From IMG/VR virus record IMGVR_UViG_2585427777_000013: 31,922 nucleotides of DNA; one strand, written 5' to 3'. The notes below the pieces were generated by a model that had not been told where the DNA came from, did no database searches, and worked only from the letters and a program-made list of their open reading frames with translations. Of this stretch, positions 1 to 31,922 are shown one piece after another. The position numbers and the translations under genes were made by a program. Numbering within the stretch: position 1 is the first letter of the stretch; each line of letters starts with the position of its first letter. The stretch comes from a virus (taxonomy: Duplodnaviria > Heunggongvirae > Uroviricota > Caudoviricetes).

Positions 1-189
1 AATCTCCCCCTGCATCTCTGCCCGCAGCCAGTCTTCCGGTGCGATACGAAAATACGCCTCCGGCTCTGCAGAAATATTCACACAAGGGATATACCACTCC
101 CCCTCCGGCGTGCTTATCACGAAGCCGCACGACTCCGCAGGCGCACACCGCCGGGCATGCGCCAGAATCGCTGATTCAGTCTGTGTCAT
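1..189 (-). CDS. K: Tail assembly protein K, N-terminal part; gene runs off the window start
   Basis: Hand translation of the minus strand from ATG (complement of 187..189) gives MTQTESAILAMPGRCAPAESCGFVISTPEGEWYIPCVNISAEPEAYFRIAPEDWL, matching the lambda gpK N-terminus as remembered; lies directly after L. Confidence 0.8.
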   Translation of the reverse strand, partial: MTQTESAILAHARRCAPAESCGFVISTPEGEWYIPCVNISAEPEAYFRIAPEDWLRAEMQGEI

Positions 190-199
190 AAACCGGGAT

Positions 200-898
200 T
201 TACTGCGAAAGTTTATTAATGGAAAGGAAACCGCCAAAATTGCCGACATTCCTGCGCAGTTCACACCCGCGCATGCACTTGCTGCATCTGTCCTTACGGA
301 TATCCGTGGTGGGTTTATCGAACTCATCCGCCACAGCCCCGCCCGTGTAACCACACTCATCAGAGCGGTAGGTCCACATACAGGTGTTCGCCAGCATGAT
401 ACGACCGGGAAACAGCGCCCCGTCCGTCTCGGTCGGTGTGGCCAGCACAAACGAGGCCGTCATGGCTGTCAGCTGCGACATCTGCTCCACCACCCAGCGG
501 TCACTCAACTCCTGCTCCGGGTCCGCCGCCGGATTGCCCGCAACGAAATTCACCGCATCCAGAAAACGGGCATACACCCGGCGGCGGACCACCGTGGCCC
601 CCACCAGACTCTGCAGGTCTTCCGCCATCCCGGTGACCAGACCGAACAGATTGGACACCGTCAGCGACGGTCTGGCACTGCTGCCCTTCCCGCTCATCTC
701 AAAGCCGCTGCCATCAATCGGGTACGCCTGGTACTTCCGCCCCTGCCAGGTGACCGGCTCCCCTTTTTCATTCAGCTCATTACAGAAAAAATACCGCTCA
801 CCACCCTGCACCGTCAGGTCAATTTCCCAGAGTACCACCCGCGGTGACTGCTCTGATTTAACCGACTCGCTCAGACTTTCTTCGTGAATATCCTGCAT
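200..898 (-). CDS. L: Minor tail protein L
   Basis: 232 aa ORF, near-collinear with lambda gpL (VVLWEIDLT..GERYFFCNE..NEKGEPVTWQGR, C-terminal NVGNFGGFLSINKLSQ); ATG start; stop overlaps the M gene. Confidence 0.9.
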   Translation of the reverse strand: MQDIHEESLSESVKSEQSPRVVLWEIDLTVQGGERYFFCNELNEKGEPVTWQGRKYQAYPIDGSGFEMSGKGSSARPSLTVSNLFGLVTGMAEDLQSLVGATVVRRRVYARFLDAVNFVAGNPAADPEQELSDRWVVEQMSQLTAMTASFVLATPTETDGALFPGRIMLANTCMWTYRSDECGYTGGAVADEFDKPTTDIRKDRCSKCMRGCELRRNVGNFGGFLSINKLSQ

Positions 899-1227
899 CA
901 GTTCACCACCTGCTTAAACTCCGCGCTGAACTCAACGCGCAACATCCCGACCCGCGCAGACCACCCGGCACAGGTCACCTTTATCTGCCGGTATGCATAG
1001 GGTGGCTTCCACAAAAATGCCTTCCAGCCACCGTGCTCTGCCAGGAACGCTTCCAGATGCCGGGCCTCCTCCCGGGTCACGGAAAGCGTCACCCTGTATG
1101 TTTTCAGGTCAGCATTCAGCCCTGCCGCCATACGCTGTGAGTACCCGTCACCAAAACGCACTTCACGCACCGATGGCTGCGAGTTCACCTCCATATCCGG
1201 CTTCACTTTCCAGCGAAAGGTTTTCAT
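898..1227 (-). CDS. M: Minor tail protein M
   Basis: 109 aa, MKTFRWKVKP..VRFGDGYSQR..LRVEFSAEF.QVVN matches lambda gpM. Confidence 0.9.
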   Translation of the reverse strand: MKTFRWKVKPDMEVNSQPSVREVRFGDGYSQRMAAGLNADLKTYRVTLSVTREEARHLEAFLAEHGGWKAFLWKPPYAYRQIKVTCAGWSARVGMLRVEFSAEFKQVVN

Positions 1228-3836
1228 CCACCGCTCCCTGATAACATACCGCCATCACGCAACTGCAGCCGGAGTTCATCCTGCGCCCCCTTGCGGGCCA
1301 TCTCATACACCGCTTTCATCAGCTGCGGCCCTGCCCGCCCGTTGGGGCCGTCGTTCTGAATCACCACGTGATTGTTCTGATTAAAATTAATGCCTTCGGC
1401 CCGCCGCATTTGCGCCGGACTTCCGGTGCCACCGACATAACCGCCGGTGGCATAGCCGCGCATCAACCGGTAGAGATTTCCCACGCCAATCCGGCTGGTT
1501 GCCTCCTTCGTGAAGACAAATTCACCACGGTGAACAATCCCCGCTGGCTCATATTTGCCGCCGGTTCCCGTAAATCCTCCGGTTGCAAAATGGAATTTCG
1601 CCGCAGCGGCCTGAATGGCTGTACCGCCTGACGCGGATGCGCCGCCACCAACAGCCCCGCCAATAGCGCTGCCGATACTCCCGACAATCCCCACCATTGC
1701 CTGCTTAAGCAGAATTTCTGTCATCATGGACAGCACGGAACGGGTGAAGCTGCGCCAGTTCTGTTCACTGCCGGTCAGCATCGCCGCCATATTCTGTGCA
1801 ATACCATCAAAGGTCTGCGTGGCCGCGTTTTTAACCTGCGAAAAACTGTCCGTCGCACTTTCCGCCCACTCGCCCCAGCCGGACTTCATCCCGGCCATCC
1901 AGCTTCCACGAAGCTGCTCCTCCGCAGACCAGGTGTTCTTCAGTGCAGATGTGGCCTTCGCCAGCGCAGCCGGATTATCACCGTACACCTCACGAAGGCG
2001 CTGCTCTTCCGACTCCCGCTGCGCCTGACGGTCGGTGAGTCCGCGGGCTTTTGCGCTGATTGCCGCCTGCTTCGCGCTCTGCTGCTGTTCAAACCGCGCC
2101 GCCTGCTGTGCCAGCTCATTCAGCCGTTTCTGGTGTTCAATCTTGTCGCCCAGCTCAGCCAGCTGGCGTTTGTACTCCAGCGTTTCTTTCTCATGGGCCA
2201 GCAGGGATTTTTCCTGCTCAGATAACTGCCGTTTCGTGGCAGCCTCTTTCAGGACCGCATACTGACTTTCCGCCTTCCATAAATCACGGCGCTGCCGGCT
2301 GATTTTCTCATTCGCACCGCTGTGTTTTTCCAGCGTCCTGAGCTCAGCTTCAAGGGCAAGCAGAGCCTCTCTTGCCTGCTCCTCTTCCCTCTCCCCGGCA
2401 GAGCGCGTTTTCGGTGATGTATGCTTTTTACCTGTCAGCTCTTCAGCCAGACGGCTGACGGCTTCCTGCTGCCCAGGACCTTTGCTGACGCCTGTTGCAC
2501 GCGAGCGGTTGATGTACCCCATTTCCCCCTGGCGTATACGCGCATCCCGTTCCGCAATGGATTTTCTCAGCGCCAGTTCATCGCGTTTTGTTTTCTCAAT
2601 AAATACGCGGTTCTCTTCTGCCAGTTCACCAAACAACGCACCAACGCCGGGCACATTCTTTGTCGTTTCCCAGGCTGACTGAATAAATTCAGCCAGCGCC
2701 AGATCCCCCTGCACAAGCAGCAGCTTCACCTGTTCAACGGTTCCGGCCACCACGTCAGTGATCAGACTGAGTGCCCCCAGTGTATGATCACCTATCCATG
2801 CCCATGCGTCAGAAGTCCAGGTTTTAACATCGTCCCAGATTTTTTCCACCGGCGTGGCCGCTTTATCAAGTTGCTCCAGACGTGCATTCATGACATCCGC
2901 AAACAGGGACATCGCCTCCGTCACCGCAGCCTGTTTACCTTTCGTGCGCTCAAGCTCATCAATATGGCGTAACTGGGAAACGCTCAGGAAGTTATACTGC
3001 TGATTCAGGGAGGCCAGCGCCTTCACCGGATCTGCTGCAATCCCTTCAAAGGCTTTTTCCACCTTCCCGGCATCGTCCCCCACCGTCTGCAGCCATCTCT
3101 GAGAGGTTTCCCCCATGATCCGTAGCTGCCCGGCGGTATATTTCCCGCTTTCTGCCAGACGGGCCAGATTTTCTGCCGCCTGTCTGATACCACCACCGGC
3201 TTCATCGCTGATCACCCCGGCCATTTTCCACAATTCTGCCGTTGTGGTGGCAGCCGCCCCTCCGGTCAGGATCAGTGAACGCAATAAGGCCCGGTCAGCC
3301 TGCTCTGCCTGCCAGGCGGCGGCAGCAAGCGCGGCCAGTACGGCAACCCCGCCACCTGCCGCCACACGGGCCACCGACATAAATCGTCCCAGCTCACCGG
3401 CATTCCGGGCATTTTCAGCCAGTGCATTTGCCGTATCTGACAGCGACTCCTCTGATGATTCAGAGGCATCCCTGATCCCGAGAAGTTCCTCCTTCAGCAG
3501 GGTAAGCAGGCTGAGCGGTCCACCGAATGAATCGCTGATCTGCCCCCCCTGCTGCAGCATGATAAGGAAGGGATTCTGACCACCGGCAAGCTGAGTGACA
3601 ATATCCGTGAACTGTGCGGGCAGTGTGCGCATGGCAGCCTTATACTGTCCGACTGATATCCCGGCTTTTTGTGCAGCCAGCGCCTGTCGGCTCAGCCCCT
3701 GTTCAACAGTACTGGCGGTTTTTCTGGCATCCGCCTCCAGACTGGAAAAATGACGGCGTACCCGGGCCATCTGTTCATCAAACCGGGCCGCATCCAGACT
3801 CAAATCAATAACCAGATCACCCGCTGGCTGGGACAT
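1224..3836 (-). CDS. H: Tail tape measure protein H
   Basis: 870 aa ORF in the position between GT and M; long helical and Gly/Ala-rich segments typical of tape measure proteins; ATG start overlaps the T stop. Confidence 0.88.
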   Translation of the reverse strand: MSQPAGDLVIDLSLDAARFDEQMARVRRHFSSLEADARKTASTVEQGLSRQALAAQKAGISVGQYKAAMRTLPAQFTDIVTQLAGGQNPFLIMLQQGGQISDSFGGPLSLLTLLKEELLGIRDASESSEESLSDTANALAENARNAGELGRFMSVARVAAGGGVAVLAALAAAAWQAEQADRALLRSLILTGGAAATTTAELWKMAGVISDEAGGGIRQAAENLARLAESGKYTAGQLRIMGETSQRWLQTVGDDAGKVEKAFEGIAADPVKALASLNQQYNFLSVSQLRHIDELERTKGKQAAVTEAMSLFADVMNARLEQLDKAATPVEKIWDDVKTWTSDAWAWIGDHTLGALSLITDVVAGTVEQVKLLLVQGDLALAEFIQSAWETTKNVPGVGALFGELAEENRVFIEKTKRDELALRKSIAERDARIRQGEMGYINRSRATGVSKGPGQQEAVSRLAEELTGKKHTSPKTRSAGEREEEQAREALLALEAELRTLEKHSGANEKISRQRRDLWKAESQYAVLKEAATKRQLSEQEKSLLAHEKETLEYKRQLAELGDKIEHQKRLNELAQQAARFEQQQSAKQAAISAKARGLTDRQAQRESEEQRLREVYGDNPAALAKATSALKNTWSAEEQLRGSWMAGMKSGWGEWAESATDSFSQVKNAATQTFDGIAQNMAAMLTGSEQNWRSFTRSVLSMMTEILLKQAMVGIVGSIGSAIGGAVGGGASASGGTAIQAAAAKFHFATGGFTGTGGKYEPAGIVHRGEFVFTKEATSRIGVGNLYRLMRGYATGGYVGGTGSPAQMRRAEGINFNQNNHVVIQNDGPNGRAGPQLMKAVYEMARKGAQDELRLQLRDGGMLSGSGG

Positions 3837-4281
3837 ATCTCACACCTCCGGAAATCCCCGCTGAAGCCATCATTAATGCAACATCATCCTCGCTGACATC
3901 CACCACATCCGCAGAAGGTGAAATATCGCGCCCTCCGTCCCCTCTGAACCGGACGCCTCCGGCAACTCCTGTCGCTTTCTGCATCAGCATTTCTTCCTCG
4001 TCCGGCATCTCCGTCTGCTCTTCCTCACACGCTGGAGCAAGCAGACTGAAATCCGCCGGATGCATATCCGGATCGCCAAAAAACAGGCTGAGTACGGCGT
4101 ACATCAGCCCGGAAAAATGAGCGTCCAGTTGGGTATCCTGAAAATAATGCGTGCAGTAAAAACGTCGCCAGTCGGCATATTCGGTGGATGTCATCCCGGC
4201 AAGCATGGCGCGCCAGTCGGGTCTCCCCATCTCTCGCGCCAGTTTCAGGACAAAGTTCAGCTCGCCTTCGAATGCTTTTTT
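3817..4281 (-). CDS. T: T-frame extension of the G-T tail assembly chaperone, reached by -1 ribosomal frameshift from G
   Basis: Open -1 frame runs from the slippery site to the stop at 3817; it has no plausible independent start upstream because a T-frame stop sits at 4294..4296. Confidence 0.7.
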   Translation of the reverse strand, partial: KKAFEGELNFVLKLAREMGRPDWRAMLAGMTSTEYADWRRFYCTHYFQDTQLDAHFSGLMYAVLSLFFGDPDMHPADFSLLAPACEEEQTEMPDEEEMLMQKATGVAGGVRFRGDGGRDISPSADVVDVSEDDVALMMASAGISGGVRYVPASG

Positions 4282-4679
4282 GATGTTACCGGCTCAGTCG
4301 CTTCTGCTTTCCCGGTTTGTTCAGGATCGGCATCGTGCCGGTTATCCAGCATACCTGAAAGATAAAGCACCCGGTTCGTTGCCTGATTCAGTGCATCAGC
4401 AGGCCATCCCAGCATCACTTCACGGCGGATCTGCTGCATCTCTGTCTCCGGAGAGGCCAGAGTGCCTTTGAGGGAATGGGTATGCCATAGCGACATCGCC
4501 ACAAGCAGGGATGCCGTTTCCAGATATCGCTGGTTAATGTGCACGACATCATGCTTCGTTGTCTCCTGTTGTTCTGCGTCTGAAACAAACTTTATATAAT
4601 CAAACCGCTGCAGCGCAGACAATTCGGAAAGCGTGACGGACATACCGTTATATTCAAATTGTTCTGTTTTCAGAAACAT
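4257..4679 (-). CDS. G: Tail assembly chaperone G
   Basis: 140 aa, MFLKTEQFEYNGMSVTLSELSALQR..LVAMSLWH matches lambda gpG. Confidence 0.88.
   Translation of the reverse strand: MFLKTEQFEYNGMSVTLSELSALQRFDYIKFVSDAEQQETTKHDVVHINQRYLETASLLVAMSLWHTHSLKGTLASPETEMQQIRREVMLGWPADALNQATNRVLYLSGMLDNRHDADPEQTGKAEATEPVTSKKHSKAS
4275..4281 (-). other. Programmed -1 frameshift slippery heptamer A AAA AAG in the G frame
   Basis: Minus-strand sequence ..TCA AAA AAG CAT.. in the G frame (complement of plus-strand cttttttt); the -1 frame is open from here to 3817. Confidence 0.7.
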
Positions 4680-4692
4680 GTATTACCTCCGT

Positions 4693-5445
4693 TTACCCTG
4701 CAGCGCCCGCTTCAGTAACGGTGACTTCAGCCACTGCGGCGAACTGACCATTTCCGCTCACCACAGGGATCTGCACCTTACCTGTCGCCACGCCGTTTAC
4801 CGTAATTGTCATATCTTTCACACTAATGGTGGCTTTCGACGGATCGGCGGAAACCGCTCTGAACGTCTTGTCGGTTGCACTTTCCGGCTCAAAAGAAACC
4901 GTCAGGGTGGTTGTTTTCCCTTTTGCCACCGTACCGGATGTCGGCGTCACCTTAATCGCACTGACCGGCGTAATTTTGCTGCGTTCTTCCGCTACAGAAG
5001 GTTTACCCACGTTAGTGACTTTCACCGTGCGGGTGATCACTTCTTTCGCCGTCACGGCCTTACCGATACTGCTGACCCAGCCACGAAACACATCCACCGT
5101 GCCATTCGGAAAACGGATTTTATAGGCCCGGACATCGCCGCTTTCAAACCAGCCTATAAGCCCTTTCTGGCCTTCCTCTCCCGGTTTCCAGGCCAGCGTA
5201 AAACTGGTATCACCTGCAGATTTCTGCCCCTGCCCGGTCGCGGTCCAGTCCGCGTCTTCATCATCCAGGTAGTTATCATCGTAGGATTCTGCCGTCATCT
5301 CGCCCGGCGTCAGATCCTTCACCTTAGCCAGTCGCTGCCAGTCATCGTCTGACAACGGGTTTGCATAAGCATCACCCTTGCCGTTGTAAACCCACAGAGT
5401 GGTACCGGCACCTTTTACCGGCTCAAGGGGATTTGGTGTTGCCAT
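4693..5445 (-). CDS. V: Major tail tube protein V with C-terminal Ig-like domain
   Basis: 250 aa, collinear with lambda gpV; C-terminal region resembles a Big_2-type Ig domain ([37 protein letters not shown]). Confidence 0.9.
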
Positions 5446-5452
5446 ATCGTCC

Positions 5453-5848
5453 TCACATCTCGTATGTAATGGAATAAGTCAGATCTGCAGAACTCCATAA
5501 CGCCATATCGTCATCACGACGATACTCATAGCCCTGCGTAACCATCGTGGTAATCAGTCCTGCCAGTGCCGGGATCGCAGTCATCGCCGGGTAAATCCGG
5601 CTTTCCATCCACTGATCAAGCTCTGAATCCGGTACCTGTGCCGGTAAAAACACCTCAATATGCAGCGTGGCCCGCCAGGTATCTGCATCCAGCTCTTCAC
5701 CGGTATACTCTGCATCCGTCAGATAAACCGCGATCGCAGGAAAATCCTCTTCGTCAAAAACAACGGGGCGACCATCAAACAGCGTCGCCCCGTGTTCATG
5801 CTGCTCGAGTGCATCCAGCACTGCGGCACGAATGTCAGTGTGTTTCAT
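5453..5848 (-). CDS. U: Tail terminator protein U
   Basis: 131 aa, matches lambda gpU as remembered; ATG start. Confidence 0.85.
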
Positions 5849-6420
5849 CGTTTTATCGCAATCCTCAGTTGTTGTTTCAGCGCGTATGCCAGTTCTTTAG
5901 GCAGGCGTTCACGCCGGATACGGTCAACATTCTCATCAAATGCCTGTTTCAGTGGGGCCGCCATCGGGATTTTCACCACCTGAATGGGAAGGCGATTACG
6001 CTTTTTCCTTCCCTTGTCGTCATTGCCCTCCTCATATCTGGCCTGGGGAAGACGTTGCATAACATGCCAGCGCCCATTATTTAATCGCTGGATAAATGCC
6101 CGCTGATAACGATGCTGACCGGCTTTGAGTATGCTGTTCGGACGACGCCCCAGCATTCTGATCCCCAGCTTAATCACAGGGAGATCACCGCGGTTAACGA
6201 TAATTCTGGCATTCGGATTTCTGACCGTCGCCCGTTTCAGTCTGGACCGTTCCTTTACCAGTTTCCGTCTCACCCTGGTTTCCCGGGCAACCTGTGACGA
6301 AGACTGATTAATCGCCGTTGTGGCCACGCGGTTAATGGTCATTGCAGAAGCAGCCGGAATGGCGTTTTTACGAACCCGGCTCAGATTGTCAATCGCCTGA
6401 TCAAGCCCTTTTATCGCCAT
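5845..6420 (-). CDS. Z: Tail completion protein Z
   Basis: 191 aa, MAIKGL.QA..NLSR...VARET.VRRKLVKER.RLKRATV..GRWHVMQR..VVKIPMA..RIRRERLPKEL matches lambda gpZ. Confidence 0.88.
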   Translation of the reverse strand: MAIKGLDQAIDNLSRVRKNAIPAASAMTINRVATTAINQSSSQVARETRVRRKLVKERSRLKRATVRNPNARIIVNRGDLPVIKLGIRMLGRRPNSILKAGQHRYQRAFIQRLNNGRWHVMQRLPQARYEEGNDDKGRKKRNRLPIQVVKIPMAAPLKQAFDENVDRIRRERLPKELAYALKQQLRIAIKR

Positions 6421-6435
6421 AATTTCACCCTGCGT

Positions 6436-6789
6436 TTATCGTCGCCGGTTAACTGCGGGTGGTTGCCCACGGTTGAGCCAGAGATAACAGCTGCCCCCGT
6501 CATCCGGAGAAACACGATCCACCCAGAATGTCTCACCATTAATGGTCAGCGTGTCACCACGCCGCACGGCACGAACCGTATCCATCCGCACAAATAATGA
6601 CGGGCTGCTTCCTTCAATACGGACCCCGCTACCGGCAAACCCCAGCGACTCCGGATCGTCAAAAACCCCCTGAACTTCGCTGCCACACTGTGCCCCCGAG
6701 GTGAACTGCGCACAGAGCCCCATCACTTCAACAATCGTTCTGTCCACCCCGGCAAGGGCAGCATCAAAGGAATTCTCAAAATCATGCAT
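6436..6789 (-). CDS. FII: Head-tail joining protein FII
   Basis: 117 aa, ..GVFDDPE..GVR.EGSSPSLFVR..RRGDTLTI..FWVDRVSPDDGGSC.LWL.RG.PPAVNRRR matches lambda gpFII. Confidence 0.88.
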   Translation of the reverse strand: MHDFENSFDAALAGVDRTIVEVMGLCAQFTSGAQCGSEVQGVFDDPESLGFAGSGVRIEGSSPSLFVRMDTVRAVRRGDTLTINGETFWVDRVSPDDGGSCYLWLNRGQPPAVNRRR

Positions 6790-7150
6790 AAACGGCCATT
6801 CCGCTCCTGACCATGTCTTTTGCCACTGAGGGGGGCATCAGAATTACTCTGCCAGCATCAACATGCTCAACAGGCTCACCTGTTTCATCGTCAACACCGC
6901 ACAGGTAAAAACACTTCAGAAGCCTGATACGTTCCAGAATACCAACGTCATCCTCACCGGTGTGCCTGCATGCCTGCTCATGAACGGTATCATCAACATC
7001 TGCGATTTCATTTTTCGAGGCGCAAACCTCCTCTTCCCACTCTGCCACACGCTGTGCGATATCCGCAGCACTCCCCGACATATCCGCCTCGCGCCCCAGC
7101 AGACCAGCCAGTTCACGAAGACGTTTCTGATTTTCTTCTTTTGTTGCCAT
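6782..7150 (-). CDS. FI: DNA packaging/head assembly protein in the FI position
   Basis: Positional (between E and FII) with only weak sequence resemblance to lambda FI; start set at the internal ATG (MATKEENQ..) preceded by GGGAG; the longer track ORF starts 16 codons upstream. Confidence 0.55.
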   Translation of the reverse strand: MATKEENQKRLRELAGLLGREADMSGSAADIAQRVAEWEEEVCASKNEIADVDDTVHEQACRHTGEDDVGILERIRLLKCFYLCGVDDETGEPVEHVDAGRVILMPPSVAKDMVRSGMAVYA

Positions 7151-7201
7151 ATCCAGCTCCCTGTGAAAAAAACACGGGGGCATTTCGCCCCCGCTCACGG
7201 A

Positions 7202-8230
7202 TTATTTCACCTGCACCACCACAAACTCATCCGGATCCGGCAGCACCATCAGCGGCGCGGACTGCGTCATGGTGAATTCACAGGACGGATCGCCCACGGT
7301 CAACCAGTGTTTCGGGTAACGGGAAGAAGCCACCACTCCTTCGGACAACGCCTGTGCATCCTTAATGGCTCCATAGCAACGAATCCCCTCTGCTGCCGTA
7401 TTCCCCAGCACCAGCGTGCCCTCCGGCAGATAACGTTTTTCGGTACCGTCCTCTGCCACATAAGACGTTTTCGCTACCACAATGGCCAGATCGCCGTAAT
7501 ACCCCTTGAAGGATACCACTGCGCCCAGATCTTTCACTGCCGTTTCGAGTTGTGAATTTGAACCGCGACGGGTATCCAGTTTTTCGCGGAAAAGCTTAAA
7601 GCCATTCAGCAGACGCCAGACGGTACCGTCCATAATGGCAATATTCACAAGACCACTGGCCTGATCACAGAAAAGGTCGATATCATATGTCGGGTCGAAC
7701 GTGTCACGATCCTGTTTTGACCACTCCTTACCGCTACCCTGTATGATGTTATTCTTCGTCGATCGGCCAAAATCGACTTCAATTTTCTCGAACTGGTCTC
7801 CTTCCATCGTATATTTGCCATACAGCACGGCATTCACCGCCTGCATTTCTTCCACCTGCACAATAGCGTGCTCTTCCTGTTTGAGGTTATCAGTGATGAT
7901 ACGCAGACGACGGTAGGCCGGGTCGTTCAGCTGAGCCGGATCTTCACCGGGAAGGCGTTCAACCGCCTGCTGGTAATTAAATTCGTGTTTGGGCTTGACG
8001 TAGCCCGGACGTAACACGCGGGTTTCACCCCCACGATGACGCAGCACTTTTCCTTCAACGACCGGGGAGACATAGGCCGCCACCGGCGTTTTTCCGGTAA
8101 TTTTGTCCAGCATCACCTCTTCGGTGTGGAAATTCACCGTACGGCGGAAAAACAGCTCCAGAAACAGCGCACGGAATTTCACTTTTTGTTCGGTATAACC
8201 GAGTAACTGGCGGGTCGTAAACAATCCCAT
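7202..8230 (-). CDS. E: Major capsid protein E
   Basis: 342 aa, MGLFTTRQLLGYTEQKVKFRALFLELFF..TVNFHTEEV.LD matches lambda gpE. Confidence 0.92.
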   Translation of the reverse strand: MGLFTTRQLLGYTEQKVKFRALFLELFFRRTVNFHTEEVMLDKITGKTPVAAYVSPVVEGKVLRHRGGETRVLRPGYVKPKHEFNYQQAVERLPGEDPAQLNDPAYRRLRIITDNLKQEEHAIVQVEEMQAVNAVLYGKYTMEGDQFEKIEVDFGRSTKNNIIQGSGKEWSKQDRDTFDPTYDIDLFCDQASGLVNIAIMDGTVWRLLNGFKLFREKLDTRRGSNSQLETAVKDLGAVVSFKGYYGDLAIVVAKTSYVAEDGTEKRYLPEGTLVLGNTAAEGIRCYGAIKDAQALSEGVVASSRYPKHWLTVGDPSCEFTMTQSAPLMVLPDPDEFVVVQVK

Positions 8231-8287
8231 AAATCAGTTCCTTTCATTCAGAAATCAGTCAGGCCGCCATGGTGGCCTGATAACGTG

Positions 8288-8635
8288 TTACGGCAGAGCC
8301 GTGTGACTCAGGGCTGTGCCGGCAAAGGCATTTGCCTTTTTGTGTTCATCCACACTGTCAGGCCAGCGGATTGCCTCCGTCGCAAAGGTCCCCGACTTGT
8401 AATAGGTCAGCACCGTCTCTGTGCCTTCAAGCGGCAGTACCAGTATGCCAACCGCACTACCGGCTTTCTGTCCATCCCAGACCACCAGTTTCCCGGTGGC
8501 TTCATCCAGCATCAGGGGCGTCAGAGCCGGTGTTGCAGAAGAAATCCCGCTGCTGCCTGTGGCGGTATGAGCCGGATCATTACCGGCAAAAATACGTACT
8601 TCCGCACGCTGTTCAGTGATGGTTTTCGTCACCAT
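8288..8635 (-). CDS. D: Head decoration protein D
   Basis: 115 aa, MVTKTITEQRAEVRIFAGNDPAHTATGSSGISS..LTYYKSGTFATEAI.WP matches lambda gpD. Confidence 0.9.
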   Translation of the reverse strand: MVTKTITEQRAEVRIFAGNDPAHTATGSSGISSATPALTPLMLDEATGKLVVWDGQKAGSAVGILVLPLEGTETVLTYYKSGTFATEAIRWPDSVDEHKKANAFAGTALSHTALP

Positions 8636-8671
8636 TTTGTTAAAACCTCATATTGATGGTCAGCACTGACT

Positions 8672-10177
8672 TCATGGCATGGCCATGAGCATTTTCACGT
8701 CCGCATCACCGTCTTCTGACGTCTGTGACACGCCACCCCGCACCGCTGCCGGTGAATGATTCGCCATGAAATGTTCAAACAGGGCGGTTGTGGATGCAGA
8801 GACCGGTTCGGCCTTACCTGATCCCGCAGCCAGCACAGCCCGGGCGTTCTCCACGGTCATTCCCGGGCAGGCCGCCAGTTTTTCAGCCTGCGCTTCTGCC
8901 CCTTTTGCCTCATCCAGGGCCATGATCTGATCACGAAGTGAGGGCCCGGCATTCGCCTGCGGTGAGGCAGCCAGGATCGGGCGGGCTTTTTCCACCGTCA
9001 TCTCCGGCATCGCCGCCAGCGTTGCCGCCAGTTGTTCACGACCTTTCGCTTCTTCACACGCCATAATGCGATCGGCTTCACTCTGCGCGGATGCCACCGG
9101 CTGCTGCGGTGCCGCCGCGGCCAGAATCGCCCGGGCCTGTTCAACGCTCATGCCCTGTTGCCCTGCCAGCATCGTGGCAAGCTGTTCACGTCCTTTCGCT
9201 TCCTGGCATGTCAGGATCCCCATCACTCGCTGGTTCTCCTGCACGGCGGCTTCCGTTGCAGTTAATTGCGGCATAGTGCCTCCTCTGACATTACTGTTCA
9301 GCGCCGCAGCCATCACGCTGATGGCATCCGACGCATTGATTAATTCATCCGCCAGCCCGGCCTCAATGCCGGACTGACCTTCAAAAACGGCGGCCTCTGT
9401 TCCCGTGACCGCATCCACAGACAACCCGGTATACATCGCCACTTTTTCGGCAAACATCCGGTGCGCCGCATCAATCCGCTGCTGCATATCCTGGCGAACC
9501 TCTGCCGGCAACGCTTCAAACTGATTGCCATCCACCTTGTGCGCCCCGGCATAAATCAGCGTGATATCCACACCGGCCTGCGCCAGATGACCGGCATAGC
9601 TGACATGGCTCATCATCACGCCAATGGAGCCGATACGGGATGTCTGGGTAACCAGCCGTCGGGAGCAGGCCGACGCCAGCAGCATGGCTGCAGAACAGGC
9701 CGTGTCATTGCACAGTGCCCAGACCGGCTTCTGCTGACGGAGGCGGTAAATCATGTCAGCGCAGTCAAACGCGCCGGCGGCCTGCCCGCCCGGACTGTCA
9801 ATGTCCAGCAGTACGCCCCGCACCTGGCTATCCGCCATTGCCTGCTGAAGACAGGCGACAATACCGTCATAGCCTGTCATTCCGGAAAATGGCCGCATAC
9901 CACCCAGCCGGTGCACCAGCGTGCCGGTCACCGGCAGTACAGCAATACCGTTCACCACCCGGTAAACACGGGCCGGTCGTTTACCTCCGGCCATGTACTC
10001 ATCCGTTTCAGCCAGCATTCCGGGAGCATCAAACTGTACCTGCTGTTGTGGTACCGAAAGACTTGCTGCTCCCATCTCGCGCCCGAGCGCGCAAAAGAAA
10101 ACCCGCGCATAGGCGGGCTCCAGAAGCAGCGGTTCATTGAATGCTGCGGCAATAATGTGTGAAAGATTACGTCTCAC
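8672..10177 (-). CDS. C: Head maturation protease C (S49/ClpP-like) with C-terminal scaffold (Nu3-equivalent) region carrying three tandem repeats
   Basis: 501 aa, N-terminal AFNEPLLLEPAYARVFFCAL.. and protease core (..GIAVLPV.GTLV....SGMTGY.GI....DMD.PGG..AGAFDCAD.I..) match lambda gpC; GTG start overlapping the B stop; a nested Nu3 start was not mapped. Confidence 0.85.
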   Translation of the reverse strand: MRRNLSHIIAAAFNEPLLLEPAYARVFFCALGREMGAASLSVPQQQVQFDAPGMLAETDEYMAGGKRPARVYRVVNGIAVLPVTGTLVHRLGGMRPFSGMTGYDGIVACLQQAMADSQVRGVLLDIDSPGGQAAGAFDCADMIYRLRQQKPVWALCNDTACSAAMLLASACSRRLVTQTSRIGSIGVMMSHVSYAGHLAQAGVDITLIYAGAHKVDGNQFEALPAEVRQDMQQRIDAAHRMFAEKVAMYTGLSVDAVTGTEAAVFEGQSGIEAGLADELINASDAISVMAAALNSNVRGGTMPQLTATEAAVQENQRVMGILTCQEAKGREQLATMLAGQQGMSVEQARAILAAAAPQQPVASAQSEADRIMACEEAKGREQLAATLAAMPEMTVEKARPILAASPQANAGPSLRDQIMALDEAKGAEAQAEKLAACPGMTVENARAVLAAGSGKAEPVSASTTALFEHFMANHSPAAVRGGVSQTSEDGDADVKMLMAMP

Positions 10178-11759
10178 GTGGTGTTGTCTCCTCTTCCGGC
10201 CTGCGACTCTCCGCTATCTGCTGCTGATACGCCTGCGCTATCCACACCGGACGTGAGAGTCCGGCTTTTTGCCGCTCAGCAGATTCCCTGACCTGCTGGC
10301 GGAAAATGTCCTGATAATCCTCGCCCATCAGCGCCAGTTCTTTCTCATACGTGCTCAGTCCGGCCTCAATGCGCATCACTGATTCCTGGACTTCCTTGAG
10401 CCCGTCAATGGCCATTCTTCCGGCACCAATCCACTCTGCCCGTGACCAGGCTGATCGCGCCTGATAAAAATCAAAACGTGCCCGTGGCGGACGAATAATC
10501 CCCCGAAGAAGTGCCTCTTCCAGCCAGCAGGAAAACATCTGCGTGGCCAGCCGGGCCGCAATAAATTTTCGCCGCCCCATAAAATAGCGCCACGACTCAT
10601 TGGCGGAGGCGCGGGCACTTGAGTAACTGACCTTCGAGTAATCACGGGACAACTGTTCGTAGGAAACGCCAAGACCGGCGGCGATATACCGCAGCAGCGC
10701 CTGTTCAAGCGCAGAAAATCCATTGTCTGAATCCTGCGCAGTCTGTAGTTTCAGATCATCACCAGGGAAAAGGTGCGGAATTTTGACACCGCCCAGTGTC
10801 ACGTTATTCGTGTCATACCAGCTGGAGAACTTCTCCAGAATATTAATAAGCGGATTATCCTTCTGCTCCTGTGGCGCGCCGGCGATATATTCAAAGGCCT
10901 TTTCGGTATCAAGTTCACTTTCAATCGTCGCTGCATACATCGCCTTCACTATGGCCGACTGAAGCTGTGTTGCCTGCAGGGAATCGAGCATCTTCAGCCG
11001 TTCCATGACGCTGTAAAACTGATTAGCCCCACGGGTCTGCCCGTCCTCCACCGGCTCGAAAATATGCAGCATGGCCGGACGTCCGGTGGGAAGTTCACGC
11101 GGGATCCGTTCCCATCGTCCACTACCAGAGAACGGAAAATCATCCTCACAAATATGGTACGCGACGGCACGGCCATATCGATCGACCTCCACACCGGCCC
11201 GCAGAAAACGGTTCCCCATACCGTGTCCAGGCGTGTCCACCCGTTTCGGACTCACGGCTTTAAAACGCGTACGGAATAACTGCGTGGTTTCCGTATCCCA
11301 GACCGGCTGCACAAAGATTTCGCCGTTAAACGCATGAACGCCCACACCTTCACGGATAAATTCCGTGAACGTGCGTTTTCCTTCCACGTCGATCTCGCCA
11401 AACATCCCTTCGGCGTATTCCGACCAGGCCGCCTCCACCTCATCGACAAAGCTTTTTGCTGCGGTCTCCCGCATCCCCAGCCAGCGCCAGTTCGGACGGT
11501 AGCTGATCAGAAACATATGCCCGACAATGTGATCCTTATGCAGAGCCACCGCATTAGCCGCTATTCCGTTATTGCGCACCAGATCATCTGCCCGGGCATT
11601 CCCCAGACGCAACGCGGGTAGCAGGGCCGCATCGGCACTCTGCGCCGGTGGCAACCACTCAGCCATTTGCCCGCCAAATCCTGCACCGCCCCCGTTGTAG
11701 CTGAGACTCTCACGAAGCGGAACGCCGTTCACATCAATCAGGGCAGGCGTTCGTTTCAT
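10167..11759 (-). CDS. B: Portal protein B
   Basis: 530 aa ORF at the lambda gpB position between W and C, with lambda-like portal sequence; ATG start. Confidence 0.88.
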   Translation of the reverse strand: MKRTPALIDVNGVPLRESLSYNGGGAGFGGQMAEWLPPAQSADAALLPALRLGNARADDLVRNNGIAANAVALHKDHIVGHMFLISYRPNWRWLGMRETAAKSFVDEVEAAWSEYAEGMFGEIDVEGKRTFTEFIREGVGVHAFNGEIFVQPVWDTETTQLFRTRFKAVSPKRVDTPGHGMGNRFLRAGVEVDRYGRAVAYHICEDDFPFSGSGRWERIPRELPTGRPAMLHIFEPVEDGQTRGANQFYSVMERLKMLDSLQATQLQSAIVKAMYAATIESELDTEKAFEYIAGAPQEQKDNPLINILEKFSSWYDTNNVTLGGVKIPHLFPGDDLKLQTAQDSDNGFSALEQALLRYIAAGLGVSYEQLSRDYSKVSYSSARASANESWRYFMGRRKFIAARLATQMFSCWLEEALLRGIIRPPRARFDFYQARSAWSRAEWIGAGRMAIDGLKEVQESVMRIEAGLSTYEKELALMGEDYQDIFRQQVRESAERQKAGLSRPVWIAQAYQQQIAESRRPEEETTPRET

Positions 11760-11962
11760 AACCTCACTCCCAGCGGACGACGGCGACGCCGGGTTGTCCC
11801 CAGTACCGACTCCGCATCATTGATCGCCCGGTTAAGCTCATCCAGAGAAGCCGCCGTATATTCAATTCTGCGACCATCTTTCTGGACAGACACCACCCGT
11901 TTACCGGTTAATAAATCAAGGCGCGCCTGACGCAGCGCCTGTAGTTCAGCGACTGTAACCAT
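11756..11962 (-). CDS. W: Head-tail connector protein W
   Basis: 68 aa, ..LLTGKRVVSVQKDGRRIEYTAASL.. matches lambda gpW. Confidence 0.85.
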   Translation of the reverse strand: MVTVAELQALRQARLDLLTGKRVVSVQKDGRRIEYTAASLDELNRAINDAESVLGTTRRRRRPLGVRL

Positions 11963-13874
11963 TCACTCCTCCGGACAGCTTCGCTGCCAGTTCTTTAAGG
12001 GTTGGCCGGGTCGTCTCTTCTTCCCGGGATTTTGCCAGTACAGCCAGATCAAGCTGCCAGCGTTGCACGGACACACGTAATGCCGCATAGGCATACACCA
12101 GGCAGTCCAGCGCTTCGTTACGCCGCTTTTTGTTATCCCACAGCAGACGCATCTTTCCTTTTTCCCACTTCTCCACAAGCTCTTCCGCGACCAGTTGCTG
12201 CGCCTCTGTCTGCGAAAAAATCTCCGGATCATCAGGAAAACGGATGGCATACGACGTGGCTTCATCCGCAGGCGTGGGATCGGCTTTCATACGGGCATAG
12301 AGAATTTCTTTTGCGGTGTCCGTCCCCACTTCACACAGATACACGCCCCGCTGATTGCGGGTTTTCGGCATGGTGATCACCGGCTTGCCATAGACAGATG
12401 CGCCTTTTACCGGCAGCACCCGGAAAACACCGTGTTTTTTTGACCTCTGATAGACAATTTCACCATCGATTCCCCCGGTGTCCCAGCAGACACGGGAAAT
12501 GGTCATTTCGGTTCCGTCTGCATGGCAGTATTTTTTGTTGATCGCCGCATCCACACGTAACAGCGTCTCTTCCTCATCGGGACGGCCCATAATGATGATT
12601 TTATCCACCAGAAAAGCTTCCTCTCCCGGTGCCCATCCCCAGACATACATCTCAAAACGGTTTCGCTGCGAGTCAATGCCCGCCGTCAGATAAACCACCC
12701 GGGCTGGCACCGCCGCCGTGTAATGCACGACCTTATCCATCAGTACCTGGTGATCGAGTTTTTCGCCCACGGCCTCTTCCCAGGTCTCGCCCAGCGTGGT
12801 GTTCACAAAGGTTTTCAGGCCGTTGGGATCTTTCAGTGCATCCAGCCAGTCATAGACTATCTGTACCCAGGTGGTGAACGGACTGTACGCCGTCCAGATA
12901 TGGAACGTGATGGAGCGCGGCGGCGGAATTTCATTATCCGCGGAGCTGAAAAACGTCAGACCGTCACGGGTCCACATCCCCGTGTTTTCACAGATCCACC
13001 GCCCGTTGCTCTGGTCAAGCTCAGACTGATGGATCACGCAGCCATGATGTTCACAGAGGTAGAAAACGCTTTCGGGGCTGTCCTTCTCCCATTTAAGGCC
13101 AAAAGGCGTGGATTCATCGCCAAATTTCAGATACTGCTCCTCCCCACAGTGTGGGCAGGGCACATAAAAACGCATGAAATGCGCCGACTCGTTGGCCGCT
13201 TTTTCGATCTGGCAGGTGCCTTTGATTTTAGGCGTCGAGCCGCGAATGGATTTGGGCCATACAGAGCCCTCAATACGTTTATCCCCAAGCAGGGTTGGCG
13301 AACCCTCTTTTTCGACATCCGGTTCGAACGAGGAAAGTTCGTCATAGCAGACCACGTCCACGGATTTTTCACGGTAGTTTTTAGCGGCAGCCCCGCCCAG
13401 GCACCAGAAGCCCACGCCCGATGAAAAACGTTTCAGCGTGAGGGTATTATCACGATGTTTACGCCCAAACCACGGTGCAAGATCGAGTAAAACCGGCACA
13501 TCCCTGATCGTGGGTTCCACATGAGATTTCATAAAATCTTCAGCAGCAGAATCCGTGGGCTGGAAAAGAAGGCTGTTGCGTGATTTATGCTCAATAAAAT
13601 AAGCCTCCACTCCCAGCAACATCTTTGTATAACCAACACGGGCAGATTTAATCAGATTAACAGTGCGGATCCGGTCATTCCCCATGCTGTTCATGATGGC
13701 AACCTGAAACGGCAGTGTTTCCCACCGCCCCGGGGTGTAAGATGACTCTTTCGGAAGGTAATAATGTCGATCTGCCCACTGAACTGTCGTCAGAGGGACA
13801 GGAATTTTTAGCGCAAGGAGGCCGGTTGCTATCGCTCCTGCAGAATTAGCCGCCCTCAGTTCGTCTGAAATCAT
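11946..13874 (-). CDS. A: Terminase large subunit A
   Basis: Collinear with lambda gpA ([54 protein letters not shown]-terminal [24 protein letters not shown]); start placed at the internal ATG preceded by AGGTGG; the track ORF extends to 13916. Confidence 0.88.
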
Positions 13875-14394
13875 CAATCCACCTGCGCACATTCTCACCG
13901 GCTTCAGAAGCCACATCGGATGCTTTCGCGATTTCAGTTTTCACAGCATCAAGATGTACGGGTGATATATCAGGGTATTTACGCTGCAGTGTCTGAGGGA
14001 CACGGACAAGGATCCCTGATATATTCTGTGCCACTCGCTGAAAGATGTAGGTAAATAACTCCGTCTCGAGGACAAGGCCTTCCTCACGAGCATTTTTCAG
14101 CTCCTGTGCATCGGCCTGTGCCTTCGTCAGTCGGTAACGTTCGTAATCAATGGTGCCGGGCTGAAGGTCTGATTCGCTGGCAGCCCTCAAATCCTCGATC
14201 TCTTTACGGAGTTTTTCGTTTTCAATATCAGCTTCCCTCTGCGCATACCACTGAATGGCAGCAGTTGTATCAAAAACTGATTCAGTCCCTTTCCCTCCAC
14301 CAGAAACTAGTGGTAACCCCTGACTCTGCCAGGCGGTGATGGTCCTGACATCAACGCCAAAAATATCGGCCAGTTTTTTCTTATTGACGTTCAT
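13846..14394 (-). CDS. nu1: Terminase small subunit Nu1
   Basis: 182 aa, [24 protein letters not shown]...[54 protein letters not shown] matches lambda Nu1. Confidence 0.9.
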
Positions 14395-14600
14395 ACACTC
14401 CCCCGGGAACCAGAAAGGATCTGAAAATGGCGTTTTCTAACAAAAACAGCCTTTGTCAGATCCTTTTATATTTTTAAAATTCTATTGATAATCAATCAGT
14501 TAAAAAGAAGAAGAACGGATCTGATTTTTCCCTAAAAATTTTCATAAATAGCGAAAACCCGCGAGGTCGCCGCCCCGTAACGGCCCGGATCGCCGGAAAG
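14395..14600 (-). other. cos: cos region: cosN 12-nt cohesive-end sequence at 14564..14575 (plus-strand AGGTCGCCGCCC), cosB between cosN and Nu1
   Basis: Minus strand reads GGGGCGGCGACCTCGCGGGTTTTCGCTATTTATGAAAATTTT, matching the remembered lambda left end about 170 bp upstream of the Nu1 ATG. Confidence 0.8.
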
Positions 14601-14781
14601 GACCCACGAAATGATAATGATTATCATCTATATAAGGTTTATCACAACATGTGTGTACGCCATCAAACCACGAGAAATAATCAATTATGACGCAGGTATC
14701 GTATTGATTGATCTGCATCAAATTAACGTAAAAGCAACTTCAGATAATACAAATCAGCAACACTGAATATGGGGAAACATT

Positions 14782-14982
14782 ATGTCATCAAAGAACAGAA
14801 CCCGCAGAACAACAACCCGCAACATCCGATTTCCAAACCAGATGATTGAACAAATTAACATCGCTCTTGATCTGAAAGGTTCAGGAAACTTTTCAGCGTG
14901 GGTTATTGAAGCCTGCAGGAGAAGGCTGGCAACAGATGCAACGCATCTGCGCCCGGCCAGCATGAAAAATAACGAGAAATGA
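14782..14982 (+). CDS. ylcI: YlcI/YnfO-family small protein (DUF3950), prophage-associated
   Basis: 66 aa, MSSKNRTRRTTTRNIRFPNQMIEQINIALDLKGSGNFSAWVIEACRRRL closely resembles DLP12 YlcI as remembered; GGGGAA ribosome-binding site before the ATG; plus strand, next to cos as in DLP12. Confidence 0.78.
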   Translation: MSSKNRTRRTTTRNIRFPNQMIEQINIALDLKGSGNFSAWVIEACRRRLATDATHLRPASMKNNEK

Positions 14983-15113
14983 ACGTTCGGCTACAGGAGC
15001 AGGTACCCACTGTCCTCCAACAATATTTCATCTTCATATCCGACGGAACAAGACTTACCCTGCCGGGATGTACAGAATAACAACAGAGTGATAATTAATT
15101 TCTGATGAAATAA

Positions 15114-15446
15114 TCAGGGTGCAGAAGGACTAAAGATAAACGTTTTCTTCACGCCTTTACACGGCCTGTCCTTCTCAAATCGCCATTTTGCCATCGCCTT
15201 TACAACCTGCTCATCAAACAAATGGTGCGGCTCTGAACGGATAAACTCAATTCGGGTGACAGTACCATCAGCACCAATATCAAACTTCACATCAACCCGT
15301 CCCTTTATATAATTTGCCGCTGCATAGGCCGGATATTGTGGTAATGCCTTAACCAACTGTCGGGGCATATCTGTTTTATGTTGCGTACAGCCCATAACCA
15401 GAGAAGACAACAAAATAATTAACGGAAGGTTTCTTTTCATTTTCAT
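15114..15446 (-). CDS. Putative lipoprotein with TonB C-terminal-like domain
   Basis: Signal peptide with lipobox LVMGC; C-terminal PQYPAYAAANYIKGRVDVKFDIGADGTVTRIEFIRSEPHHLFDEQVVKAMAKWRFE resembles the TonB C-terminal domain; start set at an internal ATG (the track ORF begins at a GTG). Confidence 0.6.
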   Translation of the reverse strand: MKMKRNLPLIILLSSLVMGCTQHKTDMPRQLVKALPQYPAYAAANYIKGRVDVKFDIGADGTVTRIEFIRSEPHHLFDEQVVKAMAKWRFEKDRPCKGVKKTFIFSPSAP

Positions 15447-15784
15447 TCCCGGCACAGATAAGAATAAGTCTTATTCTAACAATGCCACCCTGTCGGTCAT
15501 CAATCCTCTGCTTAATGGCAACGACAATTATCCGACTTAAATCACAAATCAGACACATGACATAACAGAGCTTGCGAGGTAACACATCGTCCGGTTTCTT
15601 CCACCATCGCACCGGACCAGCGACCATGAGGGGACAACGCCGCGCTCCGTTAACACGGTAAACCCCGGTGTGTATCGTTTTTGATTATCCCCGCACACTC
15701 GCGCAGAGGAGTCTCCCGGTCGGGCTGCGGTCTCTGTTAATGCGGGGATACGGCGACAATACCGCGCATGGTTAATAAGGTCGC

Positions 15785-16009
15785 TCAACACACTGGCTGT
15801 AATGCAGCGGATACCATGCGGCATTTAGCGGCATTCATCGTACACTCAACGGTTAGCTCTTCATTCGTGGCATTCACCTGAAAGGTCCGGGAGTGTAATT
15901 GCGTACATTTACCACTGAACGAACCTTCAACAAGAACACGACCACGCTGCAAAATACGGAACGGAATTGTTCCCTGAAAAGGCTTTACGGTTACCAGTAA
16001 TTTCTTCAT
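15785..16009 (-). CDS. Hypothetical small protein downstream of Rz/Rz1
   Basis: ORF with internal ATG (MKKLLVTVKPFQG..) preceded by GGAG; no recognisable family. Confidence 0.3.
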   Translation of the reverse strand: MKKLLVTVKPFQGTIPFRILQRGRVLVEGSFSGKCTQLHSRTFQVNATNEELTVECTMNAAKCRMVSAALQPVC

Positions 16010-16032
16010 GCATTCTCCGGATAACAAAAATA

Positions 16033-16500
16033 CTAGTTAATACACTGAGTGCGGATATAGTCCTGCGCCCCTTCCAGTTGCTTCTGCATTGTCATCAACC
16101 GCTCTCTGAGGGTGAAATAATCCCGTTCAGCGGTGTCTGCCAGTCGGGGGCCGGTTGCATTATCCACGCGGGCGGTGCCGGTGGCTTCACGCACGGAACC
16201 TGGACAGGTGGCGTTGATACGCAGGCTGCGGCGACCAGCGGCAACGTCAGCGCGCAGAGTTTCATTTTCAGCTCTCGCATCGGCTAACTCCTTTGTGTAT
16301 TTTTCATCCAGCGCAGCAACATCACGCTGACGCTGCTGCATGTCAGTAATGGTTGTGTTTGCCAGCTCCAGCTCTCTGGCTTTTTTATCGCGCTGCGCTT
16401 TGTAGGTGATGGCGTTATCGCGGTAATGATTCAGCCCCAGACTAAGCACACCACAGGCTACCAGCAGGACAATAATCACCACACACAGAACACGGTTCAT
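16033..16500 (-). CDS. Rz: Spanin inner-membrane subunit Rz (i-spanin)
   Basis: [84 protein letters not shown] matches lambda Rz; start at the internal Met (MNRVLCVV..) of the longer track ORF. Confidence 0.88.
16095..16280 (-). CDS. Rz1: Spanin outer-membrane lipoprotein Rz1 (o-spanin), embedded in the +1 frame of Rz
   Basis: [52 protein letters not shown] matches lambda Rz1, with lipobox; lies in a different frame inside Rz. Confidence 0.88.
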
Positions 16501-16599
16501 ATCACCACCAACGGATTGCCCAGACCAGAACAGCAATGGCCACAATACGAATGGCAAATGCCATTGCCCGAATAAGTTCAGCACTCATCTTTTTAAAGT

Positions 16600-16782
16600 T
16601 CACGATTTCAGCGCAATGACCAGTTTTGCCAGCCCATACAGTATCGGAGACACAGCGATACCAACCGCCACCCACTTAATAGCAAAAGCCAGCGCTCTGC
16701 TGATGTCATCAGTTACTGGCGCTTTCAGTTCAAGGCCGTTTTTCATAGTCAACCTCAACAGAATTCGTTTATACTTTTCCAT
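16600..16782 (-). CDS. Hypothetical small membrane protein between endolysin and Rz
   Basis: ORF with C-terminal hydrophobic segment (WVAVGIAVSPILYGLAKLVIAL); start uncertain (GTG at 16815, ATG at 16782 or 16746). Confidence 0.3.
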   Translation of the reverse strand: MEKYKRILLRLTMKNGLELKAPVTDDISRALAFAIKWVAVGIAVSPILYGLAKLVIALKS

Positions 16783-16820
16783 GTTCTCCCTTGCCTTATC
16801 CAAGGTCAGAAACACAAAAC

Positions 16821-16849
16821 CCCGCTTGCAGCCAACAAACGGGTTTTTT
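16821..16849 (+). terminator. Hairpin with T-run (intrinsic-terminator-like, possibly bidirectional) downstream of the endolysin gene
   Basis: CCCGCTTG-cagccaa-CAAACGGG followed by TTTTTT; the complement is also followed by a U-rich tract. Confidence 0.4.
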
Positions 16850-16938
16850 ACTTTTATTCACTTAGTTTTTGTTAGTTCGCAGGATTTCGTGTTATCCGTC
16901 CGTGTGAGCAAACCGCATTTTTCAGCAAAATATTCTGC

Positions 16939-17472
16939 TTATCTGTCAATTCCCCAGCACGCCAGCGCACTCTCCTGGTCGCGACGGGATACCTGACCGT
17001 AACAGTTGTTTGAGCGAATACGGCAGTCTCTGCCACCGTCCTTAATCCACCAGCGAATCGCTTCGCATGCTCCCCTGCGATCACCTGCATTAATTCGTCT
17101 GTAAAACGTCGACGGGAAACACTTACCGGGACCAATGTTGTACGGACAGAATGACGCGATCCCCGCTTTCTGGGGTTCGGTCAGCGGCACTCTGATGTTT
17201 TTCTCCACCCACGCCAGCGCTTTATCACGCTCAATGGCGTTAACCTGGTCGCATTTTTCCTTCGACAACTTCATGCCCGGAACGACAGGTTTGCCATCCA
17301 CCATGATGGCACCACGGCAGATGGTCCAGATACCCGCACCATCACGGTATGCCGTGGTGTGGTTGCCTTCTTTTTCATCCAGAAACTGGTCGAGAATTTC
17401 AGGCGCAGACGCACCAGCGGCAATCAGCGCCAGAACGGCAGCCGACAGGCCGTATCTGATTTTTGCGTTCAT
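16939..17472 (-). CDS. R: SAR endolysin (T4-lysozyme-like GH24 muramidase with N-terminal signal-anchor-release domain)
   Basis: N-terminal weakly hydrophobic Gly/Ala-rich segment (YGLSAAVLALIAAGASA), then an E-x8-D-x5-T catalytic triad (EGNHTTAYRDGAGIWT); ATG start. Confidence 0.85.
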   Translation of the reverse strand: MNAKIRYGLSAAVLALIAAGASAPEILDQFLDEKEGNHTTAYRDGAGIWTICRGAIMVDGKPVVPGMKLSKEKCDQVNAIERDKALAWVEKNIRVPLTEPQKAGIASFCPYNIGPGKCFPSTFYRRINAGDRRGACEAIRWWIKDGGRDCRIRSNNCYGQVSRRDQESALACWGIDR

Positions 17473-17597
17473 GGATATTTATCAGGATTTATCGGTTCCG
17501 AATCCCTGGATATGTTAAGTCTTCAGCCCGCCAGTGGTGGGCACTGGCGTAAACTCAACAATGCGAGATGGCTGCCTCGCAAAGATAAGGAACAGAT

Positions 17598-17873
17598 ATG
17601 AGTGAAGAAAATAGCAAAGAGAATACAGCACTTTTTGACAGAATTTTTACTCTTGAGTTACAGGTCGGTTTTCTTCTCCCAAAGATAATCAAAGCAATGG
17701 ATGCACTAAGTAAAAATAACGCTGTGTCAGATTACCTGATCGCCGAAATGGAACATCTAATTAAAGAAATACCAAAGACAGTTGCTCGTGATGATAAAAG
17801 ATTCCTCAAGGCTGCTGAAGATGCTCTTTCAACAGTGAAGCGCAGCTTAGATGCGCCGCGCGATCAAGAATAG
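17598..17873 (+). CDS. Hypothetical protein (cargo ORF inside the lysis cassette, opposite strand)
   Basis: 91 aa ORF with AAGGAA ribosome-binding site 5 nt before the ATG; AT-rich; no recognised family. Confidence 0.5.
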   Translation: MSEENSKENTALFDRIFTLELQVGFLLPKIIKAMDALSKNNAVSDYLIAEMEHLIKEIPKTVARDDKRFLKAAEDALSTVKRSLDAPRDQE

Positions 17874-18336
17874 TTTCTTTCATTTCATCTGCTGCAAGCA
17901 CCTCATTTTTTGTTGGGGTGCTTTTTTTCAATTCAGCGATATAGCACTCCAGTTTTTCAATGCGTGATTCAATATCATCGTTTTCTGACCGCAATGCCGT
18001 CGGTGGCGTCTTCAGAGAACCAGTAATTATTCCCGGTAGTTTTCCTCTGTAGGTTATCAACACATCCTGCGCCTCTAAAATTATGGGGCGCTTTTCCGGC
18101 AACGGACCATCCCCTTCACATAACCCGGCAGCAACATCCATGAAAAACTGCTTCGCCTGCTTTTTCGCCTCAGCTTCGTAAAACTCCAGCGTGGCATCTT
18201 CAGTACGGTCAAGACTAATCGCCACATCTGGCAACAACAGTGACGGATACCCACCAATTTCCAGTGCCACAGTAACAGTAATCTTATTCGGGTAATTATT
18301 TATCCCTTTAACAACCAGTTCGTATTTTTTCTTCAT
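17806..18336 (-). CDS. Hypothetical protein (cargo ORF between holin and endolysin)
   Basis: 176 aa ORF, ATG preceded by GGGGAGAG and starting 5 nt after the holin stop; AT-rich; no recognised family. Confidence 0.55.
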   Translation of the reverse strand: MKKKYELVVKGINNYPNKITVTVALEIGGYPSLLLPDVAISLDRTEDATLEFYEAEAKKQAKQFFMDVAAGLCEGDGPLPEKRPIILEAQDVLITYRGKLPGIITGSLKTPPTALRSENDDIESRIEKLECYIAELKKSTPTKNEVLAADEMKETILDRAAHLSCASLLKEHLQQP

Positions 18337-18340
18337 CGCT

Positions 18341-18556
18341 TTACTCTCCCCGCGCCGCCTTACGACGGTCCTCTCTGATTTTGAAATACAGGTTAGTCAG
18401 ATATGTCAGCAGCCCAAACAGCAGACTTCCCAGTACGCCTATTGCCGCCCACTGAGACGGGGAAACCCTGTCCAGCAGCTGCAGGAACCAGTAGCCCGTC
18501 CCCACCGCTGACGTGGTGTATGACACACCTGTTGTGATTTTTTCCATCTGGTACAT
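18341..18556 (-). CDS. S: Holin, phage-21 S-type (pinholin-like) with dual-start motif
   Basis: 71 aa, ..[50 protein letters not shown] matches S21/EssD as remembered; begins MYQM, giving two in-frame Met starts. Confidence 0.85.
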
Positions 18557-18631
18557 ACCCCGTCTCCCGCAATCCGGAAGCTCACAACAACAAGAGGGGC
18601 ATCAGCTCACACCGACAGCCCCTGCGCATGG

Positions 18632-18901
18632 TTACATCATCATTTCGCCGTCAGGCTGAGGCTCACTGCTACCATCAGGCTGAGACCCGACGCCATCTGA
18701 AACAGCACTGTCATCCGCAATGCCTTCCGGCTCCGGAACAGTCGGTGCGCCCAGCAGTTCATCCAGAATGGCATCCACTTCTGCATCAAGACGCGCCTCA
18801 AGGTTCTGCCGAAGTTGCTGTTTCAGTGCGCTTCTGACTTCTTCAGAGCGCAGGACTTCCTTCACTGCTTCAGCAGTGACCAGCGATTTTATTTCTGACA
18901 T
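18632..18901 (-). CDS. Hypothetical acidic protein
   Basis: ORF with ATG at 18901 (MSEIKSL..), acidic C-terminus; the track ORF begins upstream at a TTG. Confidence 0.35.
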   Translation of the reverse strand: MSEIKSLVTAEAVKEVLRSEEVRSALKQQLRQNLEARLDAEVDAILDELLGAPTVPEPEGIADDSAVSDGVGSQPDGSSEPQPDGEMMM

Positions 18902-18938
18902 GGTATTTTCTCGTTGAAAGGTGTTGTTAAGAAAGTTG

Positions 18939-19121
18939 CTACGGAATGAGAGGCTCTTCGGGTTTTGTTCCGGCTGACTGACTGGCACTGATTTTCTCAG
19001 CGGCCCTTTTGTCAATCTGCCTGCGCCAGAAATCTCTCACGACTCTGTACCCACCAGAAAGAAGATACAGCACACAAACTGCTGTACAGAAATACAACAT
19101 AATCAGCTGTAAAAATGTCAT
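18939..19121 (-). CDS. Hypothetical small protein with N-terminal hydrophobic segment
   Basis: 60 aa ORF with ATG start. Confidence 0.25.
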   Translation of the reverse strand: MTFLQLIMLYFCTAVCVLYLLSGGYRVVRDFWRRQIDKRAAEKISASQSAGTKPEEPLIP

Positions 19122-19269
19122 TATTCATCTCCATTATTGACATGGTCAATGCCTGCCAGTAAAAAACTCCTGCATTTTTTGCTCAGCATATTTTTGCTAA
19201 GGATGTAGCGACTTCTGCCGCCGGTTCTGGCTCCTTGTTTTCCCTGCCACGGCGGTCTTTTTTTCCTGC

Positions 19270-21213
19270 TTACGGGTTATTCACTTCCACTGTTATACTT
19301 TCAATCAGCACCGTATACGTCGCCGCTTTTGTGATATCCGTTACACGTAATTTGTCTGCCGCAAAAGAACCTACCGGAGACTGCGACAGCATGAACGGTG
19401 CACCATCCTGACCATCAATCACCGGCGTCACCTGAATGCTGTTATTACCGGCAAAACGGAAACCCAGCGTATGCCATTCGTTGTCAAATGCGCCGAATGA
19501 CCCCAGCTTCGTGTTCTGGTCAGCGTTACCCTTGTGGTACATCACGTTGAGGTCTGTGGCATCGCTCTGTACGTAAAACGACGCCAGCAGATTGTTACCG
19601 GCATTACCTTCCAGTGTGACACCCTGAGGCAATGAAGAAACCGGCCAGTACAGCGCCAGTGCGTACTGATTAGCCGTAAGCGCGCCATCGAGTTTAAAAC
19701 GACAACTGACAAGACCACCTTTACCCAGCAGGTCCGCACCATTACCAGCATCATGCTCAAGGTACCAGGGGGCTCTTCCTGTTTCCTTGGTCAGTTTCAT
19801 TGCCTTACCCCCGCTGGCTCCGGCATCATCCACGATTTGAGCCTTGCCACCTCCAGCAGCCCAACCCTGTGGTGTCAACCGTCCTTCAGACTCAGATGCC
19901 CGGTAAGCAAATAGCGTACTCATCGTCGTGGTGTCTGCGGGTGGCGTGGACGGTTTTGATGGTGTATCAGGTGACGGCTTCTCATCCGGTGGTGTCACGG
20001 TCTGCCCGCGCATCAATTCAGCCGTGCGCCCTGCATGGAGCATAATAGCTGAGGCCAGACGGTCTGAAATGACGCCCCTGCGTGCCCATGAGCTGAAATG
20101 GCTGTCACGCTGTGTCGAAACAAAACTGCCCTGGGTTCGGGATGCTGCACCGTAATACCCGACAGCCACAATATCCGGGTCTTCCGCCGGAGCATTCGTT
20201 GGCGTGCTCTGTCCATTCTCATCCGTCAGGAACGGTACAAAGAAAATATTCTGTGCTTCCCTGCCCTTGTAACCGCCATATACCGCCTCATATTTATCGG
20301 CGTTAAGATTCTTCCAGTAATACGTGGTGTCACCACAAATCCACGGCACCGAGCCAGCACTTCCGCCAACACACTGTGCAGAATATGCAGCCATATCAGC
20401 CCTGAACTGCTGCACCATAGTGGTAAACAGGCCGCTGTGCTGCTGACTGCCGTCCGCAAGATCATTTTCCCCCTGCATCCATACCACGGCCAGAAGCCTG
20501 TTTTTCGGGTTCTTCGACAGCGCCGCTTTTGTACGGAAGAGAAAATCCTGATACAGCGGTTTACCCACTCCCCAGCGGGCTGAATTTGCCGATGCGCCAG
20601 ACGTTTCGCTGAACGTGCCGTCATTCCCCACGGTTAAACCAGCCCCGCCACGGCAACAGGGCACCAGAAGAATCCCGGCATTCTGCGGGATATAAGGCAG
20701 AAGTTTTTTGGCAATATGCAGCCCCTGACCGACAGTCCCGTACTGGCCCTTACTCAGGTCTGCATGAGGATGGTTAAGTGCGCTCATGTCCTGAACATCA
20801 TGCAGACAGTGGTCTGCCGGAATAACGTCATTGTATGCACAGGTATCACCACCCGGCGTCACAGTGCTGCGACGGGCCAGCTGCTTAATACGGGAGTCAG
20901 GGCGATCATAGGTCTCCGGCAGAGGAAGCCCCTCACCATAGGCCATACCGTTCGACTGCCCGGCCAGGGGAATAACGTAGTAATACTCCGGTTCAGTGGT
21001 AGCCACTCCCGGAGAGCCACCAGCCCCTGTGTCGGGCACAACCACAGGCGTGGTCACATCACCCTCTGCGGCAATGGCCTGCATCAGTGTATAAGGCGTG
21101 ATAGCCACAGGACTGCCAAACGGCTGCCAGCCTTCCTTCAGTTTTTGTGTCAGTCGCTCCGCAAGGTCTGACGGCGACGCCGCCCTGACCACGTCATAGT
21201 GTTTAAATGCCAT
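19270..21213 (-). CDS. nanS: Prophage sialate O-acetylesterase (NanS-p-like; DUF1737 N-terminus + SGNH/SASA esterase + C-terminal lectin-like domain)
   Basis: Starts MAFKHYDVVRAASPSDLAERL (DUF1737-like); GQSN esterase block in YYYVIPLAGQSNGMAYGEG; strong GGAGG ribosome-binding site before the ATG at 21213; sits between the tRNA/stx locus and lysis genes as in Stx phages. Confidence 0.82.
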   Translation of the reverse strand: MAFKHYDVVRAASPSDLAERLTQKLKEGWQPFGSPVAITPYTLMQAIAAEGDVTTPVVVPDTGAGGSPGVATTEPEYYYVIPLAGQSNGMAYGEGLPLPETYDRPDSRIKQLARRSTVTPGGDTCAYNDVIPADHCLHDVQDMSALNHPHADLSKGQYGTVGQGLHIAKKLLPYIPQNAGILLVPCCRGGAGLTVGNDGTFSETSGASANSARWGVGKPLYQDFLFRTKAALSKNPKNRLLAVVWMQGENDLADGSQQHSGLFTTMVQQFRADMAAYSAQCVGGSAGSVPWICGDTTYYWKNLNADKYEAVYGGYKGREAQNIFFVPFLTDENGQSTPTNAPAEDPDIVAVGYYGAASRTQGSFVSTQRDSHFSSWARRGVISDRLASAIMLHAGRTAELMRGQTVTPPDEKPSPDTPSKPSTPPADTTTMSTLFAYRASESEGRLTPQGWAAGGGKAQIVDDAGASGGKAMKLTKETGRAPWYLEHDAGNGADLLGKGGLVSCRFKLDGALTANQYALALYWPVSSLPQGVTLEGNAGNNLLASFYVQSDATDLNVMYHKGNADQNTKLGSFGAFDNEWHTLGFRFAGNNSIQVTPVIDGQDGAPFMLSQSPVGSFAADKLRVTDITKAATYTVLIESITVEVNNP

Positions 21214-21300
21214 TATTCCTCCCCTTTCCGGGATTTTCCTCAACAGTTGCGGGCCACGGTCCGGCTACACGGAGAATCAAAAGAGGAGAACCGCAGCCCG

Positions 21301-21332
21301 CAAAACGAAAAAGGCCGCGCAGTTGCGCAGCC
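21301..21332 (-). terminator. Intrinsic terminator (minus strand) about 90 nt upstream of nanS-p
   Basis: Minus-strand hairpin GGCTGCGC-AACT-GCGCGGCC (one G-U pair) followed by TTTTTCGTTTT. Confidence 0.5.
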
Positions 21333-21395
21333 TTATCACAGATGGTAAAAATCAGAACACGATAATAAAAATACCTGATGTATATTCATGCGCCC

Positions 21396-21460
21396 CGCCC
21401 GCCACTCACTGCGGGCTTTTTTTTGCCCATAGAAAAGCCCCTCCGGAGAGGGGCTTTTTA
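21396..21460 (+). terminator. Two adjacent terminator-like hairpins; the second is bidirectional
   Basis: GCCCGC-cactcact-GCGGGC followed by TTTTTTTT; then AAAA-GCCCCTC-cgga-GAGGGGC-TTTTT. Confidence 0.5.
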
Positions 21461-21699
21461 CAGTGGTAGTGTAGACAATTTTGCATGGTGCCGGGTGCCT
21501 CCCGGTGAGTTCAGTATCAGCACCTGAACCCGCACAGAAAGGATAAGGGTCGGTGACAAAACACCAGTTGCTGATTGCCCCTCCGCACAGGGGGATTCAC
21601 CATGCCAGTTTCTTTTAACAAACTCCCCGCAAACCAGACAACAGTCAACCGCCTGAATTGTGAGGTATTTAAAAATTTCAACGGGTAACTGATACCCTG

Positions 21700-21861
21700 C
21701 TAATCGCCTGATGCTTTCTTTTTCAGCAACGGGAAAGCAACAACCACCACACCCGCCACCAGCACACCGTCAGCCAGCACTGACATTATCCGGCTGCTGA
21801 AGTCCACCATCACCACCATCACTACCAGAAACAGCAGGAGCGCAACCACAGCCAGACGCAT
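21700..21861 (-). CDS. Possible small hydrophobic peptide (53 aa, two predicted membrane segments)
   Basis: Hand-translated ORF MRLAVVALLLFLVVMVVMVDFSSRIMSVLADGVLVAGVVVVAFPLLKKKASGD starting 9 nt after the TerB-like stop; below the ORF-track size cutoff; weak ribosome-binding site. Confidence 0.3.
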   Translation of the reverse strand: MRLAVVALLLFLVVMVVMVDFSSRIMSVLADGVLVAGVVVVAFPLLKKKASGD

Positions 21862-21869
21862 TTTTACCG

Positions 21870-22301
21870 TCACAGATGATTCTCCAGACGAAGGCCCAGA
21901 ACACCGGCAATCTCTTCCAGCACCTTGCGCTCTTCCGGCTCTATTTCGCCGTCTGCTTCGGCAATGGCCACCGCCACATCCAGCACGTCTTCCGCTTCAC
22001 GCGTATCGTGTTTCACATCCTCGATCTCACGTAACGCCGCTCGACGACCAATTTTAAAGTTCGTATCCAGCTGACCGATAATGGTTGCGCTAATCGCATT
22101 AATTTCTGACGTAAACGCGGACAACGCAGGCTGGTTACGCAAGACCTGCTCGATCTTCGCTTTCTCTGAAGCCTCACATTCACCATCTGCATAGGCCACC
22201 AGATAGGCAGCATTAATAACCGCCTGTGCCAGATCACGTTTCTCAAACTTTTTAATTTCCACTGCCGCTCGGCGGGCTTTTTTACCAAAAATACCAAACA
22301 T
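21870..22301 (-). CDS. TerB-domain protein (tellurite-resistance TerB-like)
   Basis: Two ADG..E motifs (AYADGECEASEKAKIEQ and AEADGEIEPEERKVLEEIAGVLGL) typical of TerB; start at the internal ATG with AAGGA ribosome-binding site. Confidence 0.6.
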   Translation of the reverse strand: MFGIFGKKARRAAVEIKKFEKRDLAQAVINAAYLVAYADGECEASEKAKIEQVLRNQPALSAFTSEINAISATIIGQLDTNFKIGRRAALREIEDVKHDTREAEDVLDVAVAIAEADGEIEPEERKVLEEIAGVLGLRLENHL

Positions 22302-22433
22302 CGTGACGTTCCTTTGGGTGGGTGAGCCAACGCCCGGGAGCGATCTGCCCACAGAGAAAGTCACACTGACCACTCCGTAAGCTCACCCCCGAAAGGCTCT
22401 GTGGTTGATATGCGCCGGGCGTGGCGCGGATAC

Positions 22434-22457
22434 AAAAAAGGCCCGCAAAAGCGAGCC
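22434..22457 (-). terminator. Intrinsic terminator just downstream of the tRNA cluster
   Basis: Minus-strand hairpin GGCTCGC-TTTT-GCGGGCC (one G-U pair) followed by TTTTTTG. Confidence 0.4.
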
Positions 22458-22471
22458 GGGAAAAATAAGTC

Positions 22472-22548
22472 TGGCGCGTTGTACTGGATTCGAACCAGTG
22501 ACCGATTGCTTAGAAGGCAATTGCTCTGTCCGGCTGAGCTAACAACGC
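22472..22548 (-). tRNA. argO: tRNA-Arg, anticodon UCU
   Basis: Hand-folded cloverleaf: acceptor GCGUUGU/ACAACGC, D-arm GCUC..GAGC, anticodon stem AUUGC/GCAAU with loop CUUCUAA, T-arm ACUGG-UUCGAAU-CCAGU, encoded CCA. Confidence 0.85.
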
Positions 22549-22561
22549 AGGATACAGATAA

Positions 22562-22638
22562 TGAACCGCCTTCGGGGACCCGAACTCCGCGCAACCAGCT
22601 TCGAAGGCTGGCGCTCTTTCCTGATGAGCTAATGGCGG
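22562..22638 (-). tRNA. argN: tRNA-like gene, anticodon loop CUUCGAA (UCG, Arg); imperfect, possibly degenerate
   Basis: Perfect D-arm and anticodon arm (CCAGC-CUUCGAA-GCUGG), but an A-A mismatch in the acceptor stem, an A-C mismatch in the T-stem, T-loop UUCGGGU (G at position 58) and UCA instead of CCA at the 3' end. Confidence 0.45.
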
Positions 22639-22645
22639 TATGTGA

Positions 22646-22721
22646 TGGTGGCCCTTGCTGGATTTGAACCAGCGACCTGGCGATTATGAGTCGCTCGCTC
22701 TCACCACTGAGCTAAAGGGCC
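22646..22721 (-). tRNA. ileZ: tRNA with anticodon CAU, most like tRNA-Ile2 (lysidine, reads AUA); Met not excluded
   Basis: Hand-folded cloverleaf closely resembling E. coli ileX: acceptor GGCCCUU/AAGGGCC, anticodon loop CUCAUAA, T-arm GCUGG-UUCAAAU-CCAGC, encoded CCA. Confidence 0.8.
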
Positions 22722-22749
22722 GAGCCAAAAAATAATAATCAGATGAAAA

Positions 22750-23463
22750 TCAATAATCAAGCCCTTGCCTGGATACATATCTGTCTGGCGGGAAGCCATA
22801 ATAGCGGTGAAATACAGAAATAAAGTAGGACCTGCTTGAATAACCGCATTTTTCTGCTATAGCCTGTCCATATCCATGCCGGGAACATAACATATTTACA
22901 GCAACACGCATCCGCTCTTCCAGCAACAAGCGACTGAACATGCCCCCTTCATTTTTCAGTTTTGTCTTTAACAAACTCTCACTCATATGCAACTGTAGAG
23001 CAATCGCACAAAGCGTCCAGCTTGCTGATATATCTGTCTGAATTATCGCCCTGACTTTGGCACTTATGCTGGATAAACATCCACTTAAAAACAATGACAT
23101 CCGTTCATCTGTTTCAAACAGAGACAGGCAGGCCATCATAAGAAACATATCCGTGGCCTCTCCGGAAAATCCCTGGCTGGTAATTAAAGCCGCAGCCAAC
23201 GCAGGATTGTTGGGTTCCAGCAACAGGTAAAGCGGAATGTCAGTCAGACGAGTCCTCGTCAGCTTATGCTGACTTTCCAGATATTGACTTACGACGGATT
23301 CGCTTATATCGACAATTTTAACTTTGCCATAATGCATAAGGAAAAGCTCCCTGATGCATTTGGTGGCCAGAACAACTGAGCCTGGCTTAAGTGACAACGT
23401 ATCCTTTTCAAGAAAAATATTAATTGGGGAGCAAACCATGATAACTGAACAGACAACAGCCAT
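22750..23463 (-). CDS. AraC/XylS-family transcriptional regulator
   Basis: 237 aa; C-terminal AraC-type HTH signature (..LLLEERMRVAVNML..GYGQAIAEKCGYSSRSYFISVFHRYYGFPPDRY); AT-rich; ATG start. Confidence 0.8.
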   Translation of the reverse strand: MAVVCSVIMVCSPINIFLEKDTLSLKPGSVVLATKCIRELFLMHYGKVKIVDISESVVSQYLESQHKLTRTRLTDIPLYLLLEPNNPALAAALITSQGFSGEATDMFLMMACLSLFETDERMSLFLSGCLSSISAKVRAIIQTDISASWTLCAIALQLHMSESLLKTKLKNEGGMFSRLLLEERMRVAVNMLCSRHGYGQAIAEKCGYSSRSYFISVFHRYYGFPPDRYVSRQGLDY

Positions 23464-23596
23464 TATAATTTTACTTTCATTAGCAATTGGTTAGCTCAAT
23501 TATAGCCCCAAAAGGTAAATTATCATCAACACATAAGCAAAGGACTGACAGGTGTCGCCCCCCACCAGCCGCCCATTCACCACAAATAAAAAGCCT

Positions 23597-23794
23597 TCAG
23601 GACTGAAGGCGTCTGTAACAACCGCACTGATAGTCTGCCAGACCCACCATAACAAGCTGGGTCAGTATTAACTGGCAGCGTTCGCGTGAAAGGTAAGTAT
23701 TCTGCGCAATCTCCCCGACGGTCGCCGGTTCGGTGACGCTTAATTCATTAAACACCACTCTGGCGGTTTCTGTCATATCCTGCTGTTTTAGCAT
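23597..23794 (-). CDS. Small putative HTH DNA-binding protein
   Basis: About 65 aa from an internal ATG (MLKQQDMTETARVVFNELSVTEPATVGEIAQNTYLSRERCQLILTQL); the longer track ORF begins at a TTG; divergent from the DUF262 gene. Confidence 0.35.
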   Translation of the reverse strand: MLKQQDMTETARVVFNELSVTEPATVGEIAQNTYLSRERCQLILTQLVMVGLADYQCGCYRRLQS

Positions 23795-23913
23795 GTCTTT
23801 TTCCCTTTTCCGGTTAACGTGACACACCAATAACTCTTGTCGAAAAAGCCAGCAAGCTGAAAGACAGGTATTCGCAACCACCAGCACGTTTAACGTACTG
23901 CGCCGTTTTTCGG

Positions 23914-23937
23914 ACACAAAAAACCGCCTGGCGGCGG
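23914..23937 (-). terminator. Weak terminator-like hairpin on the minus strand in the HTH/DUF262 intergenic region
   Basis: Minus-strand CCGCC-gcca-GGCGG followed by TTTTTTTG; stem is only 5 bp. Confidence 0.3.
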
Positions 23938-24047
23938 GTTTAAGCTGTGTGGCGTAGTAACCACTCTTAACACGATATAATATTTTTTGCGTACGCGTTA
24001 TAGTTTTCTTACAATCTATTTCCAACTCCAATTAAAGGAACAGTGAT

Positions 24048-25205
24048 ATGACCACACTCAAAGAACTCAAAGAAGAGCTTGCTCAGATTCAAGATGAAAA
24101 CGCGAAAAATAGAAAAAAAGCTGAAATTGCAGCCTTGGTCACTTCTGCCGACAACGAGATTAGGCTTGCTCAGAGAAATATTGGATACAACGTACGTGAA
24201 TGGACCGTTGAATTAATTGTACAAAAGTATGGCAATAATCTTGAAACTGACAAAAACGAACTTTTTATTCCTGATTATCAACGCGATTACAAATGGGATA
24301 TCAAAACAGCCTCTCGATTCATCGAAAGTATATTATTAGATTTTCCAATCCCGTACCTCTACATCTCCGACGTATTTAATGAAGATCCTGAGTTGGATGG
24401 TCGTGTAGAAATTATTGACGGTTCACAAAGGATTCGCTCAATTTACTACTTTTGGAACAATCAGTTTGAATTGAAAGACTTAAAAGAACTCAAAAGTTTA
24501 GAGGGCTTCAAATTTTCAGATCTTTTGGCTAGCCGCCAGAGGCGATTTTTAAGGGCATCACTAAGATTTATTGAATTGAAAGGTGATGTTGAGGAGCAAC
24601 ATAGAAGAGATTTATTCGAAAGAATAAATTCAGGTGTTAAGAGACTGGAAGCGATGGAGGTTAGACATGGTTCAGATGCGGCCACTTCAATTTTCTATAG
24701 GGATGTTGTGACTCCTTGCTCAACAAATCCACTTTTCGCTAGTCTAGCTCCATTATCAGACCGGAAACGTTCGAATGGCGATCATCGTGAGTTAGTTTTG
24801 AGATTTTTTGCATACTTAAATGATTTAGAAAATTATAAGGGTTATGTCGCTCCTTTTATTGACAATTATCTTAATGTTCAGGCCGAAAGGGTCACACAAC
24901 AAGATGTAGACAAATTTAAACATGATTTTGAAAGCATGCTTGCTTTTGTAGATGCTCATTTCCCTATGGGGTTTAAAAAGACACCAACAAGCAAAACCAC
25001 CCCCCGTGCTAGATACGAAGCCATAGCAGTGGGAACTGCTCTTGCCTTAAAAGCCAATCCACATCTACAGGCTCCGGTTATTCCTGTAGGAGACTGGCTG
25101 TTTGGGGAGGAATTTGAAACCATAGTTACTGCTGATAGTGCCAACAACACCAGCCAACTCAAAAACAGAATATTTTATGTCAAAGATAAATTATTAGGAA
25201 TGTAA
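24048..25205 (+). CDS. DUF262 (ParB/GmrS-like NTPase) domain protein with no recognisable nuclease domain
   Basis: 385 aa; DUF262 hallmarks IPDYQRDYKW and IIDGSQRIRSI, plus ..DLFERINSGVKRLEAMEV..; AAGGAA ribosome-binding site; AT-rich; plus strand, opposite to the phage backbone. Confidence 0.8.
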   Translation: MTTLKELKEELAQIQDENAKNRKKAEIAALVTSADNEIRLAQRNIGYNVREWTVELIVQKYGNNLETDKNELFIPDYQRDYKWDIKTASRFIESILLDFPIPYLYISDVFNEDPELDGRVEIIDGSQRIRSIYYFWNNQFELKDLKELKSLEGFKFSDLLASRQRRFLRASLRFIELKGDVEEQHRRDLFERINSGVKRLEAMEVRHGSDAATSIFYRDVVTPCSTNPLFASLAPLSDRKRSNGDHRELVLRFFAYLNDLENYKGYVAPFIDNYLNVQAERVTQQDVDKFKHDFESMLAFVDAHFPMGFKKTPTSKTTPRARYEAIAVGTALALKANPHLQAPVIPVGDWLFGEEFETIVTADSANNTSQLKNRIFYVKDKLLGM

Positions 25206-25207
25206 CT

Positions 25208-25897
25208 ATGAGTTTGATTGATTTAAGAGATGAATACGAAGAAAGAGCAAGAGATATTATGGAATTGCTTTCTCTTGCGTCATCTTTAGAGGCTCAGACT
25301 CAGCAGTTAGATCAGCAAACGCATAAAGATGAAATAGAATCAAATACCCTTAGGGTTAACATTTTAAAATCATCCGTGCACATGATGCTGTACAATCAGG
25401 TTGAAAACACTGCCAGAGGATGCATTGAGTCAATTTATGACCATTTGCAAGATAATGAAGTAAATTACGCATCACTCAGGGAGAAATTCCAAGTAAATAT
25501 CTTGCACCGTATCATTTCAGATAATGAATCGGGAAAATCTCTTTATCAAAAAATTGGTTCCGATATATCTAAAAGGATCATTTCAGCCTCATTAAACATA
25601 CGTAAAGAATTCAATGGTAATGTTTGCAAGTCTGTATTGCACAAAATAACACAAGCTTACGGAATAACTGTTGCAAACTCACCAGAGTGTAGAAATGGTG
25701 TTGACTTAGATTTACTTAAAGATATCAGAAATGAGCTGGCACATGGAAGTACCAGCTTTTCTAAAAAAGGTCAAATAGACCCTTTAGAAGAAGTCAAATC
25801 GAGGTCAGAAAGAATTGATCTATATTTGCGTTTATTAATCAACTCAACAGAAAATTATATTACCTCTAACGGGTATTTATCCCCTCAACATGTCTGA
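25208..25897 (+). CDS. Predicted HEPN-domain protein (R-x4-H motif), partner of the DUF262 gene
   Basis: 229 aa; C-terminal LKDIRNELAHGSTSF contains R-x4-H; ATG 2 nt after the DUF262 stop with AGGA ribosome-binding site; predicted helical. Confidence 0.6.
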   Translation: MSLIDLRDEYEERARDIMELLSLASSLEAQTQQLDQQTHKDEIESNTLRVNILKSSVHMMLYNQVENTARGCIESIYDHLQDNEVNYASLREKFQVNILHRIISDNESGKSLYQKIGSDISKRIISASLNIRKEFNGNVCKSVLHKITQAYGITVANSPECRNGVDLDLLKDIRNELAHGSTSFSKKGQIDPLEEVKSRSERIDLYLRLLINSTENYITSNGYLSPQHV

Positions 25898-26906
25898 TAA
25901 ATGTTTCCCCTATTATCTGACCAATTATAGGGGGAACAGCATTTCCAATCATTGTCCCCAATTTTTGGAATGAAAAAGGCGTCTCCTTGTCAAGGAATTT
26001 ATAATCCATTGGAAAGGATTGCAAAATCGCAGCTTCACGCAAAGTTATGGCGCGATTTTGCTCAGGATGGCCAAATCGTCCATTTCCATATCCATAACAC
26101 TGGGTAGTTATCGTAGGGCTAGTATCGTCCCAAACCATCCGTCCATAAACGCTTTTATAGGTAGCACCTGAATTCTTTTTATGACAGTCTGCTCTAATTT
26201 CTTCAGGCCAGTCATCCCACGTACCACCAGGTAAAGAATGCATGATTCGTTTAAGATTGATATCCATCAATTTAGGCGAACGATGCAAGGGATCGCTTTC
26301 CAGCTTCTCACCTGCCCCTACTTTTGGCAACCTACCAATAGCATCCTTAACAGTAACTTTACGGCTAACTTTTTTTTGATCAAGGCTGATCGGCCCCAAT
26401 TGGGAACCAATTAGAATTAATCTACGTCTATTTTGAGGTAAGCCATACTCAGAACATCTTACAACGTCGTACCACAAATGATATCCAAGAGTCTTTAATG
26501 CACTAACAAACCCTTCAAAAACCTTATGGTTTCTAAGTTGAGGAACATTCTCCATCGTCACAAGCTCTGGCATTACATCACTTACAAGCCTTTGAAACTC
26601 ATATAACAAACGCCACTTTGTATCGTCTTTACGGCTATTTGGATTACGATACTTGGAAAACGGTTGGCAAGGAGCACATCCAGCAAGCAATCTAATATTT
26701 CCTTCCTTGAACATAGCAGACACATCGCAGGATTGCAGTTCTGTAACTGACTGATTAATGAACTGCGTTAAAGGATTATTGCTCTCAATAGCAAAACGGC
26801 AGGATTCATCAATATCAATACCATGAGAAACCTCAATCCCGGCTTTTTTTAGCCCAAAAGTTAAGCCCCCCGCACCACAAAAAATGTCTACTGCCTGAAT
26901 GTTCAC
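25866..26906 (-). CDS. DNA (cytosine-5)-methyltransferase, no restriction endonuclease gene recognised nearby
   Basis: 346 aa; motif I DIFCGAGG, motif IV GCAPCQPFS, motif VI ENV, motif VIII QNRRR; GTG start with GGAGA ribosome-binding site; 3' end overlaps the HEPN gene 3' end by 32 nt on the opposite strand. Confidence 0.9.
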   Translation of the reverse strand: MNIQAVDIFCGAGGLTFGLKKAGIEVSHGIDIDESCRFAIESNNPLTQFINQSVTELQSCDVSAMFKEGNIRLLAGCAPCQPFSKYRNPNSRKDDTKWRLLYEFQRLVSDVMPELVTMENVPQLRNHKVFEGFVSALKTLGYHLWYDVVRCSEYGLPQNRRRLILIGSQLGPISLDQKKVSRKVTVKDAIGRLPKVGAGEKLESDPLHRSPKLMDINLKRIMHSLPGGTWDDWPEEIRADCHKKNSGATYKSVYGRMVWDDTSPTITTQCYGYGNGRFGHPEQNRAITLREAAILQSFPMDYKFLDKETPFSFQKLGTMIGNAVPPIIGQIIGETFIRHVEGINTR

Positions 26907-26924
26907 AAGATTCTCCGTTACTTT

Positions 26925-26950
26925 ATCCTGGTATTATATACACATAAAAG
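26925..26950 (-). promoter_or_regulatory. Candidate promoter in the 63-nt gap between Q and the methyltransferase (extended -10-like TGTGTATATAAT); possible pR'
   Basis: Minus strand reads ..ctttcccaacttttatgtgTATATAATaccagg..; no convincing -35; position matches where pR' follows Q in lambdoid phages. Confidence 0.25.
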
Positions 26951-26969
26951 TTGGGAAAGTAGAACGATT

Positions 26970-27338
26970 TTACATAGAACTTAAGTCATTGTAGTAAATG
27001 AAAAATGACAAGCAGCCATCAATAAACCCCATTGCTGTTTGCATCTCTTTCCGTATTGTTCCATCTGAACATTTCCGTTTTTTAGCAATAGCGCGTAATG
27101 AGATACCAATAACAAAGTGAGCAATGATCAACTCATACTCTTCGGGTTTATACTTTCGCAACCGAGCCACACAACCGTCTATCATGATACCTTCGTCATC
27201 ATCACACTGGAGACGTGACTTTTTACCGTGTGGTAAAAGCCCCTTGAAGCCTGCTGCTATCGGCTGCCAGTCCACACCACTGTTATCTGCTGCAGCCCAG
27301 GCCCCCCAACGATCTAAAACTTCGTACATATCACGCAT
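26970..27338 (-). CDS. Q: Late-gene antitermination protein Q (Q82/QuuD-type)
   Basis: 122 aa, MRDMYEVLDRWGAWAA..IAAGFKGL..C.DD...I..GC.ARL.K.. resembles DLP12 QuuD as remembered; lies between replication genes and the late region. Confidence 0.7.
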   Translation of the reverse strand: MRDMYEVLDRWGAWAAADNSGVDWQPIAAGFKGLLPHGKKSRLQCDDDEGIMIDGCVARLRKYKPEEYELIIAHFVIGISLRAIAKKRKCSDGTIRKEMQTAMGFIDGCLSFFIYYNDLSSM

Positions 27339-27604
27339 CAGCGCAGTACCTCCTGCACCAGTTTTTCAAACTTACCAACTCTGGTTTCCAGCTCTGCCAC
27401 ACAATCCACCAGCTCATCCACTGCTTTTTGTGCACGGTGTTTTGCCTGCAGCAGATCACGAAGCGCCGGAGTAAGCTGCTTGCGGAGCGTATCTTTTTTC
27501 ACGCTCGTTTTTTCCATCTGTTCAGCACAACGAAGCATCTCCTGCGCCTGCCGACGAAGTTGTTCCGGTGAAACAGTGATTGTTCTGTTGTTCAAAATAA
27601 ACAC
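27338..27604 (-). CDS. Hypothetical coiled-coil protein
   Basis: 88 aa ORF between the helicase and Q; GTG at 27604 with poor ribosome-binding site, alternative ATGs at 27538 and 27517. Confidence 0.35.
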   Translation of the reverse strand: MFILNNRTITVSPEQLRRQAQEMLRCAEQMEKTSVKKDTLRKQLTPALRDLLQAKHRAQKAVDELVDCVAELETRVGKFEKLVQEVLR

Positions 27605-28992
27605 TCCGTTTTACTGCCCGACATGCGGTTATTGCTGTATCTGCGCGGATTGCCCGGCGTCATGGGTGTGGAAAGAACCCGGGCACTCTCCTGGTCCACA
27701 GGCAGAAAATGTCCGTTATGAAAACGCCGGTAAATGGTCCCGAGCGTGCCATTACGCTGTTTCGTGATGTTGATTTCTGCTATGCCTCTGGCCTGAGTTT
27801 CCGGGTTGTATACCTCATCCCTGTAAAGCATCAGAATGATGTCGGCATCCGCCTCGATTTCCCCGGAGTTTTTCAGGTCCGAGTTCATTGGGCGTTTATT
27901 GGGTCTGGATTCCACGCCGCGGGAGAGCTGGCTCAGAGCAATCAGCGGAAAACCGCCGGATTTTGCCAGGCTTTTAAGTCCCTTTGAGATTTCCCCCACC
28001 GCAAGGTCGTGACGCCCCGTGCTGCGGGTTTTAATCAGGCCGAGGTAATCGACCACCACCAGCGCCGTTTCCGGGTGTTTCATCCGGTGGTGCTTCGTGG
28101 TTGCACATATCTCATCAATGGTCAGGTTTGCCTGGTCCACCATCCAGATATTACGCCCCGTCATTCGTCCCACGCCCTGCGAGAAACGCGCCCAGTCTTC
28201 ATCTTCAAAACGGGCAACAGACTTAAGACGGGATACCGGCATTCCACCGGCAGCAGACACCATGCGTTCACCAATCTGGATGTTCGCCATCTCCATGGTG
28301 AACAGAAGCACGCCATGCCCCTGCTCAGTCACCTTGTCGATGATGTCCAGCGCAAGTTCGGTTTTCCCCATCGAAGGACGGGCGGCAATGAATACCAGGT
28401 CTCCGGGCTCCATACCGCCCGTTTTTGCGTCCAGTTCATCAATACCGGTCATCAGCGCCCTGGATTTCTCCAGTCCCTGATTGCGGCATTCAACACGGTC
28501 GACCACTTCCGGAAGGACATCATCAATGTGAACCGGCTGAATGACGCCCTTTCCGGTCGACAGTGAGGCCATCATGTTCTGCGCATCCTTCAGGGCATCC
28601 TCGGCTGCTTCACAGGTATACGCATCACGTAAATTCTGTAATGCTTCAGTCAGTGTTTTTTCTGCATCACGCAGTGCGGCATTGCGCCGCAACGCTGCGA
28701 CATAGTGCTCCAGTGAAGACTTCACCCAGGTTTTGCGTCCGGTGTCGGTAATCACCGGGGCAAGTTCCGGCATCTCATTGCACAGCAGTACGGGGTCAAT
28801 GACGCCGGATATGCGAGCCTGTCTGCAAATCCCCGCGTAAATATCCCGGTACTGACGCACAAAAAATACATCCGCCGGAAGTGTGGCCAGAATATCCATC
28901 ACTTCCGGATCGGCCCCACGCAGAAAAAACGCACCGATGACAGCGCCTTCCAGGTCATCGTTACGCCATGCCGGGGTGTTCTGGCTGGTCAT
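27592..28992 (-). CDS. Replicative DNA helicase (DnaB family)
   Basis: 466 aa; DnaB-type Walker A (AARPSMGKTELALD) and other RecA-fold helicase motifs; ATG start. Confidence 0.9.
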   Translation of the reverse strand: MTSQNTPAWRNDDLEGAVIGAFFLRGADPEVMDILATLPADVFFVRQYRDIYAGICRQARISGVIDPVLLCNEMPELAPVITDTGRKTWVKSSLEHYVAALRRNAALRDAEKTLTEALQNLRDAYTCEAAEDALKDAQNMMASLSTGKGVIQPVHIDDVLPEVVDRVECRNQGLEKSRALMTGIDELDAKTGGMEPGDLVFIAARPSMGKTELALDIIDKVTEQGHGVLLFTMEMANIQIGERMVSAAGGMPVSRLKSVARFEDEDWARFSQGVGRMTGRNIWMVDQANLTIDEICATTKHHRMKHPETALVVVDYLGLIKTRSTGRHDLAVGEISKGLKSLAKSGGFPLIALSQLSRGVESRPNKRPMNSDLKNSGEIEADADIILMLYRDEVYNPETQARGIAEINITKQRNGTLGTIYRRFHNGHFLPVDQESARVLSTPMTPGNPRRYSNNRMSGSKTECLF

Positions 28993-29888
28993 GCGGCAAC
29001 ACCTCCGATACGAGAACGGTAGCTGGGCCAGTTAAACGACAACCAGTTGCGCCCGCCATCGGTGATCCTGTCGGCAATCCGGGGACTGATGAACGCCCAC
29101 AATTCTTCCGGTGAAAGGTTGCTGATCAGGATAGTTGGCAAAATACCCTCATACCGGGCATTGATAATTTCCTGCAAAATGGCCATTTCAGCCGCACTGC
29201 CAAACTGAACGCCGACTTCGTCGACAATCAGCAAATCCAGTGACGCATAATGCTCAATGACGTCATCCGCTGTTTTTTCACTGTCATTCCGCCAGCAGTT
29301 TTTCACAGCCCGGGTAAGGCGCATCACGTCGGTGATCTCCACACTGGCCAGATAGTTACGGATGATGTGTTTTGCCATTGATACCGCCAGATGATTTTTC
29401 CCGGTACCGCAACTGCCGGTCATAACAAGACTGGTACCGTTCTCCAGCATATCTGGCCAGTTCTCCGCATAGCGGCGACAGGCCGCAAGATTTCTGGCTG
29501 CGTCAGGATTAACCTCCAGATAATTATCAAACTCGCAGTCCCGAAAACGCAGAGCAATTCCGGCGTTATCAGTCAGTTCTTCCGCCTTGAGGGACGACAG
29601 TTCCATGGTCAAATCACTGGCCTCAGCGATCAAGCAGTCAGGGCAGCATGAAATTTTTTCTCTGTCCTCGCCATTACGATCGATCCACACCAGTATATGC
29701 GTACGATATTTACCGTGTTTTTCGCAATATCCGCGACCTTCACGCATCAGGCAGGAACGATAAGGCCATGGCTTTTCGCCCTTCTGAGCAAATGCAATCT
29801 CTGCCCGTAACTCATCCATTTCTGCCCGTAACTCATCCATTCGCGCCTGTAGTCTTGTTTGTTTCTCACGTTGGTCAATCGTCATCAT
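28989..29888 (-). CDS. DnaC-like helicase loader ATPase (IstB/DnaC AAA+), N-terminal Cys-rich region
   Basis: Walker A GSCGTGKNHLA and Walker B LLIVDEVG; start placed at an ATG with GAGGT ribosome-binding site (the track ORF starts at a GTG 3 codons upstream); contains a 21-bp in-frame tandem duplication. Confidence 0.85.
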   Translation of the reverse strand: MMTIDQREKQTRLQARMDELRAEMDELRAEIAFAQKGEKPWPYRSCLMREGRGYCEKHGKYRTHILVWIDRNGEDREKISCCPDCLIAEASDLTMELSSLKAEELTDNAGIALRFRDCEFDNYLEVNPDAARNLAACRRYAENWPDMLENGTSLVMTGSCGTGKNHLAVSMAKHIIRNYLASVEITDVMRLTRAVKNCWRNDSEKTADDVIEHYASLDLLIVDEVGVQFGSAAEMAILQEIINARYEGILPTILISNLSPEELWAFISPRIADRITDGGRNWLSFNWPSYRSRIGGVAA

Positions 29889-29898
29889 CGCTGTCACC

Positions 29899-30891
29899 TC
29901 AGAATGTCAATTTGTTACTGGATTTACCGAATTTGTCAGACATGGCTCCCAGGCCAGCCAGGACATCGACCTGTCGCTGTCGCCCACCTCCGTGAGCGGC
30001 TGGCTGTTGCCAGTAATCTTCGAAGTGACGATCGGGTCCAAAGAACGTCGCAGCCTGCTTCACGAACTGTGTGCCGGTATTTCCTGTAGCACGTACCCAG
30101 GCGGCATACCGCTTCACGCCATCAAGCATGGTCTCCGGTTTTATTCCCTCCCTGATACGGGCTTTCCAGGCTTTGAAGGCTGCTGACTTGGAATTGCCAC
30201 CAGCACGTTTGGGATATTCCTGCCAGGCCTGTTCAAATTCCGGTGAATATTCCTGTCGGGCAGAACGCGCTGGCGCAGACGCGTCAGCGGATGCATCAAT
30301 AGTGTTTTTAGTCTCCGTTGTAATCTCTGTAGTAATCTCTGTATTTGTATCAACATTCGGCGTATCCCCTGTTCCGTTATGACGTCGGGGGGTGTTCCGT
30401 TTTAACGTAATAGCTGTATCGCTGATTGCATTATTGCTGTTACTTTCTGGCGAAACAGAAGAAGGTGTGGTGATGGCCGCAATTGCCTGTGGGTTGATCC
30501 CGACAAACAAAATATTGCTGCATTTCACCCCATCGAGCATTTCCACCGTGCGTAAATCCAGAGTAATAAACCCTGCATCGCGCAGACGCTTCAGCGCATC
30601 TGCGGTTTCCCTTTTCCCGAAACCAAACTGCTCAGCAAACGCCTGGTAGCTTCTTTGCAGTTTGTCGCCCTGAAAACGCTTGCGATATCCCAACAACGCT
30701 CCGGTGTGCTCATCCCTGACCTCTGTCGGGCGGTACCAGTAAACGATCTCTGAAAGCAGAGCGATAGCCGTCGCATCCGGACGCCCACTGGGTAGTCGAA
30801 TATATTTCCACCAGTTCGCAGGTGTAACATTGCCGGAAATATTAATTTGACCAATAGCCATAACTTCCGGTGTGGGGGCGTAACGGCTCAT
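29899..30891 (-). CDS. Phage replication initiation protein (O-like / replisome organizer)
   Basis: 330 aa, position immediately upstream of the loader and helicase; AAGGAGG ribosome-binding site; internal low-complexity linker TEITTEITTE encoded by short DNA direct repeats. Confidence 0.65.
   Translation of the reverse strand: MSRYAPTPEVMAIGQINISGNVTPANWWKYIRLPSGRPDATAIALLSEIVYWYRPTEVRDEHTGALLGYRKRFQGDKLQRSYQAFAEQFGFGKRETADALKRLRDAGFITLDLRTVEMLDGVKCSNILFVGINPQAIAAITTPSSVSPESNSNNAISDTAITLKRNTPRRHNGTGDTPNVDTNTEITTEITTETKNTIDASADASAPARSARQEYSPEFEQAWQEYPKRAGGNSKSAAFKAWKARIREGIKPETMLDGVKRYAAWVRATGNTGTQFVKQAATFFGPDRHFEDYWQQPAAHGGGRQRQVDVLAGLGAMSDKFGKSSNKLTF
30311..30345. repeat. Short tandem direct repeats (about 2.5 copies of a 12-bp unit) inside the O-like gene; possible origin iterons
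   Basis: Plus-strand taatctctgta at 30321..30331 and 30333..30343 with a partial flanking copy. Confidence 0.35.
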
Positions 30892-31187
30892 ACAACCTCC
30901 TTCCGCGGCATGAGAATTGTGTAGCCACGCGCAGGTTGTAGTCTGGCTTTTGCATCAATAGTAAGCGTTGCAATTTTTCGGATATGAAGATAACCAGCTC
31001 TTTCCAGTGCCAGGGTTTCCCTGAATATCGCTTGCTTAGAACAACAGCAGAAATCAGCAAGCACCTGATGATCAATAACTCTCTCGCCTTCACCGTCTGA
31101 AGAACCCGACATCAAAACACGCAACATAATCAGGCGCTGAATCGGGTTATCGAAAGCACATCCGCACACAAACTGAAAACAGTTCAC
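30888..31187 (-). CDS. Hypothetical protein (early operon, cII position, not cII-like in sequence)
   Basis: 99 aa ORF, GTG start with GGGAGGT ribosome-binding site; start overlaps the upstream gene stop. Confidence 0.4.
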   Translation of the reverse strand: MNCFQFVCGCAFDNPIQRLIMLRVLMSGSSDGEGERVIDHQVLADFCCCSKQAIFRETLALERAGYLHIRKIATLTIDAKARLQPARGYTILMPRKEVV

Positions 31188-31408
31188 GCCACACCTCCCA
31201 GACGCTTAAACATTTTTCCAGACAGAAATACCGCCAGAGGGTAACTGATGGTGTAGCTACGCCCCTGTAGTTCGCACACGACTTTCTGGCTTTCAGCGTT
31301 GACTAGGCAAACCCGCAGAACGTGACCGTTGCTGGTGGCGAACCACTGCCCCACACGGGGGCAACGGTTGTATCGGTGATACAGGGAATTAACGATGTGG
31401 CGGATCAT
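31184..31408 (-). CDS. Hypothetical protein
   Basis: 74 aa ORF with ATG start, translationally coupled to its neighbours. Confidence 0.4.
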   Translation of the reverse strand: MIRHIVNSLYHRYNRCPRVGQWFATSNGHVLRVCLVNAESQKVVCELQGRSYTISYPLAVFLSGKMFKRLGGVA

Positions 31409-31599
31409 GGACGCACCTCCGCCGTAGTTACGTATTTAACCGGGCTACCTTTCATTGAGATGGTTTCACACATCTCTGCCGCTTTCAGTTCCGCTGTTTT
31501 TCTGGATTTATAGCGACGGTGCCAGACAGATACATCCGTGCGAACTGATACATCGTTTCTGTATTCCGTAGTGGAGATGATGATTTCGTAACTAATCAT
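31405..31599 (-). CDS. Hypothetical protein
   Basis: 64 aa ORF with ATG start, start overlaps the upstream stop. Confidence 0.4.
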   Translation of the reverse strand: MISYEIIISTTEYRNDVSVRTDVSVWHRRYKSRKTAELKAAEMCETISMKGSPVKYVTTAEVRP

Positions 31600-31922
31600 G
31601 GGCGAACCTCCTTGTCAGAACCATTCAGCCTGGAATCAACAAGTGCAGCGCCAAAAACAGCATCACCAACACGGTCGTACAGTTTGCTAGCCAGCGGAGA
31701 TTCAACGGCCTTAAGCATTGGATAAAGCTGGCTTGTCCAGATTTGATGGATTTCACGCAAATGCAGGTATACGCCTCTGGCGTTTCGTGCGACAGCTGAC
31801 ATATCAACCGCGTCAGCACCAGATAAATTCTTCTCCATCTGGTTAAAGGCGTTGATGTATGCCTCTTTGAACCGGGCTGCACGTTTGCCAGTAAAGCCCA
31901 TAGCAAGGAACGCGAAGCCATC
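31596..31922 (-). CDS. Hypothetical phage protein, C-terminal part; frame stays open to the window edge
   Basis: Frame is open upstream of the Met at 31901 through 31922 (..DGFAFLAMGFTGKRAARFKEAYINAFNQME..), so this is probably the C-terminus of a longer protein. Confidence 0.45.
   Translation of the reverse strand, partial: DGFAFLAMGFTGKRAARFKEAYINAFNQMEKNLSGADAVDMSAVARNARGVYLHLREIHQIWTSQLYPMLKAVESPLASKLYDRVGDAVFGAALVDSRLNGSDKEVRP

Follow-up and report, generated by a model that had tools for sequence, protein, structure and literature searches.

The window, that is, the whole 31,922-nucleotide stretch of viral DNA analysed here (Caudoviricetes; IMG/VR record IMGVR_UViG_2585427777_000013), carries its late genes on the minus strand. 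The small ORF that the initial annotation had read as a prophage lipoprotein is present there, co-directional with the late genes (Table 1). It runs from an ATG at 15446 to a stop codon at 15114-15116 and encodes a product of 110 aa, or of 108 aa when translation begins at the second ATG. The sequence favours the latter as the more likely start: a GGGA Shine-Dalgarno motif is located 6 nt upstream of 15440, and the 108-aa version is also that of PGAP at NCBI (WP_000828068.1, 'TonB family protein') and of the phage 21 annotation.

Table 1. Positions of the TonB_C lipoprotein gene, its parts and the neighbouring features in the window
Feature	Position	Strand	Basis
cosN (GGGCGGCGACCT), right end of packaged genome	14564-14575	minus	exact lambda cosN match
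DUF3950 (YlcI/YnfO) gene, convergent	14782-14982	plus	lies between lipoprotein gene and cosN
~600-bp cassette: gene with 141 bp of 5' flank and 123 bp of 3' flank	14991-15587		blastn against sibling phages
TonB_C lipoprotein CDS, 108 aa and stop	15114-15440	minus	ORF list, sequence, PGAP and phage 21 starts
Proline-containing five-residue tail SPSAP	15117-15131	minus	residue mapping against TonB
TonB C-terminal domain, residues 26-103 (Y36 P37, G59, F75, W86, F103)	15132-15365	minus	Pfam, NCBIfam, PDB, AlphaFold2/Foldseek
Signal peptide MKRNLPLIILLSSLVMG, followed by lipidated Cys18 and Thr at +2	15387-15440	minus	direct reading, family conservation
Upstream alternative ATG (110-aa form)	15446	minus	ORF list
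Perfect 8-1-8 palindrome (17 bp), AGAATAAG-A-CTTATTCT	15461-15477		read from sequence
Candidate sigma-70 promoter, ATGACC-16 nt-TGnTAGAAT (extended -10), 27 nt 5' of first ATG	15473-15500	minus	pattern scan
Rz	16033-16584	minus	gene order
Rz1, embedded in Rz	16095-16280	minus	gene order
Holin	16600-16815	minus	gene order
Endolysin	16939-17472	minus	gene order

The gene had been placed near the genome end, between Rz/Rz1 and cos, and this is where it lies: the Rz/Rz1 pair is upstream, the exact lambda cosN is found 538 bp downstream of the lipoprotein stop codon, and the genes for Nu1 and the large terminase subunit follow directly downstream of cosN. A protein-family search of the ~590 bp between Rz/Rz1 and the lipoprotein gene found no recognisable family. 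The comparison with bor of lambda that had been drawn from this position holds for the region between Rz and cos, but not for an equivalence of the two genes, since the orientation is opposite and both coexist in phage 21, where the lipoprotein gene lies downstream of a genuine bor. With no homology between the proteins either, a Bor replacement was rejected.

The gene was also said to occupy a moron position, and the term holds in part. When 14300-16700 was compared by blastn with sibling phages, the segment 14991-15587 was missing from vB_EcoS-569R3, in which 14781-14990 and 15588-16700 adjoin, and the same query gave a similar result for PPyecE_EH1910. In the sense of a discrete insertion, the ~600-bp segment behaves like a moron cassette. 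The part of the term that does not apply is an intrinsic terminator of its own: a site scan found none after the stop codon, and the 3' flank folds no better than shuffled sequences (z=0.32).

The lipoprotein signal with the lipobox LVMGC, as described from the sequence, is present at the N-terminus, with cleavage read between LVMG and the Cys and with Thr at +2. The lipobox Cys is invariant in a family alignment of 16 sequences, and of 58 short homologues at least 41 satisfy a strict lipobox filter, the +2 residue being Ser, Ala or Thr and never Asp. Under the +2-residue rule for lipoproteins, Thr at this position leads to outer-membrane sorting, from which we predict that the TonB_C lipoprotein is sorted to the outer membrane. 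After removal of the cleavable signal, the mature protein read from the sequence has 90 residues, with a linker of ~8 residues between the lipidated Cys18 and the TonB_C domain.

The likeness of the C-terminal domain to that of TonB is borne out by profile, PDB and structure comparisons. A search with the Pfam profile TonB_C (PF03544), which the initial annotation had named as the check on its claim, gave a strong match (E=1.3e-14; 54.8 bits against a cut-off of 24.6), and TIGR01352 matched with 54.5 bits (cut-off 27.1). A sequence search of the PDB aligned residues 28-106, 79 residues without a gap, with the C-terminal domains of E. coli and Salmonella TonB at E~4e-16, and 31 of 83 residues (37%) are identical to E. 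coli TonB 153-235, again without a gap. The AlphaFold2 model, made from a 45-sequence alignment, has a pLDDT of at least 96 over residues 26-103; Foldseek superposed it on TonB from the BtuB complex (2gsk_B) with an rmsd of 1.1 Å and a target-normalised TM-score of 0.91, on TonB from the FhuA complex (2grx_C) with 1.2 Å, and on 1u07 with 1.4 Å. The lipoprotein is thus predicted to adopt the TonB C-terminal fold, two helices on a three-stranded sheet. A search of the BFVD viral structures gave no match to this model better than E=0.34.

Residue mapping shows which parts of TonB are kept. The core residues P161, Y163, P164, F180, G186, F202, W213 and F230 are retained, and those from Y163 to F230 are also kept in the phage 21 protein and are invariant or nearly so in the family. 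TonB R166, which contacts FhuA, is replaced by Tyr family-wide; Q160 is Leu in the window protein, and the positions of R158 and Q160/Q162 differ among alleles. The last strand, residues 94-103, starts with Lys-Lys and corresponds to TonB 226-231, with F103 equivalent to F230. In TonB, this strand pairs in parallel with TonB boxes and F230 packs onto their conserved Val; a positive charge at the start of the strand has been suggested as a complement to the acidic residue with which TonB boxes begin (PMC6118199). [quoted passage not shown] The window protein ends at the equivalent of TonB residue 235, five residues past F103, without the extra strand.

Two other identities were considered for the protein and rejected. 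PHROG 1267 describes it as an 'Rz-like spanin'; a separate Rz with an embedded Rz1 is already present, phage 21 likewise has its own annotated i-spanin and o-spanin, and the protein has a globular TonB_C domain and the polar SPSAP C-terminus and no C-terminal transmembrane helix. It is not a known defence-system protein either, the PADLOC match being at chance level (E=0.023).

The gene is widespread among phages. Stx1a-converting phages, Lys8385Vzw and JLK-2012 have copies that are identical or 99% identical to that of the window, a 72%-identical allele is found in phage 21, ev017 and Perceval, and more distant copies occur in the Klebsiella phage ST13-OXA48phi12.4 (40% identity) and in a Rahnella lambdoid prophage (35%). 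A relative is encoded by 220 IMG/VR viral contigs. Of 5426 complete E. coli genomes, 1616 (~30%) have one or the other E. coli allele, always under the name 'TonB family protein'. In the four phage contexts that share 35-72% identity, the gene follows the lysis genes on the same strand and precedes the terminase genes; the Klebsiella phage and the Rahnella prophage share this slot although their lysis enzymes and terminases differ. Between the window and the phage 21 allele, dS is ~1.4 and dN/dS is 0.13, which means that the gene is kept by purifying selection and is no mere fragment of tonB. Phage 21 uses LamB, a TonB-independent receptor, so any exclusion would be aimed at other phages or colicins and not at its own kind; a block of the phage's own receptor is thus unlikely and was set aside.

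Exhaustive and profile searches place the protein in a clade that extends across the Enterobacterales and consists of lipoproteins of ~108-130 aa with one TonB_C domain each, whose nearest outgroup, with 44-45% identity in the domain, is the genuine TonBs of enterobacteria. Many of these lipoproteins are encoded on chromosomes away from any phage genes: a syntenic copy adjoins lacZ and lacI across Raoultella and in some Klebsiella species, the copy of Serratia grimesii adjoins dsbB and nhaB, that of Erwinia typographi adjoins panE, and that of Pantoea sits among metabolic genes. Phage copies take three separate positions in a neighbour-joining tree, and those of the Klebsiella phage and the Rahnella prophage are nested in chromosomal clades with bootstrap values of 99-100%, which indicates more than one transfer between phage and chromosome.

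Upstream of each chromosomal copy examined, 15-85 nt from the start codon, we found a Fur box (TGATAATnATTATCA) with 0-2 mismatches, in at least five lineages in all, among them Raoultella/Klebsiella, Serratia, Pantoea and Erwinia. About 20 such sites occur in the 326 kb scanned, and each chromosomal locus has a single one, that upstream of the gene; the same scan found no such box upstream of the phage copies. The chromosomal members are thus very probably derepressed in iron starvation along with the TonB-dependent receptors. The Fur boxes tie the family to iron and TonB physiology, and they are the strongest contextual evidence that it acts inside the TonB system and against an unrelated use of the fold. 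They are a new finding of this analysis.

How the phage copy is expressed bears on what it could do. The pattern scan that gave the candidate promoter found six promoter-like sites, against 3.7±1.5 expected from shuffles, which is not above chance. A TGT[T/C]AGAATAAGAC island is kept in phage 21, where a small ORF ends within it; the Rahnella locus gave no comparable site, and no consistent one emerged from the Rahnella and phage 21 loci. The palindrome at 15461-15477 overlaps the candidate -10 element and the predicted transcription start and is possibly an operator, with its right half absent in phage 21. Since the gene lies within the late region, it is expected to be transcribed as part of the Q-antiterminated late message, and it may be expressed in this way only, which would leave lysogens unprotected. 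Two ideas on regulation were discarded: Fur control of the phage copy, for which the best upstream match is just 13/19 (background frequency ~10%), and the Fur-like perfect palindrome at 14612-14626 as the promoter site of the gene, as it adjoins cosN, ~490 bp downstream of the gene.

As the best-supported reading we propose a lipid-anchored, unenergised mimic of TonB in competition for either TonB boxes or TonB itself, and we give it a little less than an even chance. Once exported by Sec, lipidated at Cys18 and sorted by Lol as Thr at +2 directs, the domain would hang by its short linker from the outer membrane's inner leaflet, where the TonB-dependent transporters face the periplasm. The strand ending in F103, uncovered by an extra C-terminal strand, would pair with TonB boxes, and its initial Lys-Lys could complement the acidic first residue of the box. 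In this way the protein may capture the TonB boxes of transporters engaged by a ligand, phage or colicin, or those of incoming group B colicins, or both; mixed dimers of the lipoprotein with TonB are also conceivable. With no link to ExbB-ExbD, it would deliver no energy and thus act as a competitive, dominant-negative decoy. TonB-dependent entry is expected to decrease for phages such as T1 and phi80, for group B colicins and for microcins, with some loss of siderophore and B12 uptake as the cost. This physiological reading, in which the cell is protected from phages and bacteriocins that depend on TonB, ranks below the molecular one and is less certain.

The decoy reading has an engineered precedent in periplasmic TonB fragments, and it is consistent with the retained TonB-box-pairing strand and the Fur boxes of the chromosomal relatives. 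Overexpressed periplasmic TonB domains inhibit TonB-dependent import, as the work is cited in a later paper (Howard et al. 2001, cited in PMC9841981). Other observations count against the proposal. The Tyr found throughout the family at R166, together with the variable R158 and Q160/Q162, speaks against a TonB-box decoy, and the syntenic, apparently Fur-regulated chromosomal copies, which suggest a benefit to the cell when TonB-dependent uptake is needed, fit poorly with a simple inhibitor. The promoter and terminator scans, in which no signal specific to the gene rose above chance, count against it as well, as they would allow expression with the late message only. On the side of inhibition, Howard, Herrmann, Stratilo and Braun reportedly found in 2001 that such TonB fragments inhibit infection by phi80 and killing by colicin M as well.

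The same Fur boxes are a reason to consider a positive or modulatory accessory, in which the anchored domain docks TonB or readies TonB boxes for hand-off and thereby tunes uptake in iron starvation, with the phage copy as a lysogenic-conversion gene that brings a benefit in iron acquisition. They lie directly 5' of the chromosomal homologues in at least five lineages, and the Raoultella/Klebsiella synteny, as well as the location of other copies near the housekeeping genes dsbB, nhaB and panE, suggests a stable host function. Nevertheless, we consider this unlikely: the sole experimental precedent for free periplasmic TonB domains, as cited, is inhibition, and the phage copies have lost the Fur box or never had it. 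We know of no mechanism by which an unenergised TonB domain would aid transport. The decoy could also be wrong about partner rather than effect, with the TonB-like fold used for peptidoglycan or another envelope protein and unconnected with TonB boxes. TonB_C domains are known in other roles, GltG- and AgmX-type matches are weakly present, and the receptor-contact residues R158, Q160 and R166 are unconserved; against this stand the genuine TonBs as nearest relatives outside the family, the retained pairing strand with F230, and the Fur boxes that connect chromosomal members with iron uptake, which together make a different partner improbable.

A function confined to lytic growth is quite unlikely as well. 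On this view the late promoter, under Q antitermination, would drive the gene along with the lysis cassette and the gene would be silent in lysogens, with a role in closing TonB-dependent entry to competitors late in infection or in an envelope change at lysis. The gene order agrees with it, as in all four phage contexts the gene comes co-directionally and directly after the holin, endolysin and spanin genes and before the terminase genes; the search for a promoter or terminator of the gene's own gave nothing convincing, and PHROG 1267 is filed under 'lysis'. However, the spanin pair Rz/Rz1 is already complete, and the phage 21 annotators name the product a TonB C-terminal domain protein beside separate spanins. 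The cassette is dispensable, being absent from sibling phages, as is typical of accessory genes, and the chromosomal homologues function outside any lysis context. The annotations 'partial tonB-like membrane protein' and 'TonB fragment' in ev017 and Perceval, and the coverage of just the last third or so of TonB, would suggest an inert piece of tonB picked up by a phage, which we regard as hardly credible: the constraint at a dS of this size, a lipoprotein signal that is acquired and conserved and no leftover, merely 37% identity to the host's own TonB and an intact frame in more than 1600 genomes all speak against it. The low dN/dS and the conserved lipobox rule out a pseudogene.

A broader proposal, somewhat unlikely but worth stating, is that small outer-membrane-anchored TonB C-terminal domains form a hitherto unrecognised, broad-spectrum class of envelope defence, 'TonB-box decoys' derived from the host transducer, deployed under Fur and repeatedly captured by phages. 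If this is true, such decoys would seize TonB boxes at the outer membrane and so blunt all parasites that exploit TonB: T1/phi80-type phages, group B colicins, catecholate microcins and klebicins. Fur control would let enterobacteria produce them at the very time of derepression of the TonB-dependent receptors, and lambdoid phages, phage 21 and Stx1 phages among them, would have captured them as accessory cassettes more than once.

Given a public annotation of the domain and a common gene, the bare observation brings nothing new. What would be new is the proposed function, as a variant of lipoprotein-mediated exclusion; a full-text literature search found no functional study of phage-encoded or small lipoprotein TonB_C proteins. 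A gene carried by ~30% of complete E. coli genomes, by the classical phage 21 and by Stx1a-converting phages has so far been annotated just as 'TonB family protein'. If the TonB mimic is indeed dominant-negative in nature, it would provide exclusion of phages and bacteriocins that is independent of the receptor, through the shared TonB box, unlike Llp and Cor. The host range in phage therapy, gut competition through colicins and microcins, and the iron uptake of lysogens might then be altered. Iron uptake feeds back on Fur-regulated genes, and stx1 is one of these. The chromosomal relatives with their Fur boxes offer an independent second route into the physiology of the family.

Among known systems, the E. 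coli TonB C-terminal domain (~150-239; 1u07, 2grx, 2gsk) is the structural reference, with a shared Pfam family and fold (rmsd 1.1-1.5 Å), the YP motif, the aromatic core and the TonB-box-pairing strand ending in F230. The differences lie outside this core. The lipoprotein has no N-terminal membrane anchor and hence no ExbB-ExbD coupling, and has a predicted outer-membrane lipid anchor instead; the Pro-rich spacer is missing, PF16031 being absent in the Pfam search and present in full-length TonBs; the sequence stops ~4 residues short of the TonB end, without the extra C-terminal strand, and R166 and Q160 are replaced by Tyr and Leu. Against the TonB equivalogs NF008080-84, it scores 49-74 bits with cut-offs of 265-448, and the C-terminal ~80 profile positions alone match. 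Lacking anchor and spacer, and with equivalog scores below cut-off, the protein cannot be a TonB. The engineered periplasmic fragments of Howard et al. (2001), as they are cited, are likewise TonB C-terminal domains without the energy-coupling anchor. They are artificial, soluble, overexpressed and at least 118 residues long and derive from the host's own TonB, whereas the lipoprotein is natural, diverged, 90 residues long and lipid-anchored, with an activity that is only predicted.

The chromosomal TonB_C lipoproteins of ~110 aa in Raoultella/Klebsiella, Serratia, Pantoea, Erwinia and Salmonella, also named 'TonB family protein', have the same architecture, a lipobox and a single TonB_C domain, at 33-46% identity; they stand alone with a Fur box 5', whereas the phage copies lie in the late-gene region and have none. 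Lambda Bor/Iss is also an outer-membrane lipoprotein encoded by an accessory gene between Rz and cos, but there is no sequence relation, as Pfam gives only TonB_C and TonB_2 for the window protein, and bor, which has a promoter of its own, runs antisense to the late operon, whereas the lipoprotein gene is co-directional with it.

The closest natural functional analogues would be Llp of T5 and Cor of phi80, N15 and T1, small phage lipoproteins of the outer membrane that act on a TonB-dependent transporter from its periplasmic side and inactivate it (PMC9586334). The window protein is also small and phage-encoded and carries a predicted outer-membrane signal, but it is unrelated to them in sequence and fold, the Pfam, PHROGs and PDB searches giving TonB-type matches only, and it differs in origin, which is a host TonB domain. 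Llp is specific for a non-native conformation of the FhuA plug and leaves the TonB box free (PMC9586334). Llp and Cor block one receptor each, whereas the lipoprotein is predicted to bind the TonB box common to many receptors. Because T5 is independent of TonB, it is expected to escape a TonB-box decoy, and the interference predicted for the lipoprotein is therefore broad and TonB-specific, with T5 spared.

In Raoultella/Klebsiella, Serratia, Pantoea and Erwinia, a Fur-box palindrome with 0-2 mismatches lies directly 5' of each chromosomal gene for a homologue of the TonB_C lipoprotein (positions in the table). In Pantoea agglomerans, the Fur box falls within the annotated N-terminal extension of the homologue P0195 (132 aa); thus, the start of this ORF appears to have been called too far upstream. 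Directly 3' of the chromosomal Raoultella homologue is a gene for a DUF1440 (YagU-like) membrane protein (L004 6738-7301), and a Klebsiella phage with a TonB_C lipoprotein likewise has a DUF1440 gene (L003 1277-1903); this co-occurrence may be a coincidence or a functional pairing. A fragment 70% identical to the E. coli phage lipoprotein was also found on a 418 bp contig of a Modestobacter (actinobacterial) assembly (L012, NZ_SJEX01000172.1); the contig almost certainly got into the assembly as a contaminant.

In the window, a perfect palindrome of the Fur-box type, TGATAATGATTATCA, is located at 14612-14626, on the right-end side of cosN and 36 bp away from it. The same site is present in an identical E. 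coli prophage (L027 4321). In phage 21, a weaker version lies directly ahead of the annotated cosQ (L001 4047), and in an unrelated Klebsiella phage, a version with 1 mismatch lies directly 5' of the small terminase gene (L003 8606). Packaging signals, protein binding or chance may each account for the palindrome beside cosN. A different palindrome, a perfect 8-1-8 arrangement AGAATAAG-A-CTTATTCT at 15461-15477, overlaps with both the candidate -10 element of the lipoprotein gene and the predicted start of its transcription; it may be an operator for some regulator, and phage 21 is without its right half. Further upstream, the stretch of ~440 bp from Rz to the lipoprotein cassette (15588-16030) is 88-94% conserved in sibling phages, and its ORFs 15549-15824 and 15785-16027 gave no match in a Pfam search; the stretch may be either coding or regulatory.

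The lipoprotein allele of the window carries Gly47 (codon 15300-15302) and Cys94 (codon 15159-15161); in P0001, which represents the most populous 90% cluster (395 members), these residues are Glu47 and Arg94. Gly47, which corresponds to TonB G174, is almost invariant elsewhere in the family. Cys94 is the only free cysteine of the mature domain, and it is possible that disulfide-linked dimers could form through it.

Fur boxes of chromosomal lipoprotein homologues (locus, position there) and other features of the window
Feature	Position	Strand	Remarks
Fur box	L004 5971
Fur box	L008 5972
Fur box	L010 5918
Fur box	L013 5927
Fur box	L014 5958
Fur box	L017 1608
Fur box	L023 7042
NanS-p-like esterase	19270-21243		DUF1737+SASA+DUF6645
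sRNA STnc100	21425-21634
TerB-domain ORF	21870-22373		between STnc100 and tRNA cluster
tRNA-Met/Arg/Arg cluster	22472-22721
AraC-type regulator ORF	22750-23463	minus	upstream of late region
GmrSD_N-domain ORF	24048-25205	plus	upstream of late region; followed by ORF 25208-25897

The GmrSD_N-domain ORF may represent type IV restriction or defence cargo. No member of the stx family was found among the window ORFs scanned. With its tRNA-Met/Arg/Arg cluster, STnc100 and the NanS-p-like esterase, the late region at 19270-22721 resembles that of an Stx phage in its layout.

Follow-up and report, generated by a model that had tools for sequence, protein, structure and literature searches.

What are two small convergent genes doing between the holin and the endolysin of a temperate phage? 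In the DNA analysed here (the window, meaning the whole stretch of 31,922 nt) the two lysis genes are separated by a 176-aa ORF on the late strand and, facing it, a 91-aa gene on the other strand, called A below. Do these genes tune lysis? Are they a matched pair? Or are they the debris of recombination? Our best reading is that A is a moron lying opposite an accessory protein, one with a K-12 homologue that binds RNase E, and that neither product resembles lysis machinery, a toxin-antitoxin system or a known defence system. The interval is apparently one copy of a widespread, swappable two-gene cassette of temperate phages that has so far gone undescribed.

Gene order and the late-strand protein

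The initial annotation had described two ORFs at 17598-18336, a 68-nt overlap of their 3' ends and a low GC content, all of which are present. The features of the locus are as follows.

16939-17472, (-) strand: SAR-type endolysin R, 177 aa (hydrophobic N-terminus; PF00959, phrog_7)
17476-17597, (+) strand: leader of A (cross-genus conservation; no Rfam match)
17581-17588 and 17681-17688, (+) strand: direct repeats AAAGATAA, flanking a deletion seen in other E. coli copies
17598-17873, (+) strand: 91-aa gene A (phrog_18136, E = 5e-53)
17806-17873, both strands: 3' ends of A and of the 176-aa ORF, convergent and overlapping by 68 nt
17806-17985, (-) strand: B module, residues ~118-176 and stop codon (homology to free-standing ORFs)
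17806-18336, (-) strand, the late strand: 176-aa ORF, a YdfR/DUF1327 domain with the B module in frame
17896-17930, (+) strand: intrinsic terminator of A (stem-loop 17896-17923 and T run; terminator scan)
18001-18336, (-) strand: DUF1327 domain, residues 1-112 (PF07041)
18341-18556, (-) strand: 71-aa holin S, phage-21-type (class II) (PF04971, E = 9e-33; phrog_9876/phrog_20 holin)

The GC content is 0.425 in the interval and 0.395 in the 91-aa gene, against 0.514 in the window, 0.542 in the holin and 0.547 in the endolysin. The ATG of the 176-aa ORF lies 4 nt past the holin TAA (spacer AGCG), not 5 nt as first counted; the close spacing itself, and the ribosome-binding site GGGGAGAG upstream of the ATG, are as described. 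So is the ribosome-binding site of the opposite-strand gene, TAAGGA, 6 nt upstream of its ATG. In the holin both Met1 and Met4 are usable as starts. The window was scanned for another copy of the cassette and none was found.

Which protein follows the holin? Neither product had at first been placed in a recognisable family, and this has to be revised for both: the 91-aa protein is phrog_18136 and the 176-aa protein belongs to Pfam DUF1327, the 'YdfR family'. PF07041 matches its residues 1-112 with E = 1.5e-44 and 150.6 bits (the curated cut-off is 25 bits), phrog_2091 matches over the full length, and residues 1-74 are 47% identical to K-12 YdfR. AlphaFold2 places strands at 5-14, 18-27 and 38-43 and a helix at 50-73 (pLDDT ~68-81), a predicted three-strand-plus-helix N-domain over residues 1-73, followed by a conserved segment modelled at low confidence. 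The family is a narrow one, with 59 clusters (50% identity) in a set of 1.84 billion representatives, and it is common in E. coli, where DNA for the domain is present in 3,079 of 5,426 complete genomes with up to eight copies per genome. The order S-DUF1327-R also occurs in K-12 Qin (essQ-ydfR-rrrQ), PhiR5_1, Stx2-86 and E. albertii; DUF1327/YdfR is a standard occupant of the phage-21-type holin-endolysin gap. In K-12 DLP12, essD and rrrD are adjacent, with the same holin type and then the lysozyme, and no DUF1327 gene lies between them. The idea of an insertion into the lysis cassette therefore keeps its first half, as DLP12 works without it, but this is no private cargo, being found in more than half of the E. 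coli genomes, in Qin and in Stx phages.

A single-domain protein of ~100-118 aa would be expected of the family, and the protein of the window, at 176 aa, exceeds this by the added residues 113-176. Where do they come from? Residues ~118-176 are homologous to free-standing convergent ORFs of 51-59 aa in Salmonella, Enterobacter and Citrobacter prophages, so the protein is a fusion of DUF1327 with such a small ORF. The B module aligns without gaps with the Citrobacter ORF MTLEQRVEILERSVSGLKKSVPGKDETLALDELRETILDWASCLSCASPLQGHPQLL, and in the junction alignment the linker residues 113-119 trace to the former 5' flank of the B ORF. The 176-aa protein is thus a fused variant within the DUF1327 family and not a departure from it. 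Longer B ORFs (phrog_11851-like) were also considered as relatives of DUF1327, a kinship that a profile-profile probability of 6.9% (E = 0.005) does not establish.

What could the DUF1327 domain do? Residues 1-72 of K-12 YdfR bind the N-terminal domain of Rne, as seen by bacterial two-hybrid and co-purification, and RNA co-purifies with the protein; its overproduction causes no growth defect and alters few transcripts (PMC13232886). By homology, the 176-aa protein may bind RNase E as well, in which case the target of its DUF1327 domain late in infection would be RNA turnover and not the envelope. Could it instead be a lysis modulator, as the initial annotation had suggested, with the DUF1327 protein, perhaps joined by the 91-aa protein, tuning pinholin triggering or SAR-endolysin release and so setting the time of lysis? 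The gene sits between S and R, just past the holin stop, which argues for co-expression with the holin, in thousands of genomes DUF1327 shows a strong link to phage-21-type holins, and a genetic screen that PMC13232886 cites counts ydfR among the genes important for the integrity of the envelope. But neither the 176-aa nor the 91-aa protein yielded a transmembrane segment, signal-anchor or lipobox (maximum Kyte-Doolittle over 19 residues of 1.18 and 1.30, and 1.70 for the holin), and the 176-aa protein, lacking both a hydrophobic segment and a signal peptide, cannot share the membrane with the holin. The holin-lysozyme pair of DLP12 does without DUF1327, homologues of the B module and of A lie between tail and terminase genes, far from lysis genes, and the harmless overproduction of YdfR also speaks against the idea. 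A lysis modulator is not indicated, and we regard one as distinctly improbable.

Gene A and its exchange with a convergent partner

Is A a functional gene? Its homologues in Citrobacter, Enterobacter and Salmonella are 58-72% identical and always lie on the strand opposite to the flanking genes, whether between tail genes (Salmonella), beside HNH/terminase genes (E. kobei) or upstream of the holin (Citrobacter). Between the Citrobacter and Enterobacter copies there are 25 third-position differences versus 6 and 3 at the other positions, and 23 synonymous versus 6 non-synonymous codon changes. By this pattern of substitution, A is a real gene under purifying selection. Its product is predicted to be a small, acidic, soluble three-helix bundle (AlphaFold2, pLDDT 77.5; helices 3-38, 42-60 and 67-85). 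The profile and structure searches that had been proposed gave DUF1327 and phrog_18136 on the profile side, and on the structure side a fold search of the A model against the PDB returned no match at E < 2. The terminator of A, a stem AAGCACC...GGTGCTT with a T run, lies inside the 176-aa coding region, and in Enterobacter and Citrobacter copies the stem is kept by compensatory changes (AAGCGTC/GGCGCTT and AAGCGTCTC/GGGACGCTT). Two properties of a moron can be read here: A is an extra gene between otherwise adjacent genes (essD-rrrD in DLP12, and ydfR-rrrQ in Qin, which has no opposite-strand gene) and it has its own factor-independent terminator. Expression at lysis had been supposed for both genes; the 176-aa gene is indeed placed for co-translation with the holin, but the 91-aa gene is on the opposite strand and has its own promoter-like element and terminator.

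Could the 176-aa tail and the 91-aa gene be decaying recombination remnants at a mosaic joint, functionless in this prophage? The differences in the B module fall as 11, 9 and 13 on the three codon positions (6 synonymous versus 15 non-synonymous), and because there is no third-position bias the fused tail may be functionless read-through. This tail is antisense to the 3' end of A and to its terminator, the latter corresponding to residues KKSTPTKNEV, and in the overlap region the variable columns number 12, 8 and 7, with substitution classes that favour neither frame. Decay is also seen in A elsewhere. Among the 5,426 E. coli genomes 45 carry A, with a coverage of at least 80% in 29 and below that in 16; the low-coverage copies sampled span query positions 79-208 only, and about one-third of the E. 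coli copies are 5'-truncated. In many of them a deletion from AAAGATAA to AAAGATAA strips away the ribosome-binding site of A and its first 33 codons. The copy in the window has itself lost the left side of its leader. Against this, A is intact here and identical to a protein (P0121) on 158 contigs, it is under purifying selection across genera, and it retains an undamaged hairpin, ribosome-binding site, start codon and terminator. That the interval is mere debris is very unlikely.

How far do A and its partner travel together? The cassette measures ~0.4-0.7 kb and consists of two conserved ends around a hypervariable middle with two convergent small ORFs; A and B are always swapped jointly between the two conserved flanks. 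In Salmonella, Enterobacter and Citrobacter prophages it occupies other positions of the late operon, and the 68-nt overlap of A with the B ORF is retained there (loci L003-L009), so that it is kept across four genera. The convergent B ORFs have strong ribosome-binding sites and a conserved N-terminus, MTLEQRVEALE, and when the B flank alone is taken as the starting point an opposite-strand leader is found within 1.1 kb in 48 of 52 loci. From the side of the leader, MTLEQRVE-type starts accompany only 43 of 116 copies, and many leader copies face other partner ORFs. At least 26 unrelated A families share the leader, next to at least 13 different neighbouring genes. The earlier view that the two ORFs belong together is therefore borne out in a sense: A travels with a convergent partner ORF, which overlaps A by the same 68 nt and whose product has its homologue in the C-terminal part of the 176-aa protein.

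Does travelling together mean working together? A made in the prophage and B made late might form a cognate module (immunity and effector, exclusion, or toxin and antidote) whose variable parts co-evolve through interaction. The joint exchange of A and B, the overlap kept in four genera and the extreme diversity of the A families are all consistent with this, and convergence would yield reciprocal expression. But the physical overlap by itself forces A and B to co-vary, and so their co-variation is not evidence of an interaction. Purifying selection is not seen in B, other kinds of partner ORF occur at many leader copies, and E. albertii has a DUF1327 gene that overlaps another A gene, the B module being absent. 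Nor is there a likeness to known families: PADLOC, run on both proteins and on longer DUF1327 variants, gave no system (best E = 0.0068), the NCBIfam search gave nothing, and Pfam gave no match to a toxin, antitoxin or defence family. The toxin/antitoxin or exclusion function proposed at the outset thus found no evidence, also in view of the missing growth defect in K-12 (PMC13232886), and we hold a cognate pair to be unlikely.

The leader RNA upstream of A

What do the unrelated A genes have in common? Homology upstream of A reaches ~150 nt across genera, and the cassette is found in Pantoea, Erwinia, Xenorhabdus, Photorhabdus, Pectobacterium, Enterobacter, Citrobacter and Kluyvera, among others. 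In the window it contains the following elements, all on the (+) strand.

17483-17508: palindrome CAGGATT/AATCCCTG
17511-17516: -10-like hexamer TATGTT
17523-17528: UCAGCC
17529-17549: hairpin HP2
17563-17580: hairpin HP3, GCGAG (17563-17567) with CTCGC (17576-17580), loop GGCUG (17570-17574)
17587-17591: ribosome-binding site AAGGA

The left part of the leader, which in other copies bears a (-) strand terminator, is absent from the window because the endolysin ATG abuts. The hexamer, TA[AT][GT][GT]T, is found in 95 of 96 unique leader copies, 7-8 nt upstream of an invariant CAGCC, and a motif like a ribosome-binding site in 82 of the 96. The best -35 candidate is weak (TTGCTT-like, 3/6 matches, 15-nt spacer) and a generic sigma-70 scan flagged no leader promoter; the conserved hexamer points to a putative promoter. 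As a separate observation, an upstream CTG-N9-CAG palindrome would correspond to a LexA box minus one base.

Which strand is the RNA? HP2 is 95.6% paired, with double changes in four of its eight pairs, and one pair occurs as UG (27), UA (12) and CG (8), which fits a (+) strand RNA only. The (+) strand fold is more stable than that of the (-) strand in 75 of 79 leader copies; the window copy by itself folds better on the minus strand (z = -3.70 versus -1.62). In ~100 of 127 loci the ATG of an ORF follows HP2 at 46-53 nt. Another candidate for the leader was a minus-strand sRNA with its end at the flanking terminator; this was rejected because both the wobble pairs and the bias in stability speak for the (+) strand and because an ATG with a ribosome-binding site stands at a fixed distance from the hairpin. 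UCAGCC and GGCUGA are both invariant across the collected leader sets, and the complementarity of the 5' UCAGCC to the GGCUGA of the HP3 loop, beside the ribosome-binding site, would on a speculative reading make a switch or a protein-binding site. The HP3 loop also reads GGGAUGG elsewhere and GAGAUGG in the window copy, where GGA is missing. GGGAUGG has some resemblance to a CsrA site.

Rfam gave no match at the gathering score for the window and eight related loci, and at E <= 5 across 17300-18100 nothing fell on the leader. A full-text literature search for leader, flank and MTLEQRVE strings had no matches and a keyword search nothing relevant. Could the leader be a new class of cis-regulatory RNA that gates hypervariable small prophage proteins across Enterobacterales? 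The late-strand partners, DUF1327/YdfR included, would then be its counterpart that switches it off (as RNase E adaptors, for example, they could have mRNAs with the leader destroyed at the lytic turn), and the whole would be an exchangeable cassette for genes of phage-host and phage-phage conflict. This extended proposal is speculative, and we would be surprised if all of it held. If the leader is a true shared platform, it would provide one promoter and 5' untranslated region as a handle on dozens of small prophage proteins, and a candidate structured RNA for Rfam. It would also give a concrete context to DUF1327/YdfR, whose sole known property is RNase E binding, and would explain the 103-305 aa range of the YdfR family by read-through into downstream cassettes.

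Proposed working and comparison with known systems

Slightly better than even, in our judgement, are the chances that the interval is a hypervariable convergent accessory cassette of Enterobacterales temperate phages, lodged at a phage-21-type holin-endolysin junction, with A as a moron facing a late-expressed DUF1327-B protein. How would it work? For the timing of expression, the antisense interplay and any phenotype we infer the following. YdfR/DUF1327-B would be translated from the Q-dependent late mRNA straight after the holin. The opposite arm, the moron, would comprise the -10-like element, a structured 5' leader of ~75 nt, the ribosome-binding site, A and the terminator within B. In the repressed prophage A would be made from its own promoter; upon induction, late transcription running head-on across A and its promoter would, along with the complementarity of the 3' ends, silence A while DUF1327-B is made. 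The DUF1327 domain might bind RNase E in its catalytic half, and perhaps RNA as well, by homology with K-12 YdfR. The lysis machinery would include neither protein. What is ordinary here is a member of an uncharacterised YdfR-type family present in most E. coli genomes beside a hypothetical phage protein; what is not is a convergent cassette that turns up here and there in late operons of temperate phages, from those of E. coli to those of Xenorhabdus.

The nearest relative is YdfR (b1555) of K-12 Qin, with its homologous N-terminal domain and its position between an EssQ-type holin and a lysozyme. Unlike the window protein it has 103 aa, overlaps rrrQ directly and faces no opposite-strand gene; in the window a 64-residue extension from another ORF follows, and then the convergent gene. 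RNase E binding is demonstrated for YdfR only, which falls into the interaction class of RapZ in that it binds the Rne N-terminal domain only and RNA co-purifies (PMC13232886). The parallel with RapZ, the adaptor of GlmZ to RNase E's catalytic domain, would be one of function only, as YdfR has no kinship with it in sequence or fold, nor an RNA target that is known, and its overproduction changes the transcriptome little.

Prophage sRNA genes such as those of the anti-sRNAs AgvB/AsxR, the Pas sRNAs and STnc100 have also been described (PMC4104026; bioRxiv 10.64898/2026.05.13.724894). Like the sRNAs of the pR' moron site, the leader is a conserved non-coding element of lambdoid prophages in a convergent layout near lysis genes. 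Those sRNAs, however, occupy other positions, either upstream of the holin or among tail genes, and are unrelated in sequence, and they are terminated sRNAs, whereas the leader is a 5' untranslated region with an ORF behind it. The leader was rejected as an AgvB/AsxR or Pas sRNA, whose sites are elsewhere; the PasB sequence, compared directly, is unrelated.

The defence hot spots of P2 and P4, in which conserved flanks surround variable cargo in temperate phages and satellites, share with the cassette the conserved flanks, the highly diverse cargo and a possible exchange by recombination. They differ in holding multi-kilobase defence systems at a fixed locus, whereas the cassette has two small convergent ORFs, gave no PADLOC matches and occurs at many positions of phage genomes. 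Another comparison is with the lambdoid morons, of which bor and lom are examples. Morons are units of promoter, gene and terminator that have been inserted among late genes (Juhala et al. 2000, cited in PMC4104026), and like those of lambdoid phages A is an extra gene between conserved late genes, on the anti-late strand, with its own terminator and a GC content below that of its surroundings. Unlike classical morons, the A genes of the cassette face a convergent ORF on the late strand whose start is conserved. And whereas each classical moron has a control region of its own, unrelated to the others, here one conserved, structured leader is shared by dozens of small ORFs that are not related.

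The lysis region and the 91-aa gene

The lysis genes lie on the minus strand, and the initial annotation was right to place two ORFs between holin and endolysin: coordinates, ribosome-binding sites (RBSs), the 68-nt overlap and the GC content of the interval (0.425; window 0.514, holin and endolysin ~0.545) all bear this out.

Features of the lysis region
18341-18556, minus strand: phage-21-type holin (PF04971)
17806-18336, minus strand: 176-aa ORF, ATG 4 nt past the holin stop, GGGGAGAG upstream
17598-17873, plus strand: 91-aa ORF (gene A), TAAGGA upstream
17806-17873: 3' overlap of the two ORFs, 68 nt
17896-17923 and T run: intrinsic terminator of gene A
17581-17588 and 17681-17688: AAAGATAA direct repeats, bracketing a 100-nt deletion in many E. 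coli copies (loci L030, L039, L087, L129)
~17476-17597, plus strand: conserved leader of gene A, abutting the endolysin start codon
16939-17472, minus strand: endolysin, with Rz/Rz1 next

What are these two genes? Neither protein had been thought to belong to a recognisable family, which is wrong, as the 176-aa ORF matches PF07041 and the 91-aa ORF matches phrog_18136. The two-ORF finding itself is largely ordinary and already annotated; on the homologous E. coli stretch the PGAP labels read 'YdfR family protein', 'hypothetical protein', 'class II holin' and 'lysozyme'.

The 91-aa ORF is a genuine gene that moves independently. A protein identical to it occurs on 158 contigs of the protein collection, and homologues with 58-72% identity are found in Citrobacter, Enterobacter kobei and Salmonella. 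Outside the overlap, copies differ mainly at third codon positions (29 vs 13 and 8 in one pair; 25 vs 6 and 3 in another, where 23 codon changes are synonymous and 6 non-synonymous). In other genera its place is not in a lysis cassette beside DUF1327: some copies are flanked by tail genes, some adjoin HNH/terminase genes and some are upstream of a holin, and each time the gene runs against its neighbours. Compensatory changes there preserve its terminator stem. Could the insert be debris? This is very unlikely, being contradicted for gene A by purifying selection and intact signals. In E. coli the gene is rare (45 of 5,426 genomes), and about a third of the copies have lost the RBS and first 33 codons through deletion between the AAAGATAA repeats, which suggests recurrent inactivation in E. 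coli prophages. The predicted structure is a three-helix bundle (pLDDT 77.5), and a fold search with it gave no informative match. Judged from sequence, gene A is a moron in most respects, with a putative promoter and presumed expression.

The cassette holds a second accessory gene, a 71-aa ORF (16600-16815, minus strand) between endolysin and Rz. It belongs to phrog_1115 (unknown function) and has a C-terminal segment that is strongly hydrophobic (hydropathy up to 2.04); in Stx2-86 its position is occupied by ant. Between the esterase gene and the holin lie a DUF826 gene and an overlapping 60-aa ORF (18632-19015 and 18939-19121, both minus strand). In EPEC/EHEC prophages this interval is home to PasA/PasC and AgvB/AsxR-type sRNAs; at these positions of the window no Rfam family reaches gathering score. 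Upstream of the 657-aa sialate-esterase-like gene (19270-21243, minus strand) are an STnc100 sRNA (RF02076, 145.6 bits) and three tRNA genes (21425-21634 and 22475-22721, both minus strand). Stx phages have the same late-region layout, but here no stx genes lie between STnc100 and esterase.

The DUF1327 protein and its fused module

The 176-aa ORF is, by profile and gene order, a YdfR/DUF1327 protein at the family's usual position. The PF07041 match (E = 1.5e-44) covers residues 1-112, and K-12 YdfR is 47% identical over residues 1-74. K-12 Qin has the order essQ-ydfR-rrrQ, and holin-DUF1327-lysozyme is common to Stx2-86, PhiR5_1 and E. albertii prophages. In DLP12 a holin of the same kind is directly followed by lysozyme, so the DUF1327 gene is an accessory to the lysis cassette and not a component of it. 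The family is narrow, forming 59 clusters at a 50% identity threshold in a set of 1.84 billion representatives, with domain DNA in 3,079 of 5,426 complete E. coli genomes and up to 8 copies per genome.

The protein exceeds the single-domain size of the family because it is a fusion. Codons 113-122 align at the junction with the old flank and start of B, a small late-strand ORF that converges on A-type genes, and the 176-aa protein is therefore a DUF1327-B fusion. Similar read-through accounts for the 103-305 aa range of YdfR-family lengths. In E. albertii, a 113-aa DUF1327 gene without a B module overlaps a different 90-aa convergent gene. In the AlphaFold2 model (mean pLDDT 63.6) the N-domain consists of three strands and a helix, confidence is low in the middle, and helices form the C-terminal part; fold searches with the protein returned no significant match.

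Is the protein timing lysis? Its place in the lysis cassette notwithstanding, this is quite unlikely, as it has no hydrophobic segment or other membrane feature and copies of the convergent cassette are found far from lysis genes. The sole experimental information on the family comes from K-12 YdfR, which binds the N-terminal catalytic half of RNase E by two-hybrid and co-purification, its first 72 residues sufficing; RNA co-purifies with it, and cells that overproduce it show no toxicity and few altered transcripts (PMC13232886).

A structured leader and a two-ended cassette

DNA homology between gene A loci continues ~150 nt upstream of the ORF. A scan of IMG/VR with the central hairpin sequence found at least 120 loci, and the distance from the hairpin to the start of the first plus-strand ORF is 46-53 nt in about 100 of 127 cases. 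These ORFs form at least 26 unrelated families, mostly of 58-104 aa and nearly all without a Pfam match, beside at least 13 different neighbouring genes. PhiR5_1 and Stx2-86 carry the same promoter-hairpin part at the endolysin start, with different downstream ORFs (86 aa and 104 aa). A second scan, with the downstream motif and one genome per species, found true copies in Pantoea, Erwinia, Pectobacterium, Xenorhabdus, Photorhabdus, Enterobacter, Citrobacter, Kluyvera, Phytobacter and others.

Leader consensus, 5' to 3' (plus strand)
1: minus-strand terminator in most copies, then CTACTG...ATATCAGG
2: palindrome, enteric copies only
3: TA[AT][GT][GT]T (95 of 96 unique copies), 7-8 nt before invariant (U)CAGCC
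4: hairpin HP2
5: hairpin HP3, GGCUGA in the loop
6: RBS (82 of 96 copies), then ATG

In a 48-sequence alignment HP2 is 95.6% paired, both sides have changed in four of its eight pairs, and one pair reads UG 27, UA 12 and CG 8 times. The plus strand is the more stable in 75 of 79 copies; the window copy, taken by itself, goes the other way, with better folding of the minus strand. Wobble pairs and plus-strand stability indicate an RNA structure on the small-ORF strand, i.e. a 5' leader. UCAGCC and GGCUGA are complementary and both invariant. Since HP2 is absent from Xenorhabdus and Photorhabdus copies, the minimal conserved core is the 5' UCAGCC and the hairpin adjoining the RBS; these leaders keep the TAAGGT hexamer, AUCAGCC and a GGCUGAUUACCUC hairpin (genome contig matches L131-L234, e.g. 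L134, L136, L145). A generic promoter scan of the window leader found nothing.

The 3' end of 16S rRNA is GAUCACCUCCUUA. The sequence GAUUACCUCU, which makes up the HP3 loop and 3' arm, is similar to it, the 5' arm is GGAGG-like (consensus, e.g. L013, L016), and the loop GGGAUGG resembles a CsrA site; the window copy (17568-17580, GAGAUGGCUGCCUCGC) differs on both counts.

What lies at the other end? In Salmonella, Enterobacter and Citrobacter a minus-strand ORF of 51-59 aa with a strong RBS converges on an 85-aa gene with an overlap of exactly 68 nt, and aligns without gaps to residues ~123-176 of the 176-aa protein. In most leader-driven families the convergent partner starts MTLEQRVEALE..., preceded by the conserved flank GCCGAAAGGC-GGGAGA-CAGTT, and has a variable C-terminus overlapping the other gene by 4-68 nt. 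Such a start lies within 1.3 kb of 43 of 116 leader copies, and a search from the flank found an opposite-strand leader within 1.1 kb at 48 of 52 unique loci. The unit is thus a cassette of ~0.4-0.7 kb whose two ends are conserved and whose interior, perhaps assembled, as its sequences suggest, from scraps of phage proteins, is hypervariable. The B ORF and its RBS are conserved; the B part shows no third-position bias, and the 68-nt overlap no clear preference for either frame.

Several variable C-termini resemble pieces of other phage proteins (L018, L024, L044), for example by a weak match to the tail-tip family PF09327 (E = 0.0017). The phrog_11851 late-strand partners (110-120 aa; L016, L019, L043, L051) have a strand-strand-strand-helix segment ending ...TLEGYxQRAKEHA..., which by eye resembles the DUF1327 motif ...TLEFYEAEAKKQA...; profile-profile comparison with DUF1327 was not significant (probability 6.9%).

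Proposed working and known kin

How might the two genes work together? We consider it somewhat likelier than even that a moron gene is opposed by a late DUF1327-B gene. Gene A would be transcribed in the lysogen from its own promoter as far as its terminator, which lies within the late-strand ORF. Once the prophage is induced, Q-modified late transcription would run from holin through DUF1327-B and continue, antisense, across gene A and the gene A promoter to enter the endolysin gene, making the 176-aa protein while silencing gene A by collision and RNA duplex formation. By analogy with YdfR, RNase E or RNA is the probable target of the DUF1327 domain. Could A and B instead form a cognate interaction module, such as immunity/effector or toxin/antidote? 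They co-vary, but the overlap forces this, and neither homology nor toxicity evidence favours such a module; neither protein falls in any toxin-antitoxin, defence or lysis family tested. We regard it as unlikely.

On the boldest view, which we hold doubtful, the leader would be a new regulatory RNA class controlling a hypervariable set of small proteins of prophages, and partners of the DUF1327 type would be off-switches linked to RNase E. The leader has no Rfam match, its sequence is absent from papers of the searchable library, and matching E. coli stretches are unannotated. PasB was rejected by direct comparison, and AgvB/AsxR and PasA/C because their positions differ. Checked against the open-access library, Rfam, Pfam, PHROGs, NCBIfam and PADLOC, both the structured leader that these genes share and the two-ended convergent cassette appear to be new. 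With the two ORFs a small part of an undescribed family of cassettes comes into view; its known kin are morons and variable hot spots.

Follow-up and report, generated by a model that had tools for sequence, protein, structure and literature searches.

A probable NanS-p-type sialate O-acetylesterase in the late region of an stx-negative, lambda-type Escherichia coli prophage

The chromosomal esterase NanS of E. coli (YjhS, PDB 3PT5) belongs to the nan regulon and is a single-domain protein whose catalysis depends on a Ser19-His301 dyad, with an oxyanion hole built from Gln18 and a Gly and no catalytic Asp (PMC9063846, PMC9487903); the sequence blocks of the NanS family have been tabulated (PMC10792757). 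Its phage-borne relatives, designated NanS-p, have been described in Stx phages (933W L0105/z1466; phi24B vb_24B_21, identical to gp84; PDB 6YP6), and their presence in non-Stx prophages is already on record (PMC10462455, PMC8065619). Enzymes encoded by Stx and non-Stx prophages alike have proved active and allow growth on Neu5,9Ac2 (PMC8065619, PMC10462455), and nanS-p expression in Stx2a phages rises by 1-2.4 logs on mitomycin C treatment (PMC10462455). An aromatic sugar site has been proposed for the C-terminal domain (PMC10462455), and a preprint has described the PasD/STnc100-esterase-holin arrangement (10.64898/2026.05.13.724894). A second preprint reports that gp84 of phi24B is an abundant virion protein, the small N-terminal DUF1737 of which (residues 2-57) sits as a hexamer in the pore of face-centre hexons of a T=9 capsid and bears an outward-facing carbohydrate-active part (10.64898/2026.04.10.717836).

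The window analysed here is a stretch of 31,922 nucleotides of a Caudoviricetes virus (IMG/VR record IMGVR_UViG_2585427777_000013) and contains a minus-strand ORF of 647 amino acids (Table 1). On the strength of its sequence and surroundings, this ORF is very probably an intact gene for a three-domain NanS-p-type sialate 9-O-acetylesterase, and constitutes a conserved late-region backbone gene of an stx-negative, lambda-type E. coli prophage with a gpE/gpD head and a long tail. The family is a characterised one, and this member of it, already annotated, stands where such genes usually stand.

Domain architecture and catalytic residues

The residues M[A/T/S][F/I]KHYD occupy the position of the ATG in nearly all of 188 full-length homologues, and this agreement, together with a GGAGG motif 4 nt before the ATG, makes an in-frame TTG at 21243 an unlikely start. 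The match to PHROG 143 spans the full length of the protein (1075 bits). The protein search against NanS and NanS-p that the earlier note had put forward as a check returned NanS 3PT5 over residues 71-391 (E 4.9e-113), the NanS-p C-terminal domain 6YP6 over residues 432-646 (E 1.4e-98) and, as closest RefSeq entry, the 'SASA family carbohydrate esterase' WP_032184487.1, identical at 646 of 647 residues (A191 here, S191 there). Pfam places DUF1737 (PF08410) at residues 3-50 (E 1.1e-15, profile positions 1-53 of 53), SASA (PF03629) at residues 149-278 (E 2.2e-11) and DUF6645 at residues 496-613 (E 7e-69). The protein thus runs from DUF1737 through a NanS-like SASA domain to a DUF6645 jelly roll, and the proposal of a NanS-p-type sialate O-acetylesterase with a DUF1737-like N-terminus, an SGNH-type GQSN block and a long C-terminal domain is borne out by Pfam, the PDB matches and the alignment to characterised homologues. 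Neither NCBIfam nor PADLOC returned a match for the protein, so a defence-system reading is not entertained.

The three-domain architecture, the key residues of blocks I-V and the four aromatics of the proposed sugar site (Y517, Y522, Y547 and F617) are shared with the NanS-p of Stx phages; the experimentally characterised 933W L0105 and phi24B vb_24B_21 are both 67% identical to the window protein from end to end and agree with it at every block residue. Overall amino-acid identity to Stx-phage NanS-p is, however, 66-67%, and the NanS-p enzymes assayed to date are only 66-69% identical to the window allele. The window protein further departs from Stx-phage NanS-p in a DUF1737 loop that is 3 residues shorter, in a Pro-rich linker 2 that is longer by 7 residues, and in reading QGEND for QGEFD, RDSH for RASH and a private alanine at position 191. 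The linker at residues 392-431 is the most variable part of the alignment, and the QGEND/QGEFD difference carries no meaning, since position 250 tolerates several residues without constraint (F 66, N 8, G 6, A 4). Chromosomal NanS aligns end to end with residues 71-391, with which it shares the Ser-His dyad, the Gln/Gly oxyanion hole and the MQGE block, but it lacks both DUF1737 and the jelly roll. In a scan of one genome per species, NanS also occurred in Shigella, Proteus and Edwardsiella, whereas the full three-domain form was confined to Escherichia.

Judging from the alignment, the catalytic apparatus of NanS is conserved in the window protein, with Ser87 as predicted nucleophile, His372 as base, Gln86 and Gly190 as oxyanion hole and, as in NanS, no catalytic Asp. 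Block I reads GQSN (residues 85-88), block II RGGA (Gly190 followed by A191), block III MQGE (residues 246-249) and block V RDSH. Residues G85-Q86-S87-N88, M246-Q247-G248, D251, R369 and H372-F373 are invariant in 84 of 84 NanS-p sequences, and E249 is kept in 83 of them. The canonical SGNH features (a Ser-His-Asp triad, D-x-x-H in block V and a block III Asn as part of the oxyanion hole) are not found in this protein, which has R-D-S-H and Gln86 instead, and the block V Asp at -2 from His372 is itself variable among the 84 sequences (D 7, A 62, K 12). This departure is the known SASA/NanS deviation and not a defect. The absence of a Ser/His/Asp triad, which the earlier note would have taken as evidence against an esterase, is therefore a mis-specified test, since NanS itself operates with a Ser-His dyad and no catalytic Asp (PMC9063846, PMC9487903).

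Table 1. Features of the window, all on the minus strand, with coordinates and the evidence for each
Feature	Coordinates	Strand	Evidence or remarks
nanS-p CDS	19270..21213	-	647 aa; ATG 21213-21211, stop 19272-19270; ORF, Pfam, PHROG, PDB matches
Shine-Dalgarno GGAGG	21218..21222	-	Read from sequence
N-terminal DUF1737 domain, residues 1-56	21046..21213	-	Pfam PF08410; variant 'N1', loop FGSPVAITPYTLMQAI
NanS-like SASA/SGNH-type esterase domain, residues 71-391	20041..21003	-	3PT5 match
Gln86 codon (block I)	20958-20956	-	Alignment
Ser87 codon (block I)	20955-20953	-	Alignment
His372 codon (block V)	20100-20098	-	Alignment
Inter-domain linker, residues 392-431	19921..20040	-	Sequence; Pro/Ser/Thr-rich
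C-terminal DUF6645 lectin-like jelly-roll domain, residues 432-646	19276..19920	-	6YP6 and Pfam DUF6645
Antiterminator Q (Phage_antitermQ), presumed activator of late transcription through nanS-p	26970..27338	-	Pfam 3.3e-47
pR'/qut/tR'-like element	23914..23987	-	76% identity with a portion of the pR'-qut-tR' region annotated in 933W; hairpin 23937-23924 + T6
Three phage tRNAs (CAU 'Met'/Ile2, Arg-TCG, Arg-TCT)	22472..22721	-	Homologous to 933W ileZ-argN-argO, 93% identity
TerB-family gene	21870-22301	-	Pfam; in 933W stx2AB slot
DUF3927 gene	21700-21873	-	Pfam; in 933W stx2AB slot
STnc100 (PasD-related) prophage sRNA	21425..21634	-	Rfam RF02076, 145.6 bits, E 1.5e-32; own terminator 21451-21438
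Intrinsic-terminator-like hairpin GGCTGCGCAACTGCGCGGCC + T-tract	21301..21334	-	About 100 nt upstream of nanS-p
DUF1378	18939-19121	-	Downstream late gene
DUF826	18632-18901	-	Downstream late gene
Class II holin	18341-18556	-	Downstream late gene
DUF1327	17806-18336	-	Downstream late gene
Lysozyme R	16939-17472	-	Downstream late gene
Rz	16033-16584	-	Downstream late gene
Lambda-type head module (Nu1, gpA terminase, lambda-family portal, S49 protease, gpD, gpE)	7202..14394	-	Pfam
gpD decoration protein	8288-8635	-	Pfam
gpE major capsid protein (Phage_cap_E)	7202-8230	-	Pfam

The private S191A substitution falls on the residue after the oxyanion glycine (Gly122 in NanS), where NanS (block II RGGSAF) and 83 of the 84 homologues have Ser. 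Its proximity to this glycine raises the notion that nanS-p is a decaying relic of a defective prophage, either inactive or not expressed at all, and the same notion could draw on the altered C-terminus of Q and the insertion between Q and pR', as well as on the mosaic make-up of a prophage that has only 18085-23938 in common with that of strain S1-CAM-01-A. We regard decay as very unlikely: the ORF is full-length and preceded by a strong ribosome-binding site, all catalytic and sugar-site residues are intact, and dN/dS lies well below 1 in every domain (0.05-0.33), which points to purifying selection on all three. Moreover, the head, tail and lysis genes of the window have uninterrupted reading frames that match Pfam over their full length, and the block formed by Q, methylase, DUF262 and HEPN is kept in about 100 genomes.

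A functional enzyme might still act on something other than host mucin sialic acid. Its true substrate could be a bacterial surface glycan (O-acetylated O-antigen, O-acetylated K1 polysialic acid or colanic acid), the modification of which would aid adsorption or block superinfection. A bacterial substrate has been raised in a review (PMC8065619), SASA-family members are known to cleave non-sialic substrates such as acetylxylan (PMC9487903), and display on the virion would suit a receptor-modifying role. We nonetheless consider it improbable: every NanS-p tested so far removes O-acetyl groups from mucin and cleaves Neu5,9Ac2 (PMC8065619), the catalytic domain shares about 65% identity with chromosomal NanS, which works best on 9-O-acetyl Neu5Ac (PMC9487903), and the window gives no hint of any particular bacterial glycan. 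The activity expected of the window protein is the removal of 9-O-acetyl groups from Neu5,9Ac2 and mucin glycans, and the deacetylated sialic acid would then become usable by the surviving lysogen population.

Late region, cargo slot and expression

As in Stx phages, nanS-p is found between the tRNAs and cargo slot, on one side, and the DUF1378-DUF826-holin-lysozyme genes, on the other, with a conserved terminator about 100 nt upstream. The late-region position and the minus-strand terminator invoked by the earlier note are both present: the gene lies between the region comprising Q, pR'-tR', the tRNAs and the cargo slot and the holin-lysozyme-Rz cassette, and the hairpin and T-tract at 21334-21311 fold with -15.5 to -20.8 kcal/mol, depending on the folded segment. 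A similar hairpin and T-run stands about 90-110 nt upstream in 63 of 86 nanS-p loci, Stx phages included. A sub-threshold Rfam search of 18300-22500 retrieved only STnc100 and neither AgvB nor AsxR; weak matches to Leu/Phe leaders in the same interval were rejected as below threshold. The nearest relatives of this region are the prophages of E. coli S1-CAM-01-A and NMBU-W12E19 (WP_032184487.1), with which the window shares, at 98% nucleotide identity, a 5.9-kb module from holin to tR' that includes TerB, DUF3927, STnc100 and the tRNAs, and from which it differs in the head, tail and early regions.

The stx-negative context was confirmed by a tblastn search of the whole window with Stx2A/B, which gave a best E above 1 and no Stx-like coding sequence. 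Homology to 933W breaks off beyond the tRNAs, at 22423, and is picked up again at 21663, a point 45 nt past the stx2B stop in 933W; by this alignment, TerB and DUF3927 replace stx2AB precisely, in a slot between the tRNAs and the STnc100 sRNA. S1-CAM-01-A carries the same pair, and PPyecE_EH1910 has a TerB gene. By megablast, nanS-p-like sequence occupies 6068 places in 1113 E. coli genomes, as against 743 places in 602 genomes for stx2. The view that host-adaptation cargo has here been retained without the toxin consequently inverts the picture: nanS-p is late-region backbone and far commoner than stx, whereas stx, TerB with DUF3927, and IraM are swappable cargo in the slot upstream. Most nanS-p in E. 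coli occurs in the absence of stx, and the present case matters little as a finding in itself, but it serves as a useful reminder of which of these neighbours are exchangeable.

With regard to expression, homologues and the literature suggest that nanS-p would show little or no expression in the lysogen, since there are two intrinsic terminators immediately upstream and a sigma-70 consensus is missing between the second of them and the start codon. A consensus scan predicted no promoter between 21311 and 21213, and promoter-like sites are not enriched there over shuffled sequence. RNA polymerase modified by Q would read through the terminators and transcribe nanS-p with the late genes, and both position and terminators fit such a Q-dependent late induction. 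Two features nevertheless cast doubt on late transcription at this locus: the C-terminus of Q is altered, and a 3-kb methylase/DUF262/HEPN block separates Q from the pR'-like element. Q is 61% identical to that of phage Stx2_95, but its C-terminus differs and is devoid of the conserved LGVRLEMD, nor is the pR'-like element conserved in its -35 part. Since the N-terminal sequence, judged by eye, contains no evident signal peptide, NanS-p would presumably leave the cell at phage lysis, either free, attached to the virion through DUF1737, or both.

DUF1737 and the head module

The phi24B precedent suggests a different role for the protein, compatible with its enzymology but altering its biology. 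NanS-p might primarily be a virion protein, with DUF1737 docked on the lambda-type capsid and the esterase and lectin-like domains displayed on the head, where they would serve the phage through mucus adherence or penetration and later proteolytic release, instead of acting as a moron of benefit to the lysogen. We deem this a serious possibility, albeit one that falls short of being likely. Capsid binding has been established only for a T=9 podovirus of the Phage_capsid_3 type, the comparator that carries stx2; the window belongs to a siphovirus prophage without stx, and its capsid is of the gpE type with its own gpD decoration protein. The head module is a candidate binding partner for DUF1737. 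The loop that carries the Tyr42 anchor in gp84 is 3 residues shorter in the window DUF1737; a Tyr (Y41) is present, but its equivalence to Tyr42 is ambiguous.

Support for capsid docking comes from the co-variation of DUF1737 cluster and head-gene module across 96 IMG/VR loci. The window-type DUF1737 (N1) occurs with gpE-type heads A/A2 in 50 loci, with HK97-type heads (D) in 19 and with type C in 3; the phi24B type accompanies head type B in 9 loci and type D in 1, and the Stx2_95 type accompanies head type C in 13. In a permutation test on the 23 distinct combinations, DUF1737 clusters tracked the head module (p 0.0005), whereas SASA (p 0.99) and C-terminal (p 1.0) clusters occurred with all head types. 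These two domains lie between DUF1737 and the head genes and yet do not follow head type, and the flanks of the gene (400 nt upstream and 1.4 kb downstream) are common across head types. The association is therefore non-contiguous and points to functional coupling. Within the N1 group, DUF1737 is moreover under very strong constraint (dN/dS 0.05-0.06 at dS 0.4-0.75). On the other hand, N1 pairs with two unrelated capsid families (gpE-type and HK97-type, PF05065), which speaks against a tight lock-and-key fit, and 4 of the 96 loci are exceptions to the pairing, three of them type-C heads with N1 and one a type-D head with the phi24B-type domain. The sample itself consists of the loci most similar to three query alleles, with some contigs present twice and kinship ignored, and the species-wide scan was of no help here, having yielded no further three-domain loci outside Escherichia.

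We tentatively propose that in lambda-type (gpE/gpD) and HK97-type siphovirus prophages NanS-p may be a head-displayed enzyme and not a moron, each head module keeping a matching DUF1737 adaptor, whereas the esterase and lectin domains pass freely between phages. In line with the discussion in the preprint, Hoc of phage T4 would be a functional analogue of such a glycan-binding capsid decoration. The designation of the gene as a moron or host-adaptation cargo in the earlier note may thus be incomplete, given that the phi24B homologue decorates the capsid (10.64898/2026.04.10.717836) and that the DUF1737 variant co-varies with head type among the loci compared here. This co-variation, which fits the preprint, is the one point worth carrying forward. 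If the proposed head display is true, DUF1737 would be a general modular capsid-docking tag, well beyond phi24B-type particles. Confirmation of the co-variation would mean that the role of NanS-p in lysogen nutrition needs to be re-weighed against a role at the virion surface, and could make DUF1737 a means of predicting or engineering display on the capsid across several types of phage head.

The nanS-p product and its catalytic residues

The nanS-p reading frame carries a GGAGG 4 nt ahead of its ATG, and nearly all of the 188 full-length homologues begin at this position with M[A/T/S][F/I]KHYD; an in-frame TTG at 21243 is hence unlikely to be the start. PHROG 143 matches the protein from end to end and, among solved structures, the chromosomal single-domain esterase NanS/YjhS (3PT5) aligns with residues 71-391 (E 4.9e-113) and the NanS-p C-terminal domain 6YP6 with residues 432-646 (E 1.4e-98). 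Together with the Pfam assignments, these matches bear out the earlier note, which had described a NanS-p-type esterase with the correct coordinates, domains and GQSN motif and had proposed a protein search as a check on its identity.

Features of the late region and of the NanS-p protein, in transcriptional order from Q
Feature	Position	Strand	Remarks
Q	26970-27338	-	
C5 cytosine methyltransferase	25866-26906	-	
DUF262/GmrSD_N and HEPN pair	24048-25897	+	low GC
pR'/qut/tR'-like element	23987-23914	-	followed by 198-bp ORF
AraC-type regulator	22750-23463	-	
tRNAs	22472-22721	-	three
TerB	21870-22301	-	
DUF3927	21700-21873	-	
STnc100 sRNA	21634-21425	-	full length; Rfam RF02076, 145.6 bits; own terminator
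STnc100 terminator-like hairpin	21451-21438	-	-23 kcal/mol
Hairpin and T-tract	21334-21311	-	-15.5 to -20.8 kcal/mol, varying with segment folded
nanS-p	21213 (ATG) to 19270 (stop included)	-	647 aa
DUF1737	NanS-p residues 3-50		Pfam
SASA	NanS-p residues 149-278		Pfam
DUF6645	NanS-p residues 496-613		Pfam
DUF1378, DUF826, holin, DUF1327, lysozyme, Rz		-	
TonB-domain ORF	15114-15455	-	PF03544, 1.4e-14
Nu1, gpA, lambda-type portal, S49 protease, gpD, gpE		-	
Lambda-type tail genes		-	

The same note would have rejected the assignment if a Ser/His/Asp triad were absent, a test that is mis-specified for this family because NanS works through Ser19 and His301 and has no catalytic Asp, its oxyanion hole being formed by Gln18 and a glycine (PMC9063846, PMC9487903); the NanS blocks are GQSNA, RGGSAF, MQGEFD and R-x-SHFS (PMC10792757). 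Mapped through the 3PT5 alignment, the equivalents in the window NanS-p are Gln86-Ser87, Gly190, M246-Q247-G248-E249 and His372. G85-Q86-S87-N88, M246-Q247-G248, D251, R369 and H372-F373 do not vary across an alignment of 84 full-length NanS-p proteins, of which 83 also keep E249. The Ser-His dyad with the Gln, Gly and MQGE blocks is the correct test of the family and, judging from the aligned residues, the window protein possesses the full set. The aromatics proposed to bind sugar in the phi24B C-terminal domain (Y510, Y515, Y540 and F611; PMC10462455) have conserved counterparts in Y517, Y522, Y547 and F617, and pairwise dN/dS between the window gene and five alleles lies at 0.05-0.33 in each domain.

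Residue 191 (codon 20641-20643), which directly follows the oxyanion glycine in the NanS block alignment, is Ala in the window NanS-p and Ser in NanS and in 83/84 homologues. Ser191 is also present in RefSeq WP_032184487.1, a protein from two genomes that matches the window copy at every other residue. S191A is thus a private change of the window copy, and a caveat on its predicted catalytic competence that merits following up.

Late-region organization and the cargo slot

All genes from Q through the tail lie on the minus strand, save the DUF262/HEPN pair. The order Q, tRNAs, nanS-p, holin agrees with the late-region position previously proposed, and the stx-negative context was likewise correctly called, a tblastn with Stx2A/B having found no Stx-like sequence anywhere in the window. 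The hairpin and T-tract at 21334-21311 correspond to the minus-strand terminator predicted ahead of nanS-p. A similar hairpin and T-run occur at the same distance from the gene in 63 of 86 loci, Stx phages included, and the element is therefore a feature of the module and nothing special to the window. A consensus scan between this hairpin and the nanS-p start found no sigma-70 consensus. Published work reports that mitomycin C and norfloxacin induce nanS-p (PMC10462455, PMC8065619); from this and from its position, the gene would be expressed late and in a Q-dependent manner. Two uncertainties attach to the predicted late antitermination: Q ends in ...GCLSFFIYYNDLSSM, without the C-terminal LGVRLEMD common to Stx2_95 Q and Q933, and 3 kb containing the methylase/DUF262/HEPN block separate it from the nearest pR'/qut/tR'-like sequence downstream. 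The -35 region of this pR'-like element is not conserved.

DNA homology to the Q-S region of the Stx phage 933W is limited to the tRNAs (93%) and to a stretch (71%) that begins 45 nt past the stx2B stop and extends over nanS-p as far as the holin. Since homology is confined to these two stretches, the stx2AB operon of 933W is precisely replaced in the window by TerB and DUF3927.

The interval between the tRNAs and STnc100 (21663-22423) has sharp homology borders and is a site of cargo exchange. Its content is stx2AB in 933W, TerB and DUF3927 in the window and in E. coli S1-CAM-01-A, IraM in E. coli MLI109, and a TerB gene in PPyecE_EH1910; several IMG/VR contigs have TerB together with IraM there. 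STnc100, located between DUF3927 and nanS-p, is related to PasD, for which the arrangement PasD/STnc100-esterase-(PasA/C)-holin has been described (preprint 10.64898/2026.05.13.724894). Between Q and the pR'-like element, the plus-strand pair (GC 0.37) adjoins the C5 methyltransferase; its DUF262/GmrSD_N member matches PADLOC NsnA (5.6e-46) and PD-T4-2_A (4e-27), and its partner is a MAE_28990-type HEPN nuclease. The whole block (24048-26906) resembles a defence/anti-defence island set within the late-promoter region, and is also present in ~100 E. coli genomes, those listed being of human isolates. The small ORF with a TonB C-terminal domain, in a lower-GC stretch between Rz and Nu1, is a possible moron; MLI109 has a "TonB family protein" at a comparable place.

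Prevalence of nanS-p and its relation to stx

The 5.9 kb from holin to tR' (18085-23938) are 98% identical to a prophage of S1-CAM-01-A, where nanS-p is annotated as "SASA family carbohydrate esterase". The match is restricted to this segment; outside it the two prophages differ in head, tail and early region, and for the early region and Q block it is MLI109 that matches the window. By these sequence matches, the window prophage is clearly a three-parent mosaic.

In a megablast of 5426 complete E. coli genomes with the window allele as sole query, nanS-p-like matches were found at 6068 places in 1113 genomes (median 6 per genome), including EPEC E2348/69 and mouse, pig and human isolates, all scored for nanS-p alone. 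Non-Stx prophages are known to encode NanS-p, and such alleles are active (PMC10462455, PMC8065619). Given these counts, the annotated S1-CAM-01-A copy and this literature, the window nanS-p is an ordinary, already known gene that had been correctly identified. When one genome per species was scanned, Escherichia alone had the three-domain form, and single-domain NanS was present in Shigella, Proteus and Edwardsiella as well. Matches to stx2AB, as against the 6068 for nanS-p, numbered 743 places in 602 genomes. The earlier view of nanS-p as cargo retained without the toxin thus turns the relationship round: nanS-p belongs to the backbone, and several different inserts, stx among them, alternate beside it.

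Co-variation of DUF1737 with the capsid head

The phi24B NanS-p, gp84, is an abundant virion protein whose DUF1737 forms a hexamer plugging the face-centre hexons of a T=9 capsid, anchored by Tyr42, the remainder of the protein being cleaved off later; the authors of that work infer that DUF1737 marks phi24B-like particles (preprint 10.64898/2026.04.10.717836). The window prophage has a lambda-type gpE/gpD head, quite different from the phi24B capsid, and we therefore tested the coupling between DUF1737 and head. Three IMG/VR scans yielded 188 full-length nanS-p genes, 96 of them with downstream DNA sufficient for head typing, in a sample composed of the loci closest to three query alleles and including some contigs twice. 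Heads were typed as A or A2 (gpE-type capsid), B (phi24B Phage_capsid_3), C (ClpP-capsid fusion, Phage_capsid_4) and D (HK97-type PF05065), and DUF1737 clusters were cut at 80% identity.

The window variant, N1, occurs with A (44 loci), A2 (6), D (19) and C (3), the phi24B type with B (9) and D (1), the Stx2_95 type with C (13) and the L013 type with C (1). By a permutation statistic that ignores phylogeny, over 23 distinct combinations, the DUF1737 cluster tracks head type (p 0.0005), whereas the SASA domain (p 0.99) and the C-terminal domain (p 1.0) do not. SASA and C-terminal "bodies" of one kind occur with all five head types, and the nanS-p flanks (400 nt upstream and 1.4 kb downstream) are also common to different heads. 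With shuffled segments thus separating DUF1737 from the head genes, the pattern is not explained by simple linkage and points to selection for a matching pair. The rule is broken in 4 of the 96 typed loci (three type-C loci with N1, among them L019, and one type-D locus with the phi24B type), and N1 itself occurs with two capsid-protein families, gpE-type and HK97-type.

The DUF1737 anchor loop of the window NanS-p is 3 residues shorter than that of phi24B. Display of this protein on its capsid is a tentative reading, which we consider somewhat less likely than not, and it is compatible with the esterase enzymology of NanS-p. The points worth pursuing are the co-variation of DUF1737 with the head and, for the window copy, its private S191A.

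Follow-up and report, generated by a model that had tools for sequence, protein, structure and literature searches.

A tciA-tciB accessory cassette in the stx insertion slot of an Escherichia coli lambdoid prophage and its candidate structured leader RNA

INTRODUCTION

The names TciA and TciB are taken from an operon of phage P1, tciA-tciB-tciC, in which all three genes are non-essential by CRISPRi (PMC10695390) and which is absent from half of the P1-like phage-plasmids (PMC9603915). The authors who described phage Pollock and those who described the P1-like phage-plasmids assigned no role to the pair (PMC4319500, PMC9603915), and in the literature that was searched no experiment on the function of TciA or TciB was found. 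Background on function comes from the ter genes, which have been linked to resistance to pore-forming colicins and some phages (PMC4319500), and from TerB, which is membrane-associated and occurs in membrane-surveillance defence systems (bioRxiv 2025.09.30.679545, bioRxiv 2022.05.11.491447). The pair has also been annotated in Escherichia phage JLK-2012 (GenBank JQ347801), at the same position as in the prophage considered here, and in PPyecE_EH1910, again at this position, as "TciA/TerB-like". Thus tciA and tciB are already named and annotated and the cassette that contains them is not new; a phage module so common and already known by name is no unusual discovery. The points of interest are the function of TciA and TciB and a leader motif that has no match in Rfam.

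Here, we describe this cassette in a window of 31,922 nucleotides, by which we mean the whole stretch of DNA that was analyzed. The explanation that best accounts for the whole, a moron cassette in the stx slot that acts as a late-expressed inner-membrane module, is one toward which we lean rather than one that we hold firmly. The leader motif is a side finding beside the cassette, and it is the most interesting result.

THE CASSETTE AND ITS INSERTION SLOT

The interval is occupied by a minus-strand cassette of 755 bp, composed of a structured leader, tciA and tciB, in an E. coli lambdoid prophage. It is located between the terminator behind a tRNA cluster and a flank formed by an sRNA gene and nanS-p, which is the slot of stxA2B2 in phage 933W. 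The cassette and its flanks are as follows.

22646-22721, minus strand: tRNA-Ile2, anticodon CAT, ileZ-like (ARAGORN, Rfam tRNA, RefSeq and 933W annotation)
22563-22639, minus strand: tRNA-Arg(tcg) (ARAGORN, Rfam tRNA, RefSeq and 933W annotation)
22472-22548, minus strand: tRNA-Arg(tct) (ARAGORN, Rfam tRNA, RefSeq and 933W annotation)
22472..22721, minus strand: the tRNA cluster as a whole, upstream flank outside the cassette (92.8% identical to 933W)
22431..22457, minus strand: intrinsic-terminator-like hairpin GGCTCGCTTTTGCGGGCC with a T-run, the 5′ boundary of the slot (933W, empty-site phages)
21676..22430, minus strand: the cassette, leader, tciA and tciB (blastn junctions, junction sequences)
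21425..21634, minus strand: full-length STnc100/PasD-like sRNA gene, downstream flank outside the cassette (Rfam RF02076, 145.6 bits, E = 1e-33)
19270..21213, minus strand: nanS-p sialate O-acetylesterase gene, downstream flank (Pfam SASA, DUF1737 and DUF6645; a 98%-identical RefSeq locus)

Both flanks are homologous to Stx phage, with junctions at the stxAB boundaries. On the upstream side, 22725-22423 of the window aligns with ileZ-argN-argO and the following terminator of 933W at 92.8% identity; on the downstream side, 21663-18333 aligns with 933W from 46 nt past the stxB stop through nanS-p to S. The blastn junctions at window positions 22423 and 21663 correspond to positions 2420 and 3749 of 933W L003. 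The hairpin GGCTCGCTTTTGCGGGCC is common to 933W, where it is described as the "terminator upstream of the stx genes," and to phages with an empty site. In two of the latter, PhiR49_2 and Nil3, this terminator and its T-run are fused straight to AAATGTCTCACAATTCAGG, so that the alleles join at what are positions 22431 and 21675 of the window, and the bounds of the cassette have been set on the basis of this direct joining. Stx-phage homology thus restarts at 21675/21663, just upstream of the STnc100/PasD-like sRNA gene, and a short T-run is found at either end of the cassette. TerB has been named among the genes near prophage Pas sRNAs (2026 preprint, bioRxiv 10.64898/2026.05.13.724894).

The slot therefore has three states, empty, filled with stxAB (1328 bp of stxA2B2 in 933W, as compared with 755 bp here) and filled with the tciAB pair. 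An earlier note, made from the letters of the window alone, had placed the locus at the stx site and suggested that its content may be an alternative cargo at the same hotspot. The flank junctions against 933W and the empty alleles of PhiR49_2 and Nil3 bear out the placement and fix the replacement junctions exactly, and they support the idea of an alternative cargo, which was already known from JLK-2012 and PPyecE_EH1910. Judged from these alignments, the interval is almost certainly an accessory-gene ("moron") cassette in a lambdoid late operon, in the same insertion slot as stxAB. Among 80 close loci of IMG/VR, the cassette with its own upstream spacer stands behind two tRNA sets and at least two Q types; both reference sets of flank features occur among these 80 loci, and stxA2 was matched in none of them. 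A three-state slot that is sharp to the nucleotide would be useful for tracing toxin-gene swaps in lambdoid prophages, and its states for typing the stx-negative relatives of Stx phages.

POSITION IN THE LATE OPERON

The order that the earlier note had given for the Stx late region, Q, tRNAs, nanS-p and lysis genes, holds for the tRNAs, nanS-p and the lysis genes but not for Q, which is not adjacent to the tRNAs and lies 4.2 kb upstream. The features concerned are the following.

27338..26970, minus strand: Q gene (PF06530)
23914..23987, minus strand: pR′/qut/tR′-like region, from which late transcription of the cassette presumably starts (76% identical to the pR′-qut-terminator of 933W)
18556..18341, minus strand: P21-type holin gene (S), downstream of nanS-p
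17472..16939, minus strand: lysozyme gene, downstream of the cassette
16584..16033, minus strand: Rz gene, downstream of the cassette

The interval from Q to the tRNAs contains a 3-kb island, the pR′-like region, a gene for a TrmB-like HTH protein and a gene for a YdeO/GadX-like AraC regulator. Encoded on the island are a C5 cytosine methylase, a HEPN protein and a DUF262/GmrSD_N protein, for the last of which the PADLOC matches are NsnA (E = 6e-46) and PD-T4-2_A (E = 4e-27). On the other side, nanS-p and three small genes lie between tciAB and S.

The tciA leader showed no sigma-70-like site, and the stretch from pR′ to tciA contains two terminator-like sites; a terminator-like site at 23937-23924 falls within the pR′/qut/tR′-like region. 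With a leader that lacks such a promoter-like site and with terminators upstream, the simplest reading is Q-dependent late expression, in which tciAB would be read from pR′ in lytic growth, with Q as the antiterminator. Late expression from pR′ is what we infer from the position of the genes and from the lack of a promoter-like site. A point against a late-only model is that transcripts from the tRNA promoter might read through, so that the genes could be expressed in lysogens too.

THE TWO PROTEINS

The two genes of the cassette are as follows.

21870..22301 including the stop codon, minus strand: tciA, 143 aa, a stand-alone TerB domain (coding 22301..21873, stop 21872..21870; Pfam, PHROG, PDB)
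21700..21873, minus strand: tciB, 57 aa, two hydrophobic helices, DUF3927 (Pfam PF13064, PHROG 1470, start-codon conservation, hydropathy)

TciA matches the Pfam TerB profile PF05099 over residues 26-138 with E = 3.9e-16 and 59.8 bits against a cut-off of 24.4, and PHROG 632, "tellurite resistance," with E = 3e-69. Its residues 15-137 align with residues 21-144 of KP-TerB, the solved Klebsiella structure (PDB 2JXU), with E = 6e-8. Both acidic ADGxxxxxE motifs are kept, as AYADGECEASE and AEADGEIEPEE. The protein is soluble and has a basic N-terminus, and it is 53% identical to TciA of P1 and 99.3% identical to that of JLK-2012. A single-sequence AlphaFold2 model was poor (pLDDT 56.8, pTM 0.29), and structural support is for this reason confined to homology of sequence. 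TciA is thus predicted to be a TerB-fold protein with both acidic motifs, which agrees with the 143-aa TerB-like ORF with two ADG..E motifs that the earlier note had recognized.

The same homology brings in one possible role. Since TciA resembles plasmid TerB and carries the database name "tellurite resistance protein," the pair might serve lysogenic conversion by conferring resistance to tellurite or metals, or another host stress phenotype. In the ter operon, resistance depends on several of the genes together. Here, terB stands without terZ, A, C, D, or E, none of which is found beside tciA, where the neighbors are the tRNAs, tciB, the sRNA gene and nanS-p; furthermore, the pair lies in a late operon without a promoter and is also found in lytic phages. 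We regard such a role as highly improbable.

TciB matches Pfam DUF3927 (PF13064) with E = 9e-20 and 70.8 bits against a cut-off of 25, and PHROG 1470, "TciB-like," with E = 9e-21. Its two hydrophobic segments, evident from hydropathy, had been noticed earlier, when the ORF was taken to be 53 aa long and to begin 9 nt after tciA. The segments and the conservation of the ORF have held up, but its start has had to be moved. The ATG at 21861 is CTG/Leu in most of the 80 close IMG/VR relatives, whereas the GTG at 21873 is kept in all 80; it shares bases with the tciA stop (GTGA), and a GGAG stands 8 nt before it. RefSeq gives the same GTG start to tciB on a 99.9%-identical E. coli chromosome. TciB is therefore 57 aa long and translationally coupled to tciA. 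The present allele has a 9-nt duplication (an extra VMV) that is seen in 4 of the 80 relatives. The protein contains a short turn (DFSSR) and an LADG motif whose Asp-Gly is conserved, and its relatives keep the core DF(T/S)xxxMSxLADG and a WP motif. Basic residues are found at both ends, which suggests a hairpin with N-in/C-in topology. Across alleles, pN/pS is 0.05 for tciA and 0.27 for tciB; by this measure both genes are under purifying selection and are not chance ORFs.

OCCURRENCE OF THE PAIR

Of 5426 complete E. coli genomes, 790 (about 15%) contain 80% or more of the cassette; some of them have up to eight matching places, and O157:H7 strains are among the carriers. To follow the pair further, diverse loci were gathered by local HMM searches of IMG/VR through TciB (DUF3927) alone. 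In 79 of the 80 loci anchored in this way, a TerB gene lies 0-10 nt upstream, and in 63 of these 79 conservation is higher for TciB than for TciA. The pair is found in P1, in the N4-like phages Pollock and As2, in Pantoea phage LIET2, in the Erwinia jumbo phage ChrisDB, in CharmingMan and in Actinobacillus phage pPE4, as well as in prophages of at least ten enterobacterial genera, and thus in both temperate and virulent phages. Five partners from these other phages were scanned, and four of them passed the DUF3927 cut-off, P1 TciB reaching E = 2e-26; the ChrisDB partner remained below it (14 bits vs. 25). In Pseudomonas phages AF and Zuri, TerB is accompanied by a different small membrane protein. 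tciA and tciB constitute one module and are nearly always inherited together. The third gene of P1 is missing: tblastn with P1 TciC gave nothing relevant, and no small ORF follows tciB.

The module usually lies in the interval from Q to the lysis genes, as indicated by the ORFs on either side of it in the diverse loci: those just downstream are holins of five Pfam families in 29 of 71 cases and lysozymes in three more, and those upstream include three Pfam antiterminator families named after Q. This placement could mean a functional link to lysis or merely a known moron hotspot. If lysis is concerned, TciB would be a holin- or antiholin-like protein, regulated by TciA, that tunes the triggering of the phage holin. 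In its length it matches a class II/III holin, and it combines two transmembrane helices with a charged C-terminus; the holins immediately downstream belong to diverse phages; in CharmingMan and pPE4 the pair is directly upstream of a holin. However, it is not near the lysis genes in P1, Pollock, As2, LIET2 or ChrisDB, and between it and S the present prophage has nanS-p and three small genes. Because the pairs of P1 and of the N4-like and jumbo phages lie away from lysis genes, adjacency to holins may reflect only a moron hotspot between Q and lysis, which would give the same arrangement. Control of lysis timing seems to us a rather poor candidate for the role of the pair.

Of the 80 diverse loci, only 20 have tRNAs at 1 kb or less from the pair. 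Joint transfer of a block of tRNAs and tciAB between P1 and lambdoid phages was considered and is unsupported, the tRNAs being only 73-77% identical.

A CANDIDATE LEADER RNA

The part of the cassette upstream of tciA contains one further feature.

22302..22429, minus strand: structured leader RNA motif, 128 nt, ending in the SD AAAGGAA (model R1, 144.5 bits; covariation)

The leader is better conserved than the gene that it precedes: between the window and CharmingMan or pPE4 it is 81-87% identical, as against only 57% for the tciA coding region. A covariance model, R1, was built from 22 leaders. It finds all tciA leaders with 120-154 bits, and the divergent leaders of ChrisDB and Klebsiella-type phages with 56-71 bits. 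At other places in the same phages, R1 also detects second, weaker copies (30-69 bits, E from 1e-5 to 1e-15). Each copy that is complete stops 0-3 nt short of the start codon of a different gene, and a GC hairpin with a U-run is found within a few nt upstream of every copy examined. The cargo behind these copies includes the P22_AR_N antirepressor Ant of 933W, which lies between R and Rz, a KilA-N gene, HNH endonucleases and several uncharacterized families. A loose DNA pattern scan of IMG/VR for the motif returned mostly chance matches.

The elements of the leader are, in order, a hairpin H0, helices P1 and P2, an invariant CUUUC(A/G)G and a helix P4 that ends just before the SD; P1 is a pseudoknot, formed between the H0 loop and a stretch that lies some 85 nt further downstream. 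A helix P3 was considered as well but dropped, as it was inconsistent between sequences. RNAalifold and single-sequence MFE folds disagreed with one another and cannot represent pseudoknots, and they were therefore set aside in favor of explicit pair counting and a partner-swap test. Covariation was counted on a structure-blind MAFFT alignment of 15 distinct sequences, and for H0 and P1 only, because MAFFT puts P2 and P4 of the diverse leaders out of register. In this alignment H0 and P1 are 98.5% paired and six of their nine pairs change on both sides, a number reached by none of 500 shuffles, whereas slid controls are 11-58% paired and have zero or one such pair. The partner-swap test compared the complementarity of cognate and swapped strands in 11 sequence types. 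Cognate strands were the more complementary, the observed value being reached by 4 of 5000 permutations for H0, 0 of 5000 for P1, 0 of 5000 for P2 and 1 of 5000 for P4; these counts overstate independence, since the sequences are related.

A search of the 4227 families of Rfam 15 gave no match to the leader (best E = 2.5 on the motif strand), nor any to the ant-type copies, and the core sequence was not found in the papers of the literature searched. A relation to the Pas sRNAs was considered: that the leader is PasA or PasC is unlikely, since these are found only in Escherichia and Shigella and adjoin the holin/lysozyme operon, and the core strings of the leader are absent from the main text of the Pas preprint (bioRxiv 10.64898/2026.05.13.724894). 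The leader may thus represent an undescribed class of pseudoknotted cis-acting RNA, situated between a terminator hairpin and the SD and start codon of unrelated cargo genes in phages of Enterobacterales, a proposal that we take seriously while standing slightly on the skeptical side of it.

As for what such an RNA would do, the invariant CCUUUC is complementary to the GAAAGG of the SD. This complementarity suggests a translational switch that works through CCUUUC/SD pairing, so that translation of tciAB would be governed by the leader. It could be riboswitch-like, with CCUUUC as an anti-SD, or it could be a processing ribozyme. If the class is real, it would switch the expression of phage morons in general and would matter for the expression of cargo in the stx slot; if confirmed as a functional RNA, the leader would be a regulatory element shared by many phage cargo genes.

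POSSIBLE FUNCTION OF TciA AND TciB

How might a soluble TerB-like protein and a small membrane protein act together? As our best guess, which is tentative and argued mainly by analogy, TciB would form an N-in/C-in hairpin in the inner membrane, with the Asp-Gly of LADG inside helix 2, and would anchor TciA there or serve as its partner. The module would keep the membrane and the proton-motive force of the infected cell intact until programmed lysis, either by exclusion of superinfecting phages or pore-forming colicins or by prevention of premature holin triggering. This membrane-protection mechanism is favored on account of the colicin and phage resistance linked to the ter operon, the membrane links of TerB and the presence of the pair in obligately lytic phages, the last of which argues for a benefit to the infecting phage itself. 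The dispensability of tciABC in P1 and the lack of the operon in half of the P1-like phage-plasmids speak against it.

An anti-phage defence would draw on much of the same background. Following what has been proposed for the TerB-containing systems Dionysus, Bunzi and Shango, TciA would sense perturbation of the membrane by an incoming phage, and TciB would oligomerize to a pore by which the cell is killed or arrested, as in abortive infection. TerB is paired with transmembrane or pore-forming partners in validated systems (bioRxiv 2025.09.30.679545, bioRxiv 2022.05.11.491447), some phages are inhibited by the ter operon (PMC4319500), and further defence genes are present in this prophage in the interval from Q to pR′. 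We nevertheless consider a defence function unlikely. Neither protein is matched by any PADLOC model (in PADLOC-DB 2.0, TciA meets only PDC-S48, at E = 0.003 and with no matched stretch, and TciB has no match), TciB is merely 57 aa long with two helices, and tciAB lies behind terminators in a late operon without a promoter of its own. Moreover, abortive infection would be self-defeating in the obligately lytic N4-like and jumbo phages that carry the pair.

Whether or not protection of the membrane proves to be their role, TciA and TciB are among the commonest accessory modules of E. coli phages without an assigned function, and conservation from P1 to N4-like and jumbo phages makes the pair a good target for knockout.

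COMPARISON WITH KNOWN SYSTEMS

The operon of P1 resembles the present cassette in that the same two families follow each other in the same order and the stop codon of the first gene overlaps the start of the second. It differs in the presence of tciC, which has no homologue here, and in the absence of the structured leader. JLK-2012 has tciA and tciB between tRNAs and nanS-p (yjhS), as here, although its tRNA set (Asn-Thr-Gly) and its Q gene are different.

The TerB of terZABCDE (KP-TerB, 2JXU) is the same domain over its full length (151-153 aa, compared with 143 aa here), but the gene of the prophage is a stand-alone phage gene that is accompanied by a 57-aa membrane peptide in place of the other ter genes. 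Dionysus (DinB and DinC), Bunzi and Shango likewise combine a TerB protein with a membrane partner; in the tciAB module, by contrast, the partner is much smaller, there is no third gene, and the carriers are phages, including lytic ones.

The stxAB moron of 933W shares its slot with the tciAB cassette, and both consist of two genes, while the encoded proteins are unrelated. The leader and the 5′ UTR of stx2A agree only in their first 11 nt (RTATCYGCGCC) and in the SD CCAAA(A)GGAAC; the UTR, which is 53 nt long, is without the structured core and gives no R1 match. On the strength of these shared ends, the stx2 5′ UTR appears to retain remnants of the leader motif.

The leader itself may be compared with cis-regulatory leaders and riboswitches, with which it has in common a conserved pseudoknotted 5′ region that ends at the SD of the regulated gene. 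The yybP-ykoY element, which is located upstream of TerC genes, offers a loose analogy to the tciA leader. The leader described here differs in that it is tied to many unrelated cargo genes and not to one pathway.

The leader of tciA

The TerB-domain gene tciA is preceded by a conserved pseudoknotted RNA motif of 110-135 nt, which constitutes its leader and which recurs in other phage sequences, including the four given here as examples among others:

Window 22302-22429, minus strand: leader of tciA
Phage 933W (L003) 7722-7853: leader-motif copy
Phage sequence L095 10294-10425: leader-motif copy
Phage sequence L089 3283-3414: leader-motif copy
Phage sequence L227 13784-13920: leader-motif copy

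Each copy is flanked by a terminator-like hairpin on one side and by a Shine-Dalgarno (SD) sequence and a start codon on the other. Directly 3′ of the more divergent copies lie unrelated accessory genes (Ant, KilA-N, HNH and unknown families). The motif matches no family in Rfam 15, and its core sequence was not found in the literature searched.

tciB, TerB partners and tRNA clusters

The small membrane protein gene tciB (DUF3927) contains a 9-nt tandem duplication (window about 21805-21822, minus strand) that puts an extra VMV in the first transmembrane helix (VVMVVMVDF vs VVMVDF), as it does in 4 of 80 close relatives. In Pseudomonas phages AF and Zuri, the TerB gene, wrongly annotated as dCTP deaminase in Zuri, is followed by a gene for a small single-helix membrane protein that is not DUF3927 and carries the motif CxxYGxQTERETxYAxFVGCMV:

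Phage AF (L086) about 1940-2140: small single-helix membrane protein
Phage Zuri (L092) 1943-2146: small single-helix membrane protein

Three mutually unrelated types of phage (lambdoid, P1 and jumbo) have tciA and tciB enclosed by clusters of tRNA genes:

Erwinia jumbo phage ChrisDB (L085) 886-3277: tciA/tciB within a tRNA cluster
P1 (L004) 1415-3285: tciA/tciB within a tRNA cluster

Transfer of the tRNAs and tciA/tciB between phage types as one block is unsupported, because tRNA identity among these types is only 70-86% (73-77% between Escherichia phage JLK-2012 and P1).

Regulators and island

Between pR′ and the tRNAs are two genes that may be additional cargo:

Window 22750-23463, minus strand: YdeO/GadX-like AraC-family regulator
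Window 23597-23794, minus strand: small TrmB-like HTH protein

Presumably they resemble the acid-resistance regulators of the Psr/PatE type that prophages carry. In an Stx2k phage, too, the AraC gene adjoins the tRNAs. A 3-kb island (window 24048-26906) with the look of a defence locus, unusually placed, splits the Q gene from its pR′/qut region:

26906..25866, minus strand: C5 cytosine methyltransferase
24048-25205, plus strand: DUF262/GmrSD_N protein (PADLOC NsnA and PD-T4-2_A)
25208-25897, plus strand: HEPN protein

Downstream flank

Two features lie between tciB and nanS-p:

Window 21425-21634, minus strand: full-length STnc100 (RF02076)/PasD-like sRNA gene (145.6 bits)
Window 21397-21424, plus strand: terminator-like hairpin with T8

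The sRNA gene is directly 3′ of tciB, and Stx-phage homology restarts just 5′ of it. The hairpin occupies the other strand in the interval from the sRNA gene to nanS-p. A convergent sRNA, like those described for this moron site (PMC4104026), could end here.

Comparison with the stx2A 5′ UTR

When 933W 2410-2465 was compared with window 22430-22299, the first 11 nt of the stx2A 5′ UTR were the same as those of the leader (ATATCTGCGCC vs GTATCCGCGCC), and the same SD sequence, CCAAAAGGAAC, closed both. The stx2A 5′ UTR looks like a copy of the leader with an internal deletion.

Follow-up and report, generated by a model that had tools for sequence, protein, structure and literature searches.

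The tRNA cassette and its surroundings

The window analysed here, the full 31,922 nucleotides of IMG/VR virus record IMGVR_UViG_2585427777_000013, is a lambdoid prophage that reads along the minus strand and carries no stx gene. In minus-strand order, replication genes are followed by the antiterminator gene Q, a set of inserted accessory genes and an AraC-family gene; between Q and the latter lie a C5 DNA methylase gene, a DUF262/GmrSD_N and HEPN pair on the opposite strand and a phrog_331 gene. Next come three tRNA genes, detected on the minus strand of positions 22472–22721 with both ARAGORN and the Rfam tRNA family RF00005 (Table 1). A TerB/DUF3927 pair occupies the stx position after this cassette, and beyond the STnc100 sRNA are a nanS-p-like esterase gene (DUF1737/SASA/DUF6645) and the lysis genes for holin and endolysin. 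The late end of the order holds the terminase, portal, protease and major head genes, then the tape measure and minor tail genes.

Table 1. Features of the tRNA cassette and its flanks, in minus-strand order (window coordinates)
Feature	Positions	Strand	Description	Source
Q-like antiterminator gene	26970–27338		Upstream of the cassette	
AraC-family gene	22750–23463		Ahead of the tRNA cassette	
Sigma-70-like promoter match	22732–22760	-	TTGATT, 17-nt spacer, TATTAT	Consensus scan
ileZ-like tRNA	22646–22721	-	Anticodon CAU; perfect cloverleaf; encoded CCA	ARAGORN, Met/Ile2(cat) 22646–22721; Rfam, 72.5 bits
7-nt spacer	22639–22645	-	TCACATA	Sequence
Middle gene, tRNA-Arg(UCG)	22562–22638	-	Degenerate argN allele	ARAGORN, Arg(tcg) 22563–22639; Rfam, 43.4 bits
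13-nt spacer	22549–22561	-	TTATCTGTATCCT	Sequence
argO-like tRNA-Arg(UCU)	22472–22548	-	Perfect cloverleaf; G73; encoded CCA	ARAGORN, Arg(tct) 22472–22548; Rfam, 70.1 bits
Intrinsic-terminator-like hairpin	22430–22457	-	Hairpin GGCTCGC-TTTT-GCGGGCC (22457–22440) and T tract	Consensus scan
STnc100 sRNA	21425–21634		Past the TerB/DUF3927 genes	

The initial annotation had named the cluster ileZ-argN-argO-like, with good cloverleaves for an Ile2-like tRNA with a CAU anticodon and for tRNA-Arg(UCU). The naming is borne out by the record of the Stx2 phage 933W (NC_000924), where genes of these names follow Q in the same order, and the cloverleaves by ARAGORN and by the Rfam scores of the two outer genes. 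Membership in RF00005 is decided by its gathering score of 29 bits. The match of the middle gene (E = 3.2e-06 in a search of the whole window against 4227 families) is far beyond chance, and no Rfam family other than tRNA was matched by this gene in the same search. Two open reading frames overlap the tRNAs, at 22361–22594 on the minus strand and 22401–22667 on the plus strand; we dismiss a protein-coding reading, the three tRNA genes being enough to explain the DNA. A hypothetical protein is annotated across the tRNA cluster in one phage record.

The first gene has an Ile2-type body: identical copies are labelled tRNA-Ile by NCBI PGAP, and ileZ is its name in the record of 933W. It also has C4:G69 and C5:G68, which we take to be determinants for the lysidine synthetase TilS. 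Judged from its sequence, it is of the tRNA-Ile2 type and would read AUA after the predicted lysidine modification. The third gene corresponds to a tRNA that reads AGA/AGG.

In 933W the layout runs from Q through pR', qut, terminators and pT to ileZ, argN, argO, a terminator and stx2AB. The promoter match in the window ends 10 nt upstream of ileZ, at a place equivalent to the 'pT; putative tRNA promoter' of 933W; it is a consensus match alone, as the scan gave no excess of promoter-like sites over shuffled sequence. The terminator-like hairpin lies 14 nt past argO, the same place as the rho-independent terminator that stands ahead of stx2 in 933W. The argN gene of 933W (ST933Wt02) and the middle gene share their place between ileZ and argO and their position downstream of Q, and both precede a moron (accessory-gene) and lysis region; the difference is that the cassette is followed by stx2 in 933W and by the TerB/DUF3927 pair in the window. 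The cluster is thus the late-region three-tRNA cassette of Stx-type lambdoid phages, found here in a stx-less prophage of E. coli. As such it is already known and has been annotated since 933W was sequenced.

Structure of the middle gene

In its canonical register the middle gene has C1 at 22638 and A76 at 22562. Its hand-made fold in the initial annotation stands in every detail. The D arm (GCUC/GAGC) and the anticodon arm (CCAGC/GCUGG) are perfect, and the anticodon loop CUUCGAA presents the anticodon UCG at 22604–22602. The two reported stem mismatches are A6xA67 (22633/22571) and A52xC62 (22586/22576); the T loop is the non-canonical UUCGGGU, with G58 at 22580; and U73 is followed by UCA at 22564–22562 in place of an encoded CCA. 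Of the 21 stem pairs, 19 are standard. A58 is near-universal in tRNAs as the partner of T54 in the T-loop fold; G58 aligns with an upper-case A of the Rfam consensus and departs from the U54-U55-C56-R57-A58 pattern, although the G53-C61 pair that closes the T loop is kept. The remaining canonical features, U8, A14, G18-G19, A21, U33 and an anticodon loop of 7 nt, are all in place. An encoded 3' CCA is the rule in E. coli tRNA genes, and the CCA end is required by the synthetase, EF-Tu and the ribosome; both neighbouring genes encode it, as do sister alleles of the middle gene.

The identity set of E. coli ArgRS comprises A20, C35, G/U36 and A/G73, purine 73 being a minor determinant. A20 (in the D loop AUCAGGAAA), C35 and G36 are all present in the middle gene. 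Position 73 is U here, as it is in all the other full-length (77-nt) argN alleles that we examined, intact ones included. The host tRNAs of the same CGN codon box are tRNA-Arg(ICG), encoded by argQ/V/Y/Z, and tRNA-Arg(CCG), encoded by argX; to our knowledge, E. coli has no native UCG isoacceptor. The middle gene has a 9-nt D loop, A20 and C35 in common with these host tRNAs, whereas the sequences are unrelated and the anticodons different.

ARAGORN, one of the two predictors proposed as a check in the initial annotation, finds three tRNA genes on the minus strand, with the limits given in Table 1, and places the middle gene one base earlier, with an acceptor stem of 8 bp. The additional pair is formed between U73 and A(-1), the last base of the 7-nt spacer. 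We rejected this boundary: the shift is confined to alleles without CCA and is therefore a side effect of C74U rather than a better delimitation. The middle element is scored neither as a canonical tRNA nor as a sequence unlike tRNA.

Comparison with argN of 933W and other phages

The second proposed check, a comparison with argN of Stx phages, establishes homology and shows that the copy in the window is lesioned. The argN gene of 933W, CCGCCATTAGCTCATCGGGACAGAGCGCCAGCCTTCGAAGCTGGCTGCGCGGGGTTCGAGTCCTCGATGGCGGTCCA, is a flawless cloverleaf with 21 of 21 stem pairs standard (one G.U), A58 and an encoded CCA. It is identical to the middle gene at 69 of 77 positions and shares with it the anticodon UCG, U73 and A(-1). 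The eight changes in the window are G17A, C20aA, C44U, G52A, A58G, U63C, U67A and C74U, of which G52A, A58G, U67A and C74U are lesions and the other four neutral. The neighbouring genes differ from 933W far less, at 0 of 76 positions in ileZ and 1 of 77 in argO, against 8 of 77 in the middle gene (Fisher p = 8e-4).

An intact argN is carried by seven of nine sampled Stx2 phages (933W and six of eight others). The Stx2k phage has G53xA61 in its argN, and that of Stx2a_WGPS6 has A51xC63 together with G3.U70 and U7.G66. In other lambdoid prophages (the 'tRNA-pseudo' of stx2i, the 'tRNA-Lys' of PPompW/Evi and an 80-nt form) the middle gene is degenerate at the same locus; these decayed alleles lie, as in the window, between intact ileZ and argO (PMC13641118). 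Their lesions differ from those in the window and are independent of them: in some the anticodon arm has been replaced or deleted, in others a deletion in the D stem goes together with C33, and in others again the mismatches C1xA72/C2xA71 are present. The window allele is less damaged than these forms and still passes tRNA detection.

Variation among related cassettes

Related loci were collected with a scan of IMG/VR in which the last bases of ileZ and the first bases of argO served as anchors. It returned 120 loci, which together with the window and three further loci give 123 complete cassettes. These loci are phylogenetically non-independent, so that p-values derived from them are indicative only. 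Nucleotide diversity (pi, the mean pairwise difference per site) is distributed very unevenly over the cassette. The ileZ gene exists in six variants, with 118 of 123 copies identical and a pi of 0.0025 over its unanchored positions; argO has 23 variants and a pi of 0.022, and includes one true compensatory swap in the T stem. The argO of the window is the majority allele, found at 64 of the 123 loci. The middle gene, by contrast, exists in 50 variants with a pi of 0.19, the same value as that of the adjoining 13-nt spacer, our non-coding yardstick.

At 41 of the 123 loci the middle gene is an intact tRNA-Arg(UCG), 46 copies bear point lesions, and 36 have indels or a deleted or replaced anticodon arm. 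The lesioned copies thus amount to 82 of 123, compared with 21 of 123 for argO, and ARAGORN makes no tRNA call for 35 of 122 copies. Disruptive changes are about as frequent as chance predicts, accounting for 14 of the 29 distinct transitions seen (0.49 expected) and five of the eight distinct transversions (0.75 expected). No compensatory double change was found in the stem pairs of the middle gene, and all covariation measures equal those of shuffled controls, a result which at this shallow divergence is weak evidence either way. The Rfam scores tell a similar story: intact argN alleles score 52–59 bits (933W's own allele was outside the scored set) and an allele with G58 only 54, the window allele and its CCA-bearing parent 43.4, the Stx2a_WGPS6 allele 43.0 and a further-decayed type 26.4, below threshold, while the replaced-arm, deleted-arm and 'tRNA-Lys' forms gave no tRNA match at all. 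Across the scored loci the neighbours reach 72.5 (ileZ) and 66–73 bits (argO).

We observe that, across the family, the middle gene evolves about neutrally and its neighbours do not. Its lesions are derived with respect to intact homologues, different lineages carry different, independent lesions, and at these non-independent loci the rate is close to neutral with no bias against disruptive changes. The decaying tRNA suggested in the initial annotation is supported by this combination of derived lesions, spacer-like rate and neutral substitution spectrum. An outgroup for polarising the changes was sought at one genome per species, which yielded only three matches to the conserved 5' half of the middle gene, all of Escherichia type; the direction of change was taken from the contrast of intact and lesioned structure.

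The state of the middle gene is related to what follows the cassette. In IMG/VR it is intact at seven of ten loci where stx2 follows and at 25 of 83 otherwise (p = 0.03, indicative); pooled with the sampled phages, the former count becomes 14 of 19 (p = 0.001, the loci being non-independent). This suggests that active phages retain argN, whereas prophages that stay resident lose it.

The window lineage and its distribution

In IMG/VR, 27 loci with seven variants share the trio of A6xA67, A52xC62 and G58 and form one lineage, within which two later disruptive changes, G50A and C74U, have appeared. The window allele is the CCA-bearing form of this lineage with C74U added, and C74U is its most recent change. 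A sister allele in the same lineage also has C32U.

Sequences of this kind are widespread. Searching 5426 complete E. coli genomes with the 271-nt cluster gave matches at 7593 places in 3061 of them, and a 401-nt query comprising the cluster and its flanks matched 292 phage records, mostly of Stx2 phages. The exact UCA allele with its spacer (95 nt) is present in 28 of the 5426 complete RefSeq E. coli genomes as well as in IMG/VR contigs, and in 799 further genomes the best match lies one to four mismatches from the window allele. These 799 include the genomes with the CCA-bearing parent forms, which differ from the window allele by one or two mismatches and are far more frequent than the UCA allele; UTI89, O157:H7 and O55:H7 are examples. 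In O104:H4 strains the exact UCA allele resides in a non-Stx prophage in which argO is damaged as well. Might the defects be sequencing or assembly errors in a single record? The recurrence of the identical 95 nt in the 28 RefSeq genomes and in IMG/VR contigs refutes this explanation.

Predicted folding

For intact argN alleles the minimum-energy fold is the cloverleaf, with T-stem pair probabilities of 0.5–0.98, while in the window allele and its CCA-bearing parents the energy model predicts a T-stem pair probability of at most 0.01. The cloverleaf of the window allele lies 7.0 kcal/mol above its minimum-energy fold, in a model that omits tertiary contacts and base modifications and does not arrive at a cloverleaf for ileZ and argO either, although both are evidently good tRNAs, so that the folding prediction counts as supporting evidence only. 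The T arm is predicted to be replaced by a slipped hairpin, U54-G58/C63-A67 (UUCGG/CCGAA), with pair probabilities of 0.86–0.90 and 0.57 for the closing U54-A67, and the acceptor stem to be shortened to 5 bp. Each of G58 and A67 gives this hairpin one more pair, and the T stem that competes with it is weakened by A52. The changes that favour the hairpin could be due to chance, to a mutational bias such as correction of a quasi-palindrome, or to selection for a new fold.

The last of these options would make the middle gene a repurposed tRNA-like RNA with a switched fold, in which the slipped hairpin replaces the T arm and the perfect anticodon stem-loop is kept. Such an RNA might be a decoy that draws off a toxin or anticodon-loop nuclease directed at tRNA-Arg, an element for processing or stability of the late transcript, or the source of a small regulatory RNA. 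Three changes acting on one alternative hairpin, an anticodon arm left untouched throughout the window lineage, the frequency of this type of allele and a region rich in prophage sRNAs and defence genes would all be in keeping with it. We nevertheless regard it as very improbable. The support from the hairpin is limited to one shallow lineage, and the changes completing it could equally be mutational; other lineages have been destroyed in unrelated ways, by replacement or deletion of the anticodon arm or by lesions at the top of the acceptor stem, as fits decay; and tRNA is the sole Rfam family matched.

A different kind of selection, diversification to escape anticodon nucleases, was also considered and rejected, as the changes in the window lineage fall in the T arm, the acceptor stem and the D loop and the family-wide spectrum is neutral.

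Discussion

What the middle gene exemplifies is ordinary gene decay and not a new kind of RNA. Quite probably it is a decaying allele of the known phage argN that no longer works; given the loss of A58, of a T-stem pair, of an acceptor-stem pair and of C74, its RNA is expected to be misfolded, poorly matured and largely uncharged.

How would the cassette operate, and what would have become of its middle member? By analogy with 933W, the cassette is probably transcribed both from the putative promoter ahead of ileZ and by Q-antiterminated read-through that begins at the late promoter pR', and the transcript would presumably be cut into tRNAs by the host RNase P, RNase E and 3' exonucleases. The ileZ gene would then supply tRNA-Ile2 for AUA and argO tRNA-Arg(UCU) for AGA/AGG, the rarest decoders of E. 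coli. The middle gene descends from argN, a tRNA-Arg(UCG) for CGA/CGG. Its G52A breaks the T stem, A58G removes the partner of T54, U67A breaks the acceptor stem and C74U removes the encoded CCA; G58 and A67 together allow the slipped hairpin that is predicted to replace the T arm. The resulting RNA would probably make little or no contribution to decoding.

CGA and CGG are already read by the host tRNA-Arg(ICG) and tRNA-Arg(CCG), and the loss of argN is probably tolerated for this reason. The conservation of ileZ and argO fits with their supplying the scarcest decoders of the host. The predicted genes of the window use AGA at 8.3, AGG at 6.2, AUA at 6.9, CGG at 12.1 and CGA at 5.4 per 1000 codons, all above the E. 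coli averages, AGA and AGG most strongly. Constraint on the cassette is very unequal, ileZ being nearly frozen, argO mostly kept and argN near neutral overall, though usually intact in Stx2 phages, which suggests that the prophages are selected to supply decoders of AUA and AGA/AGG and not a decoder of CGA/CGG.

Several observations run counter to decay. The D arm, the anticodon arm and the bases A20, C35 and G36 are untouched, ARAGORN, Rfam and PGAP all still call the gene a tRNA, and the three-lesion type is widespread in distant E. coli lineages, so it may be tolerated or even useful; hitch-hiking on a successful prophage explains this spread equally well. The same observations invite the view that the gene encodes a working tRNA-Arg(UCG) which tolerates its imperfections and is matured by an unusual route, a possibility already raised in the initial annotation: 3' exonucleases would trim UCA and the host CCA-adding enzyme would restore the CCA end, giving a tRNA that reads CGA/CGG for the late genes of the phage, a reading with which the elevated use of these two codons agrees. 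An A+.C wobble or a single A.A mismatch can be tolerated in some tRNAs, and the score exceeds the Rfam gathering score. The form of the allele that still encodes CCA is common, and argO alleles ending in CUA exist, so that loss of the encoded CCA recurs in the cassette.

A precedent for the maturation step is provided by phage T4, some of whose tRNA genes lack an encoded CCA, are otherwise canonical and are matured and used, the E. coli CCA-adding enzyme completing their products. The T4 genes and the middle gene are alike in being phage tRNA genes in E. coli whose products would need trimming and the host CCA-adding enzyme. Unlike in T4, however, C74 was lost here through a single recent point change in a gene that already had two stem mismatches and G58 and whose close relatives encode CCA. 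The score falls 10–16 bits under those of intact alleles, folding predicts next to no T stem, more disruptive changes are accumulating in the window lineage, and the family-wide spectrum is neutral with nothing compensated; it is in active Stx2 phages that the flawless version is mostly kept. A functional tRNA thus seems to us unlikely, if considerably less so than a repurposed RNA.

The decay of argN has a practical consequence for annotation. Identical copies of the window allele are labelled tRNA-Arg, not pseudogene, by NCBI PGAP/RefSeq, and a probably dead copy that carries the plain label inflates the tRNA-Arg counts of E. coli strains rich in lambdoid prophages. For discovery there is little to gain from the middle gene, as the cassette and the allele are both already annotated.

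Among the papers that we searched there was no study on whether argN alleles work, and there were no RNA or charging data for them; variation of the cluster is touched upon in two passing mentions, which agree with the picture of decay (PMC13641118, PMC2858043). In the second of these, four O157:H7 genomes were compared: one of the SNPs in the q-stx2 fragment lies in the first tRNA-Arg, and a spacer of the cassette shows a 2-bp indel (PMC2858043).

Altered forms of the middle gene

Change in argN, the middle gene of the ileZ-argN-argO cassette, takes several forms. The most frequent single form in the IMG/VR sample, present in L108, L109 and 26 other loci, is an 80-nt gene in which the acceptor stem and the D arm are preserved, an unrelated sequence (…GCAGACGACACGATAACAGGGTTGTTGGTG…) stands in place of the anticodon arm and the T loop is GGCGGGU; it found no match with Rfam or ARAGORN. 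The middle gene of phages PPompW and Evi, annotated as a lysine tRNA, is an argN homologue whose anticodon loop bears three changes, including C33. The PPompW gene, the one of this pair that was scored, additionally has a one-base deletion in the D stem and lacks an Rfam tRNA match. The lysine label on both genes is probably spurious. Annotation of a different kind is found in the record of phage 1720a-02 (L137 283-429), where the tRNA cluster region is devoid of any tRNA annotation and is spanned on the opposite strand by a ‘hypothetical protein’ CDS, a likely annotation artefact.

In the Stx2a phage Stx2a_WGPS6, the acceptor stem of argN contains G3.U70, the classic determinant for alanyl-tRNA synthetase, and the gene also shows U7.G66 and A51xC63. 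Should this allele be expressed, CGA/CGG codons might conceivably be read by a tRNA mischarged with alanine.

Damage to argO

Lesions also reach the third gene of the cassette. The non-Stx prophage of 2009EL-2071 combines a middle-gene allele identical to that of the window with an argO in which C61A breaks the G53-C61 pair and C67G alters the acceptor stem; both arginine tRNAs of this prophage are decaying, and ileZ is intact. Among the IMG/VR loci, argO is cut off after the anticodon arm in four copies and ends in CUA, not CCA, in eight; loss of the encoded CCA is therefore recurrent in the cassette.

Genes around the cassette

Coordinates of the features discussed, in the window or in the locus named
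Feature	Position	Strand	Remarks
Two-gene insert	24048-25897	+	Strand opposite to surroundings; interval between the antiterminator gene Q and the tRNA cassette
AraC-family regulator, 237 aa	22750-23463	-	phrog_1450
TerB-domain and DUF3927 genes	21700-22373	-	phrog_632 ‘tellurite resistance’; phrog_1470 ‘TciB-like’
STnc100 sRNA	21425-21634	-	Rfam 145.6 bits; downstream of tRNA cassette
Middle gene annotated ‘tRNA-Lys(UUU)’	L002 1582-1657; L136		Phages PPompW and Evi
argN of Stx2a_WGPS6	L003 1588-1664		Rfam 43.0 bits
Locus with two lesions in argO	L127 3683-3759		Non-Stx prophage of O104:H4 str. 2009EL-2071

The AraC-family gene lies directly upstream of ileZ, and a promoter-like site for the tRNAs falls within its 3' end. 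Among the IMG/VR loci it accompanies 8 of 25 window-type argN alleles (A6xA67, A52xC62, G58) and none of the 35 intact ones.

Farther upstream, the two-gene insert adjoins 25866-26906 on the minus strand, and a C5 cytosine methylase gene adjoins the inserted pair. One inserted gene encodes a 385-aa DUF262/GmrSD_N protein with PADLOC matches to NsnA (5.6e-46) and PD-T4-2_A (4e-27); the other encodes a 229-aa HEPN protein (Pfam MAE_28990/RiboL-PSP) with no match in PADLOC. The pair looks like an anti-phage defence pair carried by the prophage.

Whereas Stx phages carry stx2AB in the slot for accessory genes (morons), the window holds the TerB-domain and DUF3927 genes there, i.e. other cargo in the same slot. 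This cargo is missing from relatives with the exact argN allele of the window, such as AR_0013. In related loci, the anti-GcvB sRNA AgvB immediately adjoins STnc100.

Follow-up and report, generated by a model that had tools for sequence, protein, structure and literature searches.

The window analysed here, a 31,922-nt stretch (IMG/VR record IMGVR_UViG_2585427777_000013), belongs to a Stx-type, stx-negative lambdoid prophage. The region from the antiterminator gene Q to the tRNA genes ileZ-argN-argO carries the following features:

26970–27338, minus strand: antiterminator Q gene (PF06530, E = 3e-47; distant match to Q21 structure 6P18)
26907–26969, minus strand: Q-Dcm spacer of 63 nt with TATAAT at 26938–26933 and a GGAG ribosome-binding site, read from the sequence
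25866–26906, minus strand, same direction as Q: C5 cytosine DNA methyltransferase, Dcm-like (PF00145, E = 9.5e-54; PADLOC MTase_II, E = 1.6e-87)
25208–25897, plus strand: MAE_28990-family HEPN protein (PF18737, E = 3.8e-16; PF18735, E = 6.7e-8)
24048–25205, plus strand: DUF262/ParB-like (GmrSD_N) protein (PF03235, E = 1e-25; PADLOC NsnA, E = 5.6e-46; PD-T4-2_A, E = 4e-27)
23966–24015, minus strand: late promoter pR′, upstream of the probable start site ~23965 (homology to Sakai Sp5 pR′)
23918–23965, minus strand: pR′ leader (+1 to +48), near-invariant across phages, with a terminator-like site
23597–23794, minus strand: 65-aa ORF (phrog_331; PHROG match, E = 7e-37)
23610–23593, minus strand: terminator-like hairpin after the 65-aa ORF (terminator scan)
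22736–23526, minus strand: AraC/YdeO-like module, CDS 22750–23463 (PF00165 and PF12833; phrog_1450, E = 7e-99)
22472–22721, minus strand: tRNA cluster ileZ-argN-argO, i.e. tRNA-Ile2(CAT), tRNA-Arg(TCG) and tRNA-Arg(TCT) (ARAGORN; Rfam tRNA matches)

The segment 22750–26906 had been described in a first-pass annotation as markedly more AT-rich than its flanks, and windowed GC analysis confirmed this. Its GC content of 0.403, versus ~0.53 elsewhere, corresponds to z = -4.1 relative to the other 4.2-kb windows of the same sequence (mean 0.529, sd 0.030, minimum 0.468). The GC3 values of the DUF262 (0.32), HEPN (0.30) and Dcm (0.34) genes are far below those of every backbone gene measured (DnaB 0.61, NanS-p 0.55, DnaC-like 0.55); the AraC gene has a value of 0.45. 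The 3-kb cassette alone shows a GC content of 0.381 (z = -4.6) and the AraC module one of 0.437. As these two parts are separated at ~23550–23950 by DNA of backbone-like GC (~0.50), in which the 65-aa ORF has a GC3 of 0.56, the block consists of a 3-kb cassette and a separate AraC module. The Q gene has a GC content of 0.436, its 3′ half being AT-rich as well, and further AT-rich patches occur in the window at 14000–15500 and 17500–18000.

The AT-rich block is thus real but composite and comprises two independent accessory modules. Module 1 (~24016–27010), encoding the C5 DNA methyltransferase, the DUF262/ParB-like protein and the MAE_28990-type HEPN protein, is the actual insertion, and module 2 (~22736–23526), with the gene of a YdeO-like AraC regulator, occupies a second variable slot beside the tRNAs. 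The gene content described earlier (an AraC-family regulator, a small HTH ORF, DUF262-HEPN and a methyltransferase) was borne out, but RefSeq annotates the small ORF as 65 aa rather than in the 144-aa reading. This ORF, labelled TrmB family in some records, is a conserved backbone accessory downstream of pR′. The AraC protein (WP_000301785.1) matched the NCBIfam YdeO model with E = 3.9e-31, under the curated cut-off. In some related phages a 1.05-kb gene for a DNA methylase takes the place of the AraC gene. The AraC module shows homology breakpoints at ~23527 and ~22735, and the best promoter-like site in this region (23526–23499) lies within it. We rejected the AraC gene and the 65-aa ORF as cassette parts, because both adjoin the tRNAs in prophages bearing other cassettes and the 65-aa ORF was also found in phages with an empty slot. 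The earlier assumption that only pR′/tR′ separates Q from ileZ-argN-argO holds for Sakai Sp5, where the distance from Q to ileZ is only 442 bp, but not for many other Stx phages, e.g. Stx2_EH2201 and phiP27.

Comparison with related prophages revealed the boundaries of the insertion. The cassette is missing from closely related phages such as the Stx2a phage Stx2_EH2201, in which the pR′ block starts 16 nt past the Q stop codon, and unrelated cassettes take its place in the O104:H4, JB2 and phiP27 prophages. On the other side, DNA homology to other Q alleles ends at 27010–27016, and the C-terminal tails of Q diverge past a GF(I/V)DGCL motif, the last ~13 codons being part of the variable region; the cassette replaced this 3′ tail of Q. 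Module 1 probably entered this site, a hotspot between the 3′ end of Q and pR′, by recombination. Repeats as junction signatures were looked for at the cassette ends and none were found. The block is not universal: among 5426 complete E. coli genomes, only 107 (2%) carry the cassette, always with all three genes (107/107) and never on a plasmid. An allele with 87% identity occupies the same slot in another prophage.

To survey this slot, 120 IMG/VR loci with a pR′ leader were collected, 100 of which had a recognisable Q gene. The slot was empty in 17 and occupied in 83 of the latter, and the occupants formed 29 sequence clusters, 23 of them antisense only with a GC content of 0.30–0.42. PADLOC matches among the occupants comprised KwaA/KwaB, PDC-S60, PDC-M53A/B, PDC-S42 and PDC-S20, as well as an OLD-like ATPase-Toprim protein together with a C5 methylase. 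Since Kiwa and several PADLOC candidate systems are included, the slot is a defence hotspot. A cargo hotspot between Q and the late promoter was previously unremarked. In many other loci the Q stop codon is immediately followed, or overlapped, by the 3′ end of the cassette or by a hairpin terminator, so that a promoter would have no room there.

The promoter pR′ was placed at 24011–23965 by homology to the Sakai Sp5 pR′ start site, which had been mapped experimentally by Sy et al. (PMC7547250) and which we re-anchored on NC_002695.2 via the RNase E site at +173 (GU|AUU) and the 3′ end at +258. The window is homologous to Sp5 pR′ from -10 to +50, and transcription in this phage presumably starts at ~23965. 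The promoter comprises an A-rich UP-like tract TAAGAAAAC (24011–24003), a Q-type-specific palindrome GCGTACGC (23996–23989, i.e. -31 to -24) as candidate Q-binding element, a -35 region (TAACGC) with essentially no match to the consensus and the -10 hexamer TATCGT (23977–23972). The hexamer is TAnnnT in 100 of the 120 loci, with position 2 always A, position 6 always T and variable middle bases. Across up to 11 insert-size classes the spacer palindrome co-varies with the Q cluster without exception, and this element remains linked to the leader rather than to Q. The leader forms a hairpin GUGG-loop-CCAC followed by a GC hairpin with a T-tract (23937–23918) and matched no Rfam family; in Sp5, tR′ was mapped to +258 (PMC7547250) and does not coincide with the homologous hairpin.

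Late Q-dependent transcription had been suggested to run antisense through DUF262-HEPN and to silence it. As pR′ lies downstream of the cassette and points away from it, such silencing is unsupported. Transcripts from ~23965 would leave the cassette untouched, and only early pR-derived transcription running on through Q would enter it, in sense orientation for the methylase and antisense for HEPN and DUF262. For the lysogen, we infer that the methylase unit and the DUF262-HEPN unit would each be driven by a promoter of their own. The TATAAT at 26938–26933 is a candidate methylase promoter; the Q-Dcm spacer contains no good -35 and the consensus promoter scan made no call there. With only 71 nt between the DUF262 start codon and the pR′ leader, the putative promoter of DUF262-HEPN must share sequence with the upstream portion of pR′.

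DUF262 is the first gene of the two-gene DUF262-HEPN operon and encodes a predicted NTPase and DNA sensor. The NsnA model match spans its ParB-DUF262 region and the DNA-binding region after it; a DUF1524 domain is absent. The HEPN protein is a predicted nuclease effector, whose R174-x4-H179 motif is invariant in 17/17 homologues. Sequence-based comparison revealed no PDB relative for either protein, and PADLOC called no complete system. In the methylase, PCQ and ENV motifs are visible, and its 3′ end overlaps that of the convergent HEPN gene by 32 bp, an overlap which is conserved. In 80 distant loci (Cyanobacteria, Proteobacteria, Actinobacteria, Bacteroidota, Verrucomicrobia, Planctomycetes and Leptospira), DUF262 and HEPN were always paired. 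An orthologous C5 methylase adjoins them in 68 of these, with three different gene arrangements; of the 12 loci without an adjacent orthologous methylase, 3 are located close to or at the end of a contig. The window proteins share a median identity of 51% (methylase), 41% (DUF262) and 28% (HEPN) with their counterparts. A Yersinia prophage shows the order Q-methylase-(HEPN, DUF262)-holin in the same orientation, with a gap of 30 nt between Q and the methylase.

As a whole, the locus is probably best explained by two modules, of which the cassette is a restriction-modification-like defence system residing in the Q-pR′ hotspot. The three-gene module most likely works in this manner. In this scheme, m5C added by the methylase at a fixed site would label the DNA of host and prophage. 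The DUF262 protein, which combines an NTPase with a DNA-binding domain, would sense whether DNA is modified and would restrict the action of the HEPN nuclease to incoming phage DNA that lacks the mark, or to transcripts of such DNA. Several points count against the overall explanation: HEPN domains are usually RNases rather than DNases, PD-T4-2 needs no methylase, the HEPN protein does not match the PD-T4-2_B model and PADLOC calls no complete system, 12 of the 80 distant loci have no orthologous methylase next to the pair, the -35 match of pR′ is essentially nil, and the characterised DUF262 proteins GmrSD and BrxU attack modified, not unmodified, DNA. Because of the last point, modification sensing might run in either direction.

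It is unlikely, though conceivable, that the three genes are chance neighbours, DUF262-HEPN being an independent PD-T4-2-like or Type IV-like system without need of a methylase, and the methylase an orphan phage enzyme guarding against host restriction and co-transcribed with Q. Phage-encoded orphan methylases are common, the same phage family has a further DNA methylase gene close to the tRNAs, and the cassette methylase gene follows Q in the same orientation after 63 nt (30 nt in Yersinia). Moreover, PD-T4-2 (DUF262 and HEPN) is a validated anti-T4 system which protects without a methylase (PMC9519451). However, methylase adjacency in 68/80 distant, mostly non-phage loci with three gene orders is hard to explain without functional coupling; in addition, the three genes are never apart in E. 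coli and their convergent 3′ overlap is conserved.

Still less probable, and largely refuted, is a single 4-kb moron island between pR′/tR′ and the tRNAs with late antisense silencing of DUF262-HEPN during lytic growth. The AT-richness of the whole stretch, the short Q-ileZ distance of Sakai Sp5 and the TATAAT close downstream of Q agree with it, but backbone GC parts the two AT-rich regions, and AraC and the 65-aa ORF accompany other cassettes or, for the latter, empty slots; horizontal acquisition is supported for the DUF262-HEPN-methylase part. The homologue of the mapped Sp5 start also lies downstream of the cassette, the Q stop is abutted or overlapped in many other loci, and the Q-type-specific element travels with the leader. 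Ordinary mosaic variation of lambdoid regulatory and early regions, with the genes as ancestral backbone, might be read from the low GC of Q and the other AT-rich patches, but is refuted by the empty sites and 28 alternative occupants, the presence in 2% of E. coli genomes, the deviating GC3 and the scatter of the closest triad relatives over many phyla.

Regarding known systems, the three-gene cassette shares all three components with the MAE_28990 HEPN/ParB nuclease/DNA methylase operon, an association noted computationally (Anantharaman et al. 2013, Biol Direct, Table 1, PMC3710099); the HEPN Rx4H is intact, and the wide phyletic spread described agrees with that found here. That operon is a one-line computational annotation without mechanism, experiment or prophage context, whereas the present module is a lambdoid prophage hotspot cassette with fixed orientation relative to Q. 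PD-T4-2 of E. coli (Vassallo et al. 2022, PMC9519451) has the same two-gene DUF262 and HEPN architecture; its PD-T4-2_A model matches the cassette DUF262 and its reported HEPN family PF18735 the cassette HEPN, but the PD-T4-2_B model does not match the latter. Its two genes together span just 1.54 kb, far less than in the cassette, and no methylase was included in the clone, in contrast to the tightly linked C5 methylase here. The best PADLOC match of the cassette DUF262 is NsnA of Menshen (NsnABC; Millman 2022; Li et al. 2025, PMC12065111), a proposed sensor, and some Menshen loci adjoin lone methylases; the cassette lacks the NsnB ATPase and the NsnC effector and has the HEPN protein in their place. 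GmrSD, BrxU and SspE (DUF262-DUF1524) share the N-terminal DUF262 NTPase domain, which couples recognition of DNA modification to a nuclease, but the cassette lacks a DUF1524/HNH domain and has its predicted nuclease as a separate protein, HEPN. Modified DNA is the target of GmrSD and BrxU, which have no cognate methylase; SspE couples self-modification sensing to defence and is closer in logic to the cassette.

The late region of Stx phages (Sakai Sp5/933W; Sy et al. 2020, PMC7547250) has the same Q family, ileZ-argN-argO, downstream nanS-p and a homologous pR′ -10 and leader. Here, the stx genes are absent and a TerB-domain ORF is found in their position; a 3-kb cassette precedes pR′, and the 65-aa ORF and the AraC gene lie between leader and tRNAs. 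The hotspots of P2 and P4 prophages (Rousset et al. 2022, PMC9122126; Vassallo 2022) likewise have a fixed site, conserved bounding genes and interchangeable AT-rich anti-phage cassettes, but in another phage family and at another location. The slot described here is situated between an antiterminator gene and its target promoter, and the cassette promoters must therefore interlock with pR′.

The lytic direction of this prophage corresponds to the minus strand, and the features of the region are arranged as follows.

Gene order in the region (window coordinates)
28989-29897, minus strand, DnaC-like protein
27592-28992, minus strand, DnaB
27338-27604, minus strand, 88-aa ORF
26970-27338, minus strand, Q antiterminator (PF06530)
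25866-26906, minus strand, C5 methyltransferase
25208-25897, opposite (plus) strand, HEPN_MAE_28990 protein
24048-25205, opposite (plus) strand, DUF262/GmrSD_N protein
23597-23794, minus strand, 65-aa ORF
22750-23463, minus strand, AraC-family regulator
22472-22721, minus strand, tRNA-Ile2(CAT), tRNA-Arg(TCG) and tRNA-Arg(TCT)
21870-22373, minus strand, TerB-domain ORF (PF05099, E = 1e-15)
19270-21243, minus strand, NanS-p-type esterase

The first-pass annotation had described positions 22750-26906 as a single AT-rich island inserted between Q and the tRNA genes. The AT-richness was confirmed: the block has a GC content of 0.403, which deviates clearly (z = -4.1) from all other 4.2-kb windows of the sequence (mean 0.529, sd 0.030, minimum 0.468). 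For the cassette of methyltransferase, HEPN and DUF262 genes the GC content is 0.381 versus 0.53 (z = -4.6). As the GC3 values of these genes (0.34, 0.30 and 0.32, respectively) also lie below those of DnaB (0.61), NanS-p and the DnaC-like gene (both 0.55), the cassette departs from the phage backbone in both base composition and codon usage. The profile of the block is not uniform; positions ~23550-23950 are backbone-like (GC ~0.50), and the 65-aa ORF has a GC3 of 0.56. Two more AT-rich patches with GC contents of 0.41-0.44 were observed in the lysis and terminase-proximal region (14000-15500 and 17500-18000).

Comparison with related prophages revealed homology breakpoints at ~27010-27016, within the 3' end of Q, where the Q proteins diverge directly after GF(I/V)DGCL, and at ~24000-24015, the other end of the cassette. 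Further breakpoints around the AraC-family gene were located at ~23527 and ~22735. An empty site is present in the Stx2a phage Stx2_EH2201, in which homology to the window from 23994 onward starts 16 nt past the end of Q and the order after Q is leader, 65-aa ORF, DNA methylase, tRNAs and stx2AB. In an O104:H4 prophage and in strain JB2, another antisense cassette, consisting of two genes, comes after Q and ahead of the same 65-aa ORF, the AraC gene and the tRNAs; the O104:H4 copy of the AraC gene encodes an identical protein (WP_000301785.1). The slot between Q and the late promoter pR′ is occupied by a GIY-YIG gene in phiP27, and ST131 genomes carry the window's cassette together with a 1.05-kb DNA methylase gene where the window has AraC. 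Horizontal acquisition is thus supported by empty sites, by alternative cassettes and by the presence of the cassette in 107 of 5426 complete E. coli genomes. The single island had to be abandoned, because the block is composite: the AraC gene and the 65-aa ORF both flank other cassettes (O104:H4, JB2), and the latter is found at the empty site as well. Junction repeats were not found at the cassette, the ends of which carry no direct repeats of 7 nt or longer.

The cassette is complete in every E. coli carrier genome, with an identity of at least 99% in 73 genomes and of ~87% in 34, the ~87% allele occupying the same slot in a different lambdoid prophage. A Yersinia mollaretii prophage has the order Q, methylase, HEPN and DUF262, holin, in the orientation found in the window. 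A search of plasmids for the cassette gave no match, and with the whole region as query no phage record in INPHARED exceeded 28% query coverage. Empty sites were found only alongside other Q alleles; none with the exact Q allele of the window was detected in the E. coli genomes using a chimeric query of Q and leader. The cassette is accessory cargo which is present or absent at a fixed site, and probably a prophage moron.

The DUF262 protein matched the PADLOC model NsnA (E = 5.6e-46, residues 16-313) better than PD-T4-2_A (PDLC04027, E = 4.3e-27); Pfam detected only GmrSD_N (residues 69-206) and no DUF1524 domain in it. The HEPN protein (229 aa) matched PF18737 above the curated cut-off (E = 3.8e-16), and its residues R174 and H179, which form the Rx4H motif, are invariant among homologues. 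It showed no match to NsnB or NsnC and none to PD-T4-2_B at E ≤ 0.01, the only Pfam family in common with the latter being PF18735 (6.7e-8). As these three partners are unmatched, PADLOC would call no complete system for the cassette. The methylase belongs to PF00145 (E = 9.5e-54) and contains the PCQ and ENV motifs. A PDB sequence search with the DUF262 and HEPN proteins returned no relative.

To describe the conservation of the three genes, 80 loci from many phyla encoding distant HEPN relatives (23-37% identity) were surveyed. DUF262 was the upstream neighbour of HEPN in every one of them, and an orthologous C5 methylase was adjacent in 68, either convergent downstream as in the window (42), co-directional downstream (13) or upstream (13). 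Of the 12 loci without an adjacent methylase, three lie at the end of a contig or close to one. Conservation is strongest for the methylase, with a median identity to the window protein of 51%, compared to 41% for DUF262 and 28% for HEPN. With a motif-bearing HEPN protein and adjacent DUF262 and methylase genes, the cassette fits the MAE_28990 HEPN-ParB-methylase operon (Anantharaman 2013); it is a prophage hotspot cassette and, at the same time, an instance of this computationally described module. The triad is widespread, occurs in clinically important ST131 lineages and is missed by current defence finders; as it also lacks a structure, it is a candidate for testing.

A highly conserved element, GTTAAGAGTGGTTACnnGCCACACAG...GC-hairpin-T6, lies directly below the cassette. 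In the Sakai prophage Sp5 (L210 among the loci compared here), three positions were mapped by Sy et al. (PMC7547250), namely the start of pR′, an RNase E cleavage site (GU|AUU, +173) and the 3' end of tR′ (+258). In NC_002695.2, these three features fit only if transcription starts at the A of GATAAG-A-GTGG (L210 position 1046), which places GUAUU at 1217-1221 and +258 where the T-tract of the second terminator ends. The -10 hexamer of Sp5 is TATCAT, and the Q stop codon is located within the promoter spacer, inside the palindrome TACGATCGTA. The window aligns to the Sp5 promoter from -10 to +50, and its putative pR′ -10 hexamer is TATCGT at 23977-23972 with a start predicted by homology at ~23965. 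Q would hence be followed by pR′ and its leader as in the late control region of Stx-type lambdoid phages. Among 120 IMG/VR loci carrying the leader (L090-L209), the -10 hexamer occurs in 10 forms, always with A at position 2 and T at position 6; 100 of the 120 conform to TAnnnT. Between -46 and -38, the cassette-specific sequence is A-rich in all cases (TAnAAAAAn), and we infer that it may act as an UP-like tract making up for the missing -35 element.

Over its initial ~50 nt (window 23965-23918; L210 1046-1095), the pR′ transcript hardly varies between phages of different Q types; this stretch contains a GUGG...CCAC hairpin followed by a GC hairpin with T-tract, which spans +29 to +48 (23937-23918) in the window. 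Rfam contains no family for this leader. Transcription evidently passes the corresponding terminator-like hairpin of Sp5 (+26 to +50), given that tR′ was mapped at +258; candidates for tR′ in the window are the hairpin at +29 to +48 and another at 23610-23593 after the 65-aa ORF. Several other assignments were considered and discarded. TAnnAA-N5-TAACGCG at the cassette junctions is not the -10 element, as alignment in register with Sp5 places it in the A-tract at -46 to -38, and TATAAT at 26938-26933 just past Q is unlikely to be pR′, as the homologue of the mapped Sp5 start is downstream of the cassette. Re-anchoring on Sakai assigned the hairpin 23937-23918, initially taken as tR′, to the leader, the mapped Sp5 tR′ being further downstream. 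The conserved 75 nt comprise the pR′ -10 element and the initial ~50 nt of the leader rather than the small RNA StxS, since StxS-short of Sp5 is also located further downstream.

The position of pR′ bears on the proposal that Q-dependent late transcription runs antisense through DUF262 and HEPN. This is not supported, because the cassette lies between Q and pR′, which by homology to Sp5 is downstream of the cassette and fires away from it. Early pR-derived transcription past Q meets no obvious terminator ahead of the methylase; such read-through would be sense for the methylase and antisense for HEPN and DUF262. Many other slot cassettes have a hairpin terminator directly after the Q stop. A terminator-like hairpin with a weak T-tract is present at 25734-25757 (minus strand), ~110 nt beyond the methylase stop and inside the HEPN coding region, and could limit antisense read-through into HEPN and DUF262. 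Since the ATG of DUF262 is just 71 nt away from the leader, the putative DUF262 promoter must overlap the upstream half of pR′. Candidates for it on the plus strand are TATAAT (23976-23981) and TACAAT (24009-24014), and TATAAT at 26938-26933 is a candidate for the methylase promoter; a consensus scan called none of them. Competition between the pR′ and DUF262 promoters is possible but speculative. The 63-nt spacer after Q (26907-26969, AACTTTTATGTGTATATAATACCAGGATAAAGTAACGGAGAAT) resembles positions 3445-3500 of L005 (AACTTTCATGTGTATTCCAGGACCGACTAAAGATAGCGAGAAT), which adjoin pR′ on the far side of a JB2-type cassette; this likeness may reflect a recombination scar or chance.

A palindrome of 8-10 bp is located at -31 to -24 of pR′ (window 23996-23989; also in L090-L209 and L210). 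In the 100 loci with a recognisable Q gene, which contain many different inserts, its form follows the Q protein cluster without exception, and it keeps beside the leader, not beside Q.

Palindrome forms and the Q proteins they accompany
GCGTACGC: one Q cluster, 30 Q genes, 11 insert-size classes
GCGGTCCGC: two Q clusters, 39 Q genes
TAC(G/A)ATCGTA: one Q cluster, 18 Q genes
GTTATAAC: one Q cluster, 12 Q genes

The palindrome is a candidate Q-binding element of the PF06530 Q family, and its co-variation with Q type provides a binding-site prediction open to test for this family. Together with the -10 signature, this co-variation constitutes two independent comparative signals which back the placement of pR′.

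The slot, bounded by the Q stop and GTTAAGAGTGG, was surveyed in the same 120 loci. In 17 of the 100 loci with a recognisable Q gene it is empty, with Q ending 28-39 nt ahead of the leader, and in 83 it holds inserts of 0.5-3.8 kb, mostly with a GC content of 0.30-0.42. The inserts form 29 sequence clusters (23 antisense only, 2 mixed, 4 sense only), so 28 cassettes are alternatives to that of the window; a given cassette can accompany different Q types, and a given Q type many cassettes. PADLOC identified Kiwa (KwaA E = 2e-83, KwaB E = 2e-150), PDC-S60, PDC-M53A/B, PDC-S42 and PDC-S20 (PifA-like) in the slot. A second non-canonical nuclease system linked to a methylase is the cassette of L158 and L204, in which a C5 methylase (346 aa, antisense) is paired with a 596-aa OLD-like ATPase-Toprim protein (PADLOC HEC-04 / ATPase-Toprim_I-B). 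PADLOC gave no hit for about half of the scanned cassette proteins, among them a 391-aa 'nucleoid-associated protein' and its 404-aa partner (O104:H4) and pairs of 308-aa and 182-aa membrane proteins. The cassettes without any match (L004 1057-3449, L146, L090, L116, L202, L161, L176, L136, L096, L125, L109 and L145) are candidate defence genes.

The Q-pR′ slot in this phage family is a defence hotspot and a bounded place for mining new defence genes. Its exact location and the predicted Q-binding element are the by-products of greatest use. No specific description of a defence hotspot at Q-pR′ or in lambdoid phages turned up in the literature searched, which is not proof of absence. The interval controls Shiga toxin output, and a 2018 study described heterogeneity of the 'pR′ region' that has been linked to toxin levels and left structurally unexplained (PMC6266700). 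Swappable defence cargo, inserted precisely between Q and its promoter, makes up much of this heterogeneity, and the slot layout offers a concrete map for reading 'pR′ region' types.

An accessory slot independent of the first is occupied by the AraC gene. In the loci compared (window 22736-23526; L002, L008, L009 and L104), the interval from the 65-aa ORF to tRNA-Ile contains the AraC/YdeO-like gene, the 1.05-kb DNA methyltransferase gene or both (L104), and in Sakai Sp5 only a methylase remnant. The AraC-family protein is similar to YdeO along its entire length, with an NCBIfam hit (E = 3.9e-31) that falls far short of the equivalog cut-off, and belongs to the large phage family phrog_1450. 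By description, it is similar in kind and prophage context to PsrA, PsrB and PatE, prophage AraC-like regulators controlling acid resistance (PMC10877973). The TerB-domain ORF sits between argO and nanS-p, the position of stxAB in Stx phages, and in an otherwise near-identical prophage, that of strain MLI109, the anti-adaptor gene iraM takes its place; this position looks like another swappable slot.

Taken as a whole, the reading that the Q-pR′ junction is a dedicated new anti-phage hotspot and that the triad represents a distinct, phylum-spanning R-M-like immunity class is tentative, and we regard it as somewhat less probable than its negation. On the side of the hotspot, with at least 29 occupants in the sample, divergent cassette promoters may interlock with pR′ and the palindromic Q-binding element, so that prophage defence expression could be wired to the lysis switch. 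On the side of the triad, the ParB-like NTPase may read an m5C mark and gate the HEPN nuclease.

As regards the mechanism of the cassette itself, DUF262 domains in GmrSD, BrxU and SspE are NTP-driven sensors of DNA modification (PMC10952713); this precedent and the conserved linkage to one methylase family point to a modification-based discrimination of self and non-self. The methylase would mark self DNA, the DUF262 protein would read the mark or its absence, and HEPN would be the effector nuclease, triggered either by unmodified sites (classical R-M logic) or in a system licensed by modified self sites (Ssp-like logic).

Compared with an Stx-type late region, the window keeps ileZ-argN-argO but lacks stxAB and has the TerB-domain ORF after the tRNAs. 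GmrSD-type Type IV enzymes are fusions of DUF262 with an HNH-like DUF1524 domain, which the window protein does not contain. From Menshen (NsnABC), only NsnA, a ParB-DUF262 protein with a DNA-binding domain, has a counterpart in the DUF262 protein, whereas the NsnB ATPase and the NsnC effector are missing and the sole downstream gene encodes HEPN. PD-T4-2, experimentally validated against T4, is a smaller DUF262 and HEPN pair without a methylase (PMC9519451); the DUF262 protein matches its A subunit, but the HEPN protein does not match PD-T4-2_B. With respect to classical restriction-modification, the window's methylase possesses the catalytic motifs, and its linkage to the predicted restriction component is conserved.

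What the first reader, a model, noticed from the sequence alone, without database searches (positions are those of the whole stretch)
24048..25897. Translationally coupled DUF262 (ParB/GmrS-like) + HEPN two-gene operon: candidate anti-phage defence module carried as prophage cargo
The 385-aa protein shows the DUF262 hallmarks (IPDYQRDYKW, IIDGSQRIRSI) but lacks the DUF1524/HNH nuclease half that GmrSD-type type IV restriction enzymes carry. Instead its stop is 2 nt before a 229-aa ORF whose C-terminus carries a HEPN-like R-x4-H motif (IRNELAHG). A DNA-sensing ParB-like NTPase coupled to a predicted HEPN RNase would be an abortive-infection or modification-sensing defence architecture. I cannot place it in a named system from sequence alone. 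The operon is visibly AT-rich, on the opposite strand to all phage genes, and sits where lambdoid phages carry morons.
Basis: partly seen in the sequence, partly recalled or inferred. Interest (0 to 1): 0.85.

Follow-up and report, generated by a model that had tools for sequence, protein, structure and literature searches.

The report
Methylase-linked DUF262–HEPN defence cassette in prophage
The two genes are real and really encode a DUF262 NTPase and a HEPN nuclease.

Summary
The window holds a 385-aa DUF262 protein (A, 24048-25205 +) and, 2 nt after its stop, a 229-aa HEPN protein (B, 25208-25897 +). Both lie in an AT-rich insert between the Q antiterminator and the lysis genes of an E. coli lambdoid prophage.

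The unit has three genes. A convergent C5 cytosine methyltransferase (M, 25866-26906 -) overlaps the end of B by 32 nt. M accompanies A and B in 34 of 36 scorable lineages, in two gene orders (A-B-<M and M-A-B). These lineages sit in prophages, P2-like and Moraxella phages, plasmids, beside Tn7-like genes and in bare chromosomal sites. All 107 E. coli complete genomes that carry the pair carry M too.

The trio (MAE_28990 HEPN, ParB/DUF262, DNA methylase) was listed by Anantharaman et al. in 2013. The tested two-gene system PD-T4-2 (DUF262 + HEPN, no methylase) is its nearest named relative.

Most likely this is a restriction-modification-like defence cassette. M marks self DNA, A reads DNA status through its NTPase switch, and B is the RNase effector. 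That mechanism is inferred, not shown. I rate it a new member of a known kind, of moderate interest.

The parts
23941..24015 (+). Left junction of the insert. It is shared with prophages that lack the cassette and contains a perfect -10 hexamer, TATAAT, at 23976-23981 facing gene A.
   Evidence: This 38-75 nt stretch recurs in 31 E. coli genomes without the cassette. In strain EC71 it precedes a different cargo gene, a metallophosphoesterase-NACHT/STAND protein, in the same orientation. Sequence read. The consensus scan did not call a promoter here, so its promoter role is inferred.
24048..25205 (+). Gene A. A 385-aa DUF262 (ParB/GmrS-like) NTPase domain followed by an NsnA-like C-terminal domain. 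There is no nuclease half.
   Evidence: Pfam GmrSD_N 1.1e-25 over aa 69-206. PADLOC NsnA 5.6e-46 over aa 16-313 and PD-T4-2_A 4.3e-27. The motifs QRDYKW (nt 24279-24296), DGSQR (24417-24431) and FERIN are conserved in 35 of 35 lineage representatives. An AAGGA ribosome-binding site lies at 24035-24039.
25208..25897 (+). Gene B. A 229-aa HEPN protein of the MAE_28990 family and the predicted RNase effector. The catalytic motif R174-N-E-L-A-H179 lies at nt 25727-25744.
25866..25897 (.). The 32-nt overlap of the 3' ends of the convergent genes B and M.
   Evidence: The B-to-M spacing, measured between stop-to-stop ORF limits, runs from -52 to +46 nt in almost all A-B-<M loci.
25866..26906 (-). 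Gene M. A 346-aa C5 cytosine DNA methyltransferase with a GTG start. It is the third member of the cassette and carries all the catalytic motifs.
   Evidence: Pfam DNA_methylase 9.5e-54 and TIGR00675 dcm 6e-35. PADLOC MTase_II 1.6e-87, DrmMII 4e-85 and DruM 4.9e-73. Motifs FCGAG (aa 9-13), PCQ (79-81; nt 26664-26672), ENV (119-121), QNRRR (158-162), REAAILQSFP (290-299) and GNAV (321-324) are present and conserved across lineages.
26907..26969 (-). The Q-M spacer. It holds TATAAT at 26938-26933 and a GGAG ribosome-binding site at 26916-26913, upstream of the GTG at 26906-26904.
   Evidence: Sequence read. The block conserved in the Salmonella bongori copy, which has no adjacent Q gene, ends at 26946 and so includes the -10 hexamer. 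Whether this is a promoter of the cassette or the phage late promoter was not settled.
23924..23937 (-). A terminator-like hairpin, CCGCCGCCAGGCGG followed by TTTTTT, just outside the left edge of the cassette. It would stop leftward transcripts that have crossed M and run antisense through B and A.
   Evidence: Function inferred only.
26970..27338 (-). Context gene: the phage Q antiterminator, directly upstream of M.
   Evidence: Pfam Phage_antitermQ 3.3e-47. Homology to Q genes of prophages without the cassette stops inside the 3' end of Q, about 27003-27022.

Best explanation
This is a self-contained three-gene cassette built like a restriction-modification system. It rides as cargo in the Q-to-lysis slot of an E. 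coli lambdoid prophage.

Proposed mechanism (inferred):
1. M, a C5 cytosine methyltransferase with its own -10 element, methylates a fixed short motif on the host and prophage DNA and so marks it as self.
2. A combines a DUF262 ParB-like NTPase with an NsnA-type C-terminal domain. Li et al. 2025 infer that this type of domain binds DNA. A surveys DNA and uses its DGxQR nucleotide switch to report DNA that lacks the mark.
3. B, co-translated with A, is a HEPN RNase. When released or activated by A, it cuts RNA through the R174/H179 site. This stops phage gene expression at the cost of growth arrest or death of the infected cell.

Shown here: the three genes, their domains and intact motifs, their tight linkage in two gene orders across distant bacteria and mobile elements, and their all-or-none inheritance in E. 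coli.

Inferred: that the cassette defends against phage, that the absence of methylation is the trigger, and that RNA is the target.
For: Domains and motifs. The catalytic motifs of all three proteins are conserved in 35 lineage representatives.

Linkage of M. HEPN-anchored loci were clustered at 70% identity of B into 37 lineages. Of these, 25 are A-B-<M, 9 are M-A-B, 2 lack a methylase and 1 is cut off by a contig end.

Independent contexts:
- Prophages of Yersinia, Salmonella bongori and Klebsiella.
- A Pseudoalteromonas locus beside Tn7-like genes.
- Chromosomal sites between housekeeping genes in Photobacterium, Pseudomonas and Vibrio cholerae.
- A Bradyrhizobium locus where B is only 24-25% identical, and Acetobacteraceae.
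- A P2-like phage and Moraxella phages.
- Two plasmids.

Inheritance. 107 of 107 E. coli complete genomes with A and B hold all three genes in one uninterrupted piece.

One methylase family. The region of M between motifs VIII and IX stays 50-67% identical in all but one lineage while B falls to about 20%. The full length of M matches the PADLOC models of the self-marking methylases of DISARM and Druantia.

Precedents. PD-T4-2 (DUF262 + HEPN) protects against T4 both when cloned and in its native strain. DUF262 acts as an NTPase-coupled DNA-modification sensor in GmrSD, BrxU and SspE. Anantharaman et al. 2013 recorded this same trio.
Against: - No experiment exists on this cassette or on any close homologue in the library searched.
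- Two cyanobacterial lineages, a Klebsiella P2-like phage pair and PD-T4-2 itself consist of A and B without an adjacent methylase. The pair therefore does not always need a linked M.
- Characterised DUF262 sensors respond to modified DNA, not unmodified DNA.
- HEPN enzymes cut RNA. A restriction-modification system whose effector is an RNase has no characterised precedent that I know of.
- The phage P24B2 copy has a 1-nt frameshift in M while A and B are intact. This could be a sequencing error.
- The target motif of M is unknown. PADLOC models named DrmMII cover methylases with different specificities.
Confidence: 0.5

Rival explanations
1. True restriction with an RNase back-up. A itself nicks or cleaves unmethylated DNA, as some ParB/Srx enzymes do. 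B is a second-line suicidal RNase that is released only when the first line fails. This is the multi-pronged model of Anantharaman et al.
For: The 2013 survey calls the partner a 'ParB nuclease' and proposes that HEPN domains in restriction-modification contexts act like PrrC. DNase and nicking activities of the ParB/Srx superfamily are cited. Several A homologues weakly match a PADLOC Type II REase model (1e-5 to 1e-8).
Against: In the characterised GmrSD, BrxU and SspE systems the DUF262 domain is the NTPase or sensor, and cleavage needs the DUF1524 domain, which is absent here. The window protein itself did not reach the REase_II model at E<=0.1.
Confidence: 0.2
2. Two independent functions that merely sit together. 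Under this reading A+B is a type IV-like, modification-dependent sensor and RNase, as PD-T4-2 may be against T-even phages. M is then a separate orphan or anti-restriction methylase of the mobile element.
For: DUF262 proteins with known function sense modified DNA. A-B pairs exist and work without a methylase.
Against: M is adjacent in 34 of 36 lineages, in two different gene orders, with spacing from overlap to a few tens of nt. In all but one lineage it is the same methylase family. The trio also occurs outside phages. Inheritance is all-or-none in 107 E. coli genomes.
Confidence: 0.12
3. Primarily a selfish addiction module. Loss of the cassette dilutes methylation, A+B then attack the host, and so the prophage, island or plasmid is stabilised. 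Phage defence would be a side effect.
For: The layout matches type II restriction-modification units, which are known to behave this way (established knowledge). The cassette occurs on prophages, plasmids, beside Tn7-like genes and as small isolated islands.
Against: This does not exclude defence. Nothing here bears on post-segregational killing.
Confidence: 0.1
4. An epigenetic accessory, not a defence system. A (with B) helps or regulates the methylase, as the ParB-like DndB regulates phosphorothioation and DpdB assists 7-deazaguanine insertion.
For: DndB is described as a ParB-like domain fused to a HEPN domain. DpdB is a ParB-like ATPase needed for DNA modification. PD-T4-2A hits DndB in HHpred.
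Against: PD-T4-2 is a proven defence system without any methylase. The invariant catalytic HEPN motif and the fast evolution of B fit an effector in an arms race. Pfam DndB did not match A at E<=0.1.
Confidence: 0.06

Closest known systems
[quoted passage not shown]
   Same: It has the same three components: a MAE_28990 HEPN with conserved Rx4H, a ParB/DUF262 protein and a DNA methylase. RefSeq already names B a 'MAE_28990/MAE_18760 family HEPN-like nuclease'.
   Different: The 2013 entry is one table line from comparative genomics. It has no system name and no experiment. It does not mention the two gene orders, the single conserved methylase family or carriage in the lambdoid Q-lysis slot.
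PD-T4-2 (Vassallo et al. 2022, E. coli ECOR65)
   Same: It pairs a DUF262 protein that lacks DUF1524 with a small HEPN protein of the RiboL-PSP/MAE_28990 group. A matches the PADLOC PD-T4-2_A model at 4.3e-27. Anti-phage activity is proven against T4, and systems selected on T4 generally also protected against T2 and T6.
   Different: The cloned PD-T4-2 has two genes and no methylase, in a shorter unit of about 1.54 kb. B does not match the PADLOC PD-T4-2_B model. A scores higher on the NsnA model than on PD-T4-2_A. I could not obtain the PD-T4-2 sequences for a direct alignment.
Menshen (NsnABC)
   Same: A resembles NsnA over most of its length: PADLOC NsnA 5.6e-46 for the window protein, and 1e-52 to 1e-61 nearly end to end for homologues. 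That is a ParB-DUF262 domain plus the C-terminal domain that Li et al. 2025 call ParBDB and infer to bind DNA.
   Different: The cassette has no NsnB ATPase and no NsnC inPIN-nuclease effector. It has a HEPN protein and a methylase instead.
GmrSD / BrxU / SspE (type IV and phosphorothioate-sensing DUF262-DUF1524 enzymes)
   Same: It has the DUF262 domain with the QRxxxW, DGxQR and FxxxN motifs.
   Different: It has no DUF1524 His-Me nuclease half. It is split into two proteins, it is linked to a methylase, and PADLOC SspE, HEC-05 and HEC-06 matches are weak.
Type II restriction-modification systems, and methylase-marked systems such as DISARM class 2 and Druantia type II
   Same: It is a compact unit with a methylase gene either convergent with or directly upstream of the 'restriction' genes. 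M matches the PADLOC MTase_II, DrmMII and DruM models over its full length.
   Different: No recognised DNA endonuclease fold is present. The predicted effector is an RNase.
PrrC-EcoprrI and RloC (HEPN anticodon nucleases tied to restriction-modification)
   Same: These are also HEPN RNases functionally tied to a DNA-modification system and regulated by an NTPase.
   Different: PrrC is one protein with an ABC NTPase, guarded by a complete type Ic restriction-modification system. Here there is no HsdR/S and the NTPase is a ParB-like protein.

Membership tests
MAE_28990 HEPN / ParB / methylase operon (Anantharaman 2013) | HEPN protein of the MAE_28990 family with a conserved Rx4-6H motif | tested here: met
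   Pfam PF18737 E=3.8e-16, 60.4 bits against a cut-off of 26.8. RNxLAHG is invariant.
MAE_28990 HEPN / ParB / methylase operon (Anantharaman 2013) | Adjacent ParB-superfamily (DUF262) gene | tested here: met
   Pfam GmrSD_N 1.1e-25 with a 2-nt gap to B. A is present in every HEPN-anchored locus.
MAE_28990 HEPN / ParB / methylase operon (Anantharaman 2013) | Adjacent DNA methylase gene | tested here: met
   C5 methyltransferase at 25866-26906, Pfam 9.5e-54. It is linked in 34 of 36 scorable lineages.
HEPN superfamily | Alpha-helical bundle fold of HEPN type | tested here: met
HEPN superfamily | RNase activity from a dimeric composite R/H site | not testable with these tools
   This needs biochemistry or a modelled complex. 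Only motif conservation is shown here.
PD-T4-2 | DUF262 protein without DUF1524, matching the PD-T4-2_A profile | tested here: met
   PADLOC PD-T4-2_A 4.3e-27 over aa 72-336, although NsnA scores higher.
PD-T4-2 | Partner matching the PD-T4-2_B profile | tested here: not met
   PADLOC gave no PD-T4-2_B hit even at max_evalue 10. The model looks narrow, because a RiboL-PSP HEPN partner in a Klebsiella phage also fails it. At Pfam level both B proteins hit the RiboL-PSP and MAE_28990 models.
PD-T4-2 | A complete system of two genes with no methylase | tested here: not met
   A methylase is part of the conserved cassette here. PD-T4-2 was cloned as 1.8 kb without one.
Menshen (NsnABC) | NsnA-like protein followed by the NsnB ATPase and an NsnC effector | tested here: not met
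   A is NsnA-like, but the next gene is a HEPN protein and no ATPase gene is present.
GmrSD-type type IV restriction enzyme | DUF262 joined to, or paired with, a DUF1524 His-Me nuclease | tested here: not met
   No DUF1524 match was found in A, B or the neighbouring genes.
Type II restriction-modification system | A methyltransferase plus a DNA endonuclease of the same specificity | tested here: inconclusive
   The methyltransferase is present with all motifs. No recognised endonuclease fold was found. Whether A cuts DNA, and which site M methylates, is unknown.
Anti-phage defence system (functional class) | Protects cells or populations from phage | not testable with these tools
   Support is only by analogy to PD-T4-2 and by location in a cargo slot that holds a STAND-NTPase gene in another prophage.

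The most novel reading that the evidence does not exclude
The cassette is a restriction-modification system that has no DNase. A would read the absence of 5-methylcytosine at one fixed motif and answer by unleashing a HEPN RNase, so that an epigenetic self-mark is coupled directly to abortive infection. The methylase-less relatives (PD-T4-2 and the cyanobacterial pairs) would then depend on a resident orphan methylase acting in trans, such as Dcm in E. coli K-12. That could explain why PD-T4-2 is tolerated in K-12 and hits the T-even phages, whose cytosines are hypermodified.
Probability: 0.2. Interest if true: 0.8.

Novelty: new member of a known kind. Interest (0 to 1): 0.45.

Why it matters
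The cassette is common. It occurs in 107 of 5426 complete E. coli genomes, including ST131 strains. The HEPN family has 1802 clusters at 50% identity in an exhaustive search.

The version found in this window returns only a partial match in the PADLOC 2.0 library searched: A hits the NsnA and PD-T4-2_A models, and B hits no partner model. Genome surveys that rely on these models may therefore leave it uncalled or give it a partial call.

If the inferred logic holds, the cassette would show how a methylation mark can gate an RNase rather than a DNase. It would also supply the missing self/non-self rule for the PD-T4-2 group. Practically, the prophage would add a 5-methylcytosine pattern to its host's DNA and may bar phages and plasmids from clinically important lineages.

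Tried and rejected
- A first AlphaFold2 run for B on a 13-sequence alignment gave an unusable model (pLDDT 59.8, catalytic region below 50). A 65-sequence alignment replaced it.
- Sequence searches of the PDB found no relative of A or B.
- PADLOC has no model that matches B. NCBIfam has none for A or B.
- The genome-contig scan returned one locus only. The metagenome scan returned eight, mostly near-identical. Context evidence therefore came mainly from the look-up of encoding contigs, the IMG/VR viral contigs and the annotated collections.
- A megablast of the pair against the phage collection found nothing. Protein-level search was needed.
- A profile comparison of the B family with the RiboL-PSP HEPN of a Klebsiella P2-like phage was not significant. 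A direct link to PD-T4-2B rests on shared Pfam and HHpred family hits only.
- I tried to infer the target site of M and failed. The region between motifs VIII and IX has no informative PDB relative. DrmMII-named methylases have different specificities, CCWGG versus MTCGAK. Source names are generic.
- I tested whether the C-terminal domain of A co-varies with the recognition region of M. Spearman correlation was 0.29, lower than A-C-terminus versus B (0.67). There is no specific signal, because the recognition region of M hardly varies.
- I looked for natural 'M broken, A+B intact' or the reverse as a genetic test. The broken copies in CP184811 and CP184814 sit in assemblies with 6-9 single-base gaps per 3.6 kb, so they are probably errors. 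The frameshift in M of phage P24B2 is a 1-nt change in a G run and is ambiguous.
Full report
**1. The observation**

A is 24048-25205 (+), 385 aa, and B is 25208-25897 (+), 229 aa. A ends with TAA at 25203-25205. Two bases later comes the ATG of B, with an AGGA 8 nt upstream inside the end of A.

The quoted peptides are present: IPDYQRDYKW at aa 74-83, IIDGSQRIRSI at aa 122-132 and IRNELAHG at aa 173-180.

Pfam places A in GmrSD_N/DUF262 (E=1.1e-25, aa 69-206) with no DUF1524 half. It places B in HEPN_MAE_28990 (E=3.8e-16, 60.4 bits against a cut-off of 26.8) and more weakly in HEPN_RiboL-PSP (6.7e-8).

The region is AT-rich: G+C is 0.38 for 24016-26969 against 0.53 for the rest of the window. 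All other convincing long ORFs lie on the minus strand. The neighbours are a phage Q antiterminator (26970-27338 -), three tRNA genes and an AraC-family gene. In an identical E. coli copy the flanks also hold holin, lysozyme and terminase genes.

**2.

A 346-aa C5 cytosine DNA methyltransferase, M, lies at 25866-26906 (-), starting with GTG. It converges on B and overlaps it by 32 nt. It matches Pfam DNA_methylase at 9.5e-54 and TIGR00675 at 6e-35, and it carries motifs I, IV (PCQ), VI (ENV), VIII, IX and X.

**3. Is M part of the unit?**

I collected homologous loci in five ways:
- exact-protein look-ups of HEPN and DUF262 homologues
- a genome scan
- a metagenome scan
- an IMG/VR viral-contig scan that gave 77 loci
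- protein searches of the phage and plasmid collections

I built profiles of A, B and M from seven loci each and ran them over all ORFs of the 110 loci. Clustering B at 70% identity gave 37 lineages. Of these, 25 have A-B followed by a convergent M, 9 have M-A-B on one strand with M ending where A begins, 2 have no methylase (Nostoc and Microcoleus), and 1 is cut by a contig end. A is present in every case.

The trio occurs in many settings:
- lambdoid prophages of Yersinia, Klebsiella and Salmonella bongori
- beside Tn7-like tnsC/D/E genes in Pseudoalteromonas
- between housekeeping genes in Photobacterium, Pseudomonas putida and Vibrio cholerae
- Bradyrhizobium, where B is only 24-25% identical, and Acetobacteraceae
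- a P2-like coliphage and nine Moraxella phages
- a Klebsiella plasmid and a Roseomonas plasmid

In E. coli, 107 of 5426 complete genomes carry A and B, and all 107 carry the whole three-gene block in one uninterrupted piece. There are two alleles: at least 99% identity in 73 genomes and about 87% in 34. Two gene orders, tight spacing, many unrelated contexts and all-or-none inheritance together make a three-gene functional unit very likely.

**4. One methylase family**

In all but one of the 34 non-window lineages compared, the region of M between motifs VIII and IX aligns over all 106 columns. In C5 methylases this region normally determines the target sequence and varies most. Here it stays 50-83% identical to the window protein (50-67% outside the closest Klebsiella and S. 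bongori copies). That is as conserved as the catalytic core, which is 42-79% identical.

Over the same set, B falls to 19-30% and the C-terminal half of A to 27-45%. So one methylase family, probably with one specificity, travels with A and B. The target site is an inference I could not resolve. Divergence of the C-terminal domain of A tracks B (Spearman 0.67) far more than it tracks M (0.29), which fits A and B working as a complex.

**5. Is B a HEPN enzyme?**

The motif R-N-x-L-A-H-G is invariant in 35 of 35 lineage representatives. R174, L177, H179 and G180 are invariant in a 65-sequence alignment with mean column identity of 36%.

A first structure model on a shallow alignment failed (pLDDT 59.8). 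With 65 sequences the model is confident (pLDDT 94.3, pTM 0.89) and all-helical.

**6. What A is**

All three DUF262 motifs (QRxxxW, DGxQR, FxxxN) are present and conserved in 35 of 35 lineages. The best PADLOC model is NsnA of Menshen (5.6e-46 for the window protein; nearly end to end for homologues). Next is PD-T4-2_A (4.3e-27). SspE, HEC-05 and HEC-06 matches are weak.

Li et al. 2025 describe NsnA as ParB-DUF262 plus a C-terminal domain they name ParBDB. They infer that this domain binds DNA and propose NsnA as a sensor. No nuclease domain was detected in A.

**7. Anatomy and expression (inferred)**

- A has an AAGGA ribosome-binding site and a perfect TATAAT at 23976-23981.
- This -10 lies in a 75-nt junction (23941-24015) that recurs in prophages without the cassette. 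In strain EC71 it precedes a metallophosphoesterase-NACHT/STAND gene in the same slot and orientation. This looks like a cargo hotspot.
- M has a TATAAT at 26938-26933 and a GGAG site before its GTG.
- The conserved block in the S. bongori copy spans 23959-26946.
- Homology to Q genes of prophages without the cassette stops inside the 3' end of Q.
- The consensus scan called none of these promoters, so they remain suggestions.

**8. Comparison with what is known**

Anantharaman et al. [quoted passage not shown] By analogy with PrrC, they propose that HEPN RNases tied to restriction-modification systems act as a second, suicidal line of defence.

PD-T4-2 (Vassallo et al. 2022) is annotated 'DUF262, HEPN'. 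Its B subunit hits both the RiboL-PSP and MAE_28990 models in HHpred. It protects against T4 when cloned as 1.8 kb without a methylase, and deleting it sensitises its native strain.

Menshen shares only the NsnA-like subunit. GmrSD, BrxU and SspE share only the DUF262 domain.

I found no paper that tests the methylase-linked trio. RefSeq already gives both proteins their family names.

**9. Mechanism**

The best-supported reading is a restriction-modification-like cassette. M marks self DNA. A reads DNA status and switches through NTP binding or hydrolysis. B cuts RNA.

The linkage data argue strongly that M matters to A and B. The direction of the signal (unmethylated DNA as trigger) and the target (RNA) are inferred.

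The main caveats are these. Methylase-less A-B pairs exist and work. Known DUF262 sensors respond to modified DNA. The rivals are listed separately: A as the actual DNase with B as back-up, independent modules, an addiction module, and a modification helper like DndB or DpdB.

**10. Verdict**

The feature is real, ordinary in kind and already catalogued, but it has never been tested experimentally. Its conserved methylase and RNase effector pose a clear, testable question. I rate it a new member of a known kind, with interest 0.45.

Noticed in passing
window 22472-22721 (-): There are three tRNA genes in a row, Arg(tct), Arg(tcg) and Met(cat), downstream of the cassette on the late-gene strand. 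Stx-type lambdoid phages have a similar tRNA cluster.
   Followed up: no
window 22750-23463 (-): A 237-aa AraC-family regulator lies between the cassette and the tRNAs. Its best NCBIfam matches are YdeO (3.9e-31) and GadX, both below their cut-offs. It is probably a second piece of prophage cargo that could act on host acid-resistance or virulence regulons.
   Followed up: no
window 23941-24015; L110 2501-2575 (E. coli EC71): The 75-nt left junction of the cassette, including the TATAAT at 23976-23981, recurs in prophages that lack the cassette. In EC71 it precedes a gene of more than 1000 aa with metallophosphoesterase and NACHT/STAND NTPase domains, in the same slot and orientation. This suggests a swap-in cargo hotspot with a shared outward-facing promoter.
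   Followed up: partly
window 26052-26399 (M aa 170-285); 34 related loci: The methylase region between motifs VIII and IX is as conserved as the catalytic core, at 50-67% identity outside the closest enteric copies. This holds from E. coli to Bradyrhizobium and Moraxella phages, while the HEPN partner drops to about 20%. Locus L106 is the one exception and uses a different methylase.
   Followed up: partly
window 26933-26938 (-) and 23924-23937 (-): The -10 element between the Q stop codon and the methylase start could be the phage late promoter itself. A strong terminator-like hairpin lies just past the far end of the cassette. If so, late transcripts modified by Q would run antisense through B and A during lytic growth.
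   Followed up: no
L029 1997-3041 (phage P24B2) vs L083: The methylase of the P2-like phage P24B2 is split by a 1-nt change in a run of G. It is otherwise 99.9% identical to an intact IMG/VR copy, and A and B are intact. This is either a sequencing error or a natural methylase-off variant.
   Followed up: partly
phage records H42-H50 (e.g. Escherichia phage Phi1, 116547-116864): Large T4-like coliphages (Phi1, kvi, MIZ2, MIZ3, MIZ6, Whisky) encode a segment about 31% identical to the DUF262 core of A (aa 75-191). These would be phage-borne DUF262 proteins of unknown role.
   Followed up: no
L112 2360-4263 (Klebsiella phage ST16-OXA48phi5.4): A P2-like Klebsiella phage carries a DUF262 gene and a RiboL-PSP HEPN gene between its tail genes, with no methylase. 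The layout resembles PD-T4-2. Its HEPN protein also fails the PADLOC PD-T4-2_B model.
   Followed up: partly
L113-L115 (E. coli CP184814, CP184811): Copies of the cassette with apparently broken A, B and M come from assemblies with 6-9 single-base gaps per 3.6 kb. The truncated '192-aa HEPN' proteins in the databases are therefore probably assembly artefacts.
   Followed up: yes
window 23597-24031 (-): This 144-aa TTG-initiated ORF overlaps terminator-like hairpins. In an identical genome RefSeq annotates only a 66-aa hypothetical protein here. The long form is probably not a gene.
   Followed up: no

Follow-up and report, generated by a model that had tools for sequence, protein, structure and literature searches.

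Why would a lambdoid prophage carry, directly after its antiterminator gene Q, a cytosine-5 DNA methyltransferase gene that has no evident restriction endonuclease and whose 3′ end runs into a convergent HEPN gene? The question was raised by the window, i.e., the whole 31,922-nt stretch of viral DNA analysed here (IMGVR_UViG_2585427777_000013). A preliminary description had offered two answers, namely an independent phage anti-restriction methylase or a modification-dependent, restriction-modification (RM)-like module of three genes (methylase, DUF262 and HEPN). Our analysis shows that the methylase is genetically inseparable from the convergent DUF262-HEPN pair, and that the cassette formed by the three genes is most likely an unconventional RM-like anti-phage system. 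The features on which the argument relies are collected in Table 1.

Table 1. Position, strand and supporting evidence of the features of the methylase locus (coordinates counted from the first letter of the window).
Feature	Coordinates	Strand	Evidence or remark
First hairpin with T-run after pR′ (predicted pR′ start ~23965)	23937-23917	-	Homology to Sakai Sp5
pR′ homologue, −10 TATCGT (23972-23977 in + strand coordinates)	23917..23977	-	Homology to Sakai Sp5
Candidate DUF262-HEPN promoter, TTGCGT - 17 nt - TACAAT	23987..24015	+	Back to back with pR′
DUF262/GmrSD_N (ParB-like NTPase) protein, 385 aa	24048..25205	+	PF03235, E 1.1e-25
HEPN_MAE_28990-family protein, 229 aa	25208..25897	+	PF18737, E 3.8e-16; PF18735, E 6.7e-8
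Two terminator-like hairpins past the methylase stop	25734..25785	-	Antisense within the HEPN coding region
Convergent HEPN/methylase 3′ overlap, 32 nt	25866..25897	both	ORF coordinates
C5-cytosine DNA methyltransferase, 346 aa	25866..26906	-	PF00145, E 9.5e-54
Candidate −10 (TATAAT) of a cassette-borne methylase promoter	26933..26938	-	26 nt upstream of the GTG
Q antiterminator, Q21/933W family	26970..27338	-	PF06530, E 3.3e-47

The window is an E. coli phiP27-like lambdoid prophage read on the minus strand, and the prophage of strain MLI109, which adjoins a tyrosine integrase and a DUF72 gene next to yecN, is 99.8% identical to it across the 3.9 kb used as query. Read along phage transcription, the replication genes are followed by DnaB, a small ORF, Q (assigned to the Q21/933W family according to 10.1101/651190) and the methyltransferase, and then, on the opposite strand, by the HEPN and DUF262 genes. 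Past the cassette lie a conserved block that comprises a hairpin and a wHTH-like ORF of 65 aa (23597-23794) and, farther on, an AraC-family gene, three tRNAs, a TerB-like gene and a SASA/NanS-type esterase, the lysis genes coming after the esterase according to the annotation of the near-identical MLI109 prophage. The RefSeq annotation gives the same methylase CDS and provides names for all three cassette proteins. With a GC content of 37–40%, against 50–56% elsewhere in the phage, the three genes form a single low-GC block, while homology to phiP27 ends at ~23978 and restarts at ~27016, inside the 3′ end of Q. Since the block is single and its bounds are the points where phiP27 homology breaks and resumes, the cassette appears to result from a single acquisition. 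Note that no deposited phage genome contained the cassette at megablast sensitivity, the flanks alone being matched. In phiP27, in Stx2 phages and in a second E. coli prophage that also carries the cassette, another DNA methylase is found a few genes downstream.

The methylase itself is real and its active-site motifs are intact. Its PF00145 match spans residues 4–336, TIGR00675 (dcm) matches at 6e-35 and the PADLOC models MTase_II and DrmMII at 1.6e-87 and 4e-85, respectively; the family matches of the methylase and Q proteins are far beyond chance. The gene starts with GTG, with a GGAG 6 nt upstream, and encodes F9-C-G-A-G-G14 (motif I), P79-C80-Q81 (IV, with the catalytic Cys), E119-N-V121 (VI), Q158-N-R-R-R162 (VIII) and GNAVP (X) in canonical order, motifs I, IV, VI, VIII, IX and X following one another as in C5-methyltransferases generally. 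All motifs are invariant in a 10-sequence alignment (the window and nine relatives, down to 51% identity), and dN/dS is 0.08 against a second E. coli variant. Thus, what the preliminary description had read from the sequence was confirmed in several respects: the enzyme family with its FCGAGG, PCQ, ENV and QNRRR motifs, which stay undisrupted on careful alignment; the position as first gene after Q, whose stop codon lies 63 nt away; the 32-nt convergent overlap with the HEPN gene; and the absence of an evident restriction endonuclease, since no classical one lies near the methylase and the neighbouring ORFs match no nuclease family in Pfam or PADLOC. The methylated motif was sought through PDB, NCBIfam and the ST131 methylome paper, and none could be assigned from these sources: PDB sequence matches to the nearest solved structures (DNMT1, HaeIII and HhaI) are confined to the catalytic core, NCBIfam places the protein at the dcm superfamily level only, and the ST131 methylome paper holds no m5C data and does not report its strain EC958 as a carrier of this methylase.

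The two convergent genes encode the proposed DNA sensor (DUF262) and the proposed effector nuclease (HEPN). Among PADLOC models, the DUF262 protein matches NsnA (5.6e-46, residues 16–313) and PD-T4-2_A (4.3e-27), and its YQR and DGSQR motifs are invariant in 30 homologues; no nuclease domain was detected in it, Pfam giving GmrSD_N only. Its AF2 model has a pLDDT of 83, including a helical C-terminal half that is confidently modelled. When this model was compared with PDB folds (Foldseek), BrxU, SspE and CTP-bound ParB were retrieved, all as weak matches (best E-value 0.019, for BrxU), those to BrxU and SspE running through the N-terminal domain, and the helical C-terminal half found no Foldseek match. 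The HEPN protein combines the PF18737 profile with the R-x4-6-H motif of the MAE_28990 family, R174-N-x3-H179 (RNELAHG) being invariant in nine homologues down to 41% identity; its AF2 model, built from nine sequences, is all-helical with low confidence (pLDDT 57). The HEPN gene starts 2 nt past the DUF262 stop, and the two are translationally coupled.

The overlap of the HEPN and methylase 3′ ends recurs in other loci, with lengths of 32, 35, 35, 38, 35, 13, 59 and 4 nt, and is zero in the Pedosphaera locus, where the genes are co-directional. Because relatives of the methylase also overlap the 3′ ends of other modules, the overlap looks like a general compaction feature of such cassettes and not like a HEPN-specific one. 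It had been argued that no terminator can separate the two genes, which is correct insofar as there is no intergenic space; a bidirectional terminator in the 32-nt overlap was also sought and none was found, the downstream fold on the + strand being not significant (z = −1.75). However, terminator-like hairpins do occur on the methylase strand, inside the HEPN coding region. The terminator scan listed one of the two (25757-25734), and the fold of 25720-25865 (− strand) reaches −38.7 kcal/mol (z = −4.4), no shuffle being as good; the hairpins may thus function as methylase terminators.

On a larger genomic scale, the methylase was detected in 107 of 5,426 complete E. coli genomes (73 at ≥99% and 34 at ~90.5%) and the DUF262-HEPN pair likewise in 107 of them (73 at ≥99% and 34 at ~84.6%), a matching two-variant split in which the genes were adjacent wherever this was checked; several of the carriers are labelled O25b:H4-ST131. 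One genome of the second variant was examined, and the same layout with adjacent genes was found on another prophage backbone. The complete triad is present in 46 fetched loci, of which 33 are viral and metagenomic contigs, and within its subfamily the methylase was never found without the pair in these loci. The cassette resides in prophages of K. pneumoniae, Y. mollaretii, S. bongori and E. coli (two backbones). Outside prophages, it occupies chromosomal islets of V. cholerae and P. putida, an integrase island of Providencia and a Tn7-like transposon (TnsABCDE) of Pseudoalteromonas. In the assembly collection, 761 indexed blocks contain the K. pneumoniae DUF262 protein. In Pedosphaera (Verrucomicrobia), the genes are arranged as methylase (52% identical), DUF262 and HEPN on one strand, next to a gene for a Vsr mismatch endonuclease; the order differs and the genes are still together, therefore the linkage outlasts rearrangement. 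A profile search of genome contigs with the HEPN alignment returned six loci only, one of them spurious (L013), and a metagenome scan added nine further loci, mostly near-identical copies.

In addition, sequence identity declines in parallel in the three proteins (methylase 94/80/67/64/53%, DUF262 90/82/71/68/57% and HEPN 91/69/59/48/42%), which suggests that they co-evolve, and dN/dS values of 0.05–0.08 between the two E. coli variants point to purifying selection on all three genes. The cassette thus travels as a unit among prophages, transposons and chromosomes. Note that a Q homologue adjoins the methylase in every phage-borne copy sampled; as all of these have a co-diverging Q, they may share one insertion, which makes their uniform orientation a weak argument for selection.

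Beyond the cassette, the closest relatives of the methylase (54–58% identity) share the target-recognition region as well as the catalytic core, and they stand convergent, with overlapping 3′ ends, to two other module types. These are (i) in Azotobacter and Pseudomonas, a DISARM class-2-like set of Vsr, PLD, DUF1998/MZB and a large helicase-like protein of ~1,330 aa, and (ii) a 665-aa GHKL ATPase. Reciprocally, distant DUF262-HEPN pairs (42–44% and 25–28% identical to those of the window) are flanked by a 1,376-aa Eco57I/MmeI-type adenine methylase, which replaces the C5 methylase in four more distant loci, and by a large helicase-like protein. The pattern appears to be that of a self-marking methylase module teaming with interchangeable non-classical ‘restriction’ modules.

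The position next to Q had led to the prediction that the methylase is expressed constitutively from the late promoter in the lysogen, and this prediction failed. In Sakai Sp5, TTTACG-16 nt-TATCAT lies directly after Q; the TATCAT −10 plus 7 nt falls on position 1046 of the Sp5 locus (L016) and position 1303 is the last of the tR′ T-run, so that the predicted start to T-run end measures 258 nt, exactly the length of StxS as mapped by dRNA-seq and Term-seq (PMC7547250). The initial transcribed region of Sp5 (TAAGAGTGGTTAC...CCCGCCG..GCGGGTTTTT) is homologous to 23905-23977 (− strand) of the window, and equivalent blocks are present in phiP27, Stx2a_1447 and the second E. coli prophage. Following phage transcription, the pR′ homologue thus comes ~1.9 kb after the methylase stop, i.e., beyond the cassette, whose slot therefore lies between Q and pR′. 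The distance from the Q stop to the cargo is a mere 21 nt in Stx2a_1447, which leaves no room for pR′ there. A role of the methylase as a lambdoid late gene under pR′ and Q control was consequently rejected. The promoter pR′ is itself constitutive, and its transcripts end at tR′ without Q (PMC7547250; 10.1101/651190), hence early in lysogens.

The methylase probably has its own promoter, as suggested by the candidate −10 upstream of its GTG: GTATATAATA is kept in the E. coli, S. bongori, Y. mollaretii and K. pneumoniae loci despite diverged flanks, and a −10-like hexamer occurs at a similar distance in the Providencia, V. cholerae and P. putida loci. The arrangement of the candidate DUF262-HEPN promoter is kept in four loci with + strand cargo and is absent from phiP27, whose cargo is on the other strand. 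The corresponding transcripts are predicted to start near 26926 (−) for the methylase and near 24022 (+) for DUF262-HEPN. Neither candidate was listed by the consensus promoter scan, because their −35 elements are poor (none is recognisable for the methylase). The terminator scan listed no terminator-like site between Q and the methylase, which makes read-through from the early operon upon induction plausible. A literature search returned nothing specific on a Q-pR′ defence hotspot.

Altogether, we consider it probable that the three genes make up a mobile RM-like defence cassette with the methylase as its modification arm, in which the mark designates self, DUF262 senses and HEPN executes. 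As the putative self-marking arm, the methylase, expressed from its own promoter, would mark a motif on host and prophage DNA. The DUF262/ParB-like NTPase would read the DNA methylation state, either by recognising invader DNA that lacks methylation or by treating the self mark as a licence in the manner of SspE, and would then control the HEPN nuclease, whose cutting of nucleic acid would stop the phage or abort the infection. Upon induction, read-through of the early-right operon via Q might raise methylase transcription, antisense across DUF262-HEPN, and it is conceivable, though speculative, that this keeps the system from acting against its own prophage during replication. As a rule, HEPN domains are RNases, and DNA ‘restriction’ would thus be an unexpected chemistry for this cassette. 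In this context, one variant that we put forward only tentatively is that DNA methylation is read by the ParB-type NTPase while the HEPN RNase executes on RNA, the Q-pR′ placement coupling induction to a rise of the methylase and to antisense silencing of DUF262-HEPN. If this holds, self and non-self would be decided on DNA and the attack directed at RNA (abortive infection or transcript destruction), and the Q-pR′ placement would be a built-in answer to prophage autoimmunity. Two further points weigh against the RM-like model: the DUF262-HEPN system PD-T4-2 is active without a methylase, so that such a pair need not require self-marking, and the characterised DUF262 enzymes GmrSD and BrxU attack modified DNA, i.e., with the opposite polarity (PMC10952713).

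This polarity is at the heart of a Type IV-like reading, in which DUF262-HEPN attacks modified (m5C or hmC) DNA while the methylase motif goes unrecognised by the pair or serves another purpose. The DUF262 fold is indeed nearest, through weak matches, to BrxU and SspE, modified cytosines are the targets of GmrSD and BrxU (PMC10952713), and PD-T4-2 was selected on T4, whose DNA carries glucosyl-hmC. However, an obligatorily linked m5C methylase would then create self-targets and strict co-inheritance would be left without a reason, and the cassette lacks DUF1524, the nuclease domain by which GmrSD-type enzymes are defined; we regard this reading as unlikely, and a self-marking RM-like polarity fits better because the linkage is obligatory. 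A guard or back-up function comparable to PrrC with EcoprrI seems doubtful, although less so than a Type IV-like polarity. Here, a HEPN RNase kept latent by DUF262 and/or the methylase would be released, as abortive infection, when a phage blocks methylation or restriction, for instance through anti-restriction proteins or SAM depletion. Such a function would agree with the intact R-x4-H motif of HEPN, with the 2-nt DUF262-HEPN coupling, with the several different effector modules partnered by the methylase clade and with the proposal that HEPN RNases in R-M operons are second-line suicide effectors (PMC3710099), but the cassette contains no first-line nuclease for an RNase to guard, and PD-T4-2 is a functional two-gene system without a methylase.

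The rival most clearly contradicted, by the linkage data, is that of an orphan phage methylase (for anti-restriction ‘vaccination’ or epigenetic regulation) that is a chance neighbour of an unrelated DUF262-HEPN system. Orphan methylases are frequent in phages, the three kinds of phage named above do have another DNA methylase gene a short way downstream, the gene of the window is co-oriented with the early operon directly after Q, and DUF262-HEPN can act alone, as PD-T4-2 does. Nevertheless, chance neighbourhood is very improbable given the equal counts and variant split (107 and 107 genomes), the triad kept in the Tn7-like transposon, the chromosomal islets and the Pedosphaera operon, the parallel divergence of the three proteins and a subfamily methylase never without the pair in 46 loci. 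As for the two initial alternatives, the three-gene module is thus strongly supported, by the counts, the varied elements and phyla, the parallel divergence and the low-GC block, while anti-restriction by an independent methylase does not stand as the primary role, since the same cassette is found in a transposon and in chromosomal islets.

The putative RM-like cassette is common in clinically important lineages, as the E. coli counts above indicate (107/5,426 complete genomes), and it may bear on the use of a methyl mark as a self label by DUF262-HEPN pairs, on a new m5C motif in carrier strains and on barriers to phage therapy and gene transfer. The Q-pR′ segment of Q21/933W-type lambdoid phages, in the stx neighbourhood, is a swap site for defence-like cargo, whose expression would be independent of the late promoter.

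The cassette matches no complete named system in the PADLOC profile models. It shares with classical Type II R-M systems a compact mobile unit of a C5 methylase and a convergent effector with separate (here putative) promoters and, likely, the logic of self-marking versus attack, but the window has no PD-(D/E)XK, HNH or GIY-YIG endonuclease and carries a sensor NTPase and HEPN instead. With DISARM class 2 it has in common a methylase that matches DrmMII over its full length, and relatives at 56–58% identity lie beside Vsr, PLD, DUF1998/MZB and helicase-like genes; indeed, DrmA, DrmB and DrmC genes accompany them in Azotobacter and Pseudomonas. The cassette is nevertheless not DISARM class 2, as the window lacks DrmA (helicase), DrmB (DUF1998) and DrmC (PLD). 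The GmrSD/BrxU/SspE enzymes (DUF262 + DUF1524) share the ParB-like DUF262 NTPase domain with the cassette, its DGQQR-type motif reading DGSQR in the window, whereas their fused DUF1524 His-Me nuclease domain is replaced by a separate HEPN protein; with GmrSD_N as the only Pfam match and no DUF1524, assignment to GmrSD-type Type IV enzymes was rejected. GmrSD and BrxU attack DNA with modified cytosines (PMC10952713), and SspE, for which a self modification (phosphorothioate) is the licence, may be the better analogy. Menshen contributes the best PADLOC match of the DUF262 protein (NsnA), and the paper describing it mentions an association with solitary methylases and raises the question of whether non-modified genomes could be the target of ParB-DUF262 (PMC12065111). 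The cassette is not a Menshen (NsnABC) system, having neither an NsnB ATPase nor an NsnC inPIN-effector gene and a HEPN gene downstream instead.

PD-T4-2 (E. coli ECOR65; Vassallo et al. 2022) is likewise a two-gene DUF262 + HEPN (PF18735-type) system, which has been shown to defend E. coli from T4 (PMC9519451) and, once cloned in K-12, was active with no methylase present; its supplementary tables give coordinates and no mechanism. It is smaller (~1.5 kb for both ORFs) and has no methylase, which is obligatorily linked in our cassette. An assignment to PD-T4-2 was not retained, as its A model comes second to NsnA and PD-T4-2_B gives no match to the window HEPN at E ≤ 0.01. The literature search found no experimental characterisation of the cassette, which is an instance of a computationally known association. 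Indeed, the grouping of MAE_28990 HEPN, ParB (DUF262) and a DNA methylase was described by Anantharaman et al. in 2013, in a single line of a table that gives no mechanism, experiment or phage context (PMC3710099), and the window, together with the 46 related loci, shares with it the HEPN family (PF18737), the DUF262/ParB partner and the nearby DNA methylase. To this entry, our analysis adds that the genes overlap convergently, to which clade the methylase belongs, that the cassette is mobile and that it lies between Q and pR′.

Q21/933W-type lambdoid phages have a cargo slot with variable content between the Q antiterminator gene and the late promoter pR′. It is occupied in the window by the methylase/DUF262/HEPN cassette and in the related phages phiP27 and Stx2a_1447 by other genes (see table), the 179-aa product of the second Stx2a_1447 gene being weakly membrane-like. 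Our literature search found no paper naming the Q-pR′ slot of Q21/933W-type phages a defence hotspot. An 8-bp palindrome, GCGTACGC, lies between the pR′ -10 and a candidate plus-strand promoter, and this back-to-back layout is kept where the cargo lies on the plus strand and has been lost from phiP27. The candidate promoter may be a phage-provided expression site for any inserted cargo.

Features of the window and of the fetched comparison loci (L-numbers)
Feature	Location	Strand	Remarks
Q-pR′ slot, window	23978-27016		methylase/DUF262/HEPN cassette
Q-pR′ slot, phiP27	L002 6272-7810		T5orf172/MUG113 (GIY-YIG-like) protein, 409 aa
Q-pR′ slot, Stx2a_1447	L014 3932-5564	+	two function-unknown genes, 343 and 179 aa
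Candidate promoter	window 23987-24015	+	TTGCGT-17 nt-TACAAT; back to back with pR′ -10 (pR′ segment 23965-23977, -)
wHTH/TrmB-like ORF	window 23597-23794	-	65 aa; first ORF past pR′ and first pR′ hairpin
Terminator-like hairpins	window 23610-23593; 23570-23543		after the 65-aa ORF
AraC-family HTH regulator	window 22750-23463	-	just upstream of tRNA cluster
tRNA cluster	window 22472-22721	-	CAT-anticodon tRNA, then Arg-TCG, Arg-TCT
TerB-domain ORF	window 21870-22373	-	at expected stx position
HicA/HicB toxin-antitoxin pair	L024 4007-4638		K. pneumoniae prophage
Distant DUF262-HEPN loci	L008 1423-11559; L009 155-10071
Methylase relative + Vsr + PLD + DUF1998/MZB + ~1,330-aa protein	L018 5995-11047; L019 5995-11035
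Methylase relative + GHKL (HATPase_c_3) protein	L021 6047-8044		GHKL protein, 665 aa

All phage-borne copies of the cassette (L004-L007, L015, L024-L026, L029-L061) have a Q gene of the Q21 family at a distance of 67-130 nt upstream of the methylase. The identity of this Q to the window Q (100, 90, 81 and 74%) declines in parallel with that of the cassette; in S. bongori, Q is reduced to a frameshifted remnant. Q, cassette and pR′ may form a single mosaic module whose parts move together. One K. pneumoniae prophage carries HicA/HicB between the holin gene and the pR′-facing side of the cassette, which means that the same neighbourhood holds further defence-like or addiction-like cargo.

Beyond pR′, the wHTH/TrmB-like ORF is conserved in phiP27 and in many Stx2 phages (nucleotide identity ~90-93%) and has matches in ~1,900 E. 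coli genomes. The place of the AraC-family regulator is taken by a ~350-aa DNA methyltransferase in phiP27, Stx2 phages and a second E. coli prophage. The tRNA cluster matches the ileZ-argN-argO cluster preceding stx in Stx phages, its CAT-anticodon tRNA being read as Met by ARAGORN versus tRNA-Ile in the RefSeq annotation. In the near-identical strain MLI109, IraM is annotated in the region of the TerB-domain ORF.

Parts of the cassette also occur with other partners. The DUF262-HEPN pair is found in Alcanivorax, Hydrogenophaga, Brachymonas and Pseudoxanthomonas (42-44% and 25-28% identity), flanked by a 1,376-aa Eco57I/MmeI-type adenine methylase and a ~1,330-aa Helicase_C protein, in what looks like a bigger methylase-linked system containing the same pair. 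The methylase has relatives with 54-58% identity, target-recognition region included, which are paired convergently with their partner modules. Since these are either a GHKL module or a Vsr, PLD, DUF1998/MZB and ~1,330-aa protein module resembling DISARM class 2, a single methylase clade serves a number of distinct restriction-like modules.
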